The translations under genes and the position numbers were made by a program. Below, piece after piece: positions 1 through 64,000 of a stretch of 64,000 nucleotides of DNA. The stretch's first letter is position 1, and every line of letters starts with the position of its first letter. The DNA comes from Candidatus Nanopelagicales bacterium (GTDB taxonomy: Bacteria > Actinomycetota > Actinomycetes > S36-B12). The DNA is taken from assembly GCA_040399625.1 (NCBI GenBank), contig JBBARV010000002.1, positions 83,599 to 147,598 of the forward strand, in the 5' to 3' direction. The notes beneath the pieces were generated by a model, which was not told the origin of the DNA, did no database searches, and saw only the letters and a list, made by a program, of their open reading frames with translations.

Positions 1-17
1 AAACACGAGTCCCACGT

Positions 18-1094
18 TCATGAACACGATAACCCCCAACGCGCCAATTCCTTGGCAGCATTTGATGATTTCCCAGCCTTCATTGCGGACTGCATTTGAT
101 CCAGTTCTGATGCGTTAAGGATCAATGGCAGAATTTCACCCACGATCAATTCCCGCGTGAAAGCCGAGTTGTCATAGACACGCGCTGCCCCACTGTCAAT
201 CAATTTTTGAGCGTTCCGCTTTTGCTCTCCATTTCCGATAGGAAGTGGGATAAAAATTGCAGGGATACCTACGGTTGAAATCTCGGCCACGCTCATAGCG
301 CCTGCGCGGGCAATAACTAAATCAGCCGCGCTATAGGCCAGGTCCATGCGATCGATGAATGGAACGGGCAGATAGCACGCTCCGGAATTGTCTGTCATTT
401 CACATCCTGATTGAAAGTTTGCGCCCCCCACCGAATGGATGACACTTACGCCGGCAGCCAAGCACTCTGGTACCGCTGCAACACACGCAGAATTAATGGA
501 TTGCGCTCCCTGGGAACCGCCAAAGACGAGGAGGACGGGACCTGTTTGTGGGAGATTAAAAAACTCACGGGCCTTGATTCGGTTGTTTTGCCGATCGAGT
601 GCAACGATTTCTTCACTCAGTGGCATACCGATTACCCGAGCCCCCGGGATTACTCCATCAAACATGGATGCCACATGGGGGGTGATTCGCGACCCCAACT
701 TATTTGCCAACCCAGCAGTTGAATTTGCTTCGTGAACGATTACACACAATCCCAAACTCTTTGCGGCTAAATACGCTGGTGCACTTGCATACCCACCGAA
801 CCCGATGACAACATCTGTTTTGTTTTTTTTCATAAATTTACGAGCCAGATGGATGGACTTAATAAATTTCGGGGTGAATGCGATTGCTTGCCCATCTAGT
901 TTTCGGGGAAACGGTGCTGACGGTAGTAGCTCAAGTGCTAGTCCAGTCGGAGGAACCAATGTTGTATCAAGCCCGCGATCCGTTCCCATGATGGTGACTT
1001 CGGCGCTGGGATCTAGTTCAAGAATGGCTCGAGCGGTGTTTATAGCCGGATACACGTGACCGGCGCTTCCACCAGCTGCGAGTACAAATTTCAT
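18..1094 (-). CDS. murG: MurG, lipid I GlcNAc transferase (GT28)
   Basis: 358-aa ORF with N-terminal GGSAGHVYPA glycine loop and FGGSQGA in the C-terminal half. Lies next to ftsW in canonical dcw order. Confidence 0.93.
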   Translation of the reverse strand: MKFVLAAGGSAGHVYPAINTARAILELDPSAEVTIMGTDRGLDTTLVPPTGLALELLPSAPFPRKLDGQAIAFTPKFIKSIHLARKFMKKNKTDVVIGFGGYASAPAYLAAKSLGLCVIVHEANSTAGLANKLGSRITPHVASMFDGVIPGARVIGMPLSEEIVALDRQNNRIKAREFFNLPQTGPVLLVFGGSQGAQSINSACVAAVPECLAAGVSVIHSVGGANFQSGCEMTDNSGACYLPVPFIDRMDLAYSAADLVIARAGAMSVAEISTVGIPAIFIPLPIGNGEQKRNAQKLIDSGAARVYDNSAFTRELIVGEILPLILNASELDQMQSAMKAGKSSNAAKELARWGLSCS

Positions 1095-1121
1095 TGCAAT
1101 TATCCCCTAAAACACTAATGG

Positions 1122-2348
1122 TTAGCGTCGACGCATAGCGGAGGCCGTCTGTCGACGCCGAATAATGTGGCGAGCTCCTGGTTCGTTCCGGGCGCACGCC
1201 AGCAACATGCCAATTGCGATCAAGGTGGGAATCAAGGAAGAACCTCCGTAGGACACAAGCGGAAGTGGGACTCCGGTCACGGGCAGCAGTCCGAGCACTG
1301 CACCAATGTTGATCACGGCCTGAACAACGATCCATGAGCCAACGCCGGCTGCTGCTAAACGCACGAATGGTTCCCGTGAATTTTTGCTTAACCGAAAAAT
1401 CGAGAATGCCAGGATCCCAAACAGCAGCAAGACCGCAGATGTTCCTACTAAGCCCAGCTCTTCACCAATGACAGGAAAAATAAAGTCGGTATGTGCTTCC
1501 GGGAGTGAGCCCCATTTCTCACGGCTACCGCCAAGCCCAACTCCCCAAATGCCACCTGTTCCAAGGGCGTATTGGCCTTGTGCGACCTGCCAACCAAACC
1601 CGAGGCGATCTGATTCAGGATTGAGCCAGTTAGTGATTCGTTCCATGCGATAGGGCGCTGCAAGGGTCAACAGCCACACGGCAAAAAGGCCGAAACCGCC
1701 GAAGAGTGCGAACATGCGCATCGGGATCCCTGCGGCGAAAAGAATCCCGCACAAGATCGCGCCAAGCATTAAGGTATTTCCAAAGTCACCTTGTAATAAA
1801 ACAAGGATCATCATGAGCCCAGCCACGGGAAGGATGGGTACCAAGATATTCCTCCAAGTGGGAATATGGCGATCTTTCCGAGTCAAGACTTCGGCACCCC
1901 AAATAACAAGTGCGAGCTTGGCGAATTCACTCGGTTGCAATCTAAACGGACCGAATATCTCAATCCAGTTCCGTTGACCTGCAACTTCAACCCCAATAAC
2001 TAGTACCAAGAAGAGCAGTACAAACGCAATTGCCAGAAACACCCAGGCGCTCTTTCGCCAAAATTGAATTGACGAACGAGCCGCAAAAATTAAGGCAATG
2101 ACGCCGACAACGGCAAAAAGCGCCTGACGCTGAGCCAACGTGTAGGCGGATCCAAAAACACGGACACTTTCCACCGAAGAGGCCGAAAGCACCATGACCA
2201 GACCAAGTCCCAGCAGCAACAGCGTCGAACCCATTATCAAGTAATACGTACTCAATGGGTGCTCTGCCAACAGAGCGAACCGAGATGTTTTATAGGCGTC
2301 GGTAATCTTGTTCAACCCGGCGGATACGGGCCGAGTGCGCAGCGACAT
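1122..2348 (-). CDS. ftsW: FtsW, SEDS-family cell-division peptidoglycan polymerase/lipid II protein
   Basis: 408-aa polytopic membrane ORF with SEDS signature ...LPVTGVPLPLVSYGGSS.... Its ATG overlaps the murD stop by 1 nt (TAATG). Confidence 0.9.
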   Translation of the reverse strand: MSLRTRPVSAGLNKITDAYKTSRFALLAEHPLSTYYLIMGSTLLLLGLGLVMVLSASSVESVRVFGSAYTLAQRQALFAVVGVIALIFAARSSIQFWRKSAWVFLAIAFVLLFLVLVIGVEVAGQRNWIEIFGPFRLQPSEFAKLALVIWGAEVLTRKDRHIPTWRNILVPILPVAGLMMILVLLQGDFGNTLMLGAILCGILFAAGIPMRMFALFGGFGLFAVWLLTLAAPYRMERITNWLNPESDRLGFGWQVAQGQYALGTGGIWGVGLGGSREKWGSLPEAHTDFIFPVIGEELGLVGTSAVLLLFGILAFSIFRLSKNSREPFVRLAAAGVGSWIVVQAVINIGAVLGLLPVTGVPLPLVSYGGSSLIPTLIAIGMLLACARNEPGARHIIRRRQTASAMRRR

Positions 2349-3811
2349 TAGCGACCCAATTCATTCATAACCGCGCTGGCAAAGACTTCACCGCGATGGG
2401 AATAGTTCGTAAACATGTCCCAGGAAGCACACCCGGGTGCAAGCAAAACGGTGTCACCACTGACCGCCCGCTCGCTCGCGATCTGGACGGCCTCGTTCAT
2501 GGCACTAGTCTCTCGAGTGACCAGTGTGATTACTGGGACATTTGGGGCGTGTCGGGTGAGGGCGTCGGCAATTATCGGGGCATCGGTCCCCAGTAAAATT
2601 GCGGTCTTAATTCGGCCCGCATGGGCCAGCACCAGCTCGTCGAAATCCTGCCCTTTGGCCAATCCACCTGCGATCCAAATTACCGAAGAATACGAGGAAA
2701 GGGATTTGTGGGCCGCGTGTGCATTTGTCGCCTTTGAGTCATCGATATAGGTGACTCCTCCCCTATTGGCAACCAAGGCATTTCGGTGGGGAGCCGGGTT
2801 AAAATCACGGAGGCCATCACGAACGGCCGCCGGTGGCACACGATTTTCTTCACCCGAATTGATGGCACCGAATGCTCGGGCTAATGCCGCAGCAGCAAGC
2901 GCGTTCTCCGTATTGTGCTCCCCCACTGGATGAATGTCGCTTACGAGGGCTATCTCCTGGGCGTAATCCCTTCGGTTGGGAATAAATGCACGGTCCACGA
3001 GCGCGCCATCAACAACACCCAACTCACTTAGTCCAGGGATGCCGCGAGTGAAACCGACCGCACGACAACCCTCTAAAACTTCGGCAGATTCGACCATCGA
3101 CAATGTTGATTCTTCGTGGCCGTTGTATACGGCTGCATATTGGGTCCGCTCATAAATACGGGCTTTTGCTTGTGCATATTGGCTAAAATTGCCGAAGTGA
3201 TCAATATGATCCGATGCCAGGTTTAAACAGACCGACGCCAATGGACTCATGGAATGAACAAATGGCAGTTGCGGAGCGCCTACCTCGACTGCAATCACGT
3301 CAAGCTCGTCGTGCATCACTACACCCACCAATGAGTGCCCAATATTCCCCGCTGCCTCAGTACGCAGCCCAGCAGATCGCAAGATGGATTCCAACATGAG
3401 TGTTGTTGTCGTCTTACCGTTAGTACCGGTCACACACAACCAAGGAGCGCCACCACTTTTAGCGCGGATCCTCCACGCCAGTTCAAGTTCGCCCCAGATG
3501 GGGATTCCTTTAAGCTCCGCCTGTTTGTGGAACTGGTGCTGTGGCGTCAGTCCCGGTGATGTCACCACCAAGTCAAAATTCTCGCTTGGAAGCTCACCCG
3601 CACTCAAGAAAACCGATGCTCCAAGGGAACCAAGGATATTTGCTCGTTCACTCACTTCATCAGTTGATGAAGAATCAACGATACTCACCTGGGATCCCAG
3701 TTGCATGAGGGCATCCGCTGACGCAAAACCAGCAACGCCCAGACCTAAAACTGCAACGTTAAGAGATGACCAGTTTGCATCACGTGAAGTGAGCTCATCA
3801 AGATTGTGCAT
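2348..3811 (-). CDS. murD: MurD, UDP-MurNAc-L-Ala:D-Glu ligase
   Basis: Mur ligase P-loop VTGTNGKTTTT and N-terminal GLGVAGF Rossmann-like loop. The ORF track extends to 3910; I place the start at ATG 3811 (MHNLDEL...), which forms an ATGA overlap with the mraY stop. ATG 3826 is an alternative. Confidence 0.9.
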   Translation of the reverse strand: MHNLDELTSRDANWSSLNVAVLGLGVAGFASADALMQLGSQVSIVDSSSTDEVSERANILGSLGASVFLSAGELPSENFDLVVTSPGLTPQHQFHKQAELKGIPIWGELELAWRIRAKSGGAPWLCVTGTNGKTTTTLMLESILRSAGLRTEAAGNIGHSLVGVVMHDELDVIAVEVGAPQLPFVHSMSPLASVCLNLASDHIDHFGNFSQYAQAKARIYERTQYAAVYNGHEESTLSMVESAEVLEGCRAVGFTRGIPGLSELGVVDGALVDRAFIPNRRDYAQEIALVSDIHPVGEHNTENALAAAALARAFGAINSGEENRVPPAAVRDGLRDFNPAPHRNALVANRGGVTYIDDSKATNAHAAHKSLSSYSSVIWIAGGLAKGQDFDELVLAHAGRIKTAILLGTDAPIIADALTRHAPNVPVITLVTRETSAMNEAVQIASERAVSGDTVLLAPGCASWDMFTNYSHRGEVFASAVMNELGR

Positions 3812-4878
3812 CAAGCCCGAACCCATTCTGCATAAAATATAGTCAGTCCCGCACCGATACACAGACCTTGAATGATCCAAAACCTCACAACGATTTGGAT
3901 CTCGGGCCACCCCAGCATTTCAAAATGGTGATGTAGTGGTGCCATCCGGAAAATTCGCTTTCCCGTCAATTTATATGATCCGACTTGGCCAATCACGGAC
4001 AAAGTCGTGATAAGGAATAGGCCCGCAAGCAGCGGCAGCAAAAGTTCAGTGCGTGTGAGTACTGCCAGACCTGCGATTCCACCACCGAGTGCGAGGGAAC
4101 CTGTATCTCCCATAAAGATTCGAGCGGGAGAGGTGTTAAACCAAAGGAAACCAAAACTTGCACCAGCTGTAGCAGCAGCAACCATTGCTAAATCAAGTGG
4201 ATTTTGAGTGTTGTAACAAAACTGGGTGACTTCGAAGGCGCAATTCTGTCCATATTGCCAAATCGCCAGAAGCACATACGCCAAGAAACTCATAATTGCT
4301 GCGCCAACGGCCAATCCGTCAAGACCGTCTGTGAGATTTACGCCATTGGTTGTTGCTGTCACCAGGAACCACACCCATAGCAAGAAAAGTCCTAATGGCA
4401 GGACGATGCTGGTGTCGCGAACAAAGGAAATAGCCATCGATGCCGCCGTATTCCCCGTTGCATCGGGGAATTGAACCGATAAATACGCAAAGGAAAACGC
4501 TACAACCGCCTGACCAATTAGCTTTGTCCTAGCTCTGAGCCCAGTACTTCGCTGCTTGAAAATCTTTAAATAGTCGTCCGCAAAACCAACCAAGCCCAGA
4601 CCGACCATGAGGTAGAGAACGAGCAACGCTGAGATTGAAATCGGTCGCCAAGTGAATAAATGCGTGAGGAAGTAACCTCCAAGCACAGCGATGATTATGG
4701 CGAGTCCACCCATGGATGGTGTACCGCGCTTTCCTTCGTGTGCGGGATACAGTCGGCCTTCTTGTGACGCACGGATCGCTTGGGAGTACCCGTGTTTGCG
4801 CAGCAAGTTAATGAGTAAAGGTGTTCCGAGAAAAGAAATCAATGTCGCTATCGCACCCGCGATAACGACTAGCCTCAT
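3811..4878 (-). CDS. mraY: MraY, phospho-MurNAc-pentapeptide translocase
   Basis: 355-aa membrane ORF with NGVNLTDGLDGLA and DTGSLALGG motifs. 4-nt overlap with the murF stop. Confidence 0.95.
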   Translation of the reverse strand: MRLVVIAGAIATLISFLGTPLLINLLRKHGYSQAIRASQEGRLYPAHEGKRGTPSMGGLAIIIAVLGGYFLTHLFTWRPISISALLVLYLMVGLGLVGFADDYLKIFKQRSTGLRARTKLIGQAVVAFSFAYLSVQFPDATGNTAASMAISFVRDTSIVLPLGLFLLWVWFLVTATTNGVNLTDGLDGLAVGAAIMSFLAYVLLAIWQYGQNCAFEVTQFCYNTQNPLDLAMVAAATAGASFGFLWFNTSPARIFMGDTGSLALGGGIAGLAVLTRTELLLPLLAGLFLITTLSVIGQVGSYKLTGKRIFRMAPLHHHFEMLGWPEIQIVVRFWIIQGLCIGAGLTIFYAEWVRA

Positions 4879-6341
4879 GGAGCTCCCTGCTCTCGATCCG
4901 ATCCCAACCCAAAGTCTTCGCCAACATTACTTAATGAAAGCTTCAAAACTTCGCTGGCCACTCGATCAAGACCAACTGATCGCGATGCTTTCACTAAAAC
5001 AATGTCACCTGGCTTCAACTGAGCCGCCAATAGCTTCATGGCCTCATCGATGTCAGAAACCCAGGACGACTCATCACCCCATGATCCTTCGTTCGATGCT
5101 GCCAAGTGCATTACTTTGGTCGCCGCACCCACGCACACTAAGCGTGAAATATCTAGGCGTACAGCTAATCTGCCAACCGAGTCATGCGCGTCCAAGGAAT
5201 ATTCACCCAGCTCACGCATCTCACCCAAAATGGCCCAGGTGCGACGACGCGGCTCGCGAGAACCTAATTGAGCCAATGTTTTAAGTGCGGCACGCATCGA
5301 TTCAGGATTCGCGTTGTACGCATCATTGATTACCGTTATGCCATTGGCACCCTCGGTTACTTCCATTCGCCATTTACTAGTCACATTTACGTTGCTAAGA
5401 AACTCGCACGCAGTTTTAAAAGGTACTCCCACCGCAACACTTGCACTGAGTGCCGCTAACGCATTACTGACATAATGTTCACCGATTAACTTGACATGTA
5501 CCGGGTGTGCATCATCTCGGTAATTCGCGAGAAACCGAGTTGTTCCATCAGGATCAATACTCACACCGCTGGCATTAACATCGCTGCCCTCCGTCTCACC
5601 AAAGGTCAGCAGAGAGCAATAGAGTCCTTCGCTCATCTTGGCTACAAATGGATCGTCTTTATTAAGGATCGCAACTCCATTAGCCGGCAGGGCGCGCACC
5701 AACTCGCCCTTAGCTATCGCAATGTTTTCCACATTGCCAAGCAATTCGATGTGCGCTGATCCAACGTTGAGAACGACCCCGATATGAGGTTCTGCGATCT
5801 CAGCGAGAGTGGTGATCTGACCGAGTCCGCGCATACCCATCTCTAAAACGAGAAATTGAGTATCAACTTCAGCGCTGAGGATAGTGAGTGGTAATCCCAC
5901 TTCGGTATTGAACGAACCGGGTGGGGAAACGCATTGGCCGTACTGTCCCAAAATCCCAGCGATTAAATCTTTTGTTGAAGTTTTCCCACTTGAGCCCGTA
6001 ATGCCGATAACCCGAGCCTTGAGCACGTTCAGGCGAACCCAGTGAGCAATTTCACCCAGAGCAATTAAGGGATCAGAAACTCTCAGTAGTGGAAGACCCA
6101 CTGGTTCAGAAAAATTAGATTGCGTTGCGACAATAGCCAGAGATGCTCCGGCTGATTGAACGTCTACCAAAAAATCGTGTCCATCAACTTTCTCGCCAGC
6201 GAGCGCGACAAATATTCCATTTTTGATCGGGCTTCGCGAGTCGACATAGAATCCAGGAATGCTGAGAACTTGCTCGTGATCACAGCCGGTGAGAACTCCT
6301 CCCGTAATGTCTGCCAGTTGTTTTCCGGTGAAATCAATCAT
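4875..6341 (-). CDS. murF: MurF, UDP-MurNAc-tripeptide:D-Ala-D-Ala ligase
   Basis: 488-aa ORF with Mur ligase P-loop ITGSSGKTSTKD. Sits between murE and mraY. Confidence 0.9.
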   Translation of the reverse strand: MIDFTGKQLADITGGVLTGCDHEQVLSIPGFYVDSRSPIKNGIFVALAGEKVDGHDFLVDVQSAGASLAIVATQSNFSEPVGLPLLRVSDPLIALGEIAHWVRLNVLKARVIGITGSSGKTSTKDLIAGILGQYGQCVSPPGSFNTEVGLPLTILSAEVDTQFLVLEMGMRGLGQITTLAEIAEPHIGVVLNVGSAHIELLGNVENIAIAKGELVRALPANGVAILNKDDPFVAKMSEGLYCSLLTFGETEGSDVNASGVSIDPDGTTRFLANYRDDAHPVHVKLIGEHYVSNALAALSASVAVGVPFKTACEFLSNVNVTSKWRMEVTEGANGITVINDAYNANPESMRAALKTLAQLGSREPRRRTWAILGEMRELGEYSLDAHDSVGRLAVRLDISRLVCVGAATKVMHLAASNEGSWGDESSWVSDIDEAMKLLAAQLKPGDIVLVKASRSVGLDRVASEVLKLSLSNVGEDFGLGSDREQGAP

Positions 6342-7839
6342 GTGAACCCTCTTCCCTTAACAGTCCAGCAACGACATCGACGTCACTAAATTCAATAATT
6401 TGGCCCATGATCTCCTGACCTCGCTCATGGCCTTTGCCCAGGATCGCCACTACATCGTGGCCGCCGGCTAATTCCAGTGCTCGAGCAATTGCATTACGCC
6501 GATCTCCTATCTCGATCACTTGCGACCCGGGGGATGTCGCGGCACCCTCAAGAATTTGTTGACGAATTTGGGCCGGATCCTCCGAGCGCGGATTGTCATC
6601 TGTGACGATCAAGATGTCGGACAGACCTGCTCCCACACTTCCCATGGTCGCGCGCTTGCTGGCATCACGATCTCCACCAGCCCCTAGGACAGTAATTATT
6701 CGCCCACCGAATTCGCTTTTAAGCCCGGTTAAAAATTCCGAAACAGACTCCGGTGAATGGGCGTAGTCGACAAAGAATGAAGCACCGCCGCGGGTGCCGA
6801 CCAGTTCGCCTCTACCCGCAACGGTTGCCCGGCAGATTGCTTTCACGACATTATGGCCACGAATTCCCACGTGGTCCAAAACCGACAGCGCCAACGCGGC
6901 ATTAAGTGCATTAATTTTTCCTGGTAAAGCCAGCGCATCCAATCCGATTTCATCACGTGGACCGCTAATTATCCAAGAAGAAACCGATGAAGAACCAGGT
7001 GACCGCCTTAGCTTCCAAGTAGGCGCGCCTACCGTGCCCACAGACTCATAGGGAATCTCAACCTTTTCGCAGAGCTCTACCCCCCACGGGCCATCCGTGC
7101 ATATGAGCGCGAATCGCGCAAATTTGGGCGCAAAAAGTTGTGCTTTTGCCGCGAAATACTCGGGCATTGAACTGTGGTAATCAAGGTGATCATGCGAGAG
7201 ATTCGTGAATGCAACGCAGTCAAATTTCAATCCATTAACTCGATGCTCAGACAAGGCGATGCTAGAGACTTCCATAGCAATAATTTTGACACCGGCAGCT
7301 TTCATCCGTGCAAGTGTGCGAAAAAGATCCGGCGCCTCAGGAGTTGTGCGAATACTGACAATTTCTTCGTCATTAATCAAGGTTGCAAGAGTTCCAACCA
7401 GCCCAGCACTTATGCCAACCGCTCGTGCAGCCTGGTAAATCATGCTGGTGGTGGTGCTCTTCCCATTGGTGCCGGTGACTCCAATCATGATCATGTCGGA
7501 TGCAGGATCCCCATAAACCAAAGCACACACCTCACCAAGATGAACCCGCGGATCGCTCACCACAAGCACGGGAATGTTGCGCGAAAGATCAGAGTCTTCA
7601 ATAAGTCGAACTCCAGAAGAATCGGTCAAAATTGCAGATGCTCCACGTTGAATTGCCTGCCCACTAAAGCGAGCCCCATGAACAGATCGACCGGGAAGGG
7701 CGGCAAATAACTCACCCTCTTGGATCGTGGTGGAATCCAATGAGACACCAGTGACCACAACACCGGAGTCCCCCGAGAGTTGGCCACCAATAAGTGAAGC
7801 AATCTCGACAACTGATGTCGAAGTCACGTTAGCCTCCAA
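6334..7839 (-). CDS. murE: MurE, UDP-MurNAc-L-Ala-D-Glu:diamino acid ligase
   Basis: 501-aa ORF with P-loop GVTGTNGKSTTT and C-terminal VTDDNPRSEDP (DNPR-type substrate motif). Confidence 0.9.
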   Translation of the reverse strand: MEANVTSTSVVEIASLIGGQLSGDSGVVVTGVSLDSTTIQEGELFAALPGRSVHGARFSGQAIQRGASAILTDSSGVRLIEDSDLSRNIPVLVVSDPRVHLGEVCALVYGDPASDMIMIGVTGTNGKSTTTSMIYQAARAVGISAGLVGTLATLINDEEIVSIRTTPEAPDLFRTLARMKAAGVKIIAMEVSSIALSEHRVNGLKFDCVAFTNLSHDHLDYHSSMPEYFAAKAQLFAPKFARFALICTDGPWGVELCEKVEIPYESVGTVGAPTWKLRRSPGSSSVSSWIISGPRDEIGLDALALPGKINALNAALALSVLDHVGIRGHNVVKAICRATVAGRGELVGTRGGASFFVDYAHSPESVSEFLTGLKSEFGGRIITVLGAGGDRDASKRATMGSVGAGLSDILIVTDDNPRSEDPAQIRQQILEGAATSPGSQVIEIGDRRNAIARALELAGGHDVVAILGKGHERGQEIMGQIIEFSDVDVVAGLLREEGSHD

Positions 7840-9601
7840 AAGTCAAGGCAAGTTTAGGTGCTTTTGAACCTGTAGGCGGGATCTCTAGTGCCCCAAGTGC
7901 ATAACTTGCGACCTTTTTGAAAACTGGAGCGCCTAATTCACCGCCGTAACGGCCACTTTGCGGTTGAGATAGGAAGACGGCGACTACAAGTCGCGGATTG
8001 TCCGCCGGAACCATGCCGGCAAATGAAGCAATAACTTGATTGTTGTAACCACCCGTCCGTTCGTCAACGACTTGGGCAGTGCCCGTCTTGCCACCAACAC
8101 GGTAGCCGGGTATTTTGGCATTCGTTCCAGTGCCACCCTCACCAACGGCACTCTCAAGCATTGCCCTTACTTGAATTGCCGTCTCGCGCGAAACAACACG
8201 CGTTGTAACCGGTGCCTCCGGCTCTTCAACACTTCCGTCTGAGTGAACAATTTTTTTAACTAAGGACGGTTCAACGCGCAATCCGTCATTTGCAATAGTT
8301 GAGAAGACGCTCGCTACCTGCACAGCGTTGACGCTGAGTCCTTGACCGAAAGCAATTGTAGGGAATGACGTAGGGGACCAATCTTCATATTCGGGGACAA
8401 ATCCACTGGTTTCTCCCGGAAATCCCAGCCCGGTTGGCTGACCGATCCCAAATTTCTTTAAATATTTGGAAAGCTTTTTCCCGCCGATCCGTTCGGCAGC
8501 CAAGATCGTTCCAATGTTACTGGACTTTGCCATTACGCCACTTAGAGTCAAATTGATATTTCCATGCGGGGTTGAATCACGGAAATCTTTGTCACCACGC
8601 GGTAGGAAACTTGGGACTTTAATGGGAGTATAAGGAGTTGCGGCGCCTTCATTGATTACCGCGGCCAGAGTCATCACCTTGCTTGTCGAGCCCGGTTCAA
8701 ATGCAGAAGTTAGAGGCCTGTTATTAAGGTGTTTTTGAGGACTTTGAGTTGGAAAATTAGGGTCAAAAGTAGGTGCCGTCGCCAAAGCCAAAATTTGTCC
8801 ACTCTGTGGATCCATCACAACAACGGTTCCGTCAATTGCTCCCGAATTTTGTACCGCGACAGAGATTTCTTTTTGGGCAAAGTATTGAATGTCACGATCA
8901 ATTGTGAGCTCAATGTCAACACCAGGTTGCGCGTCTACTCGCACGGAAGATCCAGTGGGTATTGCCCTACCTCCCGGCCCACGCTCATAAGTTGATTCTC
9001 CAGGCTGGCCGCTGAGTTGGTCATTAAAAGCGTATTCGTACCCGCCCAAACCAGAGCCCTGACCACCCACAAAACCAATGACATTCGCCGCCAGGTCACC
9101 CGAAGGGTAAATTCGCCGTGTCGTATTTTCACTAAAAACTCCGGGTAGCCGCAACGCCGAGATTTGTTCCCAAGTTTGTGGAGTGACTTCTTTGGCCAAG
9201 TACATGAAGCGGCGGTCCCCCGTCAGTCGCTCGGCCAAAATATCGGCGTCTGCACCAAGAATCGGGGATAGGGCTTGTGCTACAGCAACCGGATCTGTGA
9301 CCATTGTTTGATCGGCTGTCACATTCTTGGCGTCAACGGTTATAGCTAAAGGTTCACCCGATGAATCTAAAATCGATCCACGCTCAGCTGGTAATTCAAC
9401 GGTTTTGAGTCTTTGGTCCAGCGCCGCAGACGCAAGCTTGTCGCCTTGGACGGCCTGCAGGTCAACAAGTCGACCTGCAAAAATCATGAGAACAAGAGTA
9501 GATACCAAGATAAGGGCAGTTCCCCGCTTGCGGGTATTACCCAAGTTGATTCTTGCCGTGCCGTAATCACTGAAGTTACGTCCGCCCCAATTCGTGCTCA
9601 T
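7829..9601 (-). CDS. ftsI: Class B penicillin-binding protein (FtsI/PbpB-type transpeptidase)
   Basis: 590-aa ORF with an N-terminal TM helix and transpeptidase motifs STSK, SSN and KTGT, in the dcw position. Confidence 0.9.
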   Translation of the reverse strand: MSTNWGGRNFSDYGTARINLGNTRKRGTALILVSTLVLMIFAGRLVDLQAVQGDKLASAALDQRLKTVELPAERGSILDSSGEPLAITVDAKNVTADQTMVTDPVAVAQALSPILGADADILAERLTGDRRFMYLAKEVTPQTWEQISALRLPGVFSENTTRRIYPSGDLAANVIGFVGGQGSGLGGYEYAFNDQLSGQPGESTYERGPGGRAIPTGSSVRVDAQPGVDIELTIDRDIQYFAQKEISVAVQNSGAIDGTVVVMDPQSGQILALATAPTFDPNFPTQSPQKHLNNRPLTSAFEPGSTSKVMTLAAVINEGAATPYTPIKVPSFLPRGDKDFRDSTPHGNINLTLSGVMAKSSNIGTILAAERIGGKKLSKYLKKFGIGQPTGLGFPGETSGFVPEYEDWSPTSFPTIAFGQGLSVNAVQVASVFSTIANDGLRVEPSLVKKIVHSDGSVEEPEAPVTTRVVSRETAIQVRAMLESAVGEGGTGTNAKIPGYRVGGKTGTAQVVDERTGGYNNQVIASFAGMVPADNPRLVVAVFLSQPQSGRYGGELGAPVFKKVASYALGALEIPPTGSKAPKLALTFGG

Positions 9602-9631
9602 GGCTGCTCAACCATTAACTTCACTTACGAC

Positions 9632-10267
9632 CTACTCGACCACGTTTGAATCAAGTGAGAGACCTTCGGAAATTACCTGAGAATTAACCAGTGTTGGTTC
9701 GGACCACTCACCCGTGGCCCTGCCCGCGTCCGCTGCCGCCGGATCGTAGTTCTCCCCCAAGGCAGGTGGCAGCCCTGAATTTGACTGTGCCTCAACAGCC
9801 TCGCCAACCGTTGCATCTGCAGGGGTTGCAACAGGAACACCAGGTGCAGGTTTCGGTTTGCCAAGAATCTTTCCACTGGGGATCTGGATAAACGCAGGGG
9901 TCGAACTGGGAACCATTCCGAGGTTGCGCGCCTTTTCCTCTAAGACTGTTGGCGCCGCGAGTGCGGCAACGCTTTCAATCAAAGTCGCTTCGGTCCGACT
10001 GAGTTCATCCTGTGTGGATCTCAGTTCACTCAGTGTGAAAGCCCCTTCGGCCATAGTCGTATTGAGCAGGAGCATGCCACAAAGGCCAACGCCTAAAATG
10101 CTCGCAAGAACAATCACGAACATGCCACGACTTGCCTTGCGGACTCGAATGGGTGCCACCAAACGCAAGTTTTCTCGGGTACGCCTGCGCACTCCGCGTG
10201 TTGCGTACTCGGTAACAGATTCACTTGACTGATTGAGTGAATGATCCAGTTGCGGGGCAGCGCTCAT
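9632..10267 (-). CDS. FtsL-like septal membrane protein (positional equivalent of Rv2164c)
   Basis: 211 aa with a single TM helix ([20 protein letters not shown]), then a short coiled-coil-like segment and a Pro/Ala-rich tail. 4-nt overlap with the rsmH stop. Assigned by position only. Confidence 0.55.
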
Positions 10268-11250
10268 GCAGCAACCCCCTCTCTCTTTTCTGACAAATCC
10301 TGAGTACGAATTCGCTCGGCCGCTCGAAGTCGAACTGAAGCTGAACGAGGATTCTGAGCAATCTCCTGTTCAGTTGCTTTTTCTGAACTTCGCGTCAATA
10401 GCCTCAACTCAGGCTTAGCTGCATCAGGGATGACCGGTAGGTCATGCGGGACATTCGCCACACTGCGCTGGGTGAATATCCGCTTAACGATTTTGTCTTC
10501 GAGTGACTGGTACGACATTGCCACGACCCGCCCACCCAACGTTAATGAATCAATCGCGCGCGGGATTGCACGTTCAAGAACGGTGAGCTCGGAATTCACT
10601 TCGATTCGCAGAGCTTGGAAGGTTCGTTTAGCAGGATTGCCTCCGGTGCGACGTGCAGCTGCTGGAATCGCATCCCTAATTAAGTCAACGAGACGTGCTG
10701 AATGATCAAATGGCTCGGCCTTGCGTTCGCGGACTACCCTTTCAACTATCCGGGTCGCAAATTTTTCATCACCGTAACTGCGTAAAATTCTTACTAGTTG
10801 TCCTGGCTCATAAGTGTTTAACACTTCGGCTGCAGTAATTCCGCATGATTGATCCATGCGCATGTCAAGAAAAGTGTCCACCGAATAGGAGAATCCGCGC
10901 TCGGGTTCATCAAGTTGCATACTGGAAACTCCGAGATCAAATAAAATTCCCTGCGCCCCAGAAAGGTTGTTTTCGGCGAGCACCTCAGGAATCTGGTCGT
11001 AGACAGCATGAACAAAGATGACACGCGAGCCAAAGGGTGCGAGTCTGTGAGTTGATAAATCAATCGCACTGAGATCACGGTCAAGACCAATGACGGTTAG
11101 TTCTGGCCAAGTGCTAAGGGCCAACTCGCTATGCCCACCATGACCCAGTGTTGCATCGATGAGCACTGCATTGGGTTGATCAAGTGCCGGAGCCAACAAC
11201 GCCAAAACCCGGTCCGCAAGGACCGGCGTATGACGGGGCTCGATTGACAT
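10264..11250 (-). CDS. rsmH: RsmH (MraW), 16S rRNA m4C1402 methyltransferase
   Basis: 328 aa with HTPVL...[13 protein letters not shown]-binding signature. Confidence 0.93.
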
Positions 11251-11255
11251 GTGCC

Positions 11256-11399
11256 TCAGCCCCAGGACCCGACGAGGATAGACAAGAAATAGACCAGACT
11301 GCCGGTGGCAATTCCGGCCGCAACAACCGATGCTCCGGTGCGAACTCCACTGGGAATCAGGCCAGCCTGATTGTGGAGATACTCGTTAATGGTGCTCAT
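11256..11399 (-). CDS. Small (47 aa) putative membrane protein between mraZ and rsmH
   Basis: ORF track 11256..11444; ATG at 11399 gives [47 protein letters not shown] with one C-terminal TM helix. Its stop lies 5 nt before the rsmH ATG. No family recognised. Confidence 0.4.
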
Positions 11400-11485
11400 C
11401 ACTACTTCTTTCCCTCGTGGAACACGATTCGCGGTCGGGTTCAATCCTTTTTTCTGAAGTGCCGTTCTTGGTCAATCAGGTCTCC

Positions 11486-11552
11486 GCCCGCTAGCTCCAA
11501 CTCTCGCCATGTTGCCTGTAGCGGGCCCTGACATCGGGGAAGTGATGTCAGG
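11486..11552 (-). ncRNA. Candidate structured RNA element in the mraZ-rsmH spacer (location of the actinobacterial mraW motif)
   Basis: Two abutting stem-loops. GCCCGCTA (11486-11493) pairs with TAGCGGGC (11519-11526). CCTGACATC (11527-11535) pairs with GATGTCAGG (11544-11552). Identity with the Rfam mraW motif is not verified. Confidence 0.3.
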
Positions 11553-11590
11553 ATCAAAAAGCGGGTAGAGACCTCATTGGCCAATTCGCC

Positions 11591-12022
11591 TTAAAAGATT
11601 CCGGGTATTACCTCCTCGCTCAAAGAGGAAAAGCCTGCTTCTTGACCCGCGAGGTATTCCTCCCACGTGGGTGCATTCCAAATCTCAAGGGTGCTGCCAT
11701 TACCTACGACGACCACATCGCGATCTAGGTCGGCGTAGGAACGAAGCTCGGCGGGGACCATGACGCGACCTTGACGATCGGGAATTTCGTCGACCGCACC
11801 AGAGAACAGGACCCGCAAATAAGCACGAACGCTGGAATCAGAACGCGAGGCCACACTCAGTCGCTCCGCATAGATGGCAAACTCCGCGCTCGGCCACACC
11901 ACAATCGACCGTTCTTGGCCACGAGTGAACACCAGTCCGGCCGCCAGCCCCTCCCGATATTTGGCCGGAAGTACCAGACGACCCTTCTCATCAAGTCGCG
12001 GAGATTGGGTACCAAGAAACAT
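11591..12022 (-). CDS. mraZ: MraZ, dcw-cluster transcriptional regulator
   Basis: MFLGTQSPRLDEKGRLVLPAKYR..., with the duplicated DxxGR motif (DEKGRLVLP, DRQGRVMVP). Start placed at ATG 12022; the ORF track begins at GTG 12031. Confidence 0.93.
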   Translation of the reverse strand: MFLGTQSPRLDEKGRLVLPAKYREGLAAGLVFTRGQERSIVVWPSAEFAIYAERLSVASRSDSSVRAYLRVLFSGAVDEIPDRQGRVMVPAELRSYADLDRDVVVVGNGSTLEIWNAPTWEEYLAGQEAGFSSLSEEVIPGIF

Positions 12023-12078
12023 GTGCCCCACCTCTCACTTTGACCTCATGAATCACCCGGGTAACTCCCAGTGGCGCC

Positions 12079-12106
12079 ACAATACTCCACTTTGCTCCAT
12101 AGTCAA
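12079..12106 (-). promoter_or_regulatory. Putative sigma-A-type promoter of mraZ/dcw operon
   Basis: On the minus strand: TTGACT (12106-12101), 16-nt spacer, TATTGT (12084-12079). It lies about 57 nt upstream of the mraZ ATG. Confidence 0.5.
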
Positions 12107-12117
12107 CCCTTTGACCC

Positions 12118-12135
12118 GAATTTTTATAAAAATTC
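12118..12135. repeat. 18-bp perfect AT-rich palindrome GAATTTTTATAAAAATTC upstream of the dcw promoter
   Basis: Read directly from the sequence; the reverse complement is identical. Lies 12 nt upstream of the putative -35. Confidence 0.9.
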
Positions 12136-12221
12136 CTCCCTTTCAACTCATTCTTTGATTCAGGCGAGTTCCGGGGGGTCAAATGAGCGGAAGTGGGGCT
12201 GCACCCCCTTAAGGTGAGGGC

Positions 12222-13346
12222 GTGCAAACATCCAGGAGTTTTCTGATCGGCGTCGCGCTCCTGGCCCTTATGAGCGGTTGCACACCGTCCACATCTACCG
12301 AGGGGGCTGCCCCTAGTTCTCCCCCCACGAACACACCGGTACCAACAGCAATTCCTAGCCCCTCGCCCAGTCCGACCCTCCCCCAACCCATTCACCCGCT
12401 TACCGGGCTGCCTTATGTCGAATCGCTGCGCCCAGCCTCTTCCACCGGAATGCCCCCCGTGCTCGTGGTCAAAATTGACAACACCCGCAATGCCCAGCCA
12501 CAAGCGGGCGTAGAAGCCGCTGATCTGGTCTATGTCGAAGAGGTCGAGTACGGCATGACCCGACTAGCCGCCATCTTTAGTTCAACCATTCCGACCCGAA
12601 TTGGACCTGTGCGGTCCGCTCGAATCACCGACATTGACCTTTTAGCCCAATACGGTTCACCAGCGTTTGCTTTTTCGGGTGCCCAGCGCACACTCTGGCC
12701 TGCCCTCGCTGATGCACCTTTTATTGACGTGTCAGCTAATAAGGTTCCCCAGGATTATGCAAGGGACTCGACTCGATGGGCTCCCTATGATTATTTCTTC
12801 GATACCGAAACCGCTTTGACACAATCGGAAGGTGTTTCTCCCGCAAAGGACATGGGTTTCACGTTTGCGCAGGAGATTCCAAGCGGGGGCAGCCCTGCCG
12901 TCAGCGCGGAACTCACCTGGCCTTCTTCTTCCCTCAAATTTCGCTATGACCAGAGCCGTGACCAGTACGCGATTCAACTCAATGGTGAGCGAGCAAGTTT
13001 TGAAGAAGTCGAACAGGGAGTAGGCAAAGTTTGGGCTGACACCGCCGTTATTCAATTCGTGGAGCAAACCCAGTCCGTCTACTTCGACAAAGGAGGCGGC
13101 AACACCCCCCATGTCCAGACAATTGGTTCGGGCGAAGCAATAATTTTGCGAAATGGCCTACTCTTCAATGCACGTTGGTCGCGACCAGATTCGCAATCGG
13201 GAACAACTTTCACCGACTCACTTGGTGCCCCAATCCCATTTCACCCGGGTCATACTTGGATCGCCTTGTACAGCAAGGATCGCGATGTCACAATCAAGAG
13301 CGCAAAAATTACTTATGTGCCTGAAACAGCTGTGAGACAAAATTAG
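12222..13346 (+). CDS. DUF3048-family lipoprotein
   Basis: GTG start. Signal peptide with lipobox LMSGC and a Pro/Thr/Ser linker. VLVVKIDNTRNAQPQAGVEAADLVYVEEVEYGMTRLAAIF matches the DUF3048 core. Confidence 0.75.
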   Translation: MQTSRSFLIGVALLALMSGCTPSTSTEGAAPSSPPTNTPVPTAIPSPSPSPTLPQPIHPLTGLPYVESLRPASSTGMPPVLVVKIDNTRNAQPQAGVEAADLVYVEEVEYGMTRLAAIFSSTIPTRIGPVRSARITDIDLLAQYGSPAFAFSGAQRTLWPALADAPFIDVSANKVPQDYARDSTRWAPYDYFFDTETALTQSEGVSPAKDMGFTFAQEIPSGGSPAVSAELTWPSSSLKFRYDQSRDQYAIQLNGERASFEEVEQGVGKVWADTAVIQFVEQTQSVYFDKGGGNTPHVQTIGSGEAIILRNGLLFNARWSRPDSQSGTTFTDSLGAPIPFHPGHTWIALYSKDRDVTIKSAKITYVPETAVRQN

Positions 13347-14326
13347 GCACTTAGCAAGACCCGTGTACCACTGGCTTCAAAATAAAAGACGGCAAACTGG
13401 CCGAATTCACGGGCTATCTGCAAGCCAATTTCGGGTTTCATCCCCCACGCGATGAAACCCGATTCGCGGTGGGTCTGGTCGGGAGAAAAACCATCTGCCT
13501 CCCAGATATCCGAACAATATGTTGTGAGCCTTTTCAAGAGAAGATCATTCGCTCTATTGTTCTCTTCCATACTTGGACGTTCCTCTCCCGGGTTCCAGGC
13601 TGTGATCACCACGCCGGCTAATTCTCGCGAGCGGACTGCTTCCGCACCTTCCTGCCAGAATTGGGAACCGATTGGACGCATTTCGACTTGAGAGGATTCA
13701 TACATTTCGAGTAATTCCTTTCGGACCGGTTTAGTCCCTTGAGCCACTGCGCACTGCAATGAGTGATCCCCCAGCTCAATCACACTGATCCATACCCGCC
13801 AATAGTCACCCGTCTGAACATCGCGCACCAACAGCGATTTCACATCTGCCGCTAAGGCAACCACACTCCAACGAATAATTGAGCCAGCTAGACCCACACC
13901 CGCGGATTTTCCCGCAGCTTCCTTTGCACAGAGGAGGGCAATTGGACTAACAACCGTGGAAAGTTCCTGCTCAACAGCTGTGAATGACTTCAGCAGGCGG
14001 CTCACATCACGGCTAATAAACTCAACATCGACTCCAACCCTTGAATGGGCCGCCACACCAATCGCACATTGACCTGTATGCGCAATAGAAATGTGGGTCT
14101 CCAATGCGCCACCTGTCCACAGAGGCGCTCCCAGCTCTGAATATGTGATTTCACCCCGCTTCTCACCCGATAATTTCTCGGCCGCCTTGCGGGCACAAGC
14201 ACGACCGAGGCCACGCATTTCCGCGATCCCGTTGGACTCCAGGCCAGGGGAATCAAGGTGGCCAACGACCACCTCGACACCCGGGGGCGCAGCAACCAGG
14301 TGATGTAAATCGGTCAAGGCAGCCAT
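13343..14326 (-). CDS. 4'-phosphopantetheinyl transferase (Sfp/EntD type) fused to a C-terminal DUF3293 domain
   Basis: N-terminal ~200 aa carry GAPLW...SIAHTG, VGVDVEF and LCAKEAAGKS (PPTase motifs). C-terminal ~120 aa carry VVITAWNPGEERPSMEENNRAN...ESGFIAWGM...FGQFAVFYF (DUF3293-like). Confidence 0.7.
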   Translation of the reverse strand: MAALTDLHHLVAAPPGVEVVVGHLDSPGLESNGIAEMRGLGRACARKAAEKLSGEKRGEITYSELGAPLWTGGALETHISIAHTGQCAIGVAAHSRVGVDVEFISRDVSRLLKSFTAVEQELSTVVSPIALLCAKEAAGKSAGVGLAGSIIRWSVVALAADVKSLLVRDVQTGDYWRVWISVIELGDHSLQCAVAQGTKPVRKELLEMYESSQVEMRPIGSQFWQEGAEAVRSRELAGVVITAWNPGEERPSMEENNRANDLLLKRLTTYCSDIWEADGFSPDQTHRESGFIAWGMKPEIGLQIAREFGQFAVFYFEASGTRVLLSA

Positions 14327-14448
14327 GCCCAGAGTTTGTCCTATGTGAATTCAAAGACCGGTACACCCCTCCCACATACGGGCGTGACATAGTTGGCTAC
14401 CAATTTCTGGCGTTGCCAAGAAATCTGAGGTGGAAAAGGAGGGATGCA

Positions 14449-16566
14449 ATGTCCAGTGTCGTAGATGACGAACAGGAATTCACCGACACCGCCTATTCCC
14501 TTCTGTCCACTCAACGGGAACACCTATCAACCCGCATGAACAACCTCGCCCTTGCTGCCTCAACTGGAACGGGACAAGATGATCTTGAACGTGAGGCGCA
14601 TGCAGACAATTTGCGCTCACAACTACGTTCGGTCGAAGCCGCCAAAGACCGGCTCTACTTTGGGCGAATCATCAGCGACACCCAAGAAACACACCGAATC
14701 GGTCGGATTGGGCTTCGCACAGAATCTGGGGACATGGCCCTGATTGACTGGCGCGCCCCCAACGCCGCGCCTTTTTATCAGGCAACCACTGCCCATCGGA
14801 TGGATACAGTTTTGCGACGTCGGATTTCGATTAAATCTATCCAGGGAAAGCAGGTTGTCACCCACGTTGACGACGAAGTCCTCACCGAGCCAGGTGAGGG
14901 CAGCTACCAGGCCGCAAAAGATTCGGTCGCCGCTCCACGAGATGGCCGAATGGCAGACATACTTTCCACGATTGCAACGGATCAGGATGTCATTATCCGT
15001 AGCCCACTCAATCAAATTACGGTGGTGCAAGGTGGCCCAGGAACTGGGAAAACAGTTGTCGCTTTGCACCGCGCCGCTTGGTTGCTTTACACCTTCCGCG
15101 ATCGGCTGGCAAAAGATGCAATTCTGATCGTCGGACCTAGCACCGCTTTTTTGAGATACATAGATCAGGTACTCCCAAGCCTGGGTGAGACCGATATCGT
15201 CTTGTTGACCCCCGGACAACTCTTTCCCGGTATTAATGCCACCATCGATGAATCGTTTGAAGTCTCAGGTATTAAGGGCCAGGAAAAAATGGCCGAGGTA
15301 TTGACTAATGCGGTCTCACATTGGTCAAATATTCCCGACTCGCTCATCAACATAACCACCGAAGGTGGAACCAAACTTCGCATTACGAGAACCCAGATTC
15401 GCGATTGCGTAAAGTCACTGTCAAAACGCGGCACCTACCATCTGAACAGAGAGATTTTTCTCAAGCGAGTCCTCGAGTATCTGGCGCGCAATTTGGCAAA
15501 CGATCAAGGCCACGAGCAAGTTGACCAAGAGACAAGGAACGAACTGCTCGCTGACTTTATTGACGACCGAAACGTGCGCCGCGTTTTGAATCTAATGTGG
15601 ATGCCTACTACCCCACAGAAAGTTCTCACGAAATTATTTAGTGACAGCGAGTTCCTCAAGTTAGTTTCTCATAACGTTCTTTCAAGTTACGAGCAAAGTT
15701 TGCTCTATCGTGAAGTTGGCGGTGCTTGGACAATCGACGACGTTGCGCTTTTGGATGAATGTGCTGAGCTTCTGGGTGATTGGGTGCGCCCGGTTCCCGA
15801 GTCCCGCGAAACACGTTCTGAATATATGGAGCTTGACGCCGGTGAAATGCGTTACGGAAATCGAGACAGTCGATCTGCTCGAACATCAACCGTCGCCGAA
15901 CGCGCTTATCTTGACCGCGAGTGGATTTATGGGCACATTGTCGTTGACGAAGCGCAGGAATTGAGTCAGATGGCCTGGCGAGCGATCCAGCGCCGAGCCG
16001 TGCGAAAGTCGATGACAATTGTCGGCGACCTTCAACAATCATCACATCCTGCGGGTGCTCGAGACTGGAATGAAGCATTGGCTTGGGCGGGGGAAAAACT
16101 TGCGCTCTTTAGTCTCAATGTCACATATCGCATAACAGAAGAGACGGTACAGACATCAATCGAGCAATTACTTAGAGCAGGGGGTACTGCACCCGAGTTG
16201 GTCTCAATTCGAAATGGCGCGGACACGGTAAACGTCAATCTATTCGAAAGTAACATATTAGCTTTTCTCAAAAATGCCATGGAGGGTCACGCTGGACGTG
16301 CCTGTGTTATTTTGCCAGACGCCCTCTTGACTAAATGGCAAGAAAAATTTCATAACAAGTCGACCGATATTGGATTTGGGCCAGCCGCAATTGACTTTCG
16401 CATCGCTGTATTGAGTGCAAAGGAAACCAAGGGCTTGGAATTCGACATCGTTTTTGTGGTCAATCCTGACCAAATTGGTCTTCAAGGCGTACGTGGTTCT
16501 GACATTTTTGTTGCCTGCACTCGAGCGACCCATCAACTTTATCTGCTCGAAGTTGAACCGGATTAG
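14449..16566 (+). CDS. helD: HelD-like UvrD/Rep-family ATPase (RNA polymerase recycling/protection factor)
   Basis: N-terminal LYFGRI...IGRIGL...LIDWRAPNAAPFYQAT signature, Walker A GGPGTGKT, Walker B VVDEAQE. Start set at ATG 14449, preceded by AAGGAGG; the ORF track begins at TTG 14413. Confidence 0.8.
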   Translation: MSSVVDDEQEFTDTAYSLLSTQREHLSTRMNNLALAASTGTGQDDLEREAHADNLRSQLRSVEAAKDRLYFGRIISDTQETHRIGRIGLRTESGDMALIDWRAPNAAPFYQATTAHRMDTVLRRRISIKSIQGKQVVTHVDDEVLTEPGEGSYQAAKDSVAAPRDGRMADILSTIATDQDVIIRSPLNQITVVQGGPGTGKTVVALHRAAWLLYTFRDRLAKDAILIVGPSTAFLRYIDQVLPSLGETDIVLLTPGQLFPGINATIDESFEVSGIKGQEKMAEVLTNAVSHWSNIPDSLINITTEGGTKLRITRTQIRDCVKSLSKRGTYHLNREIFLKRVLEYLARNLANDQGHEQVDQETRNELLADFIDDRNVRRVLNLMWMPTTPQKVLTKLFSDSEFLKLVSHNVLSSYEQSLLYREVGGAWTIDDVALLDECAELLGDWVRPVPESRETRSEYMELDAGEMRYGNRDSRSARTSTVAERAYLDREWIYGHIVVDEAQELSQMAWRAIQRRAVRKSMTIVGDLQQSSHPAGARDWNEALAWAGEKLALFSLNVTYRITEETVQTSIEQLLRAGGTAPELVSIRNGADTVNVNLFESNILAFLKNAMEGHAGRACVILPDALLTKWQEKFHNKSTDIGFGPAAIDFRIAVLSAKETKGLEFDIVFVVNPDQIGLQGVRGSDIFVACTRATHQLYLLEVEPD

Positions 16567-16763
16567 TCGCCAACCTCAATAGGCTTGAGTCCACGGGCGA
16601 TAGCGATCAACTGCTGGAATGTGAGCCCAACACTCTCGATGATTATTGAAGTCCCGTGAGGTGTTTCCATAACTAGCAAGCCGCCAAATAAACTCACATT
16701 TGCTCGAGAACAAGCCTTTTTTTCAACTGGGGCCAGGTCAGGTTCAGAGACAGCGCAGTTGGC

Positions 16764-17198
16764 TTAGATAGTGGCGTTCACCTCAGCACCACTTGTATTC
16801 ATTTTGATGTCTCGTTGTGACACGATTTTTTGTCCCGGATCTGCTACTCGACGGGCAGCCCATTTAGCACTCGCATACTTCTCCATCAAAGAGAAGGCTG
16901 CTTGACGACCCTTGTAACTTGCCGTAATTAACATCGATGAATACTTGACTCCGTTGCCTGACTTAGTCTTTTGTGTGAATGCCAAAACATCAATTCGTGA
17001 GTCCTGCTTTAACCCGGCACGAAACGAAGGGTAGTATGGACTTCCTTTCGAATCCAACGCCAATGCAGCGCCCTGCCAAGTTGGATAGGAATCGGCTATA
17101 GCCTTAGCCGAAAAGGCAGGTGTTGGAATAATTCCGGATATCACCAGAGCGGTGACCACAAAAAACAACAGTCGCTGCGCGCGCACCCGCAAGTCCAA
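16764..17198 (-). CDS. Secreted hypothetical protein
   Basis: 144 aa with an N-terminal signal peptide (…LLFFVVTALVISGIIPTPAFSA/KA). No family recognised. TTG/GTG start is ambiguous. Confidence 0.5.
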   Translation of the reverse strand: MDLRVRAQRLLFFVVTALVISGIIPTPAFSAKAIADSYPTWQGAALALDSKGSPYYPSFRAGLKQDSRIDVLAFTQKTKSGNGVKYSSMLITASYKGRQAAFSLMEKYASAKWAARRVADPGQKIVSQRDIKMNTSGAEVNATI

Positions 17199-17324
17199 TC
17201 TCTTCGTTAATTAATATCTACCGTATCAGTTTGACTGCTCTCCCAGCGGCCAGAAAATTAGTTAAAGAATTTTCACCGCGACGAATACTTTTATGAAGAG
17301 AGTCCAATTGAAGTCTTTGCAGCG

Positions 17325-17894
17325 TTAAATATTTTCTATCTCACCCTTGCTATCTTCCATAGCGAATGTCATGTCAACTTTGGGCAGCAATGGCGCCCAA
17401 TCAAAGACAACTTCAGTACCCAGTAAAACGTCCTGCAATGATCTGTTTTTGCTACTGAAAATTGACCATAGTAGGCCGATGGCAAAAACAACCGACAGGG
17501 CCGATCGAAGGGCGGCCAATCCGAGTCCAAGGTGCGCACCTTGCTTCCGCTGTACGCGAAGCCCCATCAAAATATTTCCAAGTGAGCGACCCCCGATCGA
17601 CCAACTCCAGGTCCAATAAAGCCACATCAGCACATACCCGATGATCAATAATGGAATTCCAGTTGCCGATGGCAAGATATAGAAAACGTTGAGGATGTAT
17701 CGGAGTGCCTCCCAACCACCCCAGGCGCCTAAAACGAGTAGCGCAACCAGCGCAATGTCTATGAATACCGCAATCAAGCGACTAGTAAACCCGGCACTCA
17801 AACCTTGGATAGAACGAGCACGTTCCGGTAATGAAGTGAAATGGACTTCGGAACCTGGGACAAAAGTCTTGCTGAACTGGCTAAATGAGGTCAT
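17325..17894 (-). CDS. RDD-family membrane protein
   Basis: RLIAVFIDIALVALLVLG... with 3-4 TM helices. Start placed at ATG 17894 (MTSFSQF...), overlapping the upstream gene's stop by 14 nt; the ORF track extends to 18062. Confidence 0.65.
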   Translation of the reverse strand: MTSFSQFSKTFVPGSEVHFTSLPERARSIQGLSAGFTSRLIAVFIDIALVALLVLGAWGGWEALRYILNVFYILPSATGIPLLIIGYVLMWLYWTWSWSIGGRSLGNILMGLRVQRKQGAHLGLGLAALRSALSVVFAIGLLWSIFSSKNRSLQDVLLGTEVVFDWAPLLPKVDMTFAMEDSKGEIENI

Positions 17895-18447
17895 GTTCCA
17901 CCGATACTTCTCGCGCCCCAGCTCGCTTTGTCCCTCGGAATAGAACCCGATCCACAATTTGACTGACAAAGTTGTCGGTTTGAATCGCTTGGAAACGCAA
18001 AGTTCCCAGCAATCCATCAGCGACGCCACCTGTACTTTCCCGCACCAAACTCGGCAAGTCAATTTCCTCGATTACGTAGTCGGCAATTTCGGCCATAGGA
18101 ACGCGATCAAGGATCGGCGTGATGTCTGCTTGCGCAACGATCTCATTTACGTCAACGTGTTCCTTCACGATCTCATTGATGTCGATCCGGGAGACAATTG
18201 CATTAACTGCAACCGGTACCACGGTGTCAAGAACTGATTTTGCTATTGCCTTTGTGGACTCCGTGACCAAATAAACTGAGGTTTCTGTGGCGAAACGTGC
18301 TAGACCAAATGCTCCTGATCCAACGGAAGTCGCAGTGGAAACAACTGAACTGAAAGGGTTTGTCTTAGTCTGAACAGAGTCATGAATCTCACCCAAATGC
18401 TCTCGTCCATCCGACTCATTAATCACAGGTACATCATGTCCTACCAA
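17881..18447 (-). CDS. Hypothetical protein with D(I/V)NEIV repeats, paired with the RDD protein
   Basis: 188 aa containing RIDINEIVKEHVDVNEIVAQADITPILDRVPMAEIADYVIEEIDLPSLV. Start is TTG 18447 or GTG 18426. No function known to me. Confidence 0.5.
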   Translation of the reverse strand: MVGHDVPVINESDGREHLGEIHDSVQTKTNPFSSVVSTATSVGSGAFGLARFATETSVYLVTESTKAIAKSVLDTVVPVAVNAIVSRIDINEIVKEHVDVNEIVAQADITPILDRVPMAEIADYVIEEIDLPSLVRESTGGVADGLLGTLRFQAIQTDNFVSQIVDRVLFRGTKRAGAREVSVEHDLI

Positions 18448-18460
18448 CTATGCTGTAGGA

Positions 18461-19696
18461 ATGGGGATCCTGAAATCTTGGGCAATTGGAATTCTAGCGA
18501 TTATCACCGGCCTGGCTCTTTTCCTCACCGCAATGACCATCTCAAACAATATGGAGACGGCGGTCACACAGGGTGATCTGGAGCCGTTTTACACCCCACC
18601 CTCTCCCTTGGCAGGTAAACCTGGTGACCTACTTCGAGTCGAGCCCCTCGGTATCAACGTTGACGGCGCCGAATCATTGCGAATTCTGTACTTGACCGAA
18701 CTCGACAATGGTGACCTCGCTGCAGCCAGTGGAGTGGCGTTCATCCCGACCGGAATAGGTCCGCAGACACCTCGCCCAGTAATTGCCTGGACCCATGGAA
18801 CCGTGGGTGAAGGTGATGCATGCGCGCCCTCACGCACGGCCGATCCCACATCCCAGTTGACCCAGTTTCTACCCAGCATGATCCAACTTGGCTGGGCACT
18901 CGTTGCCACGGACTACACCGGCTTGGGCACCCCAGGAGTGCAGGCGTACCTACTCAAAGACCAAGAAGTCCGCGACACCGTGAACAGTGTTCGCGCCCTC
19001 CAGCAGATCCCGAATTCAGGTGTTGGCTCCCGATATGCAGTGTTCGGGCACTCACAGGGTGGGCATACCGCTTTATGGACCGGCCACCTGAGTAAAGAGT
19101 TCGCACCTGAACTTGACCTAGTCGCGGTAGTAGCCGCAGCACCAGCAGGTGAGTTAATCCAAATAATGAGTAAGCAGTGGAACACTTTGATTGGTTGGGT
19201 AATTGGTGCCGAGGTAATGCGTTCTTGGCCGCTTCGCTACCCAGACCTTCCGGTCAATGAGATTTTGACCTCTCCCGCCCAAAAGAATTATGATCGATTA
19301 GCCCAGGAATGCATCAAGGATGCCGGTCTTGAAGCAGAGATTCGAATGAATGCATTCAACGAAAACTTTTTTTCGGTGAATCCAATTGAGAATGCGGCTT
19401 GGAGCGCAGCGTTATCGGATCAAACCCCGCCACCACTCCCCGCCGAGATGCCATTGTTGCTCATCCAAGGTACCGCCGATGAAGTTGTGCTCCCTCAACC
19501 AAACGCCTACCTACAAAAGACGTGGTGTGAAGCAGGCACGAATATCAGTGCGTTGTGGCTTGGCGGCGTTGGGCACGAGCCCGCCCCAGCAATTGGTGGC
19601 CCAACGGCGGTCGACTGGTTACAGAAAATTTTTGCCGGGACTGTGCCGGGGTCAACCTGCGGGGATCCGATCCCAGTACTACCGCCACTTGAATAA
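18461..19696 (+). CDS. Secretory lipase-family (LIP) alpha/beta hydrolase
   Basis: 411 aa with an N-terminal TM/signal segment, nucleophile elbow GHSQGG, and overall resemblance to the PF03583-type lipase family. Confidence 0.7.
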   Translation: MGILKSWAIGILAIITGLALFLTAMTISNNMETAVTQGDLEPFYTPPSPLAGKPGDLLRVEPLGINVDGAESLRILYLTELDNGDLAAASGVAFIPTGIGPQTPRPVIAWTHGTVGEGDACAPSRTADPTSQLTQFLPSMIQLGWALVATDYTGLGTPGVQAYLLKDQEVRDTVNSVRALQQIPNSGVGSRYAVFGHSQGGHTALWTGHLSKEFAPELDLVAVVAAAPAGELIQIMSKQWNTLIGWVIGAEVMRSWPLRYPDLPVNEILTSPAQKNYDRLAQECIKDAGLEAEIRMNAFNENFFSVNPIENAAWSAALSDQTPPPLPAEMPLLLIQGTADEVVLPQPNAYLQKTWCEAGTNISALWLGGVGHEPAPAIGGPTAVDWLQKIFAGTVPGSTCGDPIPVLPPLE

Positions 19697-19711
19697 CGAG
19701 CTCACTTGCAA

Positions 19712-20242
19712 CTAATCAGCGGTAAGTGGACCATTTTTTGCTTGCGGAAAATAGTCCTGACCAATTCCTGAACTGCGCTTGGGCACCATCACTGATCGAT
19801 ACCAAGACACAATTTCCTCGCCGTCTTGGTTCAAACCCCGAGTTTTCATGCGGATAATTCCCATTTCTGGTCGGGATCCACTCTCTCGCGTTTCAAGACA
19901 CACACTCTCCGCGTAAATGGTGTCGCCGATGTACACCGGAAATGTAAGTTTAATATCGGTCCAACCTAAGTTGGCTACCGCATTTTGGCTCATGTCAATG
20001 ACTGATAACCCGAGGACAAGAGCCACCGTCAAACCAGATACAACGATTACTCGCCCTCCCGTTATCGGGTTGCTCTGTGCAAGGTGCGCGTTGAAGTGGT
20101 TCTGATTCGTATTACACGTGAGAAGGGTGAACCAGGTTGAGTCAGCCTCGGAGATGGTGCGCCCGAATGGGTGCTGGTAAGTAGTGCCAACTTCAAAGTC
20201 TTCAAAAAAACGGCCTAATTGGGCCGGAACTATTTCACTCAC
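19712..20242 (-). CDS. MaoC-like (R)-hydratase hot-dog fold protein
   Basis: 176 aa; MaoC dehydratase-like sequence (…FEDFEVGTTYQHPFGRTISEADSTWFTLLTCNTNQNHFN…). Confidence 0.7.
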   Translation of the reverse strand: MSEIVPAQLGRFFEDFEVGTTYQHPFGRTISEADSTWFTLLTCNTNQNHFNAHLAQSNPITGGRVIVVSGLTVALVLGLSVIDMSQNAVANLGWTDIKLTFPVYIGDTIYAESVCLETRESGSRPEMGIIRMKTRGLNQDGEEIVSWYRSVMVPKRSSGIGQDYFPQAKNGPLTAD

Positions 20243-20264
20243 CGGTGACTATTTCCCCTTGTTC

Positions 20265-20666
20265 TTATTGTTCGCCGTCGGTGCGCTTACGCCACCGATC
20301 CTCCATGCGGTTCATGAAATTTGCATTCTTTGGAGCTTTTTGGGTTTTGGCCCGAAATGCCTTGACATCAGGATCTGCGTCAATTTCGTCTGCTGAAACC
20401 ACAGCGCCGCCAGTAAATGCCGTGTAGGTGAGTACTGCCCCGATTAACATGACGGTGAAACCTGCTACACCAACCGCGGGGCTCGTTGCAACACCCAAAA
20501 CTAAAAGCCCTAAACCTGCAAGGACCGCGAGGACGCCGAGTGCCGCACGTTTACGTGTAGCCCCGGTTCCTGCAGTGCGCAGATTAGATGCAAATTTGGG
20601 GTCATCAGCGTACAAAGCCTGCTCCATTTGTTCGAGCAGTTTCTGCTCGTGTTCTGACAGTGCCAC
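20265..20666 (-). CDS. DUF3040 membrane protein (Rv2169c-like)
   Basis: MALSEHEQKLLEQMEQALYADDPKFAS followed by two TM helices, the typical DUF3040 layout. Confidence 0.85.
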   Translation of the reverse strand: MALSEHEQKLLEQMEQALYADDPKFASNLRTAGTGATRKRAALGVLAVLAGLGLLVLGVATSPAVGVAGFTVMLIGAVLTYTAFTGGAVVSADEIDADPDVKAFRAKTQKAPKNANFMNRMEDRWRKRTDGEQ

Positions 20667-20818
20667 GTTGATCCCCTTTTCTCTCGGCGCTATTTACTCA
20701 CTTTGTTCAACCTTTAGTCCCCTAAGGATATGACGAATCCTTTGGTAAGCAACCCCTCACCCCTCATTCCCGGCAAAAGTGATTGATTCGGGCCGATTAA
20801 TGACCGATGAATCACCAT

Positions 20819-22057
20819 TTATTGGCCACTAAGGGTCTCTGGTGAGCCAGAAACTGTTCGGGCCGGACGCACCGCCCCAGGACCAAACTTGTCGCGCAAA
20901 GTGTCTATTGCGAGTTCTGCATCACGGCGACCATGCTCAGGCTCACCAAAAAGTAGTTGATCGGGTGCTTCGTTGGCTGCCAGGAGGCCGTCAACCTTCA
21001 CCCCAACGAGCCGAATCCGCACCCGCTGCAATCCAAGTGCTTCATAGAGCTTCCAGACGGTTGCGTAAATCTCATGGGATAAATCGGTATAGGTACCAGT
21101 TTTGGAACGAGTGATTGTGGTGAAGTCAGCAAATCTCAGTTTCACCGTCACCGTCTTGCCTTTATATCCGGCCCTACGAAGCCGAGCCGCAACCTTGTCC
21201 GAGAGCGCGGTGAGTTCGGCACGGATTACCGTGGGATCATCAACGTCATTACTGAAGGTGTGTTCGTTACTGACACTTTTTTCCACTTCATGTGGCACGA
21301 CTGAACGAGGATCCCTGCCCCAGGCGAGTTCATGAAGGTGTGTTCCGCTCTGGCCAAGTGCCCGGTTCAGGGTTTGCACCGGAGTATTTGCAATATCTGC
21401 GACAGTCTGTAAACCAAGACGGACCAGAGCTTCTTCTGTTTTCTCTCCCACCCCCCACAATGCACCGATGGGAAGTGGGTGCAGAAAGTCAATTACTCGA
21501 TCTGCGGGGATCAGCAGTAGCCCGTCAGGTTTAGCTCTTGTTGAAGCGAGTTTTGCGACAAATTTTGTGCTGGCTACACCGACAGAACAGGTAATCCCCT
21601 GCTCGTCTGCGACCCGAGCTCGAATGAGTTCGGCAATGGTGAGTGGATTGGAAAGCCGACGAATGGCTCCCGAAACATCAAGGAATGCTTCATCGAGGCT
21701 TAACGGTTCAACGAGTGGGGTAACGGATTCAAATAGTGCCATGACATTACGGCTTACCTCAGAATATTTTTCGTGATGTGGTGTGAGGAAAGTTGCTTCG
21801 GGTGCAATTCTTCGAGCGCGTGAAATAGGCATTGCTGAGTGAACGCCAAGTGCGCGTGCTTCATAAGTTGCGGTGAGAACAACCCCGCGATTCCCCTGGG
21901 CCGCTATAACAACGGGTGTTCCTTTAAGCTCGGGGTAGTCACGTAATTCAACTGCAGCATAAAAAGCATCCATGTCAATATGCAAAATATTGCAACCTGA
22001 ATCATTGGTGCCAAAATCAAGTTTTCCAGTTTGGCGGCGCACCTGACTCCGACTCAT
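20819..22057 (-). CDS. dinB: Y-family DNA polymerase IV (DinB), catalytic residues intact
   Basis: 412 aa with ILHIDMDAFYAAVE and SLDEAFLDVS catalytic motifs. AAGGAG SD lies 5 nt upstream of the ATG. Third gene of the damage-inducible cassette. Confidence 0.9.
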   Translation of the reverse strand: MSRSQVRRQTGKLDFGTNDSGCNILHIDMDAFYAAVELRDYPELKGTPVVIAAQGNRGVVLTATYEARALGVHSAMPISRARRIAPEATFLTPHHEKYSEVSRNVMALFESVTPLVEPLSLDEAFLDVSGAIRRLSNPLTIAELIRARVADEQGITCSVGVASTKFVAKLASTRAKPDGLLLIPADRVIDFLHPLPIGALWGVGEKTEEALVRLGLQTVADIANTPVQTLNRALGQSGTHLHELAWGRDPRSVVPHEVEKSVSNEHTFSNDVDDPTVIRAELTALSDKVAARLRRAGYKGKTVTVKLRFADFTTITRSKTGTYTDLSHEIYATVWKLYEALGLQRVRIRLVGVKVDGLLAANEAPDQLLFGEPEHGRRDAELAIDTLRDKFGPGAVRPARTVSGSPETLSGQ

Positions 22058-22100
22058 GTGCGCTCCTTAATCTCTACAAATATTTCAACTATGGGTACTT

Positions 22101-25100
22101 TCACCATCCGGGTGTCCCGGGGCTTCTATGCCACAACTTACTTGGCGGGGTCGCGACTGGGGTCTTAATATCAGCATAAGCAGACTGCTTAAACCCGCTT
22201 CCATGAATGCGGGCAGTTCGTTTATGCGGTGTATCACGATCAGGAGCTTGGTGCATAAGCACCAGCTCGTTGACCGCCGCAATTCCCCCATCAAGCCACA
22301 ACCGCCTAACACCTCCCAGCTCCCAGCAGCCGGTTGCGCGCAATGAGACCCCCCGTGGCCCGGTTCGACGGATTTCACCACGAACTAACAGAATCCACGA
22401 ATTAAAAAGATCGTGGGCGTAAGGACCTTGAGCGTCTTCAAAAAAAGTTGCATCAACCGGGCCTGTTGAGTCGTCGAGGGTAAGAAAAACCACTCGCTTA
22501 CCGGTACGAATCGGTGGCATTTGGGTTGCAACTTTGACTCCAGCAATGAAGATGATTTCCTTGGATCGACATTTCAGCAGATTCCGTGATTGAACGATGT
22601 TCAGGCCTTTTATAACGTCTGAATAAAAGTCCATGACATGACCGCTGACATCAAGGCCTAAAACCTCTAACTCAGATTTCACCCGTTGCGCACTTGTCAT
22701 TTCGGGTAAACCTGATGCAATAACACCACTGTCACTTTCTGTGACGTCAAAACTCAGTTGCGCCACCGGGGTGCTTTTCCCACTTTTCCCGTGACTGCGA
22801 TCAAGATCAGCAATTTGAAGAAGCAGGTCCCGTCGCGTGATCTGCCCACGCATTTTTCGCTCGGTGAAACCGTAGAGGCTGTCAAAAGCGCCAGCCACCA
22901 CTAAGTTTTCGGCGACCGGGCGGGAGGGGCGTGCACGCAACCATAAATCAGAAAGTGAGGAAAACGGTTGGCCCGTGATGAGCCGTTCAATCTCAGCCTC
23001 AGAGATTTCCTTTAAGTCGGTAAAAGAAACCCGAATACCAAAACTCAAATCAGGGAGTTGCTCAAGGTGAAATACGTGATTTGACGCATTAACGTCAAGA
23101 CCCAAAATGGTGACCCCGAAATTTCGAGCATCATCGAGGATTAATCGTTTGGGGTACATACCGGGGTCATGGGTGAGCAGCCCACAGTAAAAAGCTTCCG
23201 GATGGTGGGTTTTTAACCACGCACTTTGATAGGTGGGCAGTGCAAAAGCAGCCGCATGCGCTTTACAGAATCCAAATGAGGCAAATGCTCGCAAAATTTC
23301 CCAGACCCGGTCAATATGGTCGATGTCATAGCCGCGCGCAAGTGCTGCCGGGTAAAACCACACTCGTACGTCGTTTTGACCCTGTGGGGATCCCATGGCC
23401 CGCCGCGATTCATCAGCTTCAGCGAGTGAACAGCCAGAAAAGATACTGAAGATCCGCAAGACTTGTTCATGAAAAACCACAACTCCATAGGTTTCGGTCA
23501 ATGCGGAGGCAAGGTCAGGGTGTGGAAATACTGGAGCATTCCACCCTTGTCGAGCCCTCAAAAATGGCGTGATCATGTCTGACTTCACTGGACCTGGGCG
23601 AAATAATGAGATGTCAATGATCAGGTCATTAAAAGTTTCCGGAGCAAACTTTCCCACCAACTCACGCTGACCTGGTGACTCAATTTGAAAACACCCCAGA
23701 GTTTTAGTTGATTGAATCAGCTCAAATGTTGCTTTGTCATCAAGTGTGGTTCCGTCAATTACCGGTCGCTCCCCCGTAACCCGTTCTGCTTCATTGAGCG
23801 CGTGCGCCATTGCCGACTGCATTCGCACACCCAGTACATCAAGTTTGAGTAATCCCATGTGTTCAACGTCATCTTTATCAAAATGGGACATGGGAAACCC
23901 TGCTGCACTACTTTCTACAGGAGTTCGATCAAGCAGTGTTAAATCCGAAAGCACAACCCCGCATGGATGCATTGCAATATGTCTGGGTAGCCCGTCAATT
24001 GCTTCAACCAAGTCAAGGAAGTTATCAATTTCACCGGTTGCGGCTAATTTGCCAAATGATGAGTGTCTCAGTTCGGGTAGGTCAACCAGCGCAGACTTCA
24101 CATTGCGAGCGCGGATATGCGGAAATGCTTTAGCAAAAGCGTCAATATCTGAGGCTGGTAAACCAAATGCGGCACCAACGTCTCGGATTGCTGAACGGAC
24201 GCGGTAGGTCTCCATCATCGAAACTGTGGCAATGCGCTCAGTTCCAAATTTGTCAAAGATCCACTGGTAGATATCCAGCCTGCGTTCGGACTCAACATCA
24301 ATGTCAATGTCGGGGAGCACCCGACGAAGGGGCGAGAGAAACCTTTCCATGAGCAAGTTTTGGGCAATGGGATCAACACCTGAAATTCCCAGTAGATAGT
24401 TGACCAAACTCCCAGCTCCGGAACCACGTGCGGCAACACGCACTCCCTTTTCTTTCACCATGTCAACAACGTGAGCAACGGTAAGAAAGTAACCGGAGAA
24501 ACCTAATTGAGTGATGGTTCGCATTTCTGCTTCAAGCCGGTGGGATGCAATGGATCGGTCATGTGAATGCGAGTAACGCTGTGGCAATTGATCTTCGCAG
24601 CGACGTAAAAGGATGTGGTTCGCCTCGCGTTCTGGTTCAGCAACCGGACGATTCACAAGAATGTCAAGTTCGGGAACGAACACGTCACCGAGACCAAGGT
24701 CACGTCTCGGATCTAGTGCACAATATTCAGCTAAGTGTTGGGTGTCACGCAATAATTTATGTACATCACGCTCACCGCCTTGTTGGCAAATCTCTCGGGC
24801 AACGTGATGCATCTGTTCAGCATCTTTCAAAAATCCTTGTGGGCTATTGCCCGCAATATGGCGTGAATCGAGAGGGACCAACAACCGGGCTGAATCAAGG
24901 AGGTCAGCGACTTTCGCCTGTTCGGGACTGACATAACGAACAGCATTTGTTAAGACGGCGGGCAGTGACACCTCCCGCGACCAGGACAGTAATCGAGCAG
25001 CTTTTGCTGTTGATGAGCCTGACTTTGATTTTTCTAAATGGGAAGTGACCGCGAGACCGAGATAGCGATCAAAGATTGCCCGCCAAGGGCGAAGCAGTGC

Positions 25101-25607
25101 ATCAGCCTGATGCGACCTTCCAGTGAGTAACGCTTGTCCAACTTCTGACTCTGAAGTAAGTAACGCAACTATTCCCGTGTGATGTTGGGCTAACGCCTGC
25201 CAGGAAAGGACCGGATCCCCACGTTGTGCATGTGCTGCGGAGACCAACCGACACAACGATGCCCAGCCCTGCGCCCCGGTGGCTAACAGAATTACCCGAG
25301 GCTTTGTTTCATCAATCCACTGGCCACCGTGTGCCGGTGTTCTGCGGGCACCACTCCCTGAAACTACTTTTGATTCAGTTCTCTCAACTGCAAGATCAAC
25401 TCCAATTACCGGAGAAATTCCATTTCGCGAGCAAGCGCGAGCCCATTGAACCGCGCCATAAAGTCCATTACGGTCAGTAAGACCAATAATTTTTTGCCCA
25501 ACGGCAGCGGCATGATCAACAATGGTGTCGGGTCGAGATACCCCGTATTGCAGTGAGTAGCTCGATGCAACCTGTAAATGGGCAAACGAATCTGATGAAA
25601 CTCCCAC
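22101..25607 (-). CDS. dnaE: DnaE-family (Pol III alpha-like, C-family) DNA polymerase with degenerate PHP motif; probable specialised DnaE2/ImuC-like copy
   Basis: 1168 aa with a PHP-like N-terminus, pol III alpha palm/fingers, and an OB fold near aa 985-1060 (IIFIAGVKVATQMPP...). GTG start lies 10 nt after the upstream gene. DnaE1 versus DnaE2 cannot be settled by eye. Confidence 0.85.
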   Translation of the reverse strand: MGVSSDSFAHLQVASSYSLQYGVSRPDTIVDHAAAVGQKIIGLTDRNGLYGAVQWARACSRNGISPVIGVDLAVERTESKVVSGSGARRTPAHGGQWIDETKPRVILLATGAQGWASLCRLVSAAHAQRGDPVLSWQALAQHHTGIVALLTSESEVGQALLTGRSHQADALLRPWRAIFDRYLGLAVTSHLEKSKSGSSTAKAARLLSWSREVSLPAVLTNAVRYVSPEQAKVADLLDSARLLVPLDSRHIAGNSPQGFLKDAEQMHHVAREICQQGGERDVHKLLRDTQHLAEYCALDPRRDLGLGDVFVPELDILVNRPVAEPEREANHILLRRCEDQLPQRYSHSHDRSIASHRLEAEMRTITQLGFSGYFLTVAHVVDMVKEKGVRVAARGSGAGSLVNYLLGISGVDPIAQNLLMERFLSPLRRVLPDIDIDVESERRLDIYQWIFDKFGTERIATVSMMETYRVRSAIRDVGAAFGLPASDIDAFAKAFPHIRARNVKSALVDLPELRHSSFGKLAATGEIDNFLDLVEAIDGLPRHIAMHPCGVVLSDLTLLDRTPVESSAAGFPMSHFDKDDVEHMGLLKLDVLGVRMQSAMAHALNEAERVTGERPVIDGTTLDDKATFELIQSTKTLGCFQIESPGQRELVGKFAPETFNDLIIDISLFRPGPVKSDMITPFLRARQGWNAPVFPHPDLASALTETYGVVVFHEQVLRIFSIFSGCSLAEADESRRAMGSPQGQNDVRVWFYPAALARGYDIDHIDRVWEILRAFASFGFCKAHAAAFALPTYQSAWLKTHHPEAFYCGLLTHDPGMYPKRLILDDARNFGVTILGLDVNASNHVFHLEQLPDLSFGIRVSFTDLKEISEAEIERLITGQPFSSLSDLWLRARPSRPVAENLVVAGAFDSLYGFTERKMRGQITRRDLLLQIADLDRSHGKSGKSTPVAQLSFDVTESDSGVIASGLPEMTSAQRVKSELEVLGLDVSGHVMDFYSDVIKGLNIVQSRNLLKCRSKEIIFIAGVKVATQMPPIRTGKRVVFLTLDDSTGPVDATFFEDAQGPYAHDLFNSWILLVRGEIRRTGPRGVSLRATGCWELGGVRRLWLDGGIAAVNELVLMHQAPDRDTPHKRTARIHGSGFKQSAYADIKTPVATPPSKLWHRSPGTPGW

Positions 25608-25617
25608 GGCTATTCGA

Positions 25618-26094
25618 TCAGCTCACGCGTAAAAATTGAGAAGGTGAATCACAACTGTAGGTTTCTAAAGACAAACGCCCCTGCACAAGTGCATCAAGGG
25701 ATGCGGCCACTTCGAAGATGAATCGCTGTGAGTCACGAACGAGGTCGTCAGCTTCCCGTGAGGTAACACAGGGAATACCTGCTTGTGCCGATGCGCGTTT
25801 GTGCGCACCTGCGGCAAAGAAAATTGCCCACTCACCAAATTCGGGGGCGACCTCGGTGAGTACTTCCCACGCGCTACGAATGCGCTGTCTCGTTGGGCCT
25901 CCATTTGGGCCCCCATGTGGGTTCAGGGCCACTTGGGCACGGGCGGCCAGAACTGCCGCAGCGGCGCGTAATGCACCAAGGTGTGCTGCCGCATAACGCT
26001 CATGTGGAGTGTGTGCCGCTATGGCTTCCTGCAAACTTCCCTGGGCGCAATGCAGTAGCTCTAACGCTGGGCGGCGCGTGAACTTTCCCACCAT
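25618..26094 (-). CDS. SAV_6107-like HEPN-family small helical protein
   Basis: The 158-aa version starts at ATG 26094 with GAAAGGA 8 nt upstream. ERYAAAHLGALRAAAAVLAARA, EWAIFFAAGAHKRASAQAG and SREADDLVRDSQRF resemble the actinobacterial 'SAV_6107 family HEPN' proteins, as I recall them. The ORF track extends to 26349, which lies upstream of the predicted TSS. Confidence 0.6.
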   Translation of the reverse strand: MVGKFTRRPALELLHCAQGSLQEAIAAHTPHERYAAAHLGALRAAAAVLAARAQVALNPHGGPNGGPTRQRIRSAWEVLTEVAPEFGEWAIFFAAGAHKRASAQAGIPCVTSREADDLVRDSQRFIFEVAASLDALVQGRLSLETYSCDSPSQFLRVS

Positions 26095-26174
26095 GGGAGA
26101 TCCTTTCGGGTTGATCGACAAAATTTTGGTGCCAAAAAGACACCGACTTCTCTCGACCCACCCGCACACAATCC

Positions 26175-26211
26175 AGTCACCGGGGTCGGGGTCGAATCGA
26201 CCCCGGTGACT
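26175..26211. repeat. Perfect 13-bp inverted repeat with a nested 17-bp palindrome in the cassette leader
   Basis: AGTCACCGGGGTC (26175-26187) pairs with GACCCCGGTGACT (26199-26211). The inner palindrome GGGGTCGAATCGACCCC spans 26188-26204. Confidence 0.9.
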
Positions 26212-26301
26212 GTGATCATGTGCCGGTACTGCTGGTACTAACTGACCCGACCCGCGCCTGGCCGCGAATCCGGGCCCGGGAGGCAGTTCAAACAGGTTAA
26301 A

Positions 26302-26317
26302 TCGAACACCTGTTCGA
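26302..26317. promoter_or_regulatory. LexA (SOS) box, perfect TCGAAC-N4-GTTCGA
   Basis: TCGAACACCTGTTCGA read directly. This matches the actinobacterial/Gram-positive LexA operator consensus. Confidence 0.8.
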
Positions 26318-26326
26318 ACAGATCCA

Positions 26327-26348
26327 AAGATAGACCGGACCACTGACA
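26327..26348 (-). promoter_or_regulatory. RecA-NDp / PafBC-type DNA-damage promoter motif
   Basis: The minus strand reads TGTCAGTG-gtccggtc-TATCTT, matching tTGTCRgtg-N8-TAnnnT. The LexA box starts 9 nt downstream of the -10 hexamer. Confidence 0.65.
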
Positions 26349-26444
26349 TCCGTCAACCCCACCCCAAGATTCACTTCATAAACCGCCCAAATCCCCCTAT
26401 GCCACGGGGCCGTGGCCAAACTGACCCAGGACTAATGTTGATCC

Positions 26445-26924
26445 ATGCCCGATACCGAACAGCAGTCTGTTATTCATGTCCGCAAAACCCTGAAACTCCT
26501 TGGTGTGAGGGGTGAGGTTCGCCGCCTTGATGACAGCGCCAGAACTGCAAAAGAGGCGGCTGATGCTTTAGAAATTGAAGTTGGACAGATTGCAAGTTCA
26601 CTTATTTTTCTTGCCGATGGAAACCCAATTCTCGTCATGGCTTCGGGTAAGCACCGGGTAAATACCAACAGTGTTGCCGCAGCGCTAGAGGCTGATGAAG
26701 TTACCAAGGCAACAGCGGATGATGTTCGTGCAGCCACAGGTTATGCAATTGGTGGGGTTGCACCAATCGGTCACCCCGAACAATTACCGACAATTGTCGA
26801 CATCTCACTCAGCCAATATGACGAAGTCTGGGCAGCCGCTGGTCACCCGCATTATGTTTTCCCAACCACCTACGACGAACTACTGCGCATTACTGGTGGG
26901 CACGCCGCAGAAATCAGTGTCTGA
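26445..26924 (+). CDS. YbaK/EbsC-family aminoacyl-tRNA editing (trans-deacylase) domain protein
   Basis: 159 aa with YbaK-like sequence (…AKEAADALEIEVGQIASSLIFLADGNPILVMASGKHRVN…GGVAPIGH). TAATGT lies 6 nt upstream of the ATG, which suggests a leaderless transcript. Confidence 0.75.
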   Translation: MPDTEQQSVIHVRKTLKLLGVRGEVRRLDDSARTAKEAADALEIEVGQIASSLIFLADGNPILVMASGKHRVNTNSVAAALEADEVTKATADDVRAATGYAIGGVAPIGHPEQLPTIVDISLSQYDEVWAAAGHPHYVFPTTYDELLRITGGHAAEISV

Positions 26925-27015
26925 TCTGTTTATCAATAACGGCCGGTGTCACACATGACTAGGTCTAATGTTTCACCTGACCCAAGTTCGCCACCCTGCT
27001 AAGAAAGTCTCACCC

Positions 27016-27879
27016 ATGAGCAGTTGGATATTGCTTGCAGCGGCGTCAGCGGTATTCGCCGGGCTGGTCTCAATTTTAGGCAAATTAGGCGTTTCACAAA
27101 CCCCGAGCAATCTTGCGACCGCGATTCGGACGTCAGTCGTCCTCGTATTAGCTTGGGCAATTGCTGGGTTCACGGGGGCGACCACCGAGATATCCAATAT
27201 TGATCAATCTGCACTGATATTCCTCGTGGCATCCGGTCTCACAACCGGCGCTTCGTGGCTCATGTTTTTTAAAGCTCTACAAATAGGGGATGCCACAAAA
27301 GTCGTAGCAATTGACCGCTTGAGTTTGGTTTTCACCGTCCTCATTGGGTTCACTCTCCTTGGTGAGAGCTCAAACTTGATTCAAGCTTTAGGACTCTTGG
27401 TCGTGTCAGTGGGAACTGTTCTCGTTGTCTATCGCCGGGTTGATTCCACAACAAGAGGTTACTCGTGGCTGCCATTTGCACTAGGGGCTGCATTTTTTGC
27501 CACGGCCACAACCGTCCTTGCAAGCATCGGAATTGAAAATGTCGATTCCAATCTGGCCACCGCAATTCGAACAAGTGTGGTGTTATTACTCGCGATTGTG
27601 ATCGTGTTATTTACGGGACAACAAAAATTCTTCAGCACTCTCAACCTGCGTGAATTACTTTTTCTCACTCTCTCCGGGTTAGCCACCGGCGCCTCGTGGC
27701 TATTTTTCTTTGCCGCTTTGGCACGTGGCCCGGTCAGCGGAGTCGTACCAATAGACAAACTCAGCATTGTCGTGACCGCGATTGCTTCTTTCTTTATTTT
27801 CGGAGAACGGCAATCCCGTTGGGCCATCCTGGGATTAGTTGCATTGGTTACCGGAGCGGCTCTGCTTGTTTTTGGTTGA
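27016..27879 (+). CDS. EamA/DMT-superfamily transporter
   Basis: About 10 TM helices in two homologous halves sharing NLATAIRTSVVL. Start placed at ATG 27016; the ORF track starts at 26968. Confidence 0.75.
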   Translation: MSSWILLAAASAVFAGLVSILGKLGVSQTPSNLATAIRTSVVLVLAWAIAGFTGATTEISNIDQSALIFLVASGLTTGASWLMFFKALQIGDATKVVAIDRLSLVFTVLIGFTLLGESSNLIQALGLLVVSVGTVLVVYRRVDSTTRGYSWLPFALGAAFFATATTVLASIGIENVDSNLATAIRTSVVLLLAIVIVLFTGQQKFFSTLNLRELLFLTLSGLATGASWLFFFAALARGPVSGVVPIDKLSIVVTAIASFFIFGERQSRWAILGLVALVTGAALLVFG

Positions 27880-27990
27880 CTTACTCGCGAACCTAAAACC
27901 ACCAAGATTCAACTAAATTGCTTAGCGCACACCACCCAACCATTTTTTCGGCTTCAGTTGGTCAAGTCCTGGCAGAGCAACTTCACTCAC

Positions 27991-28509
27991 TCAAACTGGC
28001 TGCTCGCTTTCAACAAGTTTTTTCAATCGCACCAGCGTCTTTAAAATCGCCTTTTGATTGCCTTCATAAGCATTCATCAAATTTAAAGCAATTGGAATGC
28101 GCGCTGTTGATCCGTCGAAAGTCTCAATTACTTCCGTCTGTTGGTCACTAATCGCAATGAGTTCATAGCGCCAACGGTGATGCCCCGGGTGACACCAAGC
28201 GATCAGACGATCCTGCTCGAATTCTTTGACGGTGTTTTTGATTCGATAATTGACAATTAAATGCATATCAACGCCAAATTTGGAATCAAGCTCAAGCACG
28301 TCGGGTCCACGAACATTTCCTTTTACCGTGCCCGAACCGTCAAAGTCAGCGTGCTTGCGAGGGTCGCTCAGATAAGTAAAAATGGTTGAAGCCGGGGCAT
28401 CGATAATTATTTTTCCTGATCTGACATATTTTTGACCGGTATCAATTACCGTCGCACGAACTTGCTCAGTCACTTTTTTCTCATTCCTTTTTCGAATTTT
28501 CGATGTCAT
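27991..28509 (-). CDS. SRPBCC (START/polyketide cyclase-like) family protein
   Basis: 172 aa with a SRPBCC-like pattern (…APASTIFTYLSDPRKHADFDGSG…). Visibly more AT-rich than its neighbours. Lies 43 nt downstream of acdS on the same strand. Confidence 0.6.
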   Translation of the reverse strand: MTSKIRKRNEKKVTEQVRATVIDTGQKYVRSGKIIIDAPASTIFTYLSDPRKHADFDGSGTVKGNVRGPDVLELDSKFGVDMHLIVNYRIKNTVKEFEQDRLIAWCHPGHHRWRYELIAISDQQTEVIETFDGSTARIPIALNLMNAYEGNQKAILKTLVRLKKLVESEQPV

Positions 28510-28552
28510 CCCGTGAACTCAATTGAACTGTACTCCCGTCAATCCCTTTGGA

Positions 28553-29563
28553 CTAGTTGGTGAACAAAGCGCTATAGGCGTTAATGGCCGGCTGACCCCC
28601 CAAATGAGCATAAAGAACATTCGAATCTTTGGGAATAACTTCACTACGAACCAGATCAATCAATCCGGCCATCGATTTACCTTCATAAACAGGATCGATG
28701 ATCATGCCTTCCAGTTCGCCGGTGAGACGGATAGCGTCAAGGGTTGATTGAACTGGGATTCCATAAAGGTCACCAGCCCACCCCTCCAGCACAACGATTT
28801 CCTCATCGGTTAGCTCGCGCCCAAGGCCGATGAGCTCCGCGGTGTGACGGGCAATTCGGGCAACCTGTGCACGTGTTTTATCCAAGGTTGCCGAGGCGTC
28901 GATACCGATAATTTTGCGTGCTCGATCTTGCCCGGCAAACCCGGCAATCATTCCTGCTTGAGTGCTGCCAGTCACGGTGCAGACCACAATCGTGTCAAAG
29001 AAAACACCAAGATCTTTTTCTTGCTGTTCAACTTCATCTGCCCAATTAGCAAAACCAAGCCCACCGAATTTGTGTTCGGATGCACCGGCCGGGATTCCAT
29101 AAGGTTTGCCACCACGTGCTTTCACATCTTCGAGGGCTTGATTCCAACTGTCACGAATTCCAATGTCAAATCCGGCGGGGTCAAGTCGAACTTCAGCGCC
29201 CATAATCCGCGAAAGCATGATGTTTCCCACGCGGTCATTCACGCAATCGGGCCAGTCCACCCACTTCTCCTGAACCAATACGGCCTTCATGCCCAACTTC
29301 GCAGCAACGGCAGCAACTTGCCGGGTGTGGTTCGACTGGTAACCACCGATGGATACGAGCGTATCTGCGCCCTGCGCTATTGCGTCCGGAACAATGTATT
29401 CGAGCTTACGAGTTTTGTTACCGCCGTACGCTAAACCGCTGTTCACATCCTCGCGTTTTGCCCACAGTTGCGCGCCATTCAAGTGTGCGGTCAACCGGGG
29501 AAGAGTGTGGATCGGACTTGGCCCGAAAGTAAGTGGGTAACGGGGGAAATCGGCGAGTGACAT
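28553..29563 (-). CDS. acdS: 1-aminocyclopropane-1-carboxylate (ACC) deaminase
   Basis: 336 aa with [11 protein letters not shown] (PLP lysine) and [18 protein letters not shown] (Glu) and AHLGG (Leu) are present at the two positions that separate AcdS from D-cysteine desulfhydrase. Confidence 0.85.
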
Positions 29564-29607
29564 AACTTCAACTCTTTCTGTCGCTATTGATGGGTTATTT
29601 TGTTGGT

Positions 29608-30297
29608 TTATTCCAGTGAACTAGTGGGAAGTGAGTTCCAAATTTCATAGGCGACCTGCCCTGCTTGGGTTGAACCCATTTTTGTTAATTTGATCAGGTG
29701 GTCATGAGCGCTTGCGGAATCGTGCAGTAATGCTGTCGAGGATAAAGATGATGAATCTTTGAAATCTAACTGGTTCGAACTGAATCGGGCGATCTCGGCC
29801 CGGCGAATTAATGGTGTGAAAGTGTCGACAACAATTTGGGTTGCCGTGTTTCCACTAGCTTCGATGAATACCCGGTGAAAAGCATCATCGGCAATAATCG
29901 CCGACTCGATATCACGGCGTTTTATTGCAGTCGAAAAATCTTTATTGGCCGCCGCTAACTGATCCCAGTGGTGGGTGGTCAGTGAATTAAGGGACTCTTC
30001 GACAGCAAGTCGGTGCATGCTGGCAAGTACCGACTTCGCCTGCTGCTCACGCTGTGGGTCAATCTCGGTGACAAATGTGGCCCGCCCCGGTTGGGCATTA
30101 ACGAGCCCAATCTGTCCCAGGCGCAGAACCGCTTCTCGGATTGGGGTTCGACTCACCCCCAGCCACCGGGCTAACTCGGCGTCGCGCAGCTGTTCACCCG
30201 GTGCCAGCGTTCCGGAAACTATCGCGTCCAGCAGGTGGCCATAAGCGTCATCACGTAGCAGTGATCTTCGTTCAATTGGGATGGCTGGGACCGGCAT
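29608..30297 (-). CDS. GntR-family transcriptional regulator (FCD/FadR-type C-terminal domain)
   Basis: 229 aa with an N-terminal winged-HTH ([24 protein letters not shown]) and a helical C-terminal domain. Lies directly upstream of acdS. Confidence 0.85.
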
Positions 30298-30311
30298 GCA
30301 ATATATTGCAT
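30296..30311. promoter_or_regulatory. 16-bp perfect palindrome ATGCAATATATTGCAT overlapping the GntR start codon (candidate operator)
   Basis: Read directly from the sequence. A TTGACA -35-like hexamer on the minus strand lies at 30328-30333. Confidence 0.45.
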
Positions 30312-30416
30312 ACTACCAAATGGTCGGTGTCAAGTGGTTTTTGGAGATACTTGATCCGCCCACGCCGCGGAGACTAGGACGGCACCGCGCACGGAGCACT
30401 CCTATGCTTGGGTGTC

Positions 30417-31217
30417 ATGAGCATGCGGGTATACAACGGTCCGCATTCAGACCGCGGAAGTAACGGACCTTCGTGGACTAAGTACGTGCCTTGGGTTTTC
30501 ACCGGCCTCACGATTCTGGGCCAAATTCTGTGGATTTTAGTCTCAGGGGACACCCGGATTTTCCTGACCGCAATGACGGTGACCACTTTCTTCCTTGCCA
30601 GTCTGAGCCACGCCTATCTGCGCCGCGGACTGGGTTGGACCCTTTCATTTTTTAGCATTTCACTAGCATTTGGTTGGCTCATTGAAGTGCTGGGGACAAT
30701 TACTCAATTCCCATTTGGTGACTACGACTACTCCGAAAAACTTGGATTGGCATTACTCGGCGTGCCAATTTTGATCCCCATGGCGTGGTCCATGATGGCT
30801 TATCCGGTCATGCTCGCCACCCAAAGGATGGCGGCCACTCCCTTTGCCACGGCATTTATTGGTGGTTGGCTCCTCGCGGCCTGGGACCTATTCCTTGATC
30901 CAATGATGGTTGGTGAGGGGTACTGGACCTGGAATGAACTCGGTTGGGTTCTTCCAGGAATTCCGGACATTCCATTACAGAACTTCCTTGGCTGGCTTTT
31001 GGCCGCCATTGCACTCGCATTTGCTTTAAACCTGCTTCCGCGCAAAGTCGCCAATGACGCAGTGCCCAACACACTTTTGATCTGGATTTATTTTTCCAAT
31101 GTTCTTGCCGCTGCTGTATTTTTCGGAGCAACCGGCGTGGCGCTTTGGGGGGGAATCGCAATGGGGCTGTTCGTGTTTCCTTGGATGTGGAGAATCTGGA
31201 GTCAACCCCAGTGGTAG
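30417..31217 (+). CDS. CruF-like carotenoid biosynthesis membrane protein (PF04240; carotenoid 1,2-hydratase family)
   Basis: About 266 aa, polytopic, with GEGYWTW and PLQNFLGW motifs. Start is ATG 30417 or 30423; the ORF track begins at TTG 30408. Confidence 0.7.
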   Translation: MSMRVYNGPHSDRGSNGPSWTKYVPWVFTGLTILGQILWILVSGDTRIFLTAMTVTTFFLASLSHAYLRRGLGWTLSFFSISLAFGWLIEVLGTITQFPFGDYDYSEKLGLALLGVPILIPMAWSMMAYPVMLATQRMAATPFATAFIGGWLLAAWDLFLDPMMVGEGYWTWNELGWVLPGIPDIPLQNFLGWLLAAIALAFALNLLPRKVANDAVPNTLLIWIYFSNVLAAAVFFGATGVALWGGIAMGLFVFPWMWRIWSQPQW

Positions 31218-32320
31218 TTCTTCCACTCGCCAGCACGCTCTGTGTCGCTCTCACCGCGCACACCGCATTTAATCTCACCAAATTGCGTTCACCACGTTGG
31301 AGCGGCAATGCAATAAATGAGAAAGTCAGTGTTCTCGTACCCGCGCGTAATGAGGAAAGCCATATCGCTCTAACAATTGAGAGTATTAAAAATCAAATTG
31401 GTTTGACCGACATAGAAGTAATAATTCTCGATGACCAGTCAACAGATTCCACGGCCGCAATAGTTAAGCAACTAGTTGATGCGAACTCCAACATCACATT
31501 AATGACCAATGAAGTGAATCCACCTTCGGGCTGGTTGGGGAAGCCGCATGCTTGCCACCTACTCTCGCAACAAGCAACAGGAAGCGTGCTCGTTTTCGTC
31601 GACGCCGACGTAATCCTTGAGCCCACAGCAATCGCTGCTTGTATTGAACTACTGAGAGACCAAGACTTCGGACTTGTCGCGCCGTATCCGCGACAGCTCG
31701 CGGAAACCCACCTTGAGCGCTTGATTCAGCCACTCGTCACTTGGTCGTGGGCGAGCACTATGCCTATCGGAATTGCCGAAAATTCACTGAGGCCCTCCTT
31801 GTCCGCGGCGAATGGGCAATTCTTAGTCTTTGATTCGCTTGCCTACCGAACATCAGGTGGTCACACCAGTGTGAGAGGTGAAGTACTCGAAGACATTGCG
31901 TTAATGCGATCGGTGAAATCAGGTGGATTTCATTGCGCAACCGTAAATGGCAGCGAACTAGCCCACTGTCGCATGTATGAGGACATGGACGCTCTCGTCA
32001 ACGGTTACACAAAATCCCTTTGGAATGCATTCGGATCCCCTGCCGGCTCGGTTGCCGTTAATGCACTACTTGCATTTACCTATCTCGTACCGCCAATTGC
32101 CATGCTGACCTCGCGAAAAACTTCCACCCGAGCCATCGGTGCAGTTGGATACCTCTCCGGGGTAGCTGGTCGAGCGATGGTTGCAAAAGAGACCGGGTCG
32201 CGTGTTATCCCTGATTCATTCGCGCAACCGGCATCCATCGCAGCCTTCATCGGCCTCAATGCACTGAGTTGGTCGCGACACCTGCGCGGAAAAAATTCCT
32301 GGAAAGGGAGAGCGGTTTAA
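31211..32320 (+). CDS. Family-2 glycosyltransferase (CruC/CrtX-like carotenoid glycosyltransferase candidate)
   Basis: VSVLVPARNEESHI...ILDDQSTD...VFVDADV GT2 motifs. GTG 31211 overlaps the cruF-like stop by 7 nt. The alternative, ATG 31145 from the ORF track, would overlap by 73 nt. Confidence 0.7.
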   Translation: MVVLPLASTLCVALTAHTAFNLTKLRSPRWSGNAINEKVSVLVPARNEESHIALTIESIKNQIGLTDIEVIILDDQSTDSTAAIVKQLVDANSNITLMTNEVNPPSGWLGKPHACHLLSQQATGSVLVFVDADVILEPTAIAACIELLRDQDFGLVAPYPRQLAETHLERLIQPLVTWSWASTMPIGIAENSLRPSLSAANGQFLVFDSLAYRTSGGHTSVRGEVLEDIALMRSVKSGGFHCATVNGSELAHCRMYEDMDALVNGYTKSLWNAFGSPAGSVAVNALLAFTYLVPPIAMLTSRKTSTRAIGAVGYLSGVAGRAMVAKETGSRVIPDSFAQPASIAAFIGLNALSWSRHLRGKNSWKGRAV

Positions 32321-33844
32321 ATGGGTGAACCGATGAGCGAACCTAAGCCCTCCCACGTAGTTGTTATTGGTGGTGGAGTCGGCGGACTGGCTATTTCTGC
32401 GCGCCTAAGTGTTAAAGGACACCGCGTCACACTTCTTGAGCACGCAGATCGAGTCGGTGGCAAACTCTTCACGTACCGCCGTGATGGTTTCGCATTTGAT
32501 ACAGGTCCCAGTTTGTTCACCCTCCCCGCGGTCTACCGTGATTTGTTTTTGAAGACCGGAAAGAGCCTTGAAGAAAGTATTGACCTGCAAGAACTTAACC
32601 CGGCATTTCGCTATGTATTCCCCGATGGAAGTGAAGTGACCCTTCCCGGCGTTGATCCCGCAAAGTGCGCACAAGCATTCGGTGAAGCATTTGGTGCGGA
32701 AAGTGAGTCTCAGTGGCGTGAATTCACCGCACGTGGCGCTGAAATGTGGCGCTTGACGCGTGGCCCATTTCTCCAATCGCCTCTCAAAGGCTGGAAGTCG
32801 TTACTGCCATTAGCCAATCCAAGTGATGTCAACACGATCGCGCCGTTTACTTCATTACGTAAACTTGCTCGCAAGTACTTCACCGATCCGCGGATGATTA
32901 CGATCGTGGATCGGTACGCCACCTACACGGGATCAGATCCACGACACGCGCCGGCAGTCTTAGCGACCATTCCTTACATTGAGCAAGTTTTCGGCGCTTG
33001 GCATATTGGCGGTGGGGTTGGAACACTTGCAACAGCACTAGAAAAACGGTGCGTTGAACGCAAAGTTGCGATCCGAACCGGGGTTACTGTGACCAACATT
33101 GAAACTATTGACAACATGGTGTCCGGCGTTCGACTCGAAAGCGGTGAATTTATAGCCGCTGACCTTGTCGTCTCAAACTCTGATGCAACGCTTACCCAGG
33201 ACTTACTTTCACAGCAAGATCGAAAGCGAGTACCGAAAATTCCTAATTCGCCATCACTTGCTGGTTTCGTCTTACTGCTCGCACTTGAAGGGACTACCGA
33301 GGGACTTGCGCACCACAATGTCTGGTTCCCGGAAAATTATGACGCAGAATTTGATGCAATTTTTGGAAAAACTCCGACCCCCCCACCTGATCCAGCAATT
33401 TATGCCTGTGTCCCCGATGACCCACGAATGCGGCCATCAGAAGACACTGAATCGTGGTTCATCCTGGTTAATGCACCGCGCCATGATCCAAGTGCCCAAA
33501 ATGGTTTTGATTGGGATGCACCCAAAGTCAAAGAGCAGTATGCACAAAATATTTTAGAGAAATTGGCCGAGCGCGGAACTGATATCCGCTCCCGGATCAA
33601 GTGGATGGAAATTCGAACACCTGCAGATCTGGAGCGGGAAGTAATGGCACCGGGTGGCAGCATCTATGGAACTTCAAGCAATGGTCCTCGAGCAGCATTT
33701 ACCCGACCGGCTAATCAATCAGTGATTTCCGGGCTCTACCTTGTCGGTGGCTCAAGTCACCCTGGTGGCGGACTCCCTTTGGTGGGCATGGGCGCCGAAA
33801 TAACTGCCGAACTCATTGGTCGCGCGAAGAAGTCAAACCCGTAA
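32321..33844 (+). CDS. Phytoene desaturase-family FAD oxidoreductase (CrtD-like carotenoid 3,4-desaturase candidate)
   Basis: 507 aa with N-terminal VVVIGGGVGGLAISARL dinucleotide fold and a C-terminal GGSSHPGGGLPLVGMGA motif typical of the CrtI/CrtD family. Confidence 0.75.
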   Translation: MGEPMSEPKPSHVVVIGGGVGGLAISARLSVKGHRVTLLEHADRVGGKLFTYRRDGFAFDTGPSLFTLPAVYRDLFLKTGKSLEESIDLQELNPAFRYVFPDGSEVTLPGVDPAKCAQAFGEAFGAESESQWREFTARGAEMWRLTRGPFLQSPLKGWKSLLPLANPSDVNTIAPFTSLRKLARKYFTDPRMITIVDRYATYTGSDPRHAPAVLATIPYIEQVFGAWHIGGGVGTLATALEKRCVERKVAIRTGVTVTNIETIDNMVSGVRLESGEFIAADLVVSNSDATLTQDLLSQQDRKRVPKIPNSPSLAGFVLLLALEGTTEGLAHHNVWFPENYDAEFDAIFGKTPTPPPDPAIYACVPDDPRMRPSEDTESWFILVNAPRHDPSAQNGFDWDAPKVKEQYAQNILEKLAERGTDIRSRIKWMEIRTPADLEREVMAPGGSIYGTSSNGPRAAFTRPANQSVISGLYLVGGSSHPGGGLPLVGMGAEITAELIGRAKKSNP

Positions 33845-35327
33845 ATCCGTACCAGCGAGCTAGTCGTCCACCCGATGAAAGCAACCGAATACGTTCCTCT
33901 GTTTGAGCCTGCACTTCAAGTGTCGCCACGATCACCAACTGGTCTTCGGCGCGAATCCGGGTTTCTTCGCGTGGAACTTCGGCGACACCATCACGAATAA
34001 TGAGTGAGACGAGTGCACCGCGTGGCAATCCCATTTCCACGACAAAGACTCCTACCAGCGCCGACCCCTTTGGAATGTCAACTCCCAAAACTGTTGCTGA
34101 CATTCCATCAAGTGGTGCACTTTCCACTTCAAGTTCACGCACCTGTTCGGGAAGGCATACGCCAATCTTGCGACCCAGGACTGCAATAAGAGGCGTTTGA
34201 AGGAGGAGGAGCAGAAACACCACAATCAACGTTGCATCAAAAACCAATTCAGCCCCAGGAACACCAAATCCCAATGGAATCGCCGCAAACACAATCGGTA
34301 CCGCTCCACGTAATCCCGCTATCGAGACAAAAGCAATCACTCTGGTACCCAAACGAAATGGCGCCAGTGAAACGAACGCTGCAAGTGGTCTAGCAAAGAA
34401 CACCAACAGCACAAGAGTTCCCAAGGCCAGTGGGATAGCTTCAGGCAACCGCCCAAGATCAGCCAGCAGCCCCAGCATTACGAAAAGGCTAATTTCGGCA
34501 ATCCACGAGAGCCCGTCCGAGAATCCGAGAATGGATTTTCGGTGGGGAAGTTTCTTTGCCGAACCGATTAAAATTGCAGAAATATAAACGGCCATGAATC
34601 CTGATGAATGCAGAACCGACGCTGCTCCATAGGAAAATACGATGAGTGCCAACGCTGCGATCGGATACAAACCGACCCCTGGCAGTGCCAGTCGAGGTAA
34701 AACAAACCGCCCTAGGTATCCGACAGCGATTCCAATTACTGCGCCACCGATGATTTCAGCAACCACCAAGATAGGAATCAACCACGCAGCCGTTTCACCC
34801 CAGGATCCGCTGGCCACGATACTGACAATCACGACTACGGGTGCATCATTGAAGCCAGCTTCGGCTTCGAGTAAAGTCCGGACTTTGTTGTTAACTCGCA
34901 TTCGGCGCAGGAGTGAGAAAACTGCCGCAGCGTCGGTCGCCGCCAGCACGGTACCCAAAAGAACTGCAAGTTGCGGATCAAAATCAAAGATAAAAATGAG
35001 CGGCAGTGCGACCACGCCGATGCTAACGGCGATGCCAACCGAAGCCAATGCCAGTGATGGTCCGAGCACGGGGCGCAATTGATCCACTTTGGTGGTCAGT
35101 CCACCGTGAGCCAAAATCAGTACCAATGCTGAGTAGCCCAGTACGGTTGCAAGGGTGGCGTCGTCAAAGTAAAGGGCGGGGACCGTCGCACCCAGTACTA
35201 AACCAAGAATCAGGTACAGAAGCAGACCTGGAATCCCTAGTTTCCCGGCAAAACGAACAGAAAAAATTGCAATCAGCACGATAAGGGCGCCCAAGAAGGT
35301 GCCTGTGGCCAGCGCTTCAAGACCCAC
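33813..35327 (-). CDS. K+/H+ (cation:proton) antiporter with C-terminal TrkA-C domain
   Basis: About 12 TM helices plus a soluble C-terminal domain. Start placed at GTG 35327, preceded by AGGAGG with 7-nt spacing. The ORF-track extension to 35648 runs across the idsA promoter and start. Confidence 0.8.
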   Translation of the reverse strand: MGLEALATGTFLGALIVLIAIFSVRFAGKLGIPGLLLYLILGLVLGATVPALYFDDATLATVLGYSALVLILAHGGLTTKVDQLRPVLGPSLALASVGIAVSIGVVALPLIFIFDFDPQLAVLLGTVLAATDAAAVFSLLRRMRVNNKVRTLLEAEAGFNDAPVVVIVSIVASGSWGETAAWLIPILVVAEIIGGAVIGIAVGYLGRFVLPRLALPGVGLYPIAALALIVFSYGAASVLHSSGFMAVYISAILIGSAKKLPHRKSILGFSDGLSWIAEISLFVMLGLLADLGRLPEAIPLALGTLVLLVFFARPLAAFVSLAPFRLGTRVIAFVSIAGLRGAVPIVFAAIPLGFGVPGAELVFDATLIVVFLLLLLQTPLIAVLGRKIGVCLPEQVRELEVESAPLDGMSATVLGVDIPKGSALVGVFVVEMGLPRGALVSLIIRDGVAEVPREETRIRAEDQLVIVATLEVQAQTEERIRLLSSGGRLARWYGFTGLTSSRDQ

Positions 35328-35493
35328 GTTCGCACCTCCTGGAGTTTTTGTGATCGAACAGTCCCTGCGTAAAGGTATCTTGCTCGTGTTACCGATTGGT
35401 TTTTTTGCAGTTGCCACCGTGAGCTTTGAGCCTTGATCTGGAGAACGCGATTGCCAATATGTGGAAAATATGCCGAGGCAATAGAGTGTTCCC

Positions 35494-36576
35494 GTGAGTA
35501 AAACGGTAGGAAGTGGCGCCCCTGATGCGGATATTCGCCCGCAGATACAGGTCCGTCTTGACCAATTCCTGGCTGAACAAAAACCAATTCTCACAACAAT
35601 TGGGCCCGAGACCCTCCCGTTATGGGAAAGCGCCAAAACCCTGCTCAATGGCGGAAAGCGTCTTCGCCCACTTTTTTGCTACTGGGGTTGGTGCGCGGCT
35701 TTTGGTGATCCAAGCCAGCGCGACTCGGTGATCACCGCAGCAAGTTCCCTTGAGTTACTGCAAGCATGTGCCCTCATCCATGACGACGTAATGGATGGCT
35801 CCGATACAAGGCGTGGACTTCCTGCCGCCCACCGCCAATTTGCCAGTATGCATCGCGGTAGTCAGTGGTTGGGAATCCCGGATCGTTTCGGCGAGGGCGC
35901 AGCAATTCTGCTCGGGGATCTATGTTTGTCTTGGGCTGACCAAATTCTCCTGACAAGTGGTCTTCCCACGGAGAACCTCAACGCCGCCAAGGCCGTCTAT
36001 AACGAAATGCGCACCGAACTCATGGCTGGGCAATACCTCGACCTTCTCGAGCAAGCGCGCGGTGGCGGATCGGTAGAGCGGGCACTGCGAGTGGTGAGGT
36101 ACAAGTCGGCGAAGTACACAATTGAGCGGCCATTGCACATTGGTGCAGCACTTGCCCTCGCCCCGCAGGAAGTGTTTGATGCCTACTCCGGTTATGGACT
36201 CCCCCTCGGTGAAGCTTTCCAACTACGCGACGACATCCTCGGAGTATTCGGGGACCCCGCAATCACCGGGAAGCCGGCAGGCGACGACTTGCGTGAAGGA
36301 AAACGCACGGTTCTGATTGCAATTGCAACGGAACGAGCAAATCCGCATCAACTTAAGTCATTGCACGAACTATTAGGTGACGAACATTTATCTACTAGCG
36401 GTATTGAAACCCTGAGGGAAATTATCTGTAATACGGGGGCCCTTGATTACACGGAAAGTTTAATCTCACAGCTGCTGGAAGAATCTTTGACAGCATTAGA
36501 TAACGCACCCCTAGACCAAGAAGCGGTAACCGAACTCACAGACCTTGCCCACAAATCCGTTCAAAGGAGCCTATAA
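35494..36576 (+). CDS. idsA: Polyprenyl (geranylgeranyl) diphosphate synthase
   Basis: 360 aa with first Asp-rich motif LIHDDVMDGS and second motif RDDILGVFGD. GTG start. Heads the crtI-crtB operon. Confidence 0.88.
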   Translation: MSKTVGSGAPDADIRPQIQVRLDQFLAEQKPILTTIGPETLPLWESAKTLLNGGKRLRPLFCYWGWCAAFGDPSQRDSVITAASSLELLQACALIHDDVMDGSDTRRGLPAAHRQFASMHRGSQWLGIPDRFGEGAAILLGDLCLSWADQILLTSGLPTENLNAAKAVYNEMRTELMAGQYLDLLEQARGGGSVERALRVVRYKSAKYTIERPLHIGAALALAPQEVFDAYSGYGLPLGEAFQLRDDILGVFGDPAITGKPAGDDLREGKRTVLIAIATERANPHQLKSLHELLGDEHLSTSGIETLREIICNTGALDYTESLISQLLEESLTALDNAPLDQEAVTELTDLAHKSVQRSL

Positions 36577-36580
36577 ACAC

Positions 36581-38128
36581 ATGTCAAACTCACTTATTAG
36601 TCGGCTGCTCCCCACCCAGCGCACCGTAACCGGCCCAACCGACAACGTCATTGTTGTGGGTGCGGGCCTCGCTGGCCTTTCGGCCGCAATGCGCTTGGCA
36701 GGTGCGGGGCGAACCGTGACAGTGTTGGAACGCGAATCCATTCCAGGTGGTCGTGCTGGACGCATCGAAATGAAGTCAGAGAGTGGCACCTATCACGCCG
36801 ACACGGGTCCAAGCGTTTTGACCATGCCCGACCTGATCGCCGACTGCTTTGATTGCCTCGGTGAAAATATGGACGACTGGCTTACCCTTGAGCCAGTTTC
36901 GCCCCTTTACCGCGCGTTTTACGCTGATGGATCAATCCTAAATGTGTACAGCGATATTGAACAGATGGCCCAAGAAATCTCAGAAGTCATCGGTGACGAA
37001 GAAGCCGCAGGCTTCCGCAAATATGTTGACTTTGTTTCCAAACTATATAAATACGAGATGTCAGACTTCATTGATCGCAATATTGATTCACCGTTAGATC
37101 TGCTCACACCCAATCTTGCGAAACTTGTCGCCATTGGTGGTTTTCGTAAATTGACGCCAAAAGTGCGTCAATACATGAAAGACCCACGCACCGAACGGAT
37201 TTATTCCTTCCAGGCGATGTACGCGGGCCTTTCCCCCTACGACGCGCTAGCAATTTACGCCGTGATTGCGTACATGGATTCAGTTGCCGGAGTCTTTTTC
37301 CCGAAAGGCGGAATGCACGCTGTCCCTAAAGCAATGGCGGGCGCACTGGAAAAGCACGGCGTCACCATTAAATACAACACGACGGTGGAGTCAGTCGTTC
37401 ACAATGGCGGCCGGGCATCGGGAGTACTCACCAGCGACGGTGAATTCATGGAGGCCGACGTAGTAGTCCTCAACCCTGACCTTCCCGTCGCTTACCGAGA
37501 ACTCATTGGTACCGAACCATGGTCGGTAAAACGCCTTAACTATTCGCCATCCGCCTTCGTCATAATTGCTGGGTCCACCCAGAAGTACTCGCAAATCTCT
37601 CATCACAATATTCACTTCGGTAAGTCTTGGAAGAAAGTTTTCACCGAGTTGATCGATGAAAAGAAGTTGATGACCGATCCCAGCATTTTGGTGACAAACT
37701 CGAGTTTTTCTGATCCGAGCCTGTCCCCTGAAGGCAGGGAGCTTTACTACATTCTGTTCCCCACTCCAAATCTCGATGCGTCCATTGACTGGAAAGAAAT
37801 TGGCCCGCGCTACCGAGATGAGTGCTACCGGGTGCTTGAGGAACGTGGCTATGTAGGCCTGCGCGACTCAATCGAAATCGACAACATCACCACCCCGCAA
37901 GATTGGGCCGACCGTGGCATGGAACGTGGCGCTCCATTTGCATCAGCACACTCATTTAGTCAAACCGGTCCGTTCCGACCCAGCAACATGTGGGGCGAGA
38001 ACGTTGTGTTTACAGGTTCAGGTACACAGCCCGGAGTTGGAGTGCCCATGGTGCTGATCTCAGGTCGACTGGCCGCAGAGCGCATTACCGGCAAAGACCA
38101 CAATTACAAATCCCGGGCAACTAGGTGA
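36581..38128 (+). CDS. crtI: Phytoene desaturase CrtI
   Basis: VIVVGAGLAGLSAAMRLAGAGRTVTVLE FAD fold and CrtI-family C-terminus. ATG 36581 lies 4 nt after the idsA stop, with AAAGGAG upstream. Confidence 0.9.
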   Translation: MSNSLISRLLPTQRTVTGPTDNVIVVGAGLAGLSAAMRLAGAGRTVTVLERESIPGGRAGRIEMKSESGTYHADTGPSVLTMPDLIADCFDCLGENMDDWLTLEPVSPLYRAFYADGSILNVYSDIEQMAQEISEVIGDEEAAGFRKYVDFVSKLYKYEMSDFIDRNIDSPLDLLTPNLAKLVAIGGFRKLTPKVRQYMKDPRTERIYSFQAMYAGLSPYDALAIYAVIAYMDSVAGVFFPKGGMHAVPKAMAGALEKHGVTIKYNTTVESVVHNGGRASGVLTSDGEFMEADVVVLNPDLPVAYRELIGTEPWSVKRLNYSPSAFVIIAGSTQKYSQISHHNIHFGKSWKKVFTELIDEKKLMTDPSILVTNSSFSDPSLSPEGRELYYILFPTPNLDASIDWKEIGPRYRDECYRVLEERGYVGLRDSIEIDNITTPQDWADRGMERGAPFASAHSFSQTGPFRPSNMWGENVVFTGSGTQPGVGVPMVLISGRLAAERITGKDHNYKSRATR

Positions 38129-39081
38129 ATCGACTGCACGCAAAGGAATACAAAGAAGCTGGAATCACCGACCGGGACCTCATTGCATCCTATGAAGTAT
38201 GTCGAGAACTCAATGCTTCACACGGGAAAACGTATTACTTGGCAACACTTTTACTCCCACCCGGTAAAAGGCCCTACGTTCACGCGCTCTATGGATTCGC
38301 TCGCTATGCCGACGAGATCGTTGACGACCTCGATTCAACATTAAGTGACCAAGAAAAAGCTGATTGGTTGAAAACTTGGGGTGAGGCATTTATGGCCGAC
38401 GTCCAAAGTGGTGAATCAAGTGACCCAGTGTGCCGGGCGGTGGTGCACACTGTTCGACGCTGGGAAATTCCGCTGGACCTCTTCGATGCCTTTCTTCACT
38501 CAATGACAATGGATCTCACCGTCACCGAATACCAAACATTTGACGACCTCTACGAGTACGTCTATGGTTCAGCCGCCGTTATTGGATTGCAGATGCTCCC
38601 TATTTTGGAACCCAGCGATCCGCAGGCTTATGAATACGCTAAAGATTTAGGGGTTGCTTTTCAGCTGGCGAATTTCATCCGTGACGTAAATGAAGACCTT
38701 GACCGCGGCCGCGTCTACCTGCCACTGGATGAACTCGAAAGGTTCGGTGTCACCCGGGCAGATTTAGAAAAACGGGAACTCACCGACAATATAAAAGCAG
38801 CCCTTCGTCACCAAATCGATCGAGTGCGCCGTCTCGATGAACAATCACGCGCCGGAATCGAAATGCTGCACCCCTCTTCACGTGACTGCATCAACGCGGC
38901 CCGAGTTTTGTACTGCGGGATTGCCAATAAAGTTGAAGAAATTGATTTTGAAGTGTTCACAAAACGTGCCCGCGTCTCCCCGCGAACCAAATTCTGGGTC
39001 GCTTTCCCCGCCTGGCGCCATGCCCGCAAAGCCCGGCGCAGATTTGGCCCGGGAAACGTTCAGGGAATCAATCCCATTTAG
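38125..39081 (+). CDS. crtB: Phytoene synthase CrtB
   Basis: 318 aa with squalene/phytoene synthase motifs YARYADEIVDD and FIRDVNEDLDRGRVYLP. 4-nt overlap with crtI. Confidence 0.9.
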   Translation: MNRLHAKEYKEAGITDRDLIASYEVCRELNASHGKTYYLATLLLPPGKRPYVHALYGFARYADEIVDDLDSTLSDQEKADWLKTWGEAFMADVQSGESSDPVCRAVVHTVRRWEIPLDLFDAFLHSMTMDLTVTEYQTFDDLYEYVYGSAAVIGLQMLPILEPSDPQAYEYAKDLGVAFQLANFIRDVNEDLDRGRVYLPLDELERFGVTRADLEKRELTDNIKAALRHQIDRVRRLDEQSRAGIEMLHPSSRDCINAARVLYCGIANKVEEIDFEVFTKRARVSPRTKFWVAFPAWRHARKARRRFGPGNVQGINPI

Positions 39082-39103
39082 ACGCGTAATCCGTCAACAG
39101 TTC

Positions 39104-39490
39104 CTACTTGTCTTGCTTGCGCCAGATCGGCGGACCTGAAGCGGGGGTTCGATCAATTCCTCGCCGTCCCCAGAACACCCAAAGGCTCAATGAGAGCAGC
39201 ACTAAGGAAAATCCAAAAAGTAGGTCTTCCGCGGGCGCAAAAGCTATGCGCCCATCGCCTAGAAATGTTGGAGCAGCATCCGCGGGTGAGGTTCCACCAA
39301 TAATTGCCGAGCCGTCGTATTTAACAATTTGGGTCCCGGTAAACAAACCGTTAGTAATCAATTGAAAAAATACGATGATCACATAGGAAGCCCAGAAGAT
39401 CGGCCTGGTGACCATGCGAGTTTTGAATGCGAAAAGATCAAGTAAAACTGCAACCACGACCGCTAACACGCCAATTGCCGTATATGTCAT
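39104..39490 (-). CDS. Lycopene cyclase domain protein (heterodimeric CrtYc/CrtYd type, subunit 2)
   Basis: 128 aa with 3 TM helices, typical of split actinobacterial lycopene beta-cyclases. 4-nt overlap with the upstream subunit. Confidence 0.75.
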   Translation of the reverse strand: MTYTAIGVLAVVVAVLLDLFAFKTRMVTRPIFWASYVIIVFFQLITNGLFTGTQIVKYDGSAIIGGTSPADAAPTFLGDGRIAFAPAEDLLFGFSLVLLSLSLWVFWGRRGIDRTPASGPPIWRKQDK

Positions 39491-39840
39491 GGGGCTTCAT
39501 CTCCCACTTGCCAGCGCGGAGATTGTGTTCCTTTGAAACTTCGCACAGCCTCAAGGGTGAGAATTGAGGCGAATGGAATAACAATAAAGAATAGAAGTTC
39601 GTCAAGTGGAATATCAGCTGGCAGGTACACCCCGAGGATTCGAGACTCGGTGAAGTACCAGTGCCCTTGGCTAATCGCGTAAGCATCCCAGACCAGAAAC
39701 GGTAGCAACACCGGGGCAATGCTGAGCAACAATCGCTTTGGTCTACGTAAAACTCGACTGCGAAGAAATACTTCAAGCCAAATAGATCCCAAGATCACAG
39801 AGACCAATACCGCGACATAACTCCAGCGGCCAAAATCCAT
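39487..39840 (-). CDS. Lycopene cyclase domain protein (heterodimeric CrtYc/CrtYd type, subunit 1)
   Basis: 117 aa from ATG 39840 (MDFGRWSYVAVLVSVILGSIWLE...) with 3 TM helices. The ORF track extends to 39927. Confidence 0.75.
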   Translation of the reverse strand: MDFGRWSYVAVLVSVILGSIWLEVFLRSRVLRRPKRLLLSIAPVLLPFLVWDAYAISQGHWYFTESRILGVYLPADIPLDELLFFIVIPFASILTLEAVRSFKGTQSPRWQVGDEAP

Positions 39841-39871
39841 GAAATCTCCCACGGCACCATAATTGCCTATT

Positions 39872-40453
39872 ATGAGTTTGGAGCAAACCTCGGATCCCTT
39901 ATCGGGCTCACAAGCAAAGTACCGCATTGCTTTACTTGGCGCTGAAAGTTCAGGGAAGACAACTCTTGCTATTTCGTTAACCGCTGCCTTGCGGGATCAG
40001 GGTTATAACGCAGGAATGGTTCCAGAATACTTGCGAGATTGGTGCGAGGAAAACTCCCGACTACCCCAGTTGGACGACCAAGGAGTGATCCTTCAAGGTC
40101 AACTTAATTTAGAAGATGCTGCCGCCGCTCAATTTGATGTTCTCGTGTGTGACCCCGCTGCAATCACAACGGGCTTTTATTCTTTGGAATATTTTGGATC
40201 CGACCTGCATTTGAATCCGAGGTACCTCAACCGCTATGACCGAGTTTTCTTGTGCGACATTGACTTCCCGTGGCAGCCGGATCCACTTCGCGACAGTGAG
40301 ACCTTGCGAGAACATATGCATACCTCGATCGTGACCTATCTCACGCAAACGAAATCCGTTCAGGATAAAGAAATCCCCCTTCTCTCCCAATCCGCGCCCC
40401 AACGGTTGGCACTCGCACTATCGCTACTTTCACTCCCTGAACTATCCCGCTAA
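39872..40453 (+). CDS. NadR-C-terminal-like P-loop kinase/ATPase (AAA_28; ribosylnicotinamide kinase-like)
   Basis: YRIALLGAESSGKTTLAISL Walker A, followed by PEYLRDW and D..AITT patterns as in the NadR RNK domain. ATG 39872; the ORF track begins at TTG 39863. Confidence 0.6.
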   Translation: MSLEQTSDPLSGSQAKYRIALLGAESSGKTTLAISLTAALRDQGYNAGMVPEYLRDWCEENSRLPQLDDQGVILQGQLNLEDAAAAQFDVLVCDPAAITTGFYSLEYFGSDLHLNPRYLNRYDRVFLCDIDFPWQPDPLRDSETLREHMHTSIVTYLTQTKSVQDKEIPLLSQSAPQRLALALSLLSLPELSR

Positions 40454-40530
40454 ACCCTCTCTTGGTAGGCACCCCCGGATCAAGGCGTGGCAACCCATCC
40501 CCCTTATAGATTCCACATAGACTCTTAAGA

Positions 40531-42408
40531 ATGGAGTCCTCTGTTCCCGGTGGCCTGGTTGGCCAAACCTTGGACCAGCGGTATGAAGTCACCTCATTGC
40601 TTGCACGAGGCGGTATGGCCACCGTTTACCTTGCTACCGACCTTCGGCTGGATCGGGTTGTTGCCCTAAAAGTTATGCACCCCCATTTGGCCAATGACCC
40701 AGGATTCGTGGCTCGTTTCCAGCGCGAAGCAAGAAGTGCCGCTCGACTCTCGCATCCACATGTTGTTGGGGTTTACGACCAGGGGAGTTCCGGTTCCCAC
40801 GTCTATTTGGCCATGGAATATCTACCGGGTCGCACATTACGTGACGTGCTGGACGAATATGGCCCGCTGAGCACCGAGCAAGCATTGGTTTTACTCGACC
40901 CCGTGATAGAAGCACTCGTTGCAGCGCACGCGGCGGGGTTTGTTCACCGAGACATTAAACCCGAAAATGTTCTGATTTCCGACGATGGCCGGGTCAAGGT
41001 TGCTGACTTTGGGTTGGCGCGTGCGGTAACAACAACTGACTCAACCCACACAACCGGCATGATTATTGGCACAGTGAGCTACCTCTCCCCCGAACAGGTT
41101 GAACACGGCGATGCAGACGAGCGCTCGGACATTTACGCAACCGGAATCTTATTTTTTGAGATGATCACCGGATCGGTCCCCCACTCAGGTGAGAGCCCGC
41201 TCTCGGTCGCCTACAAGCACGTGAACTCGGACGTACCACCACCGTCGAGTGTTATTAAAGATATTCCATCAGAAGCAGACGCACTTGTTCTTTCCGCCAC
41301 AAAGCGCGATCCTGCATTGCGTTACCAAAGCGCTCAAGATTTTTTGGCCGACGCTCGCCGAGTTCGCAAGACATTACCTGCTCCCAAGCCCTTTGTTGAC
41401 GTGAAAAATACTCTCATCGTCGATCGTAAAGATTTTGAGTTACTCGCTGGAACCGAAAAAACAACAGACCAAACTTTTCGCCCAAAAGACTTTCCACCAC
41501 GTAACAAAAAGCGCCGGGGGCTTTGGTTCGTTTTGGCACTCATGGCTGGTGTTTTACTTGCCGGACTTGGCGGCTGGTGGCTCGCTGCCGGCCCCGGACA
41601 AAACATCGATACCCCAAATCTCGTTGGCATCACCCTCGAGGAAGCCCAAGGCGTACTCCTCGCAACAACCGAAACTGAAAAGATCACGGTTGCTGCGGGT
41701 GAACCCGTCTTCAGTGAAACGATTCCCGAGGGCGTTATCGTCGCGACTGATCCACCGGCCGGTTCAGGTATCAACCCAGCTGGGGTTATTACTGCAAACA
41801 TTTCCCAAGGCCCGGAGCGTTACTTGGTGCCTAACGTTGTCGGAATGACCCCCGAGGCGGCAACAGATGCGATCACGGCGGCCAATCTGACATTGGGTGG
41901 TCGAACTGAAGCATTTGATGACACGGTGGCCACGGGTCAGGTGGCGAAAACCACACCAAAGATTGGCAGTGAACTTAAACCTGGTGAACGGGTTGACCTC
42001 GTGATCTCAAAGGGACCCAAACCCATTGAGATTCCTAAAGTTGTCGGCAAACAGATTAAAATCGTAGAAGCAAACTTGAGTAGCCTGGGCTTGAAAGTTG
42101 CCCGAAGTAATGTCTTCTCGGAGACTGTAAAGAAAAACACCGTCATGTCAATCAAACCCAAGGCGGGAAATACTGTTCCTTCTGGCAGCACCGTTGAAGT
42201 TGTGGTCTCAAAAGGTCCACCCCCGGTAATGGTTCCCAACCTGGTCGACATGCCGCGCCAAAAGGCCATTTCGGCACTCAAGAAAATCGGGCTCCAGGCA
42301 CGGGTCGAAGTTGGTGCGGTTGCACCGCTGAATCGCGTCATCAGTCAGAGTCCGGCTGCTGGAACAGAGATCCCCAAGGGCTCCTCGGTCACAATCCGAA
42401 TCATTTAA
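40531..42408 (+). CDS. Ser/Thr protein kinase with four extracellular PASTA domains
   Basis: Kinase motifs HRDIKPENVLI, DFGLA and SYLSPEQ, then a TM helix and four PASTA-like repeats (TPNLVG..., VPNVVG..., IPKVVG..., VPNLVD...). Occupies the pknL position of the mycobacterial/corynebacterial backbone. Confidence 0.9.
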   Translation: MESSVPGGLVGQTLDQRYEVTSLLARGGMATVYLATDLRLDRVVALKVMHPHLANDPGFVARFQREARSAARLSHPHVVGVYDQGSSGSHVYLAMEYLPGRTLRDVLDEYGPLSTEQALVLLDPVIEALVAAHAAGFVHRDIKPENVLISDDGRVKVADFGLARAVTTTDSTHTTGMIIGTVSYLSPEQVEHGDADERSDIYATGILFFEMITGSVPHSGESPLSVAYKHVNSDVPPPSSVIKDIPSEADALVLSATKRDPALRYQSAQDFLADARRVRKTLPAPKPFVDVKNTLIVDRKDFELLAGTEKTTDQTFRPKDFPPRNKKRRGLWFVLALMAGVLLAGLGGWWLAAGPGQNIDTPNLVGITLEEAQGVLLATTETEKITVAAGEPVFSETIPEGVIVATDPPAGSGINPAGVITANISQGPERYLVPNVVGMTPEAATDAITAANLTLGGRTEAFDDTVATGQVAKTTPKIGSELKPGERVDLVISKGPKPIEIPKVVGKQIKIVEANLSSLGLKVARSNVFSETVKKNTVMSIKPKAGNTVPSGSTVEVVVSKGPPPVMVPNLVDMPRQKAISALKKIGLQARVEVGAVAPLNRVISQSPAAGTEIPKGSSVTIRII

Positions 42409-42437
42409 TTGGTTCTACAGTTACGATTCAATAAACG

Positions 42438-42905
42438 TTAGTAACTTTCGACACCCTCGTGAATCAAGAGTTTAGTTTTAACATCAACCCCGTAGGCGTA
42501 GCCACCAATCCCTTTACTAGCCACAACCCTGTGACACGGGATCACAATAACTATCTCGTTGCGCCCACATGCAGTTCCTACAGCCCGCGCAGCCCTTGGA
42601 TAGCCTGAGCGTGCGGCAAGCTCTCCATAGGTGTTTGCCGTACCTGGAGCGATCTTGCGCATGGCGGCGTACACATTCACATTGAATTCTGAAGCTGAAT
42701 TCTGGACTGGCACTTTATCGAATGAATCGAGAACGCCGTCACCGTATTTCGTGAATGCATCATGAATGGGGGACTTTTTGGTGCTCCGTCCGTCAACATC
42801 GCGCGAATCAAACCGGGCCGATATCAATTGTTGGTCGGTCTCATCAAATACAAAATAAACGAGTCCGGCCGGGGTTTGCGCCGTGCCGTGCCAACGCGAC
42901 TTCAA
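42438..42905 (-). CDS. ogt: Methylated-DNA--protein-cysteine methyltransferase (Ogt/MGMT)
   Basis: 155 aa with active-site IPCHRVV. 4-nt overlap with the upstream DAHP synthase stop. Confidence 0.85.
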   Translation of the reverse strand: MKSRWHGTAQTPAGLVYFVFDETDQQLISARFDSRDVDGRSTKKSPIHDAFTKYGDGVLDSFDKVPVQNSASEFNVNVYAAMRKIAPGTANTYGELAARSGYPRAARAVGTACGRNEIVIVIPCHRVVASKGIGGYAYGVDVKTKLLIHEGVESY

Positions 42906-44281
42906 CTAGTTACCTTTTTGCTCAACATGTCCGCTACCAAGAATGCCAGTTCGAGACTCTGCTCGCGGTTCAAACGTGGGTCACAGGCCGTTTCATAACG
43001 TTGGGACAGGTCACCTTCAGCGACTCCCGCTGTACCGCCGACACACTCGGTGACGTCGTCTCCGGTGAGTTCAATGTGGATGCCACCAGGGAATGTTCCT
43101 GCTTCACGGTGAACGGTGAAATAACCTTCAACTTCGGTAATCACGTCGTCGAATAGTCGGGTCTTGTATCCATTTGCTGATTCGCGAGTGTTCCCGTGCA
43201 TCGGATCACAGACCCACACCACCGGAATTCCACTTGCATCGACTTTAGCCACAATATCTGGCAACTTGTCGTGAACCAGATCAGCACCCATGCGGGTTAT
43301 CAAGGATAAACGACCAGGAATGTTATTCGGATTAAGAATCCGAGCTGCTTCAACAATATCTTCAGGGGTTGCGGTCGGTCCAACCTTCATGCCAATTGGA
43401 TTGGCAATAGTTGATGCAAAATGAATGTGTGCGCCATCAAGTTGACGGGTGCGCTCCCCAATCCACAGGAAGTGACCTGACACGTCGTAGGCGTTGCCGG
43501 TTCGCGAGTCAATGCGGGTGAGCGCTCGCTCGTAGTCCATGGAAAGGGCTTCATGAGCGGCGTAGAACTCAACCCGCTGGAACTCATCAGGGTCGGCACC
43601 ACAAGCGTGCATGAACGAAAGAGCTTTATCAATGTCGCGCGCCATCAGTTCATAGCGTTGACCCGCAAGGGAATCTCGGACAAAATCCTGATTCCATGCG
43701 TGCACCTGACGCAGGTCGGCGAACCCACCCATGGTGAATGCGCGAACGAGGTTCAGTGCTGAACCCGATGCGTGATAAGCCCGAAGGAGTCTCTCAGGAT
43801 CGGGGCGGCGAGCACCCACTTCAAATTCGAGGGCGTTAACCGCGTCGCCAAGATAAGAGGTCATTTCGATTCCGTCACGGACCTCAATTGTCTTACTGCG
43901 AGGTTTGAAGTACTGACCGGCTAGACGGCCCATTTTGACAACCGGCAGTGATGCTCCGTAGGTCAAAATGACGGACATTTGGAGAACCGTTTGCAGCCGG
44001 GCCCGGATCGAATCAGCGGTATTCGCCTCAAATGTTTCGGCACAGTCACCGCCGGTGAGGACAAATGCCTCTCCGCGACCTGCCGCCGCAAGGCGATCGG
44101 TGAGTTGATCACATTCACCGGCAAAGACCAATGGAGGCATTTTGCGCAGTTTGGCTACTGATTCCTCAAGGGCAGCCTGATCAGGCCACGGTGGCTGCTG
44201 GGCCGCCACTAAATCTGGCCAATCTAAGGTCATGGGGGTTTCAACCCGACCACGAGTCTTTTGCACCTGCGGGGAATTCAT
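42902..44281 (-). CDS. aroG: Class II 3-deoxy-D-arabino-heptulosonate-7-phosphate synthase
   Basis: About 459 aa with AAQQPPWPD near the N-terminus and class II DAHPS length and sequence. Start placed at ATG 44281, after the pfk stop; the ORF track begins at 44341. Confidence 0.88.
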   Translation of the reverse strand: MNSPQVQKTRGRVETPMTLDWPDLVAAQQPPWPDQAALEESVAKLRKMPPLVFAGECDQLTDRLAAAGRGEAFVLTGGDCAETFEANTADSIRARLQTVLQMSVILTYGASLPVVKMGRLAGQYFKPRSKTIEVRDGIEMTSYLGDAVNALEFEVGARRPDPERLLRAYHASGSALNLVRAFTMGGFADLRQVHAWNQDFVRDSLAGQRYELMARDIDKALSFMHACGADPDEFQRVEFYAAHEALSMDYERALTRIDSRTGNAYDVSGHFLWIGERTRQLDGAHIHFASTIANPIGMKVGPTATPEDIVEAARILNPNNIPGRLSLITRMGADLVHDKLPDIVAKVDASGIPVVWVCDPMHGNTRESANGYKTRLFDDVITEVEGYFTVHREAGTFPGGIHIELTGDDVTECVGGTAGVAEGDLSQRYETACDPRLNREQSLELAFLVADMLSKKVTS

Positions 44282-44303
44282 GCGCTCAGCGTAGAGGGTT
44301 GGC

Positions 44304-45329
44304 TCAGCCAAAGAACGCGGTGGCTTCGCGATACCGCTCAATGGGGACGGTCTTTAGAGTTCCGGTGGCCTGCGCCAACGGCACCCGAACAATGTCGGTG
44401 CCTCGAAGACCCACCATGGTTCCCCACGCCTGATCCTTTACGGACTCAATTGCATTCAGTCCAAATCGGGTCGCGAGCACCCGGTCAAATGCCGTGGGAG
44501 TGCCGCCGCGTTGCACATGACCAAGAACCGTGGTCCGGGCTTCATGTCCGGTGCGCTCCTCCAATGCGCCGGCGAGCCACTCACCAATTCCAGAGAGTTT
44601 GACGTGACCGAAGGCATCCAAGGTGCCGTCTTTCGTGATCAGGTCCCCGTTTTTTGGGAGTGCTCCCTCAGCCACGCAGATTATCGGTGCATAGTTAGTT
44701 TCAAAACGTGAGTTAACCCAACCAACCACTTCATCGAGATCAAATGGAACTTCCGGGATCAGGATCGCATTAGCGCCTCCTGCCATACCGGAATGCAACG
44801 CAATCCATCCGGCATGGCGACCCATGACTTCGCAAATCAAAATGCGATGGTGTGACTCGGCGGTCGTGTGCAAGCGGTCCATTGCTTCAGTCGCAATTGT
44901 CACCGCGGTATCAAAACCAAATGTGTAGTCGGTTCCGCTGAGATCGTTATCAATGGTTTTCGGGACGCCAACAACAGGGAATCCCAATTCGGTGAGTGCC
45001 GTTGCTACGCCCAGCGTGTCCTCACCACCGATAGCAACGAGTGCGTCAACACCGAGTTCGGCCAGATTAGCTTTGATCCGCTCTACTCCCCCGTCGATTT
45101 TGATCGGGTTCGTGCGTGATGAACCTAGGATCGTGCCGCCGCGGGGCAGCAGGCCGCGCACCGAAGCAATATTGAGCTCCATGGTGAGACCTTCTAGTGG
45201 ACCTTTCCAACCGTCCCGGAAGCCAATGAATTCGAAACCGTATTCGGTGACACCGCGCCGGACCACTGCCCGAATAACGGCATTAAGGCCCGGGCAATCT
45301 CCGCCACCGGTGAGTACTCCAACGCGCAT
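44304..45329 (-). CDS. pfkA: 6-phosphofructokinase, with PPi-type signature residues
   Basis: 341 aa from ATG 45329 (MRVGVLTGGGDCPGLNAVIRAVV) with IGGEDT (Asp104) and PKTIDND (Lys124). The ORF track extends to 45437. Confidence 0.88.
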   Translation of the reverse strand: MRVGVLTGGGDCPGLNAVIRAVVRRGVTEYGFEFIGFRDGWKGPLEGLTMELNIASVRGLLPRGGTILGSSRTNPIKIDGGVERIKANLAELGVDALVAIGGEDTLGVATALTELGFPVVGVPKTIDNDLSGTDYTFGFDTAVTIATEAMDRLHTTAESHHRILICEVMGRHAGWIALHSGMAGGANAILIPEVPFDLDEVVGWVNSRFETNYAPIICVAEGALPKNGDLITKDGTLDAFGHVKLSGIGEWLAGALEERTGHEARTTVLGHVQRGGTPTAFDRVLATRFGLNAIESVKDQAWGTMVGLRGTDIVRVPLAQATGTLKTVPIERYREATAFFG

Positions 45330-45466
45330 GTGACTTACCTTCCACCAATGTGAACCGAAACAGCGGATCATCCCTGCCAAGCGACGAATAACAACGTTAT
45401 CACCGCGGTGCCCTGTTCCAGAACTACGCAACTGCAAAAACCACGAGTCACTTCACCTCATCCATA

Positions 45467-47047
45467 GTGAAGGCACCTCAGGGTTATCGGAGTACTGAGA
45501 AGAAGGACGCGGTAACAGGTACCGTTGCGCCCGTGCATTCATCAGATCGCGTTCTCGCAATTGACGCTGGTACTACCGGGCTGACGGCACTACTTGTTTC
45601 CCGTGAAGGGCTGATCACCGCCAAGGGTTACCAAGAATTCCCCCAGCACTTCCCCCACGAAAGTTGGGTTGAGCACGATTTAGGGGAAATGTGGAAAGCC
45701 ACCCTAGAAGCAACCAAACTCGCATTGGCCGCACACAGTTCCGAATATGGCAGCGCCCCCCAAATTGTCGCGGTCGGGATCACCAATCAACGCGAAACTG
45801 CCTGCTTTTGGGACCGTGAAACCTTGGGGTCACCCCGAAAAGCAATTGTTTGGCAAGACCGCCGAAGCGCTGAAATTTGTCAGAGGCTCATCAACTCTGG
45901 AGTCGAAGACCGGGTGCGCGAAGCCACGGGGCTGCGCCTTGACCCGTATTTCACTGCCACGAAATTAATGTGGGTGAAAGAGAATGACCCGCATACGTGG
46001 GCGCAGGTGATTTCCGGTCGAGTTGCAATCGGTACCGTTGACTCCTACTTGATTGCTCGGATGACTCGCGGGCTAGAACACGTCACCGATCACACGAATG
46101 CTTCACGGACATTGCTCTATGACATAAATTCCGGTGCTTGGAGTCCCTACCTATGTCAACTTTTTGAGGTACCCGAAGACTCGCTTCCCACGATTGTGGC
46201 CTCCTACGGAAACATCGCTCAGACTGACCCTGACGTCTTCTTAGGAATTACAGCACCCATTAGCGGGATTGCCGGTGACCAACAAGCCGCACTGGTCGGA
46301 CACGCCGGATTCAATGCGGGCGACGCTAAATGTTCCTACGGAACTGGATCCTTTCTCTTACTTCACACAGGTGAGCGAATCATTCACTCAACCCACGGAC
46401 TGCTCACCACCGTTGCTCTCGCCCACCCTGATGCTTCAGGATTCAACCGCAGAGATTTTGCACTTGAAGGATCTATCTTTGTCACCGGTGCTGCCGTTCA
46501 ATGGCTGCGTGATGGACTGGGAATAATCAAAGAGTCCTCCGAGATCGAAGAATTGGCGGGGTCAGTTCCCGATTCTGGAGGTGTCATGTTCGTCCCGGCT
46601 CTCACCGGCTTAGCAGTACCAGATTGGGATCCCTACGCCCGCGGCCTGATCATCGGAATCAACCGTGGAACAACCGCGGCCCACATCGCCCGCGCGACCC
46701 TGGAAGGGATTGCCCTTGAAGTCCGCGATGTTATCGACTTAATGACAGCCGAGACGGGAGAAGCGCTCCCCTATTTGGCCATTGATGGTGGGGCTTCATT
46801 GAATGACCTGCTGTGCCAATTACAAGCTGACATCGCGCGCCTATTAATCAAAAGAGCCGACCAAGTAGAAATAACTGGTCTGGGTGCTGCATTCCTGGCC
46901 GGACTCGGAGTTGGTTTTTGGAGTGGCACCGAAGAAATTTCACACTTGGCACGAATCTCCGGGGAATTTTCACCACAGGTTGAGCGTGAAGGTCTCCACG
47001 TTCAATGGCGCGACGCTATCTCGCGTTGTTTGAACTGGGCGAACTAA
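45467..47047 (+). CDS. glpK: Glycerol kinase
   Basis: LAIDAGTTG and GITNQRET, FGGY kinase family. The start is uncertain: GTG 45467 or in-frame GTG 45533. Confidence 0.88.
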   Translation: MKAPQGYRSTEKKDAVTGTVAPVHSSDRVLAIDAGTTGLTALLVSREGLITAKGYQEFPQHFPHESWVEHDLGEMWKATLEATKLALAAHSSEYGSAPQIVAVGITNQRETACFWDRETLGSPRKAIVWQDRRSAEICQRLINSGVEDRVREATGLRLDPYFTATKLMWVKENDPHTWAQVISGRVAIGTVDSYLIARMTRGLEHVTDHTNASRTLLYDINSGAWSPYLCQLFEVPEDSLPTIVASYGNIAQTDPDVFLGITAPISGIAGDQQAALVGHAGFNAGDAKCSYGTGSFLLLHTGERIIHSTHGLLTTVALAHPDASGFNRRDFALEGSIFVTGAAVQWLRDGLGIIKESSEIEELAGSVPDSGGVMFVPALTGLAVPDWDPYARGLIIGINRGTTAAHIARATLEGIALEVRDVIDLMTAETGEALPYLAIDGGASLNDLLCQLQADIARLLIKRADQVEITGLGAAFLAGLGVGFWSGTEEISHLARISGEFSPQVEREGLHVQWRDAISRCLNWAN

Positions 47048-47761
47048 TTAGCGCAGCGAACTTGCGGCATCGGCTAAATCACCTTGGGAAATAAGTTCCT
47101 TAGCGCGGGTTGCGTACATATCCACATATTCCTGGCCTGAGAGTGTCATGAGTTCATACATGACTTCATCTGTTACCGAACGCAAAACAAATCGATCATC
47201 TTCGAGTCCTTCATATCGAGCAAAACTCAAAGGTTTTCCTACCCGAATTCCCACGCGCTTAAGTCGGGGTCGTAATTTTCCGGGAGGCTGAATCTCATAT
47301 GTGTTGATCATTGCGATCGGAATAATCGGGACCTGGGCTTCAAGAGCCATTCGGGCAAGGCCAGTCTTGCCGCGATACAGGATTCCATTGGGTGAACGGG
47401 TGCCCTCGGGGTAGATTCCTAAAATATTGCCAGCGTTCAAAACACGGAGCGCTGTGTGAATTGCCGCCTCTGAGGCTCGGCCACCGGAGCGATCAACAGG
47501 TAGTTGACCCACCCCTCGCATAAACAACTTAGTGAGATACCCCTTGATTCCTTTGCCGGTAAAATAGTCACTTTTGGCGAGATAAGCCATGGGTCGTTTT
47601 GCGACTATCGCCAAATAGAAAGAATCCGAAAAACTCAAATGGTTACTGGCCAAAATGACTCCACCTGATGCTGGAATATTTTCTTGACCTTCGGCCCATG
47701 GTCGGAAGAGAATTTTGAGCCACGGCCCAATCAGAATGTGCTTAAAAAACCAATACAGCAC
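47048..47761 (-). CDS. plsC: 1-acyl-sn-glycerol-3-phosphate acyltransferase
   Basis: 237 aa with NHLSFSD (HX4D) and YPEGTRS motifs. Confidence 0.85.
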   Translation of the reverse strand: MLYWFFKHILIGPWLKILFRPWAEGQENIPASGGVILASNHLSFSDSFYLAIVAKRPMAYLAKSDYFTGKGIKGYLTKLFMRGVGQLPVDRSGGRASEAAIHTALRVLNAGNILGIYPEGTRSPNGILYRGKTGLARMALEAQVPIIPIAMINTYEIQPPGKLRPRLKRVGIRVGKPLSFARYEGLEDDRFVLRSVTDEVMYELMTLSGQEYVDMYATRAKELISQGDLADAASSLR

Positions 47762-47903
47762 CCGCTCACCTCCATTTACTATTTGTAGGAATTGCTGAAG
47801 CCTAAGGGTTCACCCGGTAGCCAAATTTTGGCGGTCCGCAGCCTCTACCTGATCTTAGGCGTACGCTCTCTCAAGTAGCGTCACAATGGATCGGGAGGTC
47901 CCA

Positions 47904-48665
47904 ATGCCACTTGCACCAGGCGCACAGCCGTGGAGCATCGACCCAGCCGGTCCAGCCGCACGAATCGGCGTTCTTCTCATTCATGGTTTCACCGGTTCAC
48001 CGGCCTCGATGACCCCATGGGGCAAGGCACTTTCTCAGAACGGTTGGTCGATTCGGGTACCCCGCCTCCCCGGACACGGATCACGCTGGCAGGACATGAA
48101 CCTGACGACCTGGGAGGACTGGTACGCCGAATCAGAACGCAACTTACGCGAGTTGCAAGCTAAATGCGACCACGTATTCATTTGCGGCCTCTCCATGGGT
48201 GGGTCCCTAACCCTCAGGCTCGCAGAGCAACACGGTAGTGAAATTTCTGGGATCGTATTAGTGAACCCCGCCGTTCACTCTGAGCGAGCCGATCGACATT
48301 TGCTTCCCATTGTTTCACGACTGTTTAAATCTTTCCCCGGAATTTCCAACGATATTGCCAAACCCGGCCAAGACGAGGTTGCCTACGGAAAACTGCCGTT
48401 GAAGGCGGCCTCCTCACTTGCCCAACTGTGGAAATTAGTGAAAAGCGATATAAGCAAAGTCAATCAACCTGTGTTACTTTTTCGAAGTCTGCAAGATCAC
48501 GTTGTTGAGGCATCGAACGCACAATGGATTCTTGCTCAGGTTTCGAGTACCGACAAGAAAGAAATTCTTTTGGAGAATTCATTTCATGTCGCGACATTGG
48601 ACTATGACGCAGAACTCATTGAGACCCGGAGCGCTGACTTCATCAAGCGCCTCATCAACGGGTAA
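47904..48665 (+). CDS. Alpha/beta hydrolase (carboxylesterase/monoacylglycerol lipase-like)
   Basis: HGFTGSP oxyanion region and GLSMGG nucleophile elbow. ATG 47904 is preceded by GGAGG; the ORF track begins at 47886. Confidence 0.75.
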   Translation: MPLAPGAQPWSIDPAGPAARIGVLLIHGFTGSPASMTPWGKALSQNGWSIRVPRLPGHGSRWQDMNLTTWEDWYAESERNLRELQAKCDHVFICGLSMGGSLTLRLAEQHGSEISGIVLVNPAVHSERADRHLLPIVSRLFKSFPGISNDIAKPGQDEVAYGKLPLKAASSLAQLWKLVKSDISKVNQPVLLFRSLQDHVVEASNAQWILAQVSSTDKKEILLENSFHVATLDYDAELIETRSADFIKRLING

Positions 48666-48679
48666 TCGGAAATCACCCC

Positions 48680-49099
48680 ATGACAATCACGCCTCCGGGT
48701 CCGGAGGAATCTCAAGAGCCAGATAAAAATAATGAGGCATGGGATGCAATTGTTGCCGATCTCAGCGGCCAAATTGATCTAGGACCTCATTTTCGCAGTG
48801 AACCCACACCGCAGGAATTAATTCCCGAGCGCGACTACATTGACGAGTATTTTGATGAGGGATACGTACCTCCCGAGCCACCGCAACTCACGGCCCCAAC
48901 TGATGCAATTGCACGTTTCGCCTGGGCCGGCGTATTAGGCGGACCGGTGATCTTGCTCTTGAGTTTTGCACTTGGCCTTGGTGGCGTAATTACTACAACA
49001 GGATTCATTGCGACCATCGGTGGCTTCGCATTCCTCATGTCAAAACGAGACAAACATGTTCCCCCAGGTGAAGATTACGGTGATGGCGCGGTCATCTGA
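48680..49099 (+). CDS. Hypothetical membrane protein (acidic N-terminus, two C-terminal TM helices)
   Basis: 139-aa ORF with hydrophobic segments FAWAGVLGGPVILLLSFALGLGGVITTTGFIATIGGFAFL. No family recognised. Confidence 0.5.
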   Translation: MTITPPGPEESQEPDKNNEAWDAIVADLSGQIDLGPHFRSEPTPQELIPERDYIDEYFDEGYVPPEPPQLTAPTDAIARFAWAGVLGGPVILLLSFALGLGGVITTTGFIATIGGFAFLMSKRDKHVPPGEDYGDGAVI

Positions 49100-49116
49100 T
49101 AAAAGCGCTCCTGCCA

Positions 49117-49365
49117 TTATTCCTGCGGCTGTTGACTTCTCACAATAGGCAGCCAACGAATTTCGTCTACGTTGGAGCCGCCCGTATGTGCTCCGCGTAC
49201 CCCACTTTTGATCCCGACCCCACCCAACATTGTCAATAGGGGTGCAATATCCAGGCCAGTAATTTCACTCGGCATTAGTTCTGTTATTGATACCGGTGCC
49301 CCCATTGAATTGAGCCAGCTACCGAGATCACTCGTCGGTTTTTTATCTTTGTTGTCTTCGCTCAT
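49117..49365 (-). CDS. Hypothetical small protein
   Basis: 82 aa from ATG 49365, which forms an ATGA overlap with the upstream gene's stop. No family recognised. Confidence 0.45.
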   Translation of the reverse strand: MSEDNKDKKPTSDLGSWLNSMGAPVSITELMPSEITGLDIAPLLTMLGGVGIKSGVRGAHTGGSNVDEIRWLPIVRSQQPQE

Positions 49366-50174
49366 GATCGGGGCCACTCACTTTCTTTGACAACGAAGTC
49401 AATCTCGAATTTATTCTTGGAAAGCAGGACAGATCCAGGTTCCATGCGTGAACATGCTGCAGGAAGCTCTAAAAAACGGCGGACACCACCTACATCAACT
49501 ACCAATTGATTACGGACAAGACCGACTGCCGGCTTGCAAGCTCCAACGCCATTCCATTTAACGCGGAACACAAATTTCAATCCCTCCCTTTCTAGGAGGA
49601 CGCCACTAGCACTGAAGACTCGAATTGATTCATATTTTGACGCCCACTTCTTTGATAGTGACTCTCGATTCGAAGTGGACCACGCCCGTTGTAGTTGCCA
49701 TGAATCGCACGCAACTCCAACAAGGGCGAGCTGGGTGAGTGATCTGAATAAGGCTTTCGTACTCGGTAAATTATGGGTAAAGTCAAGTTGCAGTTGCGCC
49801 CCCTGCGCCCGAATTCGAGCCTGCTGCATTTCATAGACTAATTGCAAAAGGTGAATCCGTGCATCGCTTTTGCCTAATCCACACCAAATTGCAAACTCCT
49901 CCGAGTCCATATGATTGAGGGCGATTGCAATCGAATCCAGATCGCTGAGAGCTTGAGCCAAATGTTGCACTGATTCAAACTCAAAATGATCAGAAGACGT
50001 CAGTAAGGAGTACACGCCTCGAGACAGATTCAGTTCGCTCAGCAGTCCCTTAGAGGGCTTGAAAAAACCAAATGGTTGTGCCAAAGCTCCGAAGAAATGT
50101 GAAACAACATCAAGTGGGGTTGCCGAACCCCTTTTGGGTTCGGTCCCGCAGGTAATTACCAGGCTAGGTGACAC
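49362..50174 (-). CDS. ArsA-family-related protein lacking a P-loop, with C-terminal ArsA-HSP20-like domain
   Basis: 270 aa, GTG start. The C-terminal ...QLVVDVGGVRRFLELPAACSRMEPGSVLLSKNKFEIDFV resembles the HSP20-like tail of ArsA/Get3-type ATPases. Occupies the Rv2184c position. No GxxGxGK[ST] motif is visible. Confidence 0.45.
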   Translation of the reverse strand: MSPSLVITCGTEPKRGSATPLDVVSHFFGALAQPFGFFKPSKGLLSELNLSRGVYSLLTSSDHFEFESVQHLAQALSDLDSIAIALNHMDSEEFAIWCGLGKSDARIHLLQLVYEMQQARIRAQGAQLQLDFTHNLPSTKALFRSLTQLALVGVACDSWQLQRAWSTSNRESLSKKWASKYESIRVFSASGVLLEREGLKFVFRVKWNGVGACKPAVGLVRNQLVVDVGGVRRFLELPAACSRMEPGSVLLSKNKFEIDFVVKESEWPRS

Positions 50175-50637
50175 TTCCGGCGCCCGATTCCACGCGCGTT
50201 TTCAAACCTTTGAGTGCCGTGTCGACAATGACCTTCTCGGCTTTGCGTTTTAACATTCCGATCATCGGAATTTTCACATCTACTTGTAACCGGTAATGCA
50301 CCGTTGTGCTGCCATTGCCATTGTCCGTCAATTCGTATTCGCCATCCATCGCTGTCAGCATTTCGGCAGTGGTCAAAGTCCAGGTTACTTTCCGATTTCC
50401 GTCCCAGTCATATTCCAGCTCGTAAGTGTCTTTGATGGGGCCGGATGCAAGGGAAAAGCGGGCATCGGCTGGGCGGTTGTCATCTTCGTATTTACTTAAC
50501 ACGGTGACCGATGTGATTCCATCGCTCCATTGCGGATACGCGGGAAGGTCCGCGATAACTTCCATGATCTGCGCGGGGCTCGCGTTAATGGAGATACTGG
50601 ACTCGGTCTGTTCAGCCATGGGAGCACGGTACTCCAC
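50164..50637 (-). CDS. SRPBCC-family protein (Rv2185c/TB16.3-like)
   Basis: SISINASPAQIMEVIADLPAYPQWSDG...; typical length. Start is GTG 50637 or ATG 50619. Confidence 0.7.
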   Translation of the reverse strand: MEYRAPMAEQTESSISINASPAQIMEVIADLPAYPQWSDGITSVTVLSKYEDDNRPADARFSLASGPIKDTYELEYDWDGNRKVTWTLTTAEMLTAMDGEYELTDNGNGSTTVHYRLQVDVKIPMIGMLKRKAEKVIVDTALKGLKTRVESGAGSVT

Positions 50638-50700
50638 CGGCAGAGTGCACTGTTCACGACAACGATTGCCGGCTGCAAACGTCGAACCTAGGCATTGAAT

Positions 50701-51480
50701 TTAGATATCAATGGTGAATGGGAGCTTGCGACCGTGGAAGTGGCCGACATTGATGCATTCGGTGGTCCCAATTCGCAGCCGTGAGCGCTGGGGTTGGTGT
50801 ACGTGTCCAAAAAAGTGATACCTAGGCGAATATTGCTGGATGTAGCTAGTGATTGCCGCCGAGCCGATTTCAAACCTACGCGCAACCGTGTCGTAGTTGA
50901 GCAAAGGGTGGAGCGGTGGGATGTGGGTAAAAAGAATGTCAACCGGCCCCATCGCAAAAAGTTTGTCCCAATATTCCTCCGGCTCCAGTTCATAAGGAGT
51001 GCGCATGGGGCTTTTCAGCCCGCCGCCAAGAAAACCCCACCTTTGTCCATTCATCTCAATGACTTCACCGTCAAGCACCTGATGCTCGGGGCGCAGATAT
51101 GCGGGCCACAAAGCCGGCACGTCGACGTTGCCGTAAGTCAATAACGCAGGTGTAGGCATTGCGGCAAACATCACTTCATATTGCTCACGGACTTTCTGCT
51201 GTAATACATTCCAGCGCTCCTCCGGCTCGGTGACGCCAATTCCACGCCAGGCGCCATCACTGAACTCTCGGGCTTGCTCGAATTGATTGGCCGTTCGCAG
51301 AGCGATGTATGTCTTTGCGTAATCCGCTCCAAAAAGGTCGGCGTAAACCCCATGTTCGGGCTCGTCGTAATCCAAGAAAAGAATTAAATCTCCCAAGCAG
51401 ACAAATACATCGCAATTCTTGGCAGCCGTTGCGATCGCAGCCGTGGCACCGTGCACATCACTGACAATATTCAGGCGCAT
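50701..51480 (-). CDS. Metallophosphoesterase (calcineurin-like)
   Basis: MRLNIVSDVHG, ...CLGDL..., ...GNVD..., ...GHVH... metal-binding motifs in canonical order. Confidence 0.8.
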   Translation of the reverse strand: MRLNIVSDVHGATAAIATAAKNCDVFVCLGDLILFLDYDEPEHGVYADLFGADYAKTYIALRTANQFEQAREFSDGAWRGIGVTEPEERWNVLQQKVREQYEVMFAAMPTPALLTYGNVDVPALWPAYLRPEHQVLDGEVIEMNGQRWGFLGGGLKSPMRTPYELEPEEYWDKLFAMGPVDILFTHIPPLHPLLNYDTVARRFEIGSAAITSYIQQYSPRYHFFGHVHQPQRSRLRIGTTECINVGHFHGRKLPFTIDI

Positions 51481-51489
51481 TGGCGCACC

Positions 51490-51921
51490 TTAGACATAGT
51501 GATTCTCCAGACTATCTTTGAGTGCCCAGACGGAACGTTTCCACTGGAGAACATGACGCTCGCGCAATTTGTGGATTTCACGCTGCTCCCGCGCTGAATT
51601 CGTCAAGGTTCGCGGATGAATCTCGCTCCCGCTACGGGTGGGATTAGCGCGCAGGTAGTAATGAACAATTGTGGCGGCCTCACCGGCAAATGCTGTATCA
51701 ATTGCTTCAAGCCAAATCTCACTAGATCCCACCAGTGCCCCGGTCACGGTCCAGCGCAGCCCCTTGTCCCCGCGATCCCCGTACACTTCCAATGTGAGCT
51801 TGGGCCACCAACGGACCCACGTGGATTTTTCACGAATAATTCCGATCAGCTCACTAATCGGGGCGTAAATCATCGTGTCATCGGCTATATCGATCACAAA
51901 ATGGTCAACCTTTAGAGTCAT
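51490..51921 (-). CDS. Hypothetical protein, possibly SRPBCC-like
   Basis: 143-aa ORF in the Rv2186c position. Weak resemblance to polyketide cyclase/START folds; not verified. Confidence 0.4.
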   Translation of the reverse strand: MTLKVDHFVIDIADDTMIYAPISELIGIIREKSTWVRWWPKLTLEVYGDRGDKGLRWTVTGALVGSSEIWLEAIDTAFAGEAATIVHYYLRANPTRSGSEIHPRTLTNSAREQREIHKLRERHVLQWKRSVWALKDSLENHYV

Positions 51922-52055
51922 CTTCTCACTTCTTTTTTTTCACTCAGCACCCAATAGTAACCTGAAAAATTTTTCTCGTCTTATGGCACTTTGGCTGTAA
52001 TTCGCGTAGTTTAAGAGGCAGGTTCATCAACCGACCCGAGGAAAGGATTTACCAC

Positions 52056-53852
52056 ATGCTCACCGAGTTCACCGTAGAAGCGATGGTCCCCGCACCGACG
52101 AGTGGGAACCTCACCGATCACATCCTCCAAAATGCGAAAAGTGACCCCGACAAGGTCGTTTTCTCTATTCCACGTGGGGATGCATGGGTGGGCATAACCG
52201 CATCAGATTTCTTACAGCAGGTGCAAGGTGTGGCGAAAGGGCTTATCGCCAGTGGTATTGCGGCAGGTGATCGAATCGGCGTGATGTCCCGGACACGATA
52301 CGAGTGGACCGTTGTGGATTATGCAATTTGGTATGCCGGCTGTATCAGCGTACCGATCTATGAAACTTCCTCGGCCGAGCAAGTTCAATGGATCCTGACC
52401 GATTCAGGTTCCGTCGCACTTTTCTGTGAGCGCAGTGCAAACAAAGCCGTATACGATGAAGTGTCGGTCGACACCCCCGACGTCACCCGGGTCTGGGTCT
52501 TTGAGGACAAATGCCTTGATCAATTGACCGTTGCGGGTGCCACTGTCAGCAATGACGAACTCGAGTCGCGACGGACCACACTCACTCCTGATTCCACCGC
52601 AACCATTATTTACACATCAGGCACAACGGGTCGCCCCAAGGGCTGCATGTTGACCCACAAAAACTTGATGTTTGAAGTCGACAACATCGTGGAAGGCCTC
52701 GGTGATGTTTTTCGCGGAGCGAACTCCTCCACCCTGCTTTTTCTGCCGATTGCCCACGTTTTCGGCCGGGCAGTACAGCTCGGATGCGTACGCGCCCAGG
52801 TACGCATGGGACACGCTCCAGACGTCAAAGAGTTGTTACCACTGCTGGGCTCATTTCAACCCACTTTTGTTCTTTCGGTCCCCCGAGTCTTTGAGAAGAT
52901 CTTCAACTCTTCGCAGCAAAAAGCAATCGCTGGCGGAAAAGGGAATATTTTCGATAAAGCAAGCCACGTCGCAATCGAGTACAGCGAGGCGCTAGATGAT
53001 GGTGGTCCAAGTTTGGGTCTCAAAATCAAGCATGCACTTTTTGATCGACTTGTTTACGGAAAGATTCGCGCCGCGATGGGTGGGAAAATCGAGTGGGCAA
53101 TCTCCGGTGGCGCACCCCTTGGTTCACGGCTGGGCCATTTCTTCCGCGGAATCGGTGTGACAATTCTTGAGGGCTATGGGCTCACCGAGACCTCAGCCTC
53201 GAGCACGGTTAACCGACCTGATGCAATCGGCATTGGCACGGTCGGACAACCGTTCCCTGGTTCAAGTGTGCGAATCGCATCCGACGGTGAAGTGATGCTC
53301 AAAGGTGATCACATCTTCGCCGGGTACTGGAATAACCCATCTGCTACGGCGGAAGCAATTGAACCCGACGGCTGGTTCCATAGTGGCGACATTGGCGAGA
53401 TCGACGATCGCGGTTTTGTTCGGATCACCGGACGTAAGAAGGAACTGATTGTGACCGCGGCCGGCAAAAATGTGGCCCCGGCCGTACTTGAAGACCGTTT
53501 GCGGGCCAATTTCTTGGTGGGCCAGTGCATGGTGGTCGGTGATGCTCAACCATTTATTGGTGCTTTGATCACCCTTGACCCCGAGGCAATTCCCGTTTGG
53601 CTGGCTCAGCAAGGTTTAAGTGCTTCAACGCCCATCTCTGAACTTGTCAACAATGCACTCATTCAGAGCGAAGTACAAGGCGCCGTTGACCTGGCAAACA
53701 AAGCCGTATCAAATGCCGAAGCAATTAAAAAGTTCACAATCCTGGAGACCGACTGGACTGAAGAGGGTGGACAGATGACACCTTCGCTAAAACTCAAGCG
53801 CAATGTTGTGCTCAAAGAACACGAAGCAGATATCGCCCGGATCTACGGCTAA
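52056..53852 (+). CDS. fadD: Long-chain fatty-acid--CoA ligase (AMP-forming)
   Basis: 598 aa with AMP-binding motif IIYTSGTTGRPKG, plus GYGLTET and TGDIG-like (SGDIGE) motifs. Occupies the fadD15 position. Confidence 0.88.
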   Translation: MLTEFTVEAMVPAPTSGNLTDHILQNAKSDPDKVVFSIPRGDAWVGITASDFLQQVQGVAKGLIASGIAAGDRIGVMSRTRYEWTVVDYAIWYAGCISVPIYETSSAEQVQWILTDSGSVALFCERSANKAVYDEVSVDTPDVTRVWVFEDKCLDQLTVAGATVSNDELESRRTTLTPDSTATIIYTSGTTGRPKGCMLTHKNLMFEVDNIVEGLGDVFRGANSSTLLFLPIAHVFGRAVQLGCVRAQVRMGHAPDVKELLPLLGSFQPTFVLSVPRVFEKIFNSSQQKAIAGGKGNIFDKASHVAIEYSEALDDGGPSLGLKIKHALFDRLVYGKIRAAMGGKIEWAISGGAPLGSRLGHFFRGIGVTILEGYGLTETSASSTVNRPDAIGIGTVGQPFPGSSVRIASDGEVMLKGDHIFAGYWNNPSATAEAIEPDGWFHSGDIGEIDDRGFVRITGRKKELIVTAAGKNVAPAVLEDRLRANFLVGQCMVVGDAQPFIGALITLDPEAIPVWLAQQGLSASTPISELVNNALIQSEVQGAVDLANKAVSNAEAIKKFTILETDWTEEGGQMTPSLKLKRNVVLKEHEADIARIYG

Positions 53853-53885
53853 ACCCTCGGTTACGGCCTAGTTGGTTTAGCGGTG

Positions 53886-54947
53886 TTAACCGATTACTCG
53901 GCCGATACCGCTGAACCTCGAGTTGTACCAAGGACCCATGACGTCACTGACGAGTACACCGCTGCTCGGATTGGCCGCGTGCACCATTTTGCCATTTCCA
54001 ATGTAAAGGCCCACGTGATGAGCACCGCTGCCAAAGTAGAAGACTAGATCCCCAGGCTGCGCCTGGCTCAACGAAACCCTGCGGGTTGTTGAGTACTGCG
54101 AACGGCTGTAGTGGGGCAGCGACACACCGGCTTGGCGCCAAGCCGTCATGGTGAGACCTGAGCAATCAAATGAACTCGGGCCACTTGCTGCAGCGACGTA
54201 ACGGTCGCCCACTTGGGATAGTGCGTACTGCACGACCCGTGCAATGCGACCACTTCCCGTGAATCCACCACCGGATGAACCGCCGCCCGAACTTATTGCA
54301 GCCGAGGCGGCTCGTGCAGCGGCAAGAGCTGCAGCCCGCTCGCTGGCGGCCATTGCGGCAATACGGCGTCGTTCACTTGCCTCGAGATTGGCCAAAATTG
54401 CTTGGGCATCGCGATAGCGATCATTCGCCTCTGACTTTGAATCGCCCATTTCTGAACGGACTTTTTTAGCGGCAGTTTCTTTGTCGAGCATGGCCGCTTC
54501 AGTCTGGGCAAGGCGAAGACGTGTTGTCTGGCTGCCACGGATTGCCGAGGCTTGACCTTTTTGAACTTGGTCGAGCGCTGCGGCTTGTGAAAGGAACTGG
54601 TTGGGATCCTCAGCGAGCAACACCTGTAGGGAAGTGTCTATCCCACCCGATGTGTAGGTGGCTCGAGCTAGATCATCAACTGAACCCATGATTTGGTTGA
54701 GTTCTTTTCGCTCGCGCTTGGCTTTGGCTTTCAGAGTATCCAGCTGCTTCTGGATCCCACCGAGGCGATTGCGAGCATCGTTGTAACGCTCATTGGCTGC
54801 TTCGGCTTTTCCTTGCAAATCCATGACCTGCATGCGCACCTGCTGCAGATTTGGCGCGGCTTGTGCGGGAGCGGAGACAAAACCTGGGAATAACAGAGCC
54901 GCAATCGCAACGGAGATCCCGCTAACTCGATATGCCTTCTGCTTCAC
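53886..54947 (-). CDS. NlpC/P60 peptidoglycan endopeptidase with N-terminal coiled coil (RipC-like)
   Basis: Signal peptide, a long coiled-coil region, an Ala/Gly/Ser linker, and a C-terminal FDCSGLT...HHVGLYIGNGKMVHA catalytic Cys/His domain. Confidence 0.88.
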   Translation of the reverse strand: MKQKAYRVSGISVAIAALLFPGFVSAPAQAAPNLQQVRMQVMDLQGKAEAANERYNDARNRLGGIQKQLDTLKAKAKRERKELNQIMGSVDDLARATYTSGGIDTSLQVLLAEDPNQFLSQAAALDQVQKGQASAIRGSQTTRLRLAQTEAAMLDKETAAKKVRSEMGDSKSEANDRYRDAQAILANLEASERRRIAAMAASERAAALAAARAASAAISSGGGSSGGGFTGSGRIARVVQYALSQVGDRYVAAASGPSSFDCSGLTMTAWRQAGVSLPHYSRSQYSTTRRVSLSQAQPGDLVFYFGSGAHHVGLYIGNGKMVHAANPSSGVLVSDVMGPWYNSRFSGIGRVIG

Positions 54948-55082
54948 AAACTCTCCACTCGGTTCGTCACTCTGTAATCTGCCCCATCTTCGGACGCTTC
55001 TCAGAAACGCTTCGTTCCCAAAAAGGTAACAGATTGATGTCGATCCGACCAGAGAGACCCTGATCTTTACTAGAACAAAAGT

Positions 55083-55280
55083 CTAACCCACCTGGGATTT
55101 CGGGGTAACCAGCCGAAGGGGTGGAACCAGACCCGAACGGGCCAAAACCCCAATGGCTGCAAGGTGATCTTCTGCTACCTCCGGCGCCCGCAAAAATTCT
55201 GGCTCCCCTAGCAACACCGTGACAATGCAATCGCCACAAGCCGCGCCAGCTACCACACATGTACCGCAATCAATAACCAT
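55083..55280 (-). CDS. Small Cys4 protein (C-x2-C-x6-C-x2-C)
   Basis: 65 aa beginning MVIDCGTCVVAGAACGDCIVTVLLG.... Same strand as the endopeptidase gene and upstream of it. No family name known to me. Confidence 0.45.
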   Translation of the reverse strand: MVIDCGTCVVAGAACGDCIVTVLLGEPEFLRAPEVAEDHLAAIGVLARSGLVPPLRLVTPKSQVG

Positions 55281-55328
55281 GCCAACAGGCTAAATGCCCC
55301 CACTGACATCGAGAAATATCAGAACTTG

Positions 55329-55613
55329 CTAAGCCCCGCCGTCTCCAGCAGATTCTTGTGCGGGACCGCCAAATTCTGGACGGAGCACAATTTCGATCCG
55401 GTCTCCCGCGCCACACCAACGGCACGACACCGCAAGAACTTGATCCGAGGCGACCGCCCGCTCTTCTACGGTGACGTCACCGGCCATATCCGCATGCCAA
55501 AACTCCGTCACCGTGGACGCCCTTGTCACGTCAAAACGGGTGAGGTTGCCGCAGTGGGCGCAACGAAATCGCGATTGCGCATCCGGCAAGGAGAGGTTGG
55601 GGGTGTTTGTCAT
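55329..55613 (-). CDS. Small zinc-ribbon protein
   Basis: 94 aa with CAHCG ... CRWCG pairs spaced as in a zinc ribbon. Confidence 0.55.
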   Translation of the reverse strand: MTNTPNLSLPDAQSRFRCAHCGNLTRFDVTRASTVTEFWHADMAGDVTVEERAVASDQVLAVSCRWCGAGDRIEIVLRPEFGGPAQESAGDGGA

Positions 55614-55669
55614 GGCGCAACGCTATCCCCTATCAGTCAAAATCGTTCTTCGACTCATGCGCCAATCAC

Positions 55670-55691
55670 TGTCAGGGCTTAGCGTTAGTTT
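55670..55691 (+). promoter_or_regulatory. RecA-NDp/PafBC-like promoter motif upstream of the DEDD-GIY-YIG gene
   Basis: TGTCAGGG-cttagcgt-TAGTTT versus consensus tTGTCRgtg-N8-TAnnnT. The -10 ends 6 nt before GTG 55698, which suggests a leaderless mRNA. Confidence 0.45.
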
Positions 55692-57512
55692 GTGTCCGTG
55701 ACCATTCCACCCAATGCCTTGGCCGCGACACAACTATCACTCGCAGACCTGGGCACCCGGCTGGCCGACATTGTTTTCGTTGTGGTGGACCTCGAAACCA
55801 CAGGTGGGGCTGGCGTTGACGCCGGGATCACCGAAATAGGCGCTGTGAAGGTCCAAGGCGGAGAAGTAATTGGTGAGTTCACCACCCTGGTGAATCCAGG
55901 TTCAGCCATTCCACCATTTATCGCCGCATTGACCGGAATCACAGATTCAATGGTTTCGGGCTCGCCCGGTGTTCGCACGGCAGTGTCCATGTTTCTCGAC
56001 TTTGCCGGAGAGTGCGTCTTTGTTGCCCACAATGCCCCCTACGACATCGGATTTCTTAAAGGTGCCTGCGCTAAATTCGACATCAACTGGCCCAATAACA
56101 AAGTGATTGACACGGCACGAATTGCCCGGCTGGCACTTCACCGTGACGAGGTTCGCAATTGCAAACTCTCAACCCTCAGCGCATTTTTCAACACCGAAGT
56201 TGCGCCAACGCACCGCGCTTTCGACGATGCCCGCGCGACAACTGACGTAATGCACCGACTCTTTGAGCGCCTCGGGAATTACGGCGTGCACACCCTCGAA
56301 GATCTAAACGCATTCACTTCTCGGGTGAGTGATATTCAACGAAATAAAAAGAGTTTGGCCGATGGACTGCCGGCGAAACCGGGTGTCTACATTTTTGAGG
56401 ATCCACAGGGACGTCCGCTCTACATTGGTACATCTAAGAACATCCGCAACCGGGTTCGCACTTACTTCACTGCAGCGGAGAGTCGTCGCCGCATGTCTGA
56501 AATGATTGGGATTGCCCAAAACATTCGCCCCATCGTTTGTTCCACAATTCTTGAAGCAAAAATACGCGAATTGCGACTGATCGTTAGCGAACAACCTCGA
56601 TACAACCGACGCTCGCGGGCAGCAGACTCGGTTTCTTGGCTCAAGCTGACCGCAGAGCCAGCGCCGCGATTGATAATCACTAAACAATTGAAAGACGATT
56701 CAGCAGAAGGTGCACGCTATATCGGGCCATTCACATCCCGTGCTACTGCTAACTCCGCACTTGATGTAATCAACGAAACTATTTCCCTACGAACCTGCAC
56801 AACCAAGATTGCTGCTCAACCTCGCACTGATATCCCTGGCTGCGTTCGTGCCGAACTCGGAAAATGCATCGCACCATGTGTCCGCGAACATGACCGTGCG
56901 CAGTACTTAGACATTGTTAATCATGCATCAATCGCCATGTCGGGAAGTACTTCAAGAATCGTCACACACATAAATGCACTCATGGAAACCCTTGCTAATG
57001 CTGAAAGATTCGAAGAGGCAGCAGCTTGGCGTGAGGCCCTCGGACATTACGTCAATGCGGTCTTTCGCACGGAAAGACTGCGTTGGATTTCGACAACACC
57101 CGAACTCGTCGCAGCACAAAGCACGGTTGAGGGTGGGTGGGAAATTCACGTTATTCGCTACGGTCGGTTAGCCGCGGCGGGTGTTGTTGAAGCTGGTTTT
57201 GACCCGTGGCCCCACGTTGCCGCGTTGACAGCAAGTGCCGAATACGTTGAGCCAGGCATAGCGCCAGCACCAGCCGGAGTCACCGAAGAAGCATTCGATC
57301 TTCTGCGGTGGCTCGAAAGTGACGGTGTTCGCTTGGTGGCCAGCTCACATGATCTCTACATGCCAATTGATTGCGGTGGGAAAGAAACCATCCAACTCTC
57401 TGACGTACGCCGTGTTGTTAGTGAACGCCTTGCAGCCGTTATCGGACACCAACCATTGGGTCGTCCAGTCGGTCCTCGAGCACCTGGCGTTTCACGAATT
57501 ACCTACTTTTAA
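55692..57512 (+). CDS. DEDD (DnaQ-like) 3'-5' exonuclease fused to a GIY-YIG (UvrC-N-like) nuclease domain (Rv2191-like)
   Basis: Exo motifs VVVDLETTG, HNAPYDIGFL and HRAFDDARAT, then GIY-YIG PGVYIFEDPQGRPLYIGTSKNIRNRVRTYF. Start is GTG 55692 or 55698. Confidence 0.85.
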   Translation: MSVTIPPNALAATQLSLADLGTRLADIVFVVVDLETTGGAGVDAGITEIGAVKVQGGEVIGEFTTLVNPGSAIPPFIAALTGITDSMVSGSPGVRTAVSMFLDFAGECVFVAHNAPYDIGFLKGACAKFDINWPNNKVIDTARIARLALHRDEVRNCKLSTLSAFFNTEVAPTHRAFDDARATTDVMHRLFERLGNYGVHTLEDLNAFTSRVSDIQRNKKSLADGLPAKPGVYIFEDPQGRPLYIGTSKNIRNRVRTYFTAAESRRRMSEMIGIAQNIRPIVCSTILEAKIRELRLIVSEQPRYNRRSRAADSVSWLKLTAEPAPRLIITKQLKDDSAEGARYIGPFTSRATANSALDVINETISLRTCTTKIAAQPRTDIPGCVRAELGKCIAPCVREHDRAQYLDIVNHASIAMSGSTSRIVTHINALMETLANAERFEEAAAWREALGHYVNAVFRTERLRWISTTPELVAAQSTVEGGWEIHVIRYGRLAAAGVVEAGFDPWPHVAALTASAEYVEPGIAPAPAGVTEEAFDLLRWLESDGVRLVASSHDLYMPIDCGGKETIQLSDVRRVVSERLAAVIGHQPLGRPVGPRAPGVSRITYF

Positions 57513-58603
57513 AGATTTTTTACCTGTGCAACAACCGTGACCCATTTTTCAAAAACTTTCCACGCATTACCGCTTTCCAGGGCCGATGTGGCCAGGGGTA
57601 GGTGCGCGTTGATCCGGTCACTTAGTGATTCTAAACACTTCGCTGGATCTTGCACCGATGCCGCAGCAGCTAAAGCAGCAGCAGCATTGAGAGCAACTGC
57701 AAGTCGAATAGATGCAACAACTTCGGAATCAGCGCCCGGATCAATCCCGCCAAAAACTTTTCGGGTGAGCTCAGCATTGCGCTCTGGGCTTCCGCCCCGC
57801 AGGTGCTCTGAGCGAAAGCCCACAATTCCGAAATCCGCTGGATCCACGACGGTTTCAACCACCGCGCCGCTGGTCGTATCCCAGATCTGGGTGGGAGCTG
57901 AGAGCGAGATTTCGTCGAGTCCGTCCAGTCCTCGGACAACCAAAGCTCGAACCCCTCGCGCGGCCAATACGTTTGCCATGACCGGGGCCAGAACCAGGTT
58001 TGCGCAGCCAACTAAAGCCGCGTTGGCCAATGCCGGGTTGGTGAGTGGACCCAAAATATTGAACACCGTAGGGACTCCCAGCTGGGTTCGGGCCGGCCCG
58101 GCGAACCGCAGTGCTGGGTGGTGCTTGGGCGCAAAACAGAAGGCAATCCCAGCTTCCTGGGCAATCATTCCCACCTGTTCGGCACTGATGTCTAGGTCAA
58201 GTCCGAGGGCTTCGAGTAGATCAGCGGAGCCCGTTGAGCTCGAAAATGCCCGGTTTCCGTGTTTCACCACCGTCACACCACATGATGCAGCCACAACCGC
58301 CGCCATAGTGCTGATGTTGACCGAGTGGGACCCGTCCCCGCCCGTGCCAACGATGTCCAACACAACGGATATTTCGGGCGGGATCGGTACAAGATTGGCG
58401 AATTCCAACATGGTGGTCGCCAGCGCTGCCACCTGCTCGGGTGTTTCTCCCTTGATTTTGAGTCCAAAAGCAAATGCAGCAATTTGTGCATCGGTTGATC
58501 GACCGCTGAGTATTTCACGCATGGCCCAGTCAACTTGATTAGCAGACAGGGTGTGCGGCCCAGCGATATTGGCCAGAACAATTGACCAGCTGGTGCTTTC
58601 CAT
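57509..58603 (-). CDS. trpD: Anthranilate phosphoribosyltransferase
   Basis: 364 aa with DIVGTGGDGSHSVNIST and KHGNRA motifs. Confidence 0.92.
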   Translation of the reverse strand: MESTSWSIVLANIAGPHTLSANQVDWAMREILSGRSTDAQIAAFAFGLKIKGETPEQVAALATTMLEFANLVPIPPEISVVLDIVGTGGDGSHSVNISTMAAVVAASCGVTVVKHGNRAFSSSTGSADLLEALGLDLDISAEQVGMIAQEAGIAFCFAPKHHPALRFAGPARTQLGVPTVFNILGPLTNPALANAALVGCANLVLAPVMANVLAARGVRALVVRGLDGLDEISLSAPTQIWDTTSGAVVETVVDPADFGIVGFRSEHLRGGSPERNAELTRKVFGGIDPGADSEVVASIRLAVALNAAAALAAAASVQDPAKCLESLSDRINAHLPLATSALESGNAWKVFEKWVTVVAQVKNL

Positions 58604-58612
58604 GGGTAATTC

Positions 58613-59032
58613 CTAGGAAGTCAGGCTCAGCCGGGTTGCCAGCAGCCGGCTCACCGCTTGAGCGGTTGATACCGGCTCGATCGGCAATCCAACAACGGCA
58701 TCGGCGCGGGACCAGGTTGCCAGCCAGGCATCCTGTGGGCGAGCAATCAACACCAGCACCGGTGGGCATCGATAAAGTTCATCTTTAATTTGTCGAGCGA
58801 GACCCATCCCTCCAGCGGGCGTTGCCTCACCGTCGAGAATAAAGAGGTCGAATTTTCCTTTGTCGGCCGCCGAAATGAACCCGGGCTCGGTTGCCACCTC
58901 GGTGTACTCAACGGTGGGTAGGGCCATGGAAGGTCGGGGACCTAGTGCTGAGATGACGTCTGCGCGGGTCTTGCGGTTACTGCTGTAAATGAGCACGCGC
59001 AAGGGGTCTCGGGTGCCAGAATCTATTACCAC
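58613..59032 (-). CDS. Receiver (REC)-like single-domain protein with incomplete phospho-acceptor pocket
   Basis: 139 aa with a CheY-like alternating pattern. DLFILDGE carries the acceptor-Asp position, but the N-terminal acidic pair is SS (VLIYSSN) and the conserved Lys position appears to be Leu (VVGLPIEP). Confidence 0.55.
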   Translation of the reverse strand: MVIDSGTRDPLRVLIYSSNRKTRADVISALGPRPSMALPTVEYTEVATEPGFISAADKGKFDLFILDGEATPAGGMGLARQIKDELYRCPPVLVLIARPQDAWLATWSRADAVVGLPIEPVSTAQAVSRLLATRLSLTS

Positions 59033-59148
59033 TTTCGTACTCTATCCAGCAGAAAACGCACAATGAAAAACAGGCTCAGAAACGAGGCGAAAATCACTTT
59101 CGGATAAGAGGGGGTCAGAGAGAAATTTAGTTACCGATCTGCGAGAGT

Positions 59149-59760
59149 ATGGGTGTGGCTCAAGCAACCGTAATCCCGCAAGCGTATGACCATGCACCGG
59201 CGAACCGCCCCAACATGGTCTCAATTGGCACAATCGTCTGGCTCGCCAGCGAACTTATGTTCTTTGCGGCGCTCTTCGCCATGTATTTCACTATGCGAGC
59301 GGTCAACCCGGAACTGTGGGCCAATGAAACCCAAATTCTCAACATCCCCTTCGCCAGCCTCAACACCACGGTCCTGGTTCTGAGTTCAGTGACCTGTCAA
59401 CTCGGTGTCTTCGCCGCTGAGCGCGGTGATGTCAAGGGCTTGCGCCGCTGGTTCATCATTACGTTCCTAATGGGTGCTTTCTTCGTCGGCGGCCAGATCA
59501 CCGAATACACGGAACTGGTTCATGAGGGACTTACCATCTCATCCAATGCGTACGGCTCCGCCTTCTACATCACCACCGGCTTCCATGGAATGCACGTAAC
59601 CGGCGGCCTTATTGCGTTCTTACTGGTTCTAGCCACCACCTATGTGGCGAAACGTTTCACCCACGAACAAGCCACGCGGGCAATCGTCGTCTCCTATTAC
59701 TGGCACTTCGTTGACGTTGTATGGATTGCCCTCTTTTTTATGATCTACATCCTGAAGTAA
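59149..59760 (+). CDS. ctaE: Cytochrome c oxidase subunit III
   Basis: 203 aa with 5 TM helices and ...[15 protein letters not shown]...YWHFVDVVW motifs. Confidence 0.92.
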
Positions 59761-59796
59761 TTCTCGAAACACCATTTTTCAACAACCGAGAAAGGC

Positions 59797-60591
59797 TTGG
59801 CCCCTGTGAAGTTCATTACCGCTCGAAGGCGTAACCCCTTCGTCGCCGTCCTATTGCTTGTCGCGGCCCTCGGGGCTGTCGGAATCACTTTCTCTGCAGT
59901 GTCCAATATTGAGCCAGCCCAAGCAGCTATGGGTTCGCAAACCCAGGTCGAAGATGGGAAAAAGCTGTATCTCGAGGGTTGCAGTTCCTGCCATGCCCTG
60001 AACGCCCAAGGAGCGATGAACGGCCCATCACTGATCGGTGTCGGCGCTGCCGCTGTCCATTTCCAGGTGTCCACCGGCCGGATGCCGCTTGCCGCCCCCG
60101 GCGCCCAAGCGGTAGTCAAAGAACCCATCTACGACGTTGAGGAAGTTGCCGCGATGTCGGCCTATATCGCCTCGCTGGCCCCCGGCCCCGCAATTCCAAC
60201 GTCTGAGGATTTGGATTACTCCGGTGCTGATGTTGCTGAGGGTGGCGTCCTGTTCCGGATTAACTGCGCCCAGTGTCATCAGGCTGCTGGCCAAGGTGGG
60301 GCACTCACTCAAGGAAAGTACGCACCGAATTTAATGCAGGCTACTCCTCAGGAAATCTATGAGGCGATGGTGTCCGGTCCGCAGAGCATGCCAGTGTTTT
60401 CCAACGACACATTGCCCGTCAAAGACAAGCAGGCCATAACCGCTTACATCACAGCTTTACAGGAGTCCCCCAACCCCGGCGGACTCTCGCTCGGCCGAAT
60501 CGGTCCGGTCACTGAGGGTCTGTTCATGTGGATTGCCGTATTCGGCGCATTCATTGGTGCGGCAGTATGGATTGGAATTAAGGCCCGATGA
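59797..60591 (+). CDS. qcrC: Dihaem cytochrome c subunit of the bc1 complex
   Basis: Two CxxCH motifs (CSSCH, CAQCH), an N-terminal TM and a C-terminal TM anchor. TTG/GTG start. Confidence 0.9.
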   Translation: MAPVKFITARRRNPFVAVLLLVAALGAVGITFSAVSNIEPAQAAMGSQTQVEDGKKLYLEGCSSCHALNAQGAMNGPSLIGVGAAAVHFQVSTGRMPLAAPGAQAVVKEPIYDVEEVAAMSAYIASLAPGPAIPTSEDLDYSGADVAEGGVLFRINCAQCHQAAGQGGALTQGKYAPNLMQATPQEIYEAMVSGPQSMPVFSNDTLPVKDKQAITAYITALQESPNPGGLSLGRIGPVTEGLFMWIAVFGAFIGAAVWIGIKAR

Positions 60592-61664
60592 ACGAAATTA
60601 CTCCCAATTCTGGCGCAAACAGCGAAGCCGCAGGTGAGGGACATTCGTCTGCACCAGCAAAATTGGGTTACTCGCCCGTCGCTGAAATTCCACACCGGTT
60701 GCGGGTAACTGACACTGACCCAAAGGCAGCTCGTCGGGCAGAACGCCAAGTCGCAGCAATGTTCACGCTGTCGATGGTGTTCATAATGCTCTCTGTCATC
60801 GCATATGTGGTGATCGACAAATACGCCGTTGTTTATATCCCAGTCCTCGGGGACGTTGGAGCCAGCAACGTTGTCCTCGGGTTCACTTTTGGCATGGCAG
60901 TAGTCCTTATTGGCGCCGGCGCAATTCAATGGGCCAAAAAACTCATGCCAGACGTTGAAGTTGTTCAAGAGCGCCACGACATGGTCTCGGAAAAAGAAGA
61001 CGACAACCTCGCGATAGCAAACTACGAACGTGGAAAAGACGAGTCTGGATTCGCCCGCTATAAGTTGATCCGCCGCTCGCTCCTTGGCGCGATGGCGCTG
61101 CTTCCTATTCCCATCATCGTGGTACTGCGCGATTTGTGGATTACCCCTCCCGGTGAGAACCCAACCGAAATATTGACAACGACCATGTGGACAAAGGGCA
61201 AGCGGATCATCTCCGATGGAACTTATATGCCGATTCGCCCTGAAGATCTGCCCGTCGGTGGCCTTGTTTCAGCTCTCCCCGAAGGAATTCTTGAAGTTCA
61301 AGAAGAAGAACACAACCTCAATGCACGCGGTAAGGCCGCAATCATTCTGGTGCGCATGGATCCAGAGCAGATTCGCTCACAACAGGGTGAAGGCTGGGAT
61401 TACAACGGGATTTTGGCCTACTCAAAAATCTGCACCCACGTGGGTTGCCCGATTGCTCTTTATGAACAGCGCACCCATCATCTCCTGTGCCCATGCCACC
61501 AATCAACCTTTGATCTCGCCGATTCTGGTGCGGTAATTTACGGCCCAGCGGCCCGAAATATGCCGCAGTTGCCGATTTCGGTGGATGAGGAAGGATATTT
61601 GGTAGCAACACAAGATTTTGCCGTACCGGTCGGACCTAGTTTCTGGGAGCGAGATAAAGCATGA
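60588..61664 (+). CDS. qcrA: Rieske iron-sulfur subunit of the bc1 complex
   Basis: CTHVGCP ... CPCHQS Rieske 2Fe-2S boxes and three N-terminal TM helices. Confidence 0.92.
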   Translation: MNEITPNSGANSEAAGEGHSSAPAKLGYSPVAEIPHRLRVTDTDPKAARRAERQVAAMFTLSMVFIMLSVIAYVVIDKYAVVYIPVLGDVGASNVVLGFTFGMAVVLIGAGAIQWAKKLMPDVEVVQERHDMVSEKEDDNLAIANYERGKDESGFARYKLIRRSLLGAMALLPIPIIVVLRDLWITPPGENPTEILTTTMWTKGKRIISDGTYMPIRPEDLPVGGLVSALPEGILEVQEEEHNLNARGKAAIILVRMDPEQIRSQQGEGWDYNGILAYSKICTHVGCPIALYEQRTHHLLCPCHQSTFDLADSGAVIYGPAARNMPQLPISVDEEGYLVATQDFAVPVGPSFWERDKA

Positions 61665-63403
61665 GCACAACATTGGATCATCCGGTTGAGCAAGTTGGCG
61701 GGGTCACCGCCAAGTATGTCGATGAGCGTCTAGGGAGCAACAAGTTCCTTGGTCGCAACCTCGGCAAAGTGTTCCCCGACCACTGGTCATTCATGCTCGG
61801 TGAAATTGCCCTTTACTCATTTATCGTGGTACTTCTCACGGGTACGTTTTTGACCTTGTTCTACAACCCAAGCATGGTCGAGGTGGTCTACAACGGCTCC
61901 TACGTTCCACTCAAGGGTGTGCAGATGTCTGAGGCTTATGCCTCATCCCTTGACATATCATTTGAGGTTCGTGGTGGACTTTTGATTCGTCAAATGCACC
62001 ACTGGAGTGCGCTTATCTTTGTTGCCGCGATCGCGGTTCACATGTTCCGTGTCTTTTTCACGGGAGCTTTCCGCAAGCCCCGTGAATTCAACTGGCTCGT
62101 TGGCGTTGGGCTCACCGCACTCGCACTGGGTGCTGGTTTTACCGGCTACTCACTCCCCGACGACCTGCTCTCGGGTACCGGTCTTCAAATTATTCGTGGA
62201 ATCTTGCAGTCCATTCCCTTAATTGGTACCTGGGCCGCATTCCTAGTATTTGGAGGCGAGTTTCCGGGCACCGAAATTATTCCCCGACTGTATGCCGCCC
62301 ACATTCTGCTCATCCCCGGGATAATCCTGGCGTTGATCACAGTTCACCTCATGATGGTCTGGACCCAGAAGCACACCCAGTTCCCCGGACCAGGCCGCAC
62401 CAACACCAATGTCGTGGGCTACCCGCTCCTGCCCGTGTACATGGCCAAGGCCGGCGGATTCTTCTTCATCGTGTTCGGCATCATCGCCCTAATCGGTGGG
62501 TTGGTTACCGTGAATCCGATCTGGGTCTTTGGACCGTACACGCCCGATCAAGTCTCCGCGGGAACCCAGCCTGACTGGTATATCGGTTGGCTTGACGGAG
62601 CCCTGCGACTCATGCCCAACTGGGAAAGTGTGATCGCCGGATTCACCATCTCTTGGAACGTACTTATTCCATCGGTTGTGATCCCCGGAATCCTGTTCAC
62701 CGGCTTGGCGTTATACCCGTTCCTGGAAGCGTGGGCAACGGGTGACAAGCGCGAGCACAACCTGCTTGAGCGCCCCCGAAACGCTCCCGTTCGCACGGGG
62801 ATCGGCGTCGCAGCAATCGTCTTCTACGGAATTCTGTGGATTGGCGGTGGCAACGACGTTATCGCCGCAGCTTTTGACCTCTCCTTCAACACGCTGGCTT
62901 GGACGCTTCGAGTTGGATTGATTGCCCTCCCACCGATTGCATTCTTGGTTACAAAAAGAATTTGTCTAGGCTTGCAGCGCAAGGATCGCGAGAAGCTATT
63001 ACACGGCTACGAGTCTGGCCGGGTTCTACGCCTGCCCCACGGCGAGTTCATCGAGGTGCACCAGCCACTGAACTACAAAGAGTTGGCAGTTATCTCCGCG
63101 AAGGAAGACCTCCCCGTTCTTCCCGCGCCGGTCAAGATCGACGCGGATGGAGTTCGTAATCCCAACTACCGCATTGATCAACTTCGCCACAAGCTGTCGA
63201 GTTTCTTCTTGCGGGACAATATCGAGCGTCCAACCGATGCCGAGATTGAAGCGGGTCAAGCCCACGCAGCGCATAGTGCGGCCCTCGAAGCTCCACTGCA
63301 CGAGTACGAAGAACTAGACCAAGATCCAGTTGGTCACGGTGGCGTTCTACACCACCCCGGCATGCCAATGACCAACCAAGAACATGTTGATCAGAGACAG
63401 TAA
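61661..63403 (+). CDS. qcrB: Cytochrome b subunit of the bc1 complex
   Basis: 580 aa, polytopic, with haem-ligand histidines in the ...RQMHHWSA... and ...YAAHILLIPG... helices and a long actinobacterial C-terminal extension. Confidence 0.92.
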   Translation: MSTTLDHPVEQVGGVTAKYVDERLGSNKFLGRNLGKVFPDHWSFMLGEIALYSFIVVLLTGTFLTLFYNPSMVEVVYNGSYVPLKGVQMSEAYASSLDISFEVRGGLLIRQMHHWSALIFVAAIAVHMFRVFFTGAFRKPREFNWLVGVGLTALALGAGFTGYSLPDDLLSGTGLQIIRGILQSIPLIGTWAAFLVFGGEFPGTEIIPRLYAAHILLIPGIILALITVHLMMVWTQKHTQFPGPGRTNTNVVGYPLLPVYMAKAGGFFFIVFGIIALIGGLVTVNPIWVFGPYTPDQVSAGTQPDWYIGWLDGALRLMPNWESVIAGFTISWNVLIPSVVIPGILFTGLALYPFLEAWATGDKREHNLLERPRNAPVRTGIGVAAIVFYGILWIGGGNDVIAAAFDLSFNTLAWTLRVGLIALPPIAFLVTKRICLGLQRKDREKLLHGYESGRVLRLPHGEFIEVHQPLNYKELAVISAKEDLPVLPAPVKIDADGVRNPNYRIDQLRHKLSSFFLRDNIERPTDAEIEAGQAHAAHSAALEAPLHEYEELDQDPVGHGGVLHHPGMPMTNQEHVDQRQ

Positions 63404-63417
63404 CTAACTGTTATTTC

Positions 63418-63457
63418 GTTGGGCCCCCTGCACGAGCAGGGGGCCCAACTTATTTCT
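63418..63457 (+). terminator. Rho-independent terminator after qcrB
   Basis: The 13-bp stem GTTGGGCCCCCTG (63418-63430) pairs with CAGGGGGCCCAAC (63437-63449), with a 6-nt loop, followed by TTATTTCT. Confidence 0.85.
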
Positions 63458-63516
63458 GACTATGAGATGACCTATTTTCTACCGCTTTGTCGAACATTGT
63501 GTTTTATTGTGTTGAC

Positions 63517-63948
63517 ATGAAGAAAATATCTGGACTTATCCTGTCATTCATTGTTATCGCTACAGGTATCTCGGGGTGTAGCAATGACAAATCGGCCACA
63601 CCTGATCCAATCGGAAAAACGTACACGGCAAGTGAACTCACCGTTGACAGCGTTCTCACTCCCGCTGCCGAAGGGAGTTCTATTACGTTAACTTTTACCG
63701 AAGATGGTATTTCACTCATTGCTGGCTGTAACACCATATTTGGTGCTGCTACCTTGGCTGAAGGTGTTCTCACCGTCCCCGCCGGCAATTTGGGCTCAAC
63801 CATGATGGCTTGTCCAGAAATGCTCATGGCTCAGGATCAATCTTTAATCACCTTCTTCACCTCAAATCCGAAGTACACCCTCGACGGGTCGACATTGACC
63901 CTCACCTCTCCCACCACCACCATCGTGATGACTCAATCACCCAACTAG
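63517..63948 (+). CDS. META-domain (HslJ-like) lipoprotein
   Basis: MKKISGLILSFIVIATGISGC lipobox; ...LIAGCNTIFGAATL...GSTMMACPE... META pattern. The ORF track starts at 63487. Confidence 0.75.
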   Translation: MKKISGLILSFIVIATGISGCSNDKSATPDPIGKTYTASELTVDSVLTPAAEGSSITLTFTEDGISLIAGCNTIFGAATLAEGVLTVPAGNLGSTMMACPEMLMAQDQSLITFFTSNPKYTLDGSTLTLTSPTTTIVMTQSPN

Positions 63949-64000
63949 CAAATAATTTGGCATTCATGGGCGCATTTGGGCCCTAAGTGGCAGGCTTGAA

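Follow-up and report, generated by a model that had tools for sequence, protein, structure and literature searches.

A putative composite promoter with LexA and PafBC-type sites, and a predicted structured 5′ leader, upstream of a translesion-polymerase operon in a Candidatus Nanopelagicales bacterium

Dual control by LexA and PafBC, including that of mutagenic polymerases, is already known from mycobacteria (recA, imuA′B, dnaE2 and ruvC). In these bacteria imuA′-imuB and dnaE2 are under the shared control of both regulators and possess an SOS box together with a TGTCGG-type site (Adefisayo et al. 2021, PMC8682763). The LexA consensus of M. tuberculosis is the 16-bp palindrome TCGAAC(N4)GTTCGA (PMC3381160), and the mapped starts of several LexA-regulated genes of this species fall within the SOS box. 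The ChIP-derived motif for PafBC is tGTCgg(N10)tA(N3)T, the GTC triplet being the part contacted by PafB in the cryo-EM structure; promoters of this kind are described as “hybrid,” lacking a -35 consensus, and are associated with sigma adaptation (Mueller et al. 2021, PMC8635444). Mycobacterial recA is served by both circuits through two promoters (P1, PafBC; P2, LexA), and two promoters are likewise found at M. tuberculosis imuA′, where 166 nt separate the LexA site from the PafBC-dependent start upstream of it (PMC8682763). In mycobacterial ruvC the LexA site is located within the RecA-NDp promoter. The dnaE2-dinP operon of Streptomyces venezuelae is LexA-regulated, possesses LexA boxes, and is strongly induced by damage, and the mycobacterial PafBC motif was reported not to be found in this species (Stratton et al. 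2022, PMC9380542).

The locus described here was found in a window of 64,000 nucleotides (64 kb), the whole stretch of DNA analyzed, with a GC content of about 52%. The genomes nearest to it in a species-level collection are Candidatus Nanopelagicales MAGs at 94, 88, and 65% protein identity, with a fourth, listed as “Actinobacteria bacterium,” at 78%. The locus resembles the mycobacterial mutasome genes in that error-prone polymerase genes carry both sites and, presumably, in the logic by which mutagenic synthesis is permitted only after damage (PMC8682763); it resembles the PafBC hybrid promoters in its GTC-core -26 element and in the 10 nt that separate TGTCRG from TAnnnT (PMC8635444). By comparison with imuA′ and recA, it contains one -10 and, by prediction, one start, and whereas the hybrid promoters possess no -35, in the promoter family of the window TTGACG precedes the -26 element by 2-3 nt. 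The likeness to ruvC is one of predicted dual control. The mycobacterial cassette specifies imuA′ and imuB, whose product ImuB is catalytically dead, whereas that of the window specifies a HEPN protein together with a divergent polymerase of the DnaE family and a DinB whose catalytic motifs are intact. The gene pair and its order are shared with S. venezuelae dnaE2-dinP, but the window promoter has a PafBC-type motif. New at this locus, as judged from sequence, are a predicted single-start composite with both -35 and -26 elements, and its apparent phylum-wide conservation before a DUF6504/HEPN/DnaE-like/DinB operon lacking imuA′B. New as well, and more novel than the promoter, is a structured leader RNA.

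Promoter layout and its conservation

The minus strand from 26356 to 26302 reads TTGACG-ga-TGTCAGTG-gtccggtc-TATCTT-tggatctgt-TCGAACAGGTGTTCGA, in which the following elements can be recognized.

26351-26356, minus strand: -35-like hexamer TTGACG, separated from the -10 by 18 nt
26341-26348, minus strand: PafBC-type -26 element TGTCAGTG, with its core TGTCAG at 26343-26348 (direct read and consensus match)
26327-26332, minus strand: -10 hexamer TATCTT, of the form TAnnnT (direct read and promoter scan)
26302-26317, no strand assigned: perfect LexA operator TCGAACAGGTGTTCGA, covering the predicted transcription start (about 26319-26323)

The first-pass annotation of this DNA had described 26302-26348 as a RecA-NDp/PafBC-type promoter abutting a perfect LexA box, and its minus-strand sequence, coordinates, and spacings agree with a direct read of the window. 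TGTCAG-N10-TATCTT is an exact fit to the motif of PMC8635444, and TCGAAC-N4-GTTCGA (26302-26317), claimed as a perfect actinobacterial LexA operator, equals the consensus of PMC3381160. The -10 hexamer is separated from the operator by 9 nt. A consensus scan reveals TTGACG-18 nt-TATCTT on the minus strand as the sole sigma-70-like promoter between 25500 and 26700. The conserved -35 hexamer had not been mentioned in the earlier annotation.

For comparison, 80 HEPN_SAV_6107 loci from one-genome-per-species contigs were added to the window, giving 81 upstream regions from Nanopelagicales, Propionibacteriaceae, Nocardioides/Marmoricola, Micromonosporaceae, Frankiales, Micrococcales, Dermatophilaceae, and Streptomyces; these loci are related by descent, and their counts do not represent independent events. 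A LexA box with at most one mismatch is present in 66/81 regions. Upstream of the box, TAnnnT is found at 7-12 nt in 59 of the 66 and at 8-10 nt in 57 of these 59, which preserves the geometry first pointed out for the window, namely an operator 9 nt past the -10 and over the predicted start. TGTC occurs 29-34 nt upstream of the box start in 49/66, and a TTGAC/TTGCx hexamer lies 2-3 nt before TGTC in 63/66, the -35 to -10 spacing in this promoter family being 17-19 nt. When 57 unique promoters were anchored on the -10, positions -16 to -13 gave T47, G53, T50, and C54, from which it follows that TGTC is fixed 12 nt before the TA, in the PafBC register; the distance is exactly 12 nt in about 50 of the 57. 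The other spacer positions are mostly variable, the exception being a near-invariant GG at -4/-3. The conserved GTC core of the orthologous promoters agrees with the triplet contacted by PafB.

This architecture is kept in Nanopelagicales, Propionibacteriales, Micromonosporales, Frankiales, Micrococcales, and other orders, and that nothing but these blocks is conserved from order to order speaks for their function. The Streptomyces HEPN_SAV_6107 loci of this set possess TGTCAGTG without a LexA box and without an adjacent polymerase. Within the window, the perfect LexA box occurs once in 64 kb and in none of 100 dinucleotide-preserving shuffles; at two or fewer mismatches the LexA pattern shows no enrichment (two found vs 3.3 expected). 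TGTCRGTG-N8-TANNNT is present in two perfect and five one-mismatch copies, against 1.46 expected, with 0/100 shuffles reaching seven, and TGTCRG-N10-TANNNT in four copies against 0.47. It is through conservation in other genomes, and not through such within-window statistics, that the putative composite is beyond chance.

A scan of metagenome contigs for the exact pattern TGTCRG-N10-TANNNT-N8-10-TCGAAC-N4-GTTCGA gave at least 120 stretches. Among the matches listed, 108 have usable downstream sequence, and 88 of these precede DUF6504, HEPN_SAV_6107, a DnaE-like polymerase, or DinB; the remaining 20 of the matches listed include LysM-like, HNH-like, Rv2191-like exonuclease, and imuA′-like genes. 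In L090, L127, L128, L143, and L195 the downstream gene specifies about 100 aa (LysM-like by eye) and lexA is divergent from it, an arrangement that resembles that of lexA/Rv2719c in M. tuberculosis; in L126, where there is little downstream sequence, the pattern is likewise flanked by lexA. Proteins of 420-500 aa encoded after the pattern resemble, by eye, the DNA-damage-inducible HNH/13E12 family. The matches thus reveal the composite as a design that recurs at damage-response genes of actinobacteria and is most of all a hallmark of this operon.

No gene for LexA, RecA, or PafBC is found in the 64-kb window (ORF lists, with tblastn for lexA), and L001-L080 likewise revealed neither lexA nor recA. 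The tblastn search, which used an approximate E. coli LexA query, gave zero matches in the window and L001-L080; the query works, since it detects lexA on six metagenome loci. Other metagenome contigs, of 44-60% GC, carry lexA beside a composite promoter, which shows the gene only for similar lineages.

Operon genes and the start of the first gene

The genes served by the promoter, the start of the first of them, and the divergent neighbor are as follows.

25618-26094, minus strand: SAV_6107-type HEPN protein gene, 158 aa, first in the operon (Pfam PF18726, E 9.7e-32)
22101-25607, minus strand: DnaE-family DNA polymerase, 1168 aa, accessory, dnaE2-like (passes TIGR00594)
20819-22057, minus strand: DNA polymerase IV (DinB), 412 aa (NCBIfam PRK02406, 363 bits vs a cut-off of 256)
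26092-26107, minus strand: Shine-Dalgarno sequence GAAAGGA (26101-26107) and likely true ATG (26092-26094) of the HEPN gene (direct read)
26433-26924, plus strand: divergent YbaK-type aminoacyl-tRNA editing protein with its TAATGT -10 (Pfam PF04073, E 7.7e-29)

It had been proposed that a single promoter bearing both circuits drives the minus-strand cassette; the polymerase genes downstream and the order and spacing of the elements, kept across orders, are in accord with this proposal. The HEPN protein has 3385 homologues in a protein collection search, and polymerases 50-95% identical to that of the window come after the HEPN gene in many loci. The DnaE2 of Micromonosporaceae loci, which is encoded ~4 kb beyond the HEPN gene, shares about 30% identity with the window polymerase. 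The latter falls under both NCBIfam cut-offs (error-prone, 636 vs 939; Pol III alpha, 658 vs 1002). Its score is 413 bits with E. coli Pol III alpha and only 310-320 bits with M. tuberculosis DnaE1, because of which it is clearly no orthologue of the actinobacterial replicative DnaE1 but a divergent accessory enzyme; on the same lower score its assignment as the replicative DnaE1 was rejected. DinB has intact catalytic motifs (DMDAFYA and SLDEAF).

The operon of the window runs HEPN_SAV_6107, DnaE-family polymerase, DinB, and contains neither imuA′ nor imuB; imuA′-like genes after the HEPN gene are found only in other lineages (e.g., L060). Most lineages possess a DUF6504 gene (PF20114) between the leader and the HEPN gene, which has been lost in the clade of the window and L001-L003; a literature search found nothing on DUF6504. 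On the opposite strand, the TAATGT -10 attributed earlier to the ybaK-like gene is indeed present at 26433-26438, 6 nt before the ATG at 26445 (gene 26445-26924). This gene is probably leaderless. An alignment of the window with L001-L003 reveals that its -10 is kept only in L001.

The open reading frame of the first gene extends up to an ATG at 26349, which would give a protein of 243 aa, and gene callers produced forms of 232-244 aa in several relatives. Were this protein real, the PafBC-type motif and the LexA box would lie within the 5′ end of a coding sequence and be adjacent by chance, a reading to which the lack of enrichment of the LexA pattern at two or fewer mismatches also lends itself. 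Against it, the Pfam domain begins only at residue 109 of the 243-aa form and occupies residues 109-214, and the Shine-Dalgarno sequence GAAAGGA is situated 6 nt before the ATG at 26094. The 158-aa protein that starts there has a 100% identical entry, of NCBI source, in the protein collection, and this ATG and its context are kept in L001-L003. The upstream ATG, by contrast, abuts the -26 element and thus precedes every position at which transcription could plausibly start. Two 1-nt indels alter the reading frame in L003, where the in-frame extension is consequently a wholly different peptide although the DNA is nearly identical. Long invariant runs are found between the LexA box and the ATG in the window and L001-L003, while the HEPN protein falls to as little as 78% identity; because of these runs and the frame shift in L003, we conclude that the stretch is conserved as nucleic acid and not as protein. 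The absence of the perfect box from the shuffles, the conservation of the composite across orders, and its capacity to mark the operon in metagenomes likewise speak against chance. Chance adjacency in a 243-aa gene thus has a negligible probability, being already refuted by the comparative data, and the 243-aa protein was rejected. The suspicion in the first-pass annotation that this model was over-extended is borne out by the domain position, the 158-aa protein, and the indels of L003.

PafBC-type motifs and the proposed mode of control

Two further PafBC-type motifs are present in intergenic regions of the window.

55670-55691, plus strand: second PafBC-type motif, TGTCAGGG-N8-TAGTTT, intergenic, without a -35
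55287-55308, minus strand: third PafBC-type motif, TGTCAGTG-N8-TAGCCT, intergenic, without a -35

The motif at 55670-55691 extends as far as the start region (GTG) of a gene for a 606-aa DEDD exonuclease + GIY-YIG protein of the Rv2191 type (NCBIfam PRK07883, above cut-off), which displays M. tuberculosis-like synteny with ripC, trpD, ctaE, and qcrC. Rv2191 is induced independently of RecA; a literature search gave no report of its regulation by PafBC. The motif at 55287-55308 precedes a small Cys-rich ORF (65 aa), which looks leaderless, with 7 nt between motif and ATG. TGTCRGTG-like matches at 27404, 33742, 36623, and 42124 all fall within coding regions and were taken as chance. The expectation that the motifs would recur at damage genes of the same genome was realized in part, a PafBC motif preceding the Rv2191-type gene within the 64 kb scanned.

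We consider it likely that the elements at 26302-26356 constitute one composite promoter for the translesion-polymerase operon, gated by LexA and equipped with an activator site for PafBC. What is shown comprises the cis-elements, with their spacing and conservation, and the genes that they serve; the mechanism itself is drawn from established LexA/PafBC knowledge and may be pictured as follows. Without damage, a LexA dimer on the start site (about +2 to +17) would block RNA polymerase. After damage, RecA-stimulated self-cleavage of LexA would free the operator, whereupon holoenzyme with the housekeeping sigma (SigA) could initiate directly via the -35/-10 pair or, by an alternative route, with the aid of ssDNA-activated PafBC bound at -26 (sigma adaptation). 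LexA would accordingly serve as the gate and PafBC as the amplifier at one shared start site, and since both act on the same start, PafBC should be unable to bypass LexA here. The transcript would open with a structured leader of ~225 nt rather than with codons for the N-terminal part of the 243-aa ORF.

PafBC promoters are defined as -35-less, a description from which the window promoter departs with its TTGACG at 18 nt, as do the 63/66 loci with a -35-like hexamer; given this hexamer and its spacing, RNA polymerase may not need PafBC here. Mainly because of this departure, some weight, although clearly a minority share, is retained for a plain LexA-repressed housekeeping-sigma promoter (TTGACG, 18 nt, TATCTT) in which TGTCAG is a vestige or the site of another factor. 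Such a promoter would be compatible with the near universality of the -35, with the characterized PafBC promoters being without one (PMC8635444), and with the 17/66 box-bearing loci (about a quarter) that lack TGTC, most of which keep the -35-like hexamer and TAnnnT. UV induction of M. tuberculosis dnaE2, moreover, depends on SOS and not on PafBC (PMC8682763). It does not readily account for TGTC at the exact PafBC spacing in about 50/57 promoters from distant orders, where neighboring spacer positions vary, nor for the coincidence of the conserved GTC with the triplet that PafB reads (PMC8635444); furthermore, the same motif heads the two -35-less promoters of the window. These last points lead us to prefer the composite promoter with a PafBC site.

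The timing with which error-prone polymerases are switched on matters because their mutations underlie drug resistance and adaptation. The present locus shows that signals for LexA and PafBC at genes of mutagenic polymerases are no mycobacterial peculiarity, but belong to an old, precisely spaced single-promoter design common to many actinobacterial orders, including genome-streamlined freshwater plankton. The combination of -35 and -26 elements provides a natural setting in which to ask whether a single -10 can serve both sigma adaptation and direct recognition of a -35.

The predicted structured 5′ leader

The region between the predicted start and the HEPN gene contains the following features.

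26095-26322, minus strand: predicted 5′ leader, ~225 nt, non-coding, highly structured (alignment and fold)
26261-26271, minus strand: GGATTCGCGGC motif in a predicted hairpin loop (recurrence in distant leaders, by eye)
26165-26220, minus strand: long hairpin with loop ATTCGACCC, family core TCGACCC (covariance model R1)
26152-26159, minus strand: GGGTCGAG, complement of the hairpin loop, perhaps its partner in a pseudoknot or else a binding site that is repeated
26118-26144, minus strand: short terminator-like hairpin GGTGTC-UUUUU-GGCACC with a U-rich tail

The earlier annotation had not mentioned this conserved, structured RNA. The leader folds at -124.9 kcal/mol (z = -7.1 vs shuffles), and the mean column identity in a 427-column alignment of the window with L001-L003 is 87%. 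In the same alignment the pairing of the 26118-26144 hairpin is kept in L003 despite changes on both arms.

Covariance model R1 was built from 32 diverse leaders, the seed hairpins being picked by loop motif and stability. It matches 26165-26220 with 45.2 bits (E 1.4e-4), and exactly one sense-strand leader copy is found in 41/81 sources; elsewhere in 910 kb, on both strands, there are only two marginal matches (E 0.8-0.9). With the alignment fitted to the model, pairing in the hairpin is retained in 87% of cells, compared with 54% when shuffled and 35-56% when the partners are slid. Double changes, again in an alignment fitted to the model, affect all 11 pairs and number 151 cells vs 52 in the shuffled control. 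GGGTCGA occurs in 26 copies, where 1.8 are expected, within 150 nt downstream of the hairpin in 18/39 loci (one to three each); upstream of the hairpin there are zero copies in the 39 loci.

Rfam 15 assigned no family to the window leader, returning only chance miRNA-type hairpins at E up to 10, and the leaders of ten other loci gave no match at gathering score. A literature search for a dnaE2-associated RNA motif found nothing. ANTAR targets are tandem hexaloop hairpins, and this type was rejected on the grounds that the leader loops measure 9-11 nt. The long hairpin was also rejected as a dispersed repeat or a terminator: no locus has more than a single copy, which is invariably located in the leader and in the sense orientation, and no U tail directly follows it.

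The leader probably adds post-transcriptional control. A stronger proposal, which we put forward tentatively and with slightly less than even confidence, is that it represents an undescribed, phylum-wide cis-regulatory RNA, composed of a covarying TCGACCC-loop hairpin, one to three downstream GGGTCGA(G) sequences, and TTCGCGG-type hairpins, and forms a third, post-transcriptional layer over the error-prone polymerases atop LexA and PafBC. The HEPN or DUF6504 protein, encoded in the same operon, might act as its partner. Since conservation of the leader exceeds that of the coding sequence, its fold is much more stable than those of its shuffles, its covarying hairpin has an invariant loop and recurs throughout the phylum, and a terminator-like hairpin is present as well, one might suppose that the main damage control is exerted after transcription start, by attenuation or at translation, and that the promoter motifs contribute little. 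This seems quite improbable: leader control is compatible with promoter control, the promoter elements are at least as widespread (66/81 vs 41/81 for the hairpin), and no ligand or binding partner is on record. The leader RNA and the DUF6504 and HEPN_SAV_6107 genes constitute concrete targets in the search for further control of mutagenesis.

Elements outside the R1 hairpin also recur. A set of 17 distant leaders contains GGATTCGC at 12-69 nt past the LexA box, and related hairpins with TTCGCGG or CCGCGAA loops can be seen by eye in the leaders of Micromonosporaceae.

Hairpins and a variable repeat in the leader

The predicted leader upstream of the HEPN_SAV_6107 gene contains several hairpins, among them the following.

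Window 26165-26220 (-): conserved leader hairpin whose covarying stem carries an invariant TCGACCC loop
Window 26118-26144 (-): hairpin resembling a terminator, GGTGTC-UUUUU-GGCACC, with AAAAUUUUGU after it

The former, including its covarying stem, is conserved phylum-wide, occurring also among the leaders of the HEPN-encoding loci L004-L079, and matches no Rfam family. Downstream of it are found GGGTCGA repeats, the complement of the loop (window copy in the region 26152-26159 (-)), and other leader hairpins carry TTCGCGG-type loops (window 26261-26271 (-)). The terminator-like hairpin lies approximately 25 nt upstream of the Shine-Dalgarno sequence in the window; in the clade relative L003 both of its arms are changed with pairing preserved. 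It may represent an attenuator. Between the two conserved hairpins of the leader, the one at 26165-26220 and that of the TTCGCGG-type loop at 26261-26271, 9-nt units of AGTACCAGY occur in variable copy number (window 26229-26248 (-), compared with relatives L001-L003). This stretch, the sole part of the leader varying in length among these four, is 9 nt shorter in the window than in L001, and 18 nt shorter in L002 and L003.

Gene order downstream of the leader

In most lineages (L004-L080) the leader is separated from the HEPN gene by a DUF6504 (PF20114) gene. This gene is absent from the window and L001-L003, so that there the leader directly adjoins the HEPN gene. In the Micromonosporaceae, imuA'-like genes come after the HEPN gene, and a polymerase approximately 30% identical to that of the window lies roughly 4 kb downstream of it; in the Propionibacteriaceae and Nocardioides only dinB follows. 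A c-di-AMP riboswitch was found at the Plantactinospora locus L060 and is unconnected with the promoter finding.

L060 9952-10094 (-): c-di-AMP riboswitch RF00379, 81.7 bits

The five Streptomyces HEPN_SAV_6107 genes (L008, L031, L055, L068, L070) are preceded by TGTCAGTG-N8-CAC(G/C)AT, with no LexA box upstream and no polymerase gene within 6 kb downstream. A published search of S. venezuelae reportedly found no PafBC motif (PMC9380542).

Related promoters and the wider neighborhood

Two divergent PafBC-type promoters, both lacking a -35 element, occur elsewhere in the window.

Window 55287-55308 (-): PafBC-type promoter, 7 nt upstream of the ATG of the 65-aa ORF
Window 55083-55280: Cys-rich ORF downstream of that promoter, 65 aa, matching no family
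Window 55670-55691 (+): PafBC-type promoter, running up to the start of the 606-aa gene
Window 55692-57512: DEDD exonuclease/GIY-YIG (Rv2191-type) gene, 606 aa

Among metagenome contigs, the composite promoter recurs, complete with a TTGAC -35, in front of a gene of approximately 100 codons that is divergent from lexA (L090, L127, L128, L143, and L195, with GC contents of 44-60%; L126 covers the lexA side only). By eye, its product looks like a LysM-domain membrane protein, and the arrangement resembles that of lexA/Rv2719c in M. tuberculosis. Composite LexA/PafBC promoters also lie upstream of genes for 420-500-aa proteins (L088, L163, L168, L196), which by visual inspection resemble the HNH/13E12 family, an Rv2191-like exonuclease gene (L142), and an imuA'-like gene (L193).

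Within the window, the stretches 1-12000 and 40000-60600 parallel the gene order of M. tuberculosis Rv2150s-Rv2194, as assigned by eye from ORF translations: the dcw cluster, a pknL-like kinase, aroG, ripC-like, Rv2191-like, trpD, ctaE, and qcrC. Inserted between these blocks are carotenoid genes, at 30-39 kb, along with the polymerase operon.
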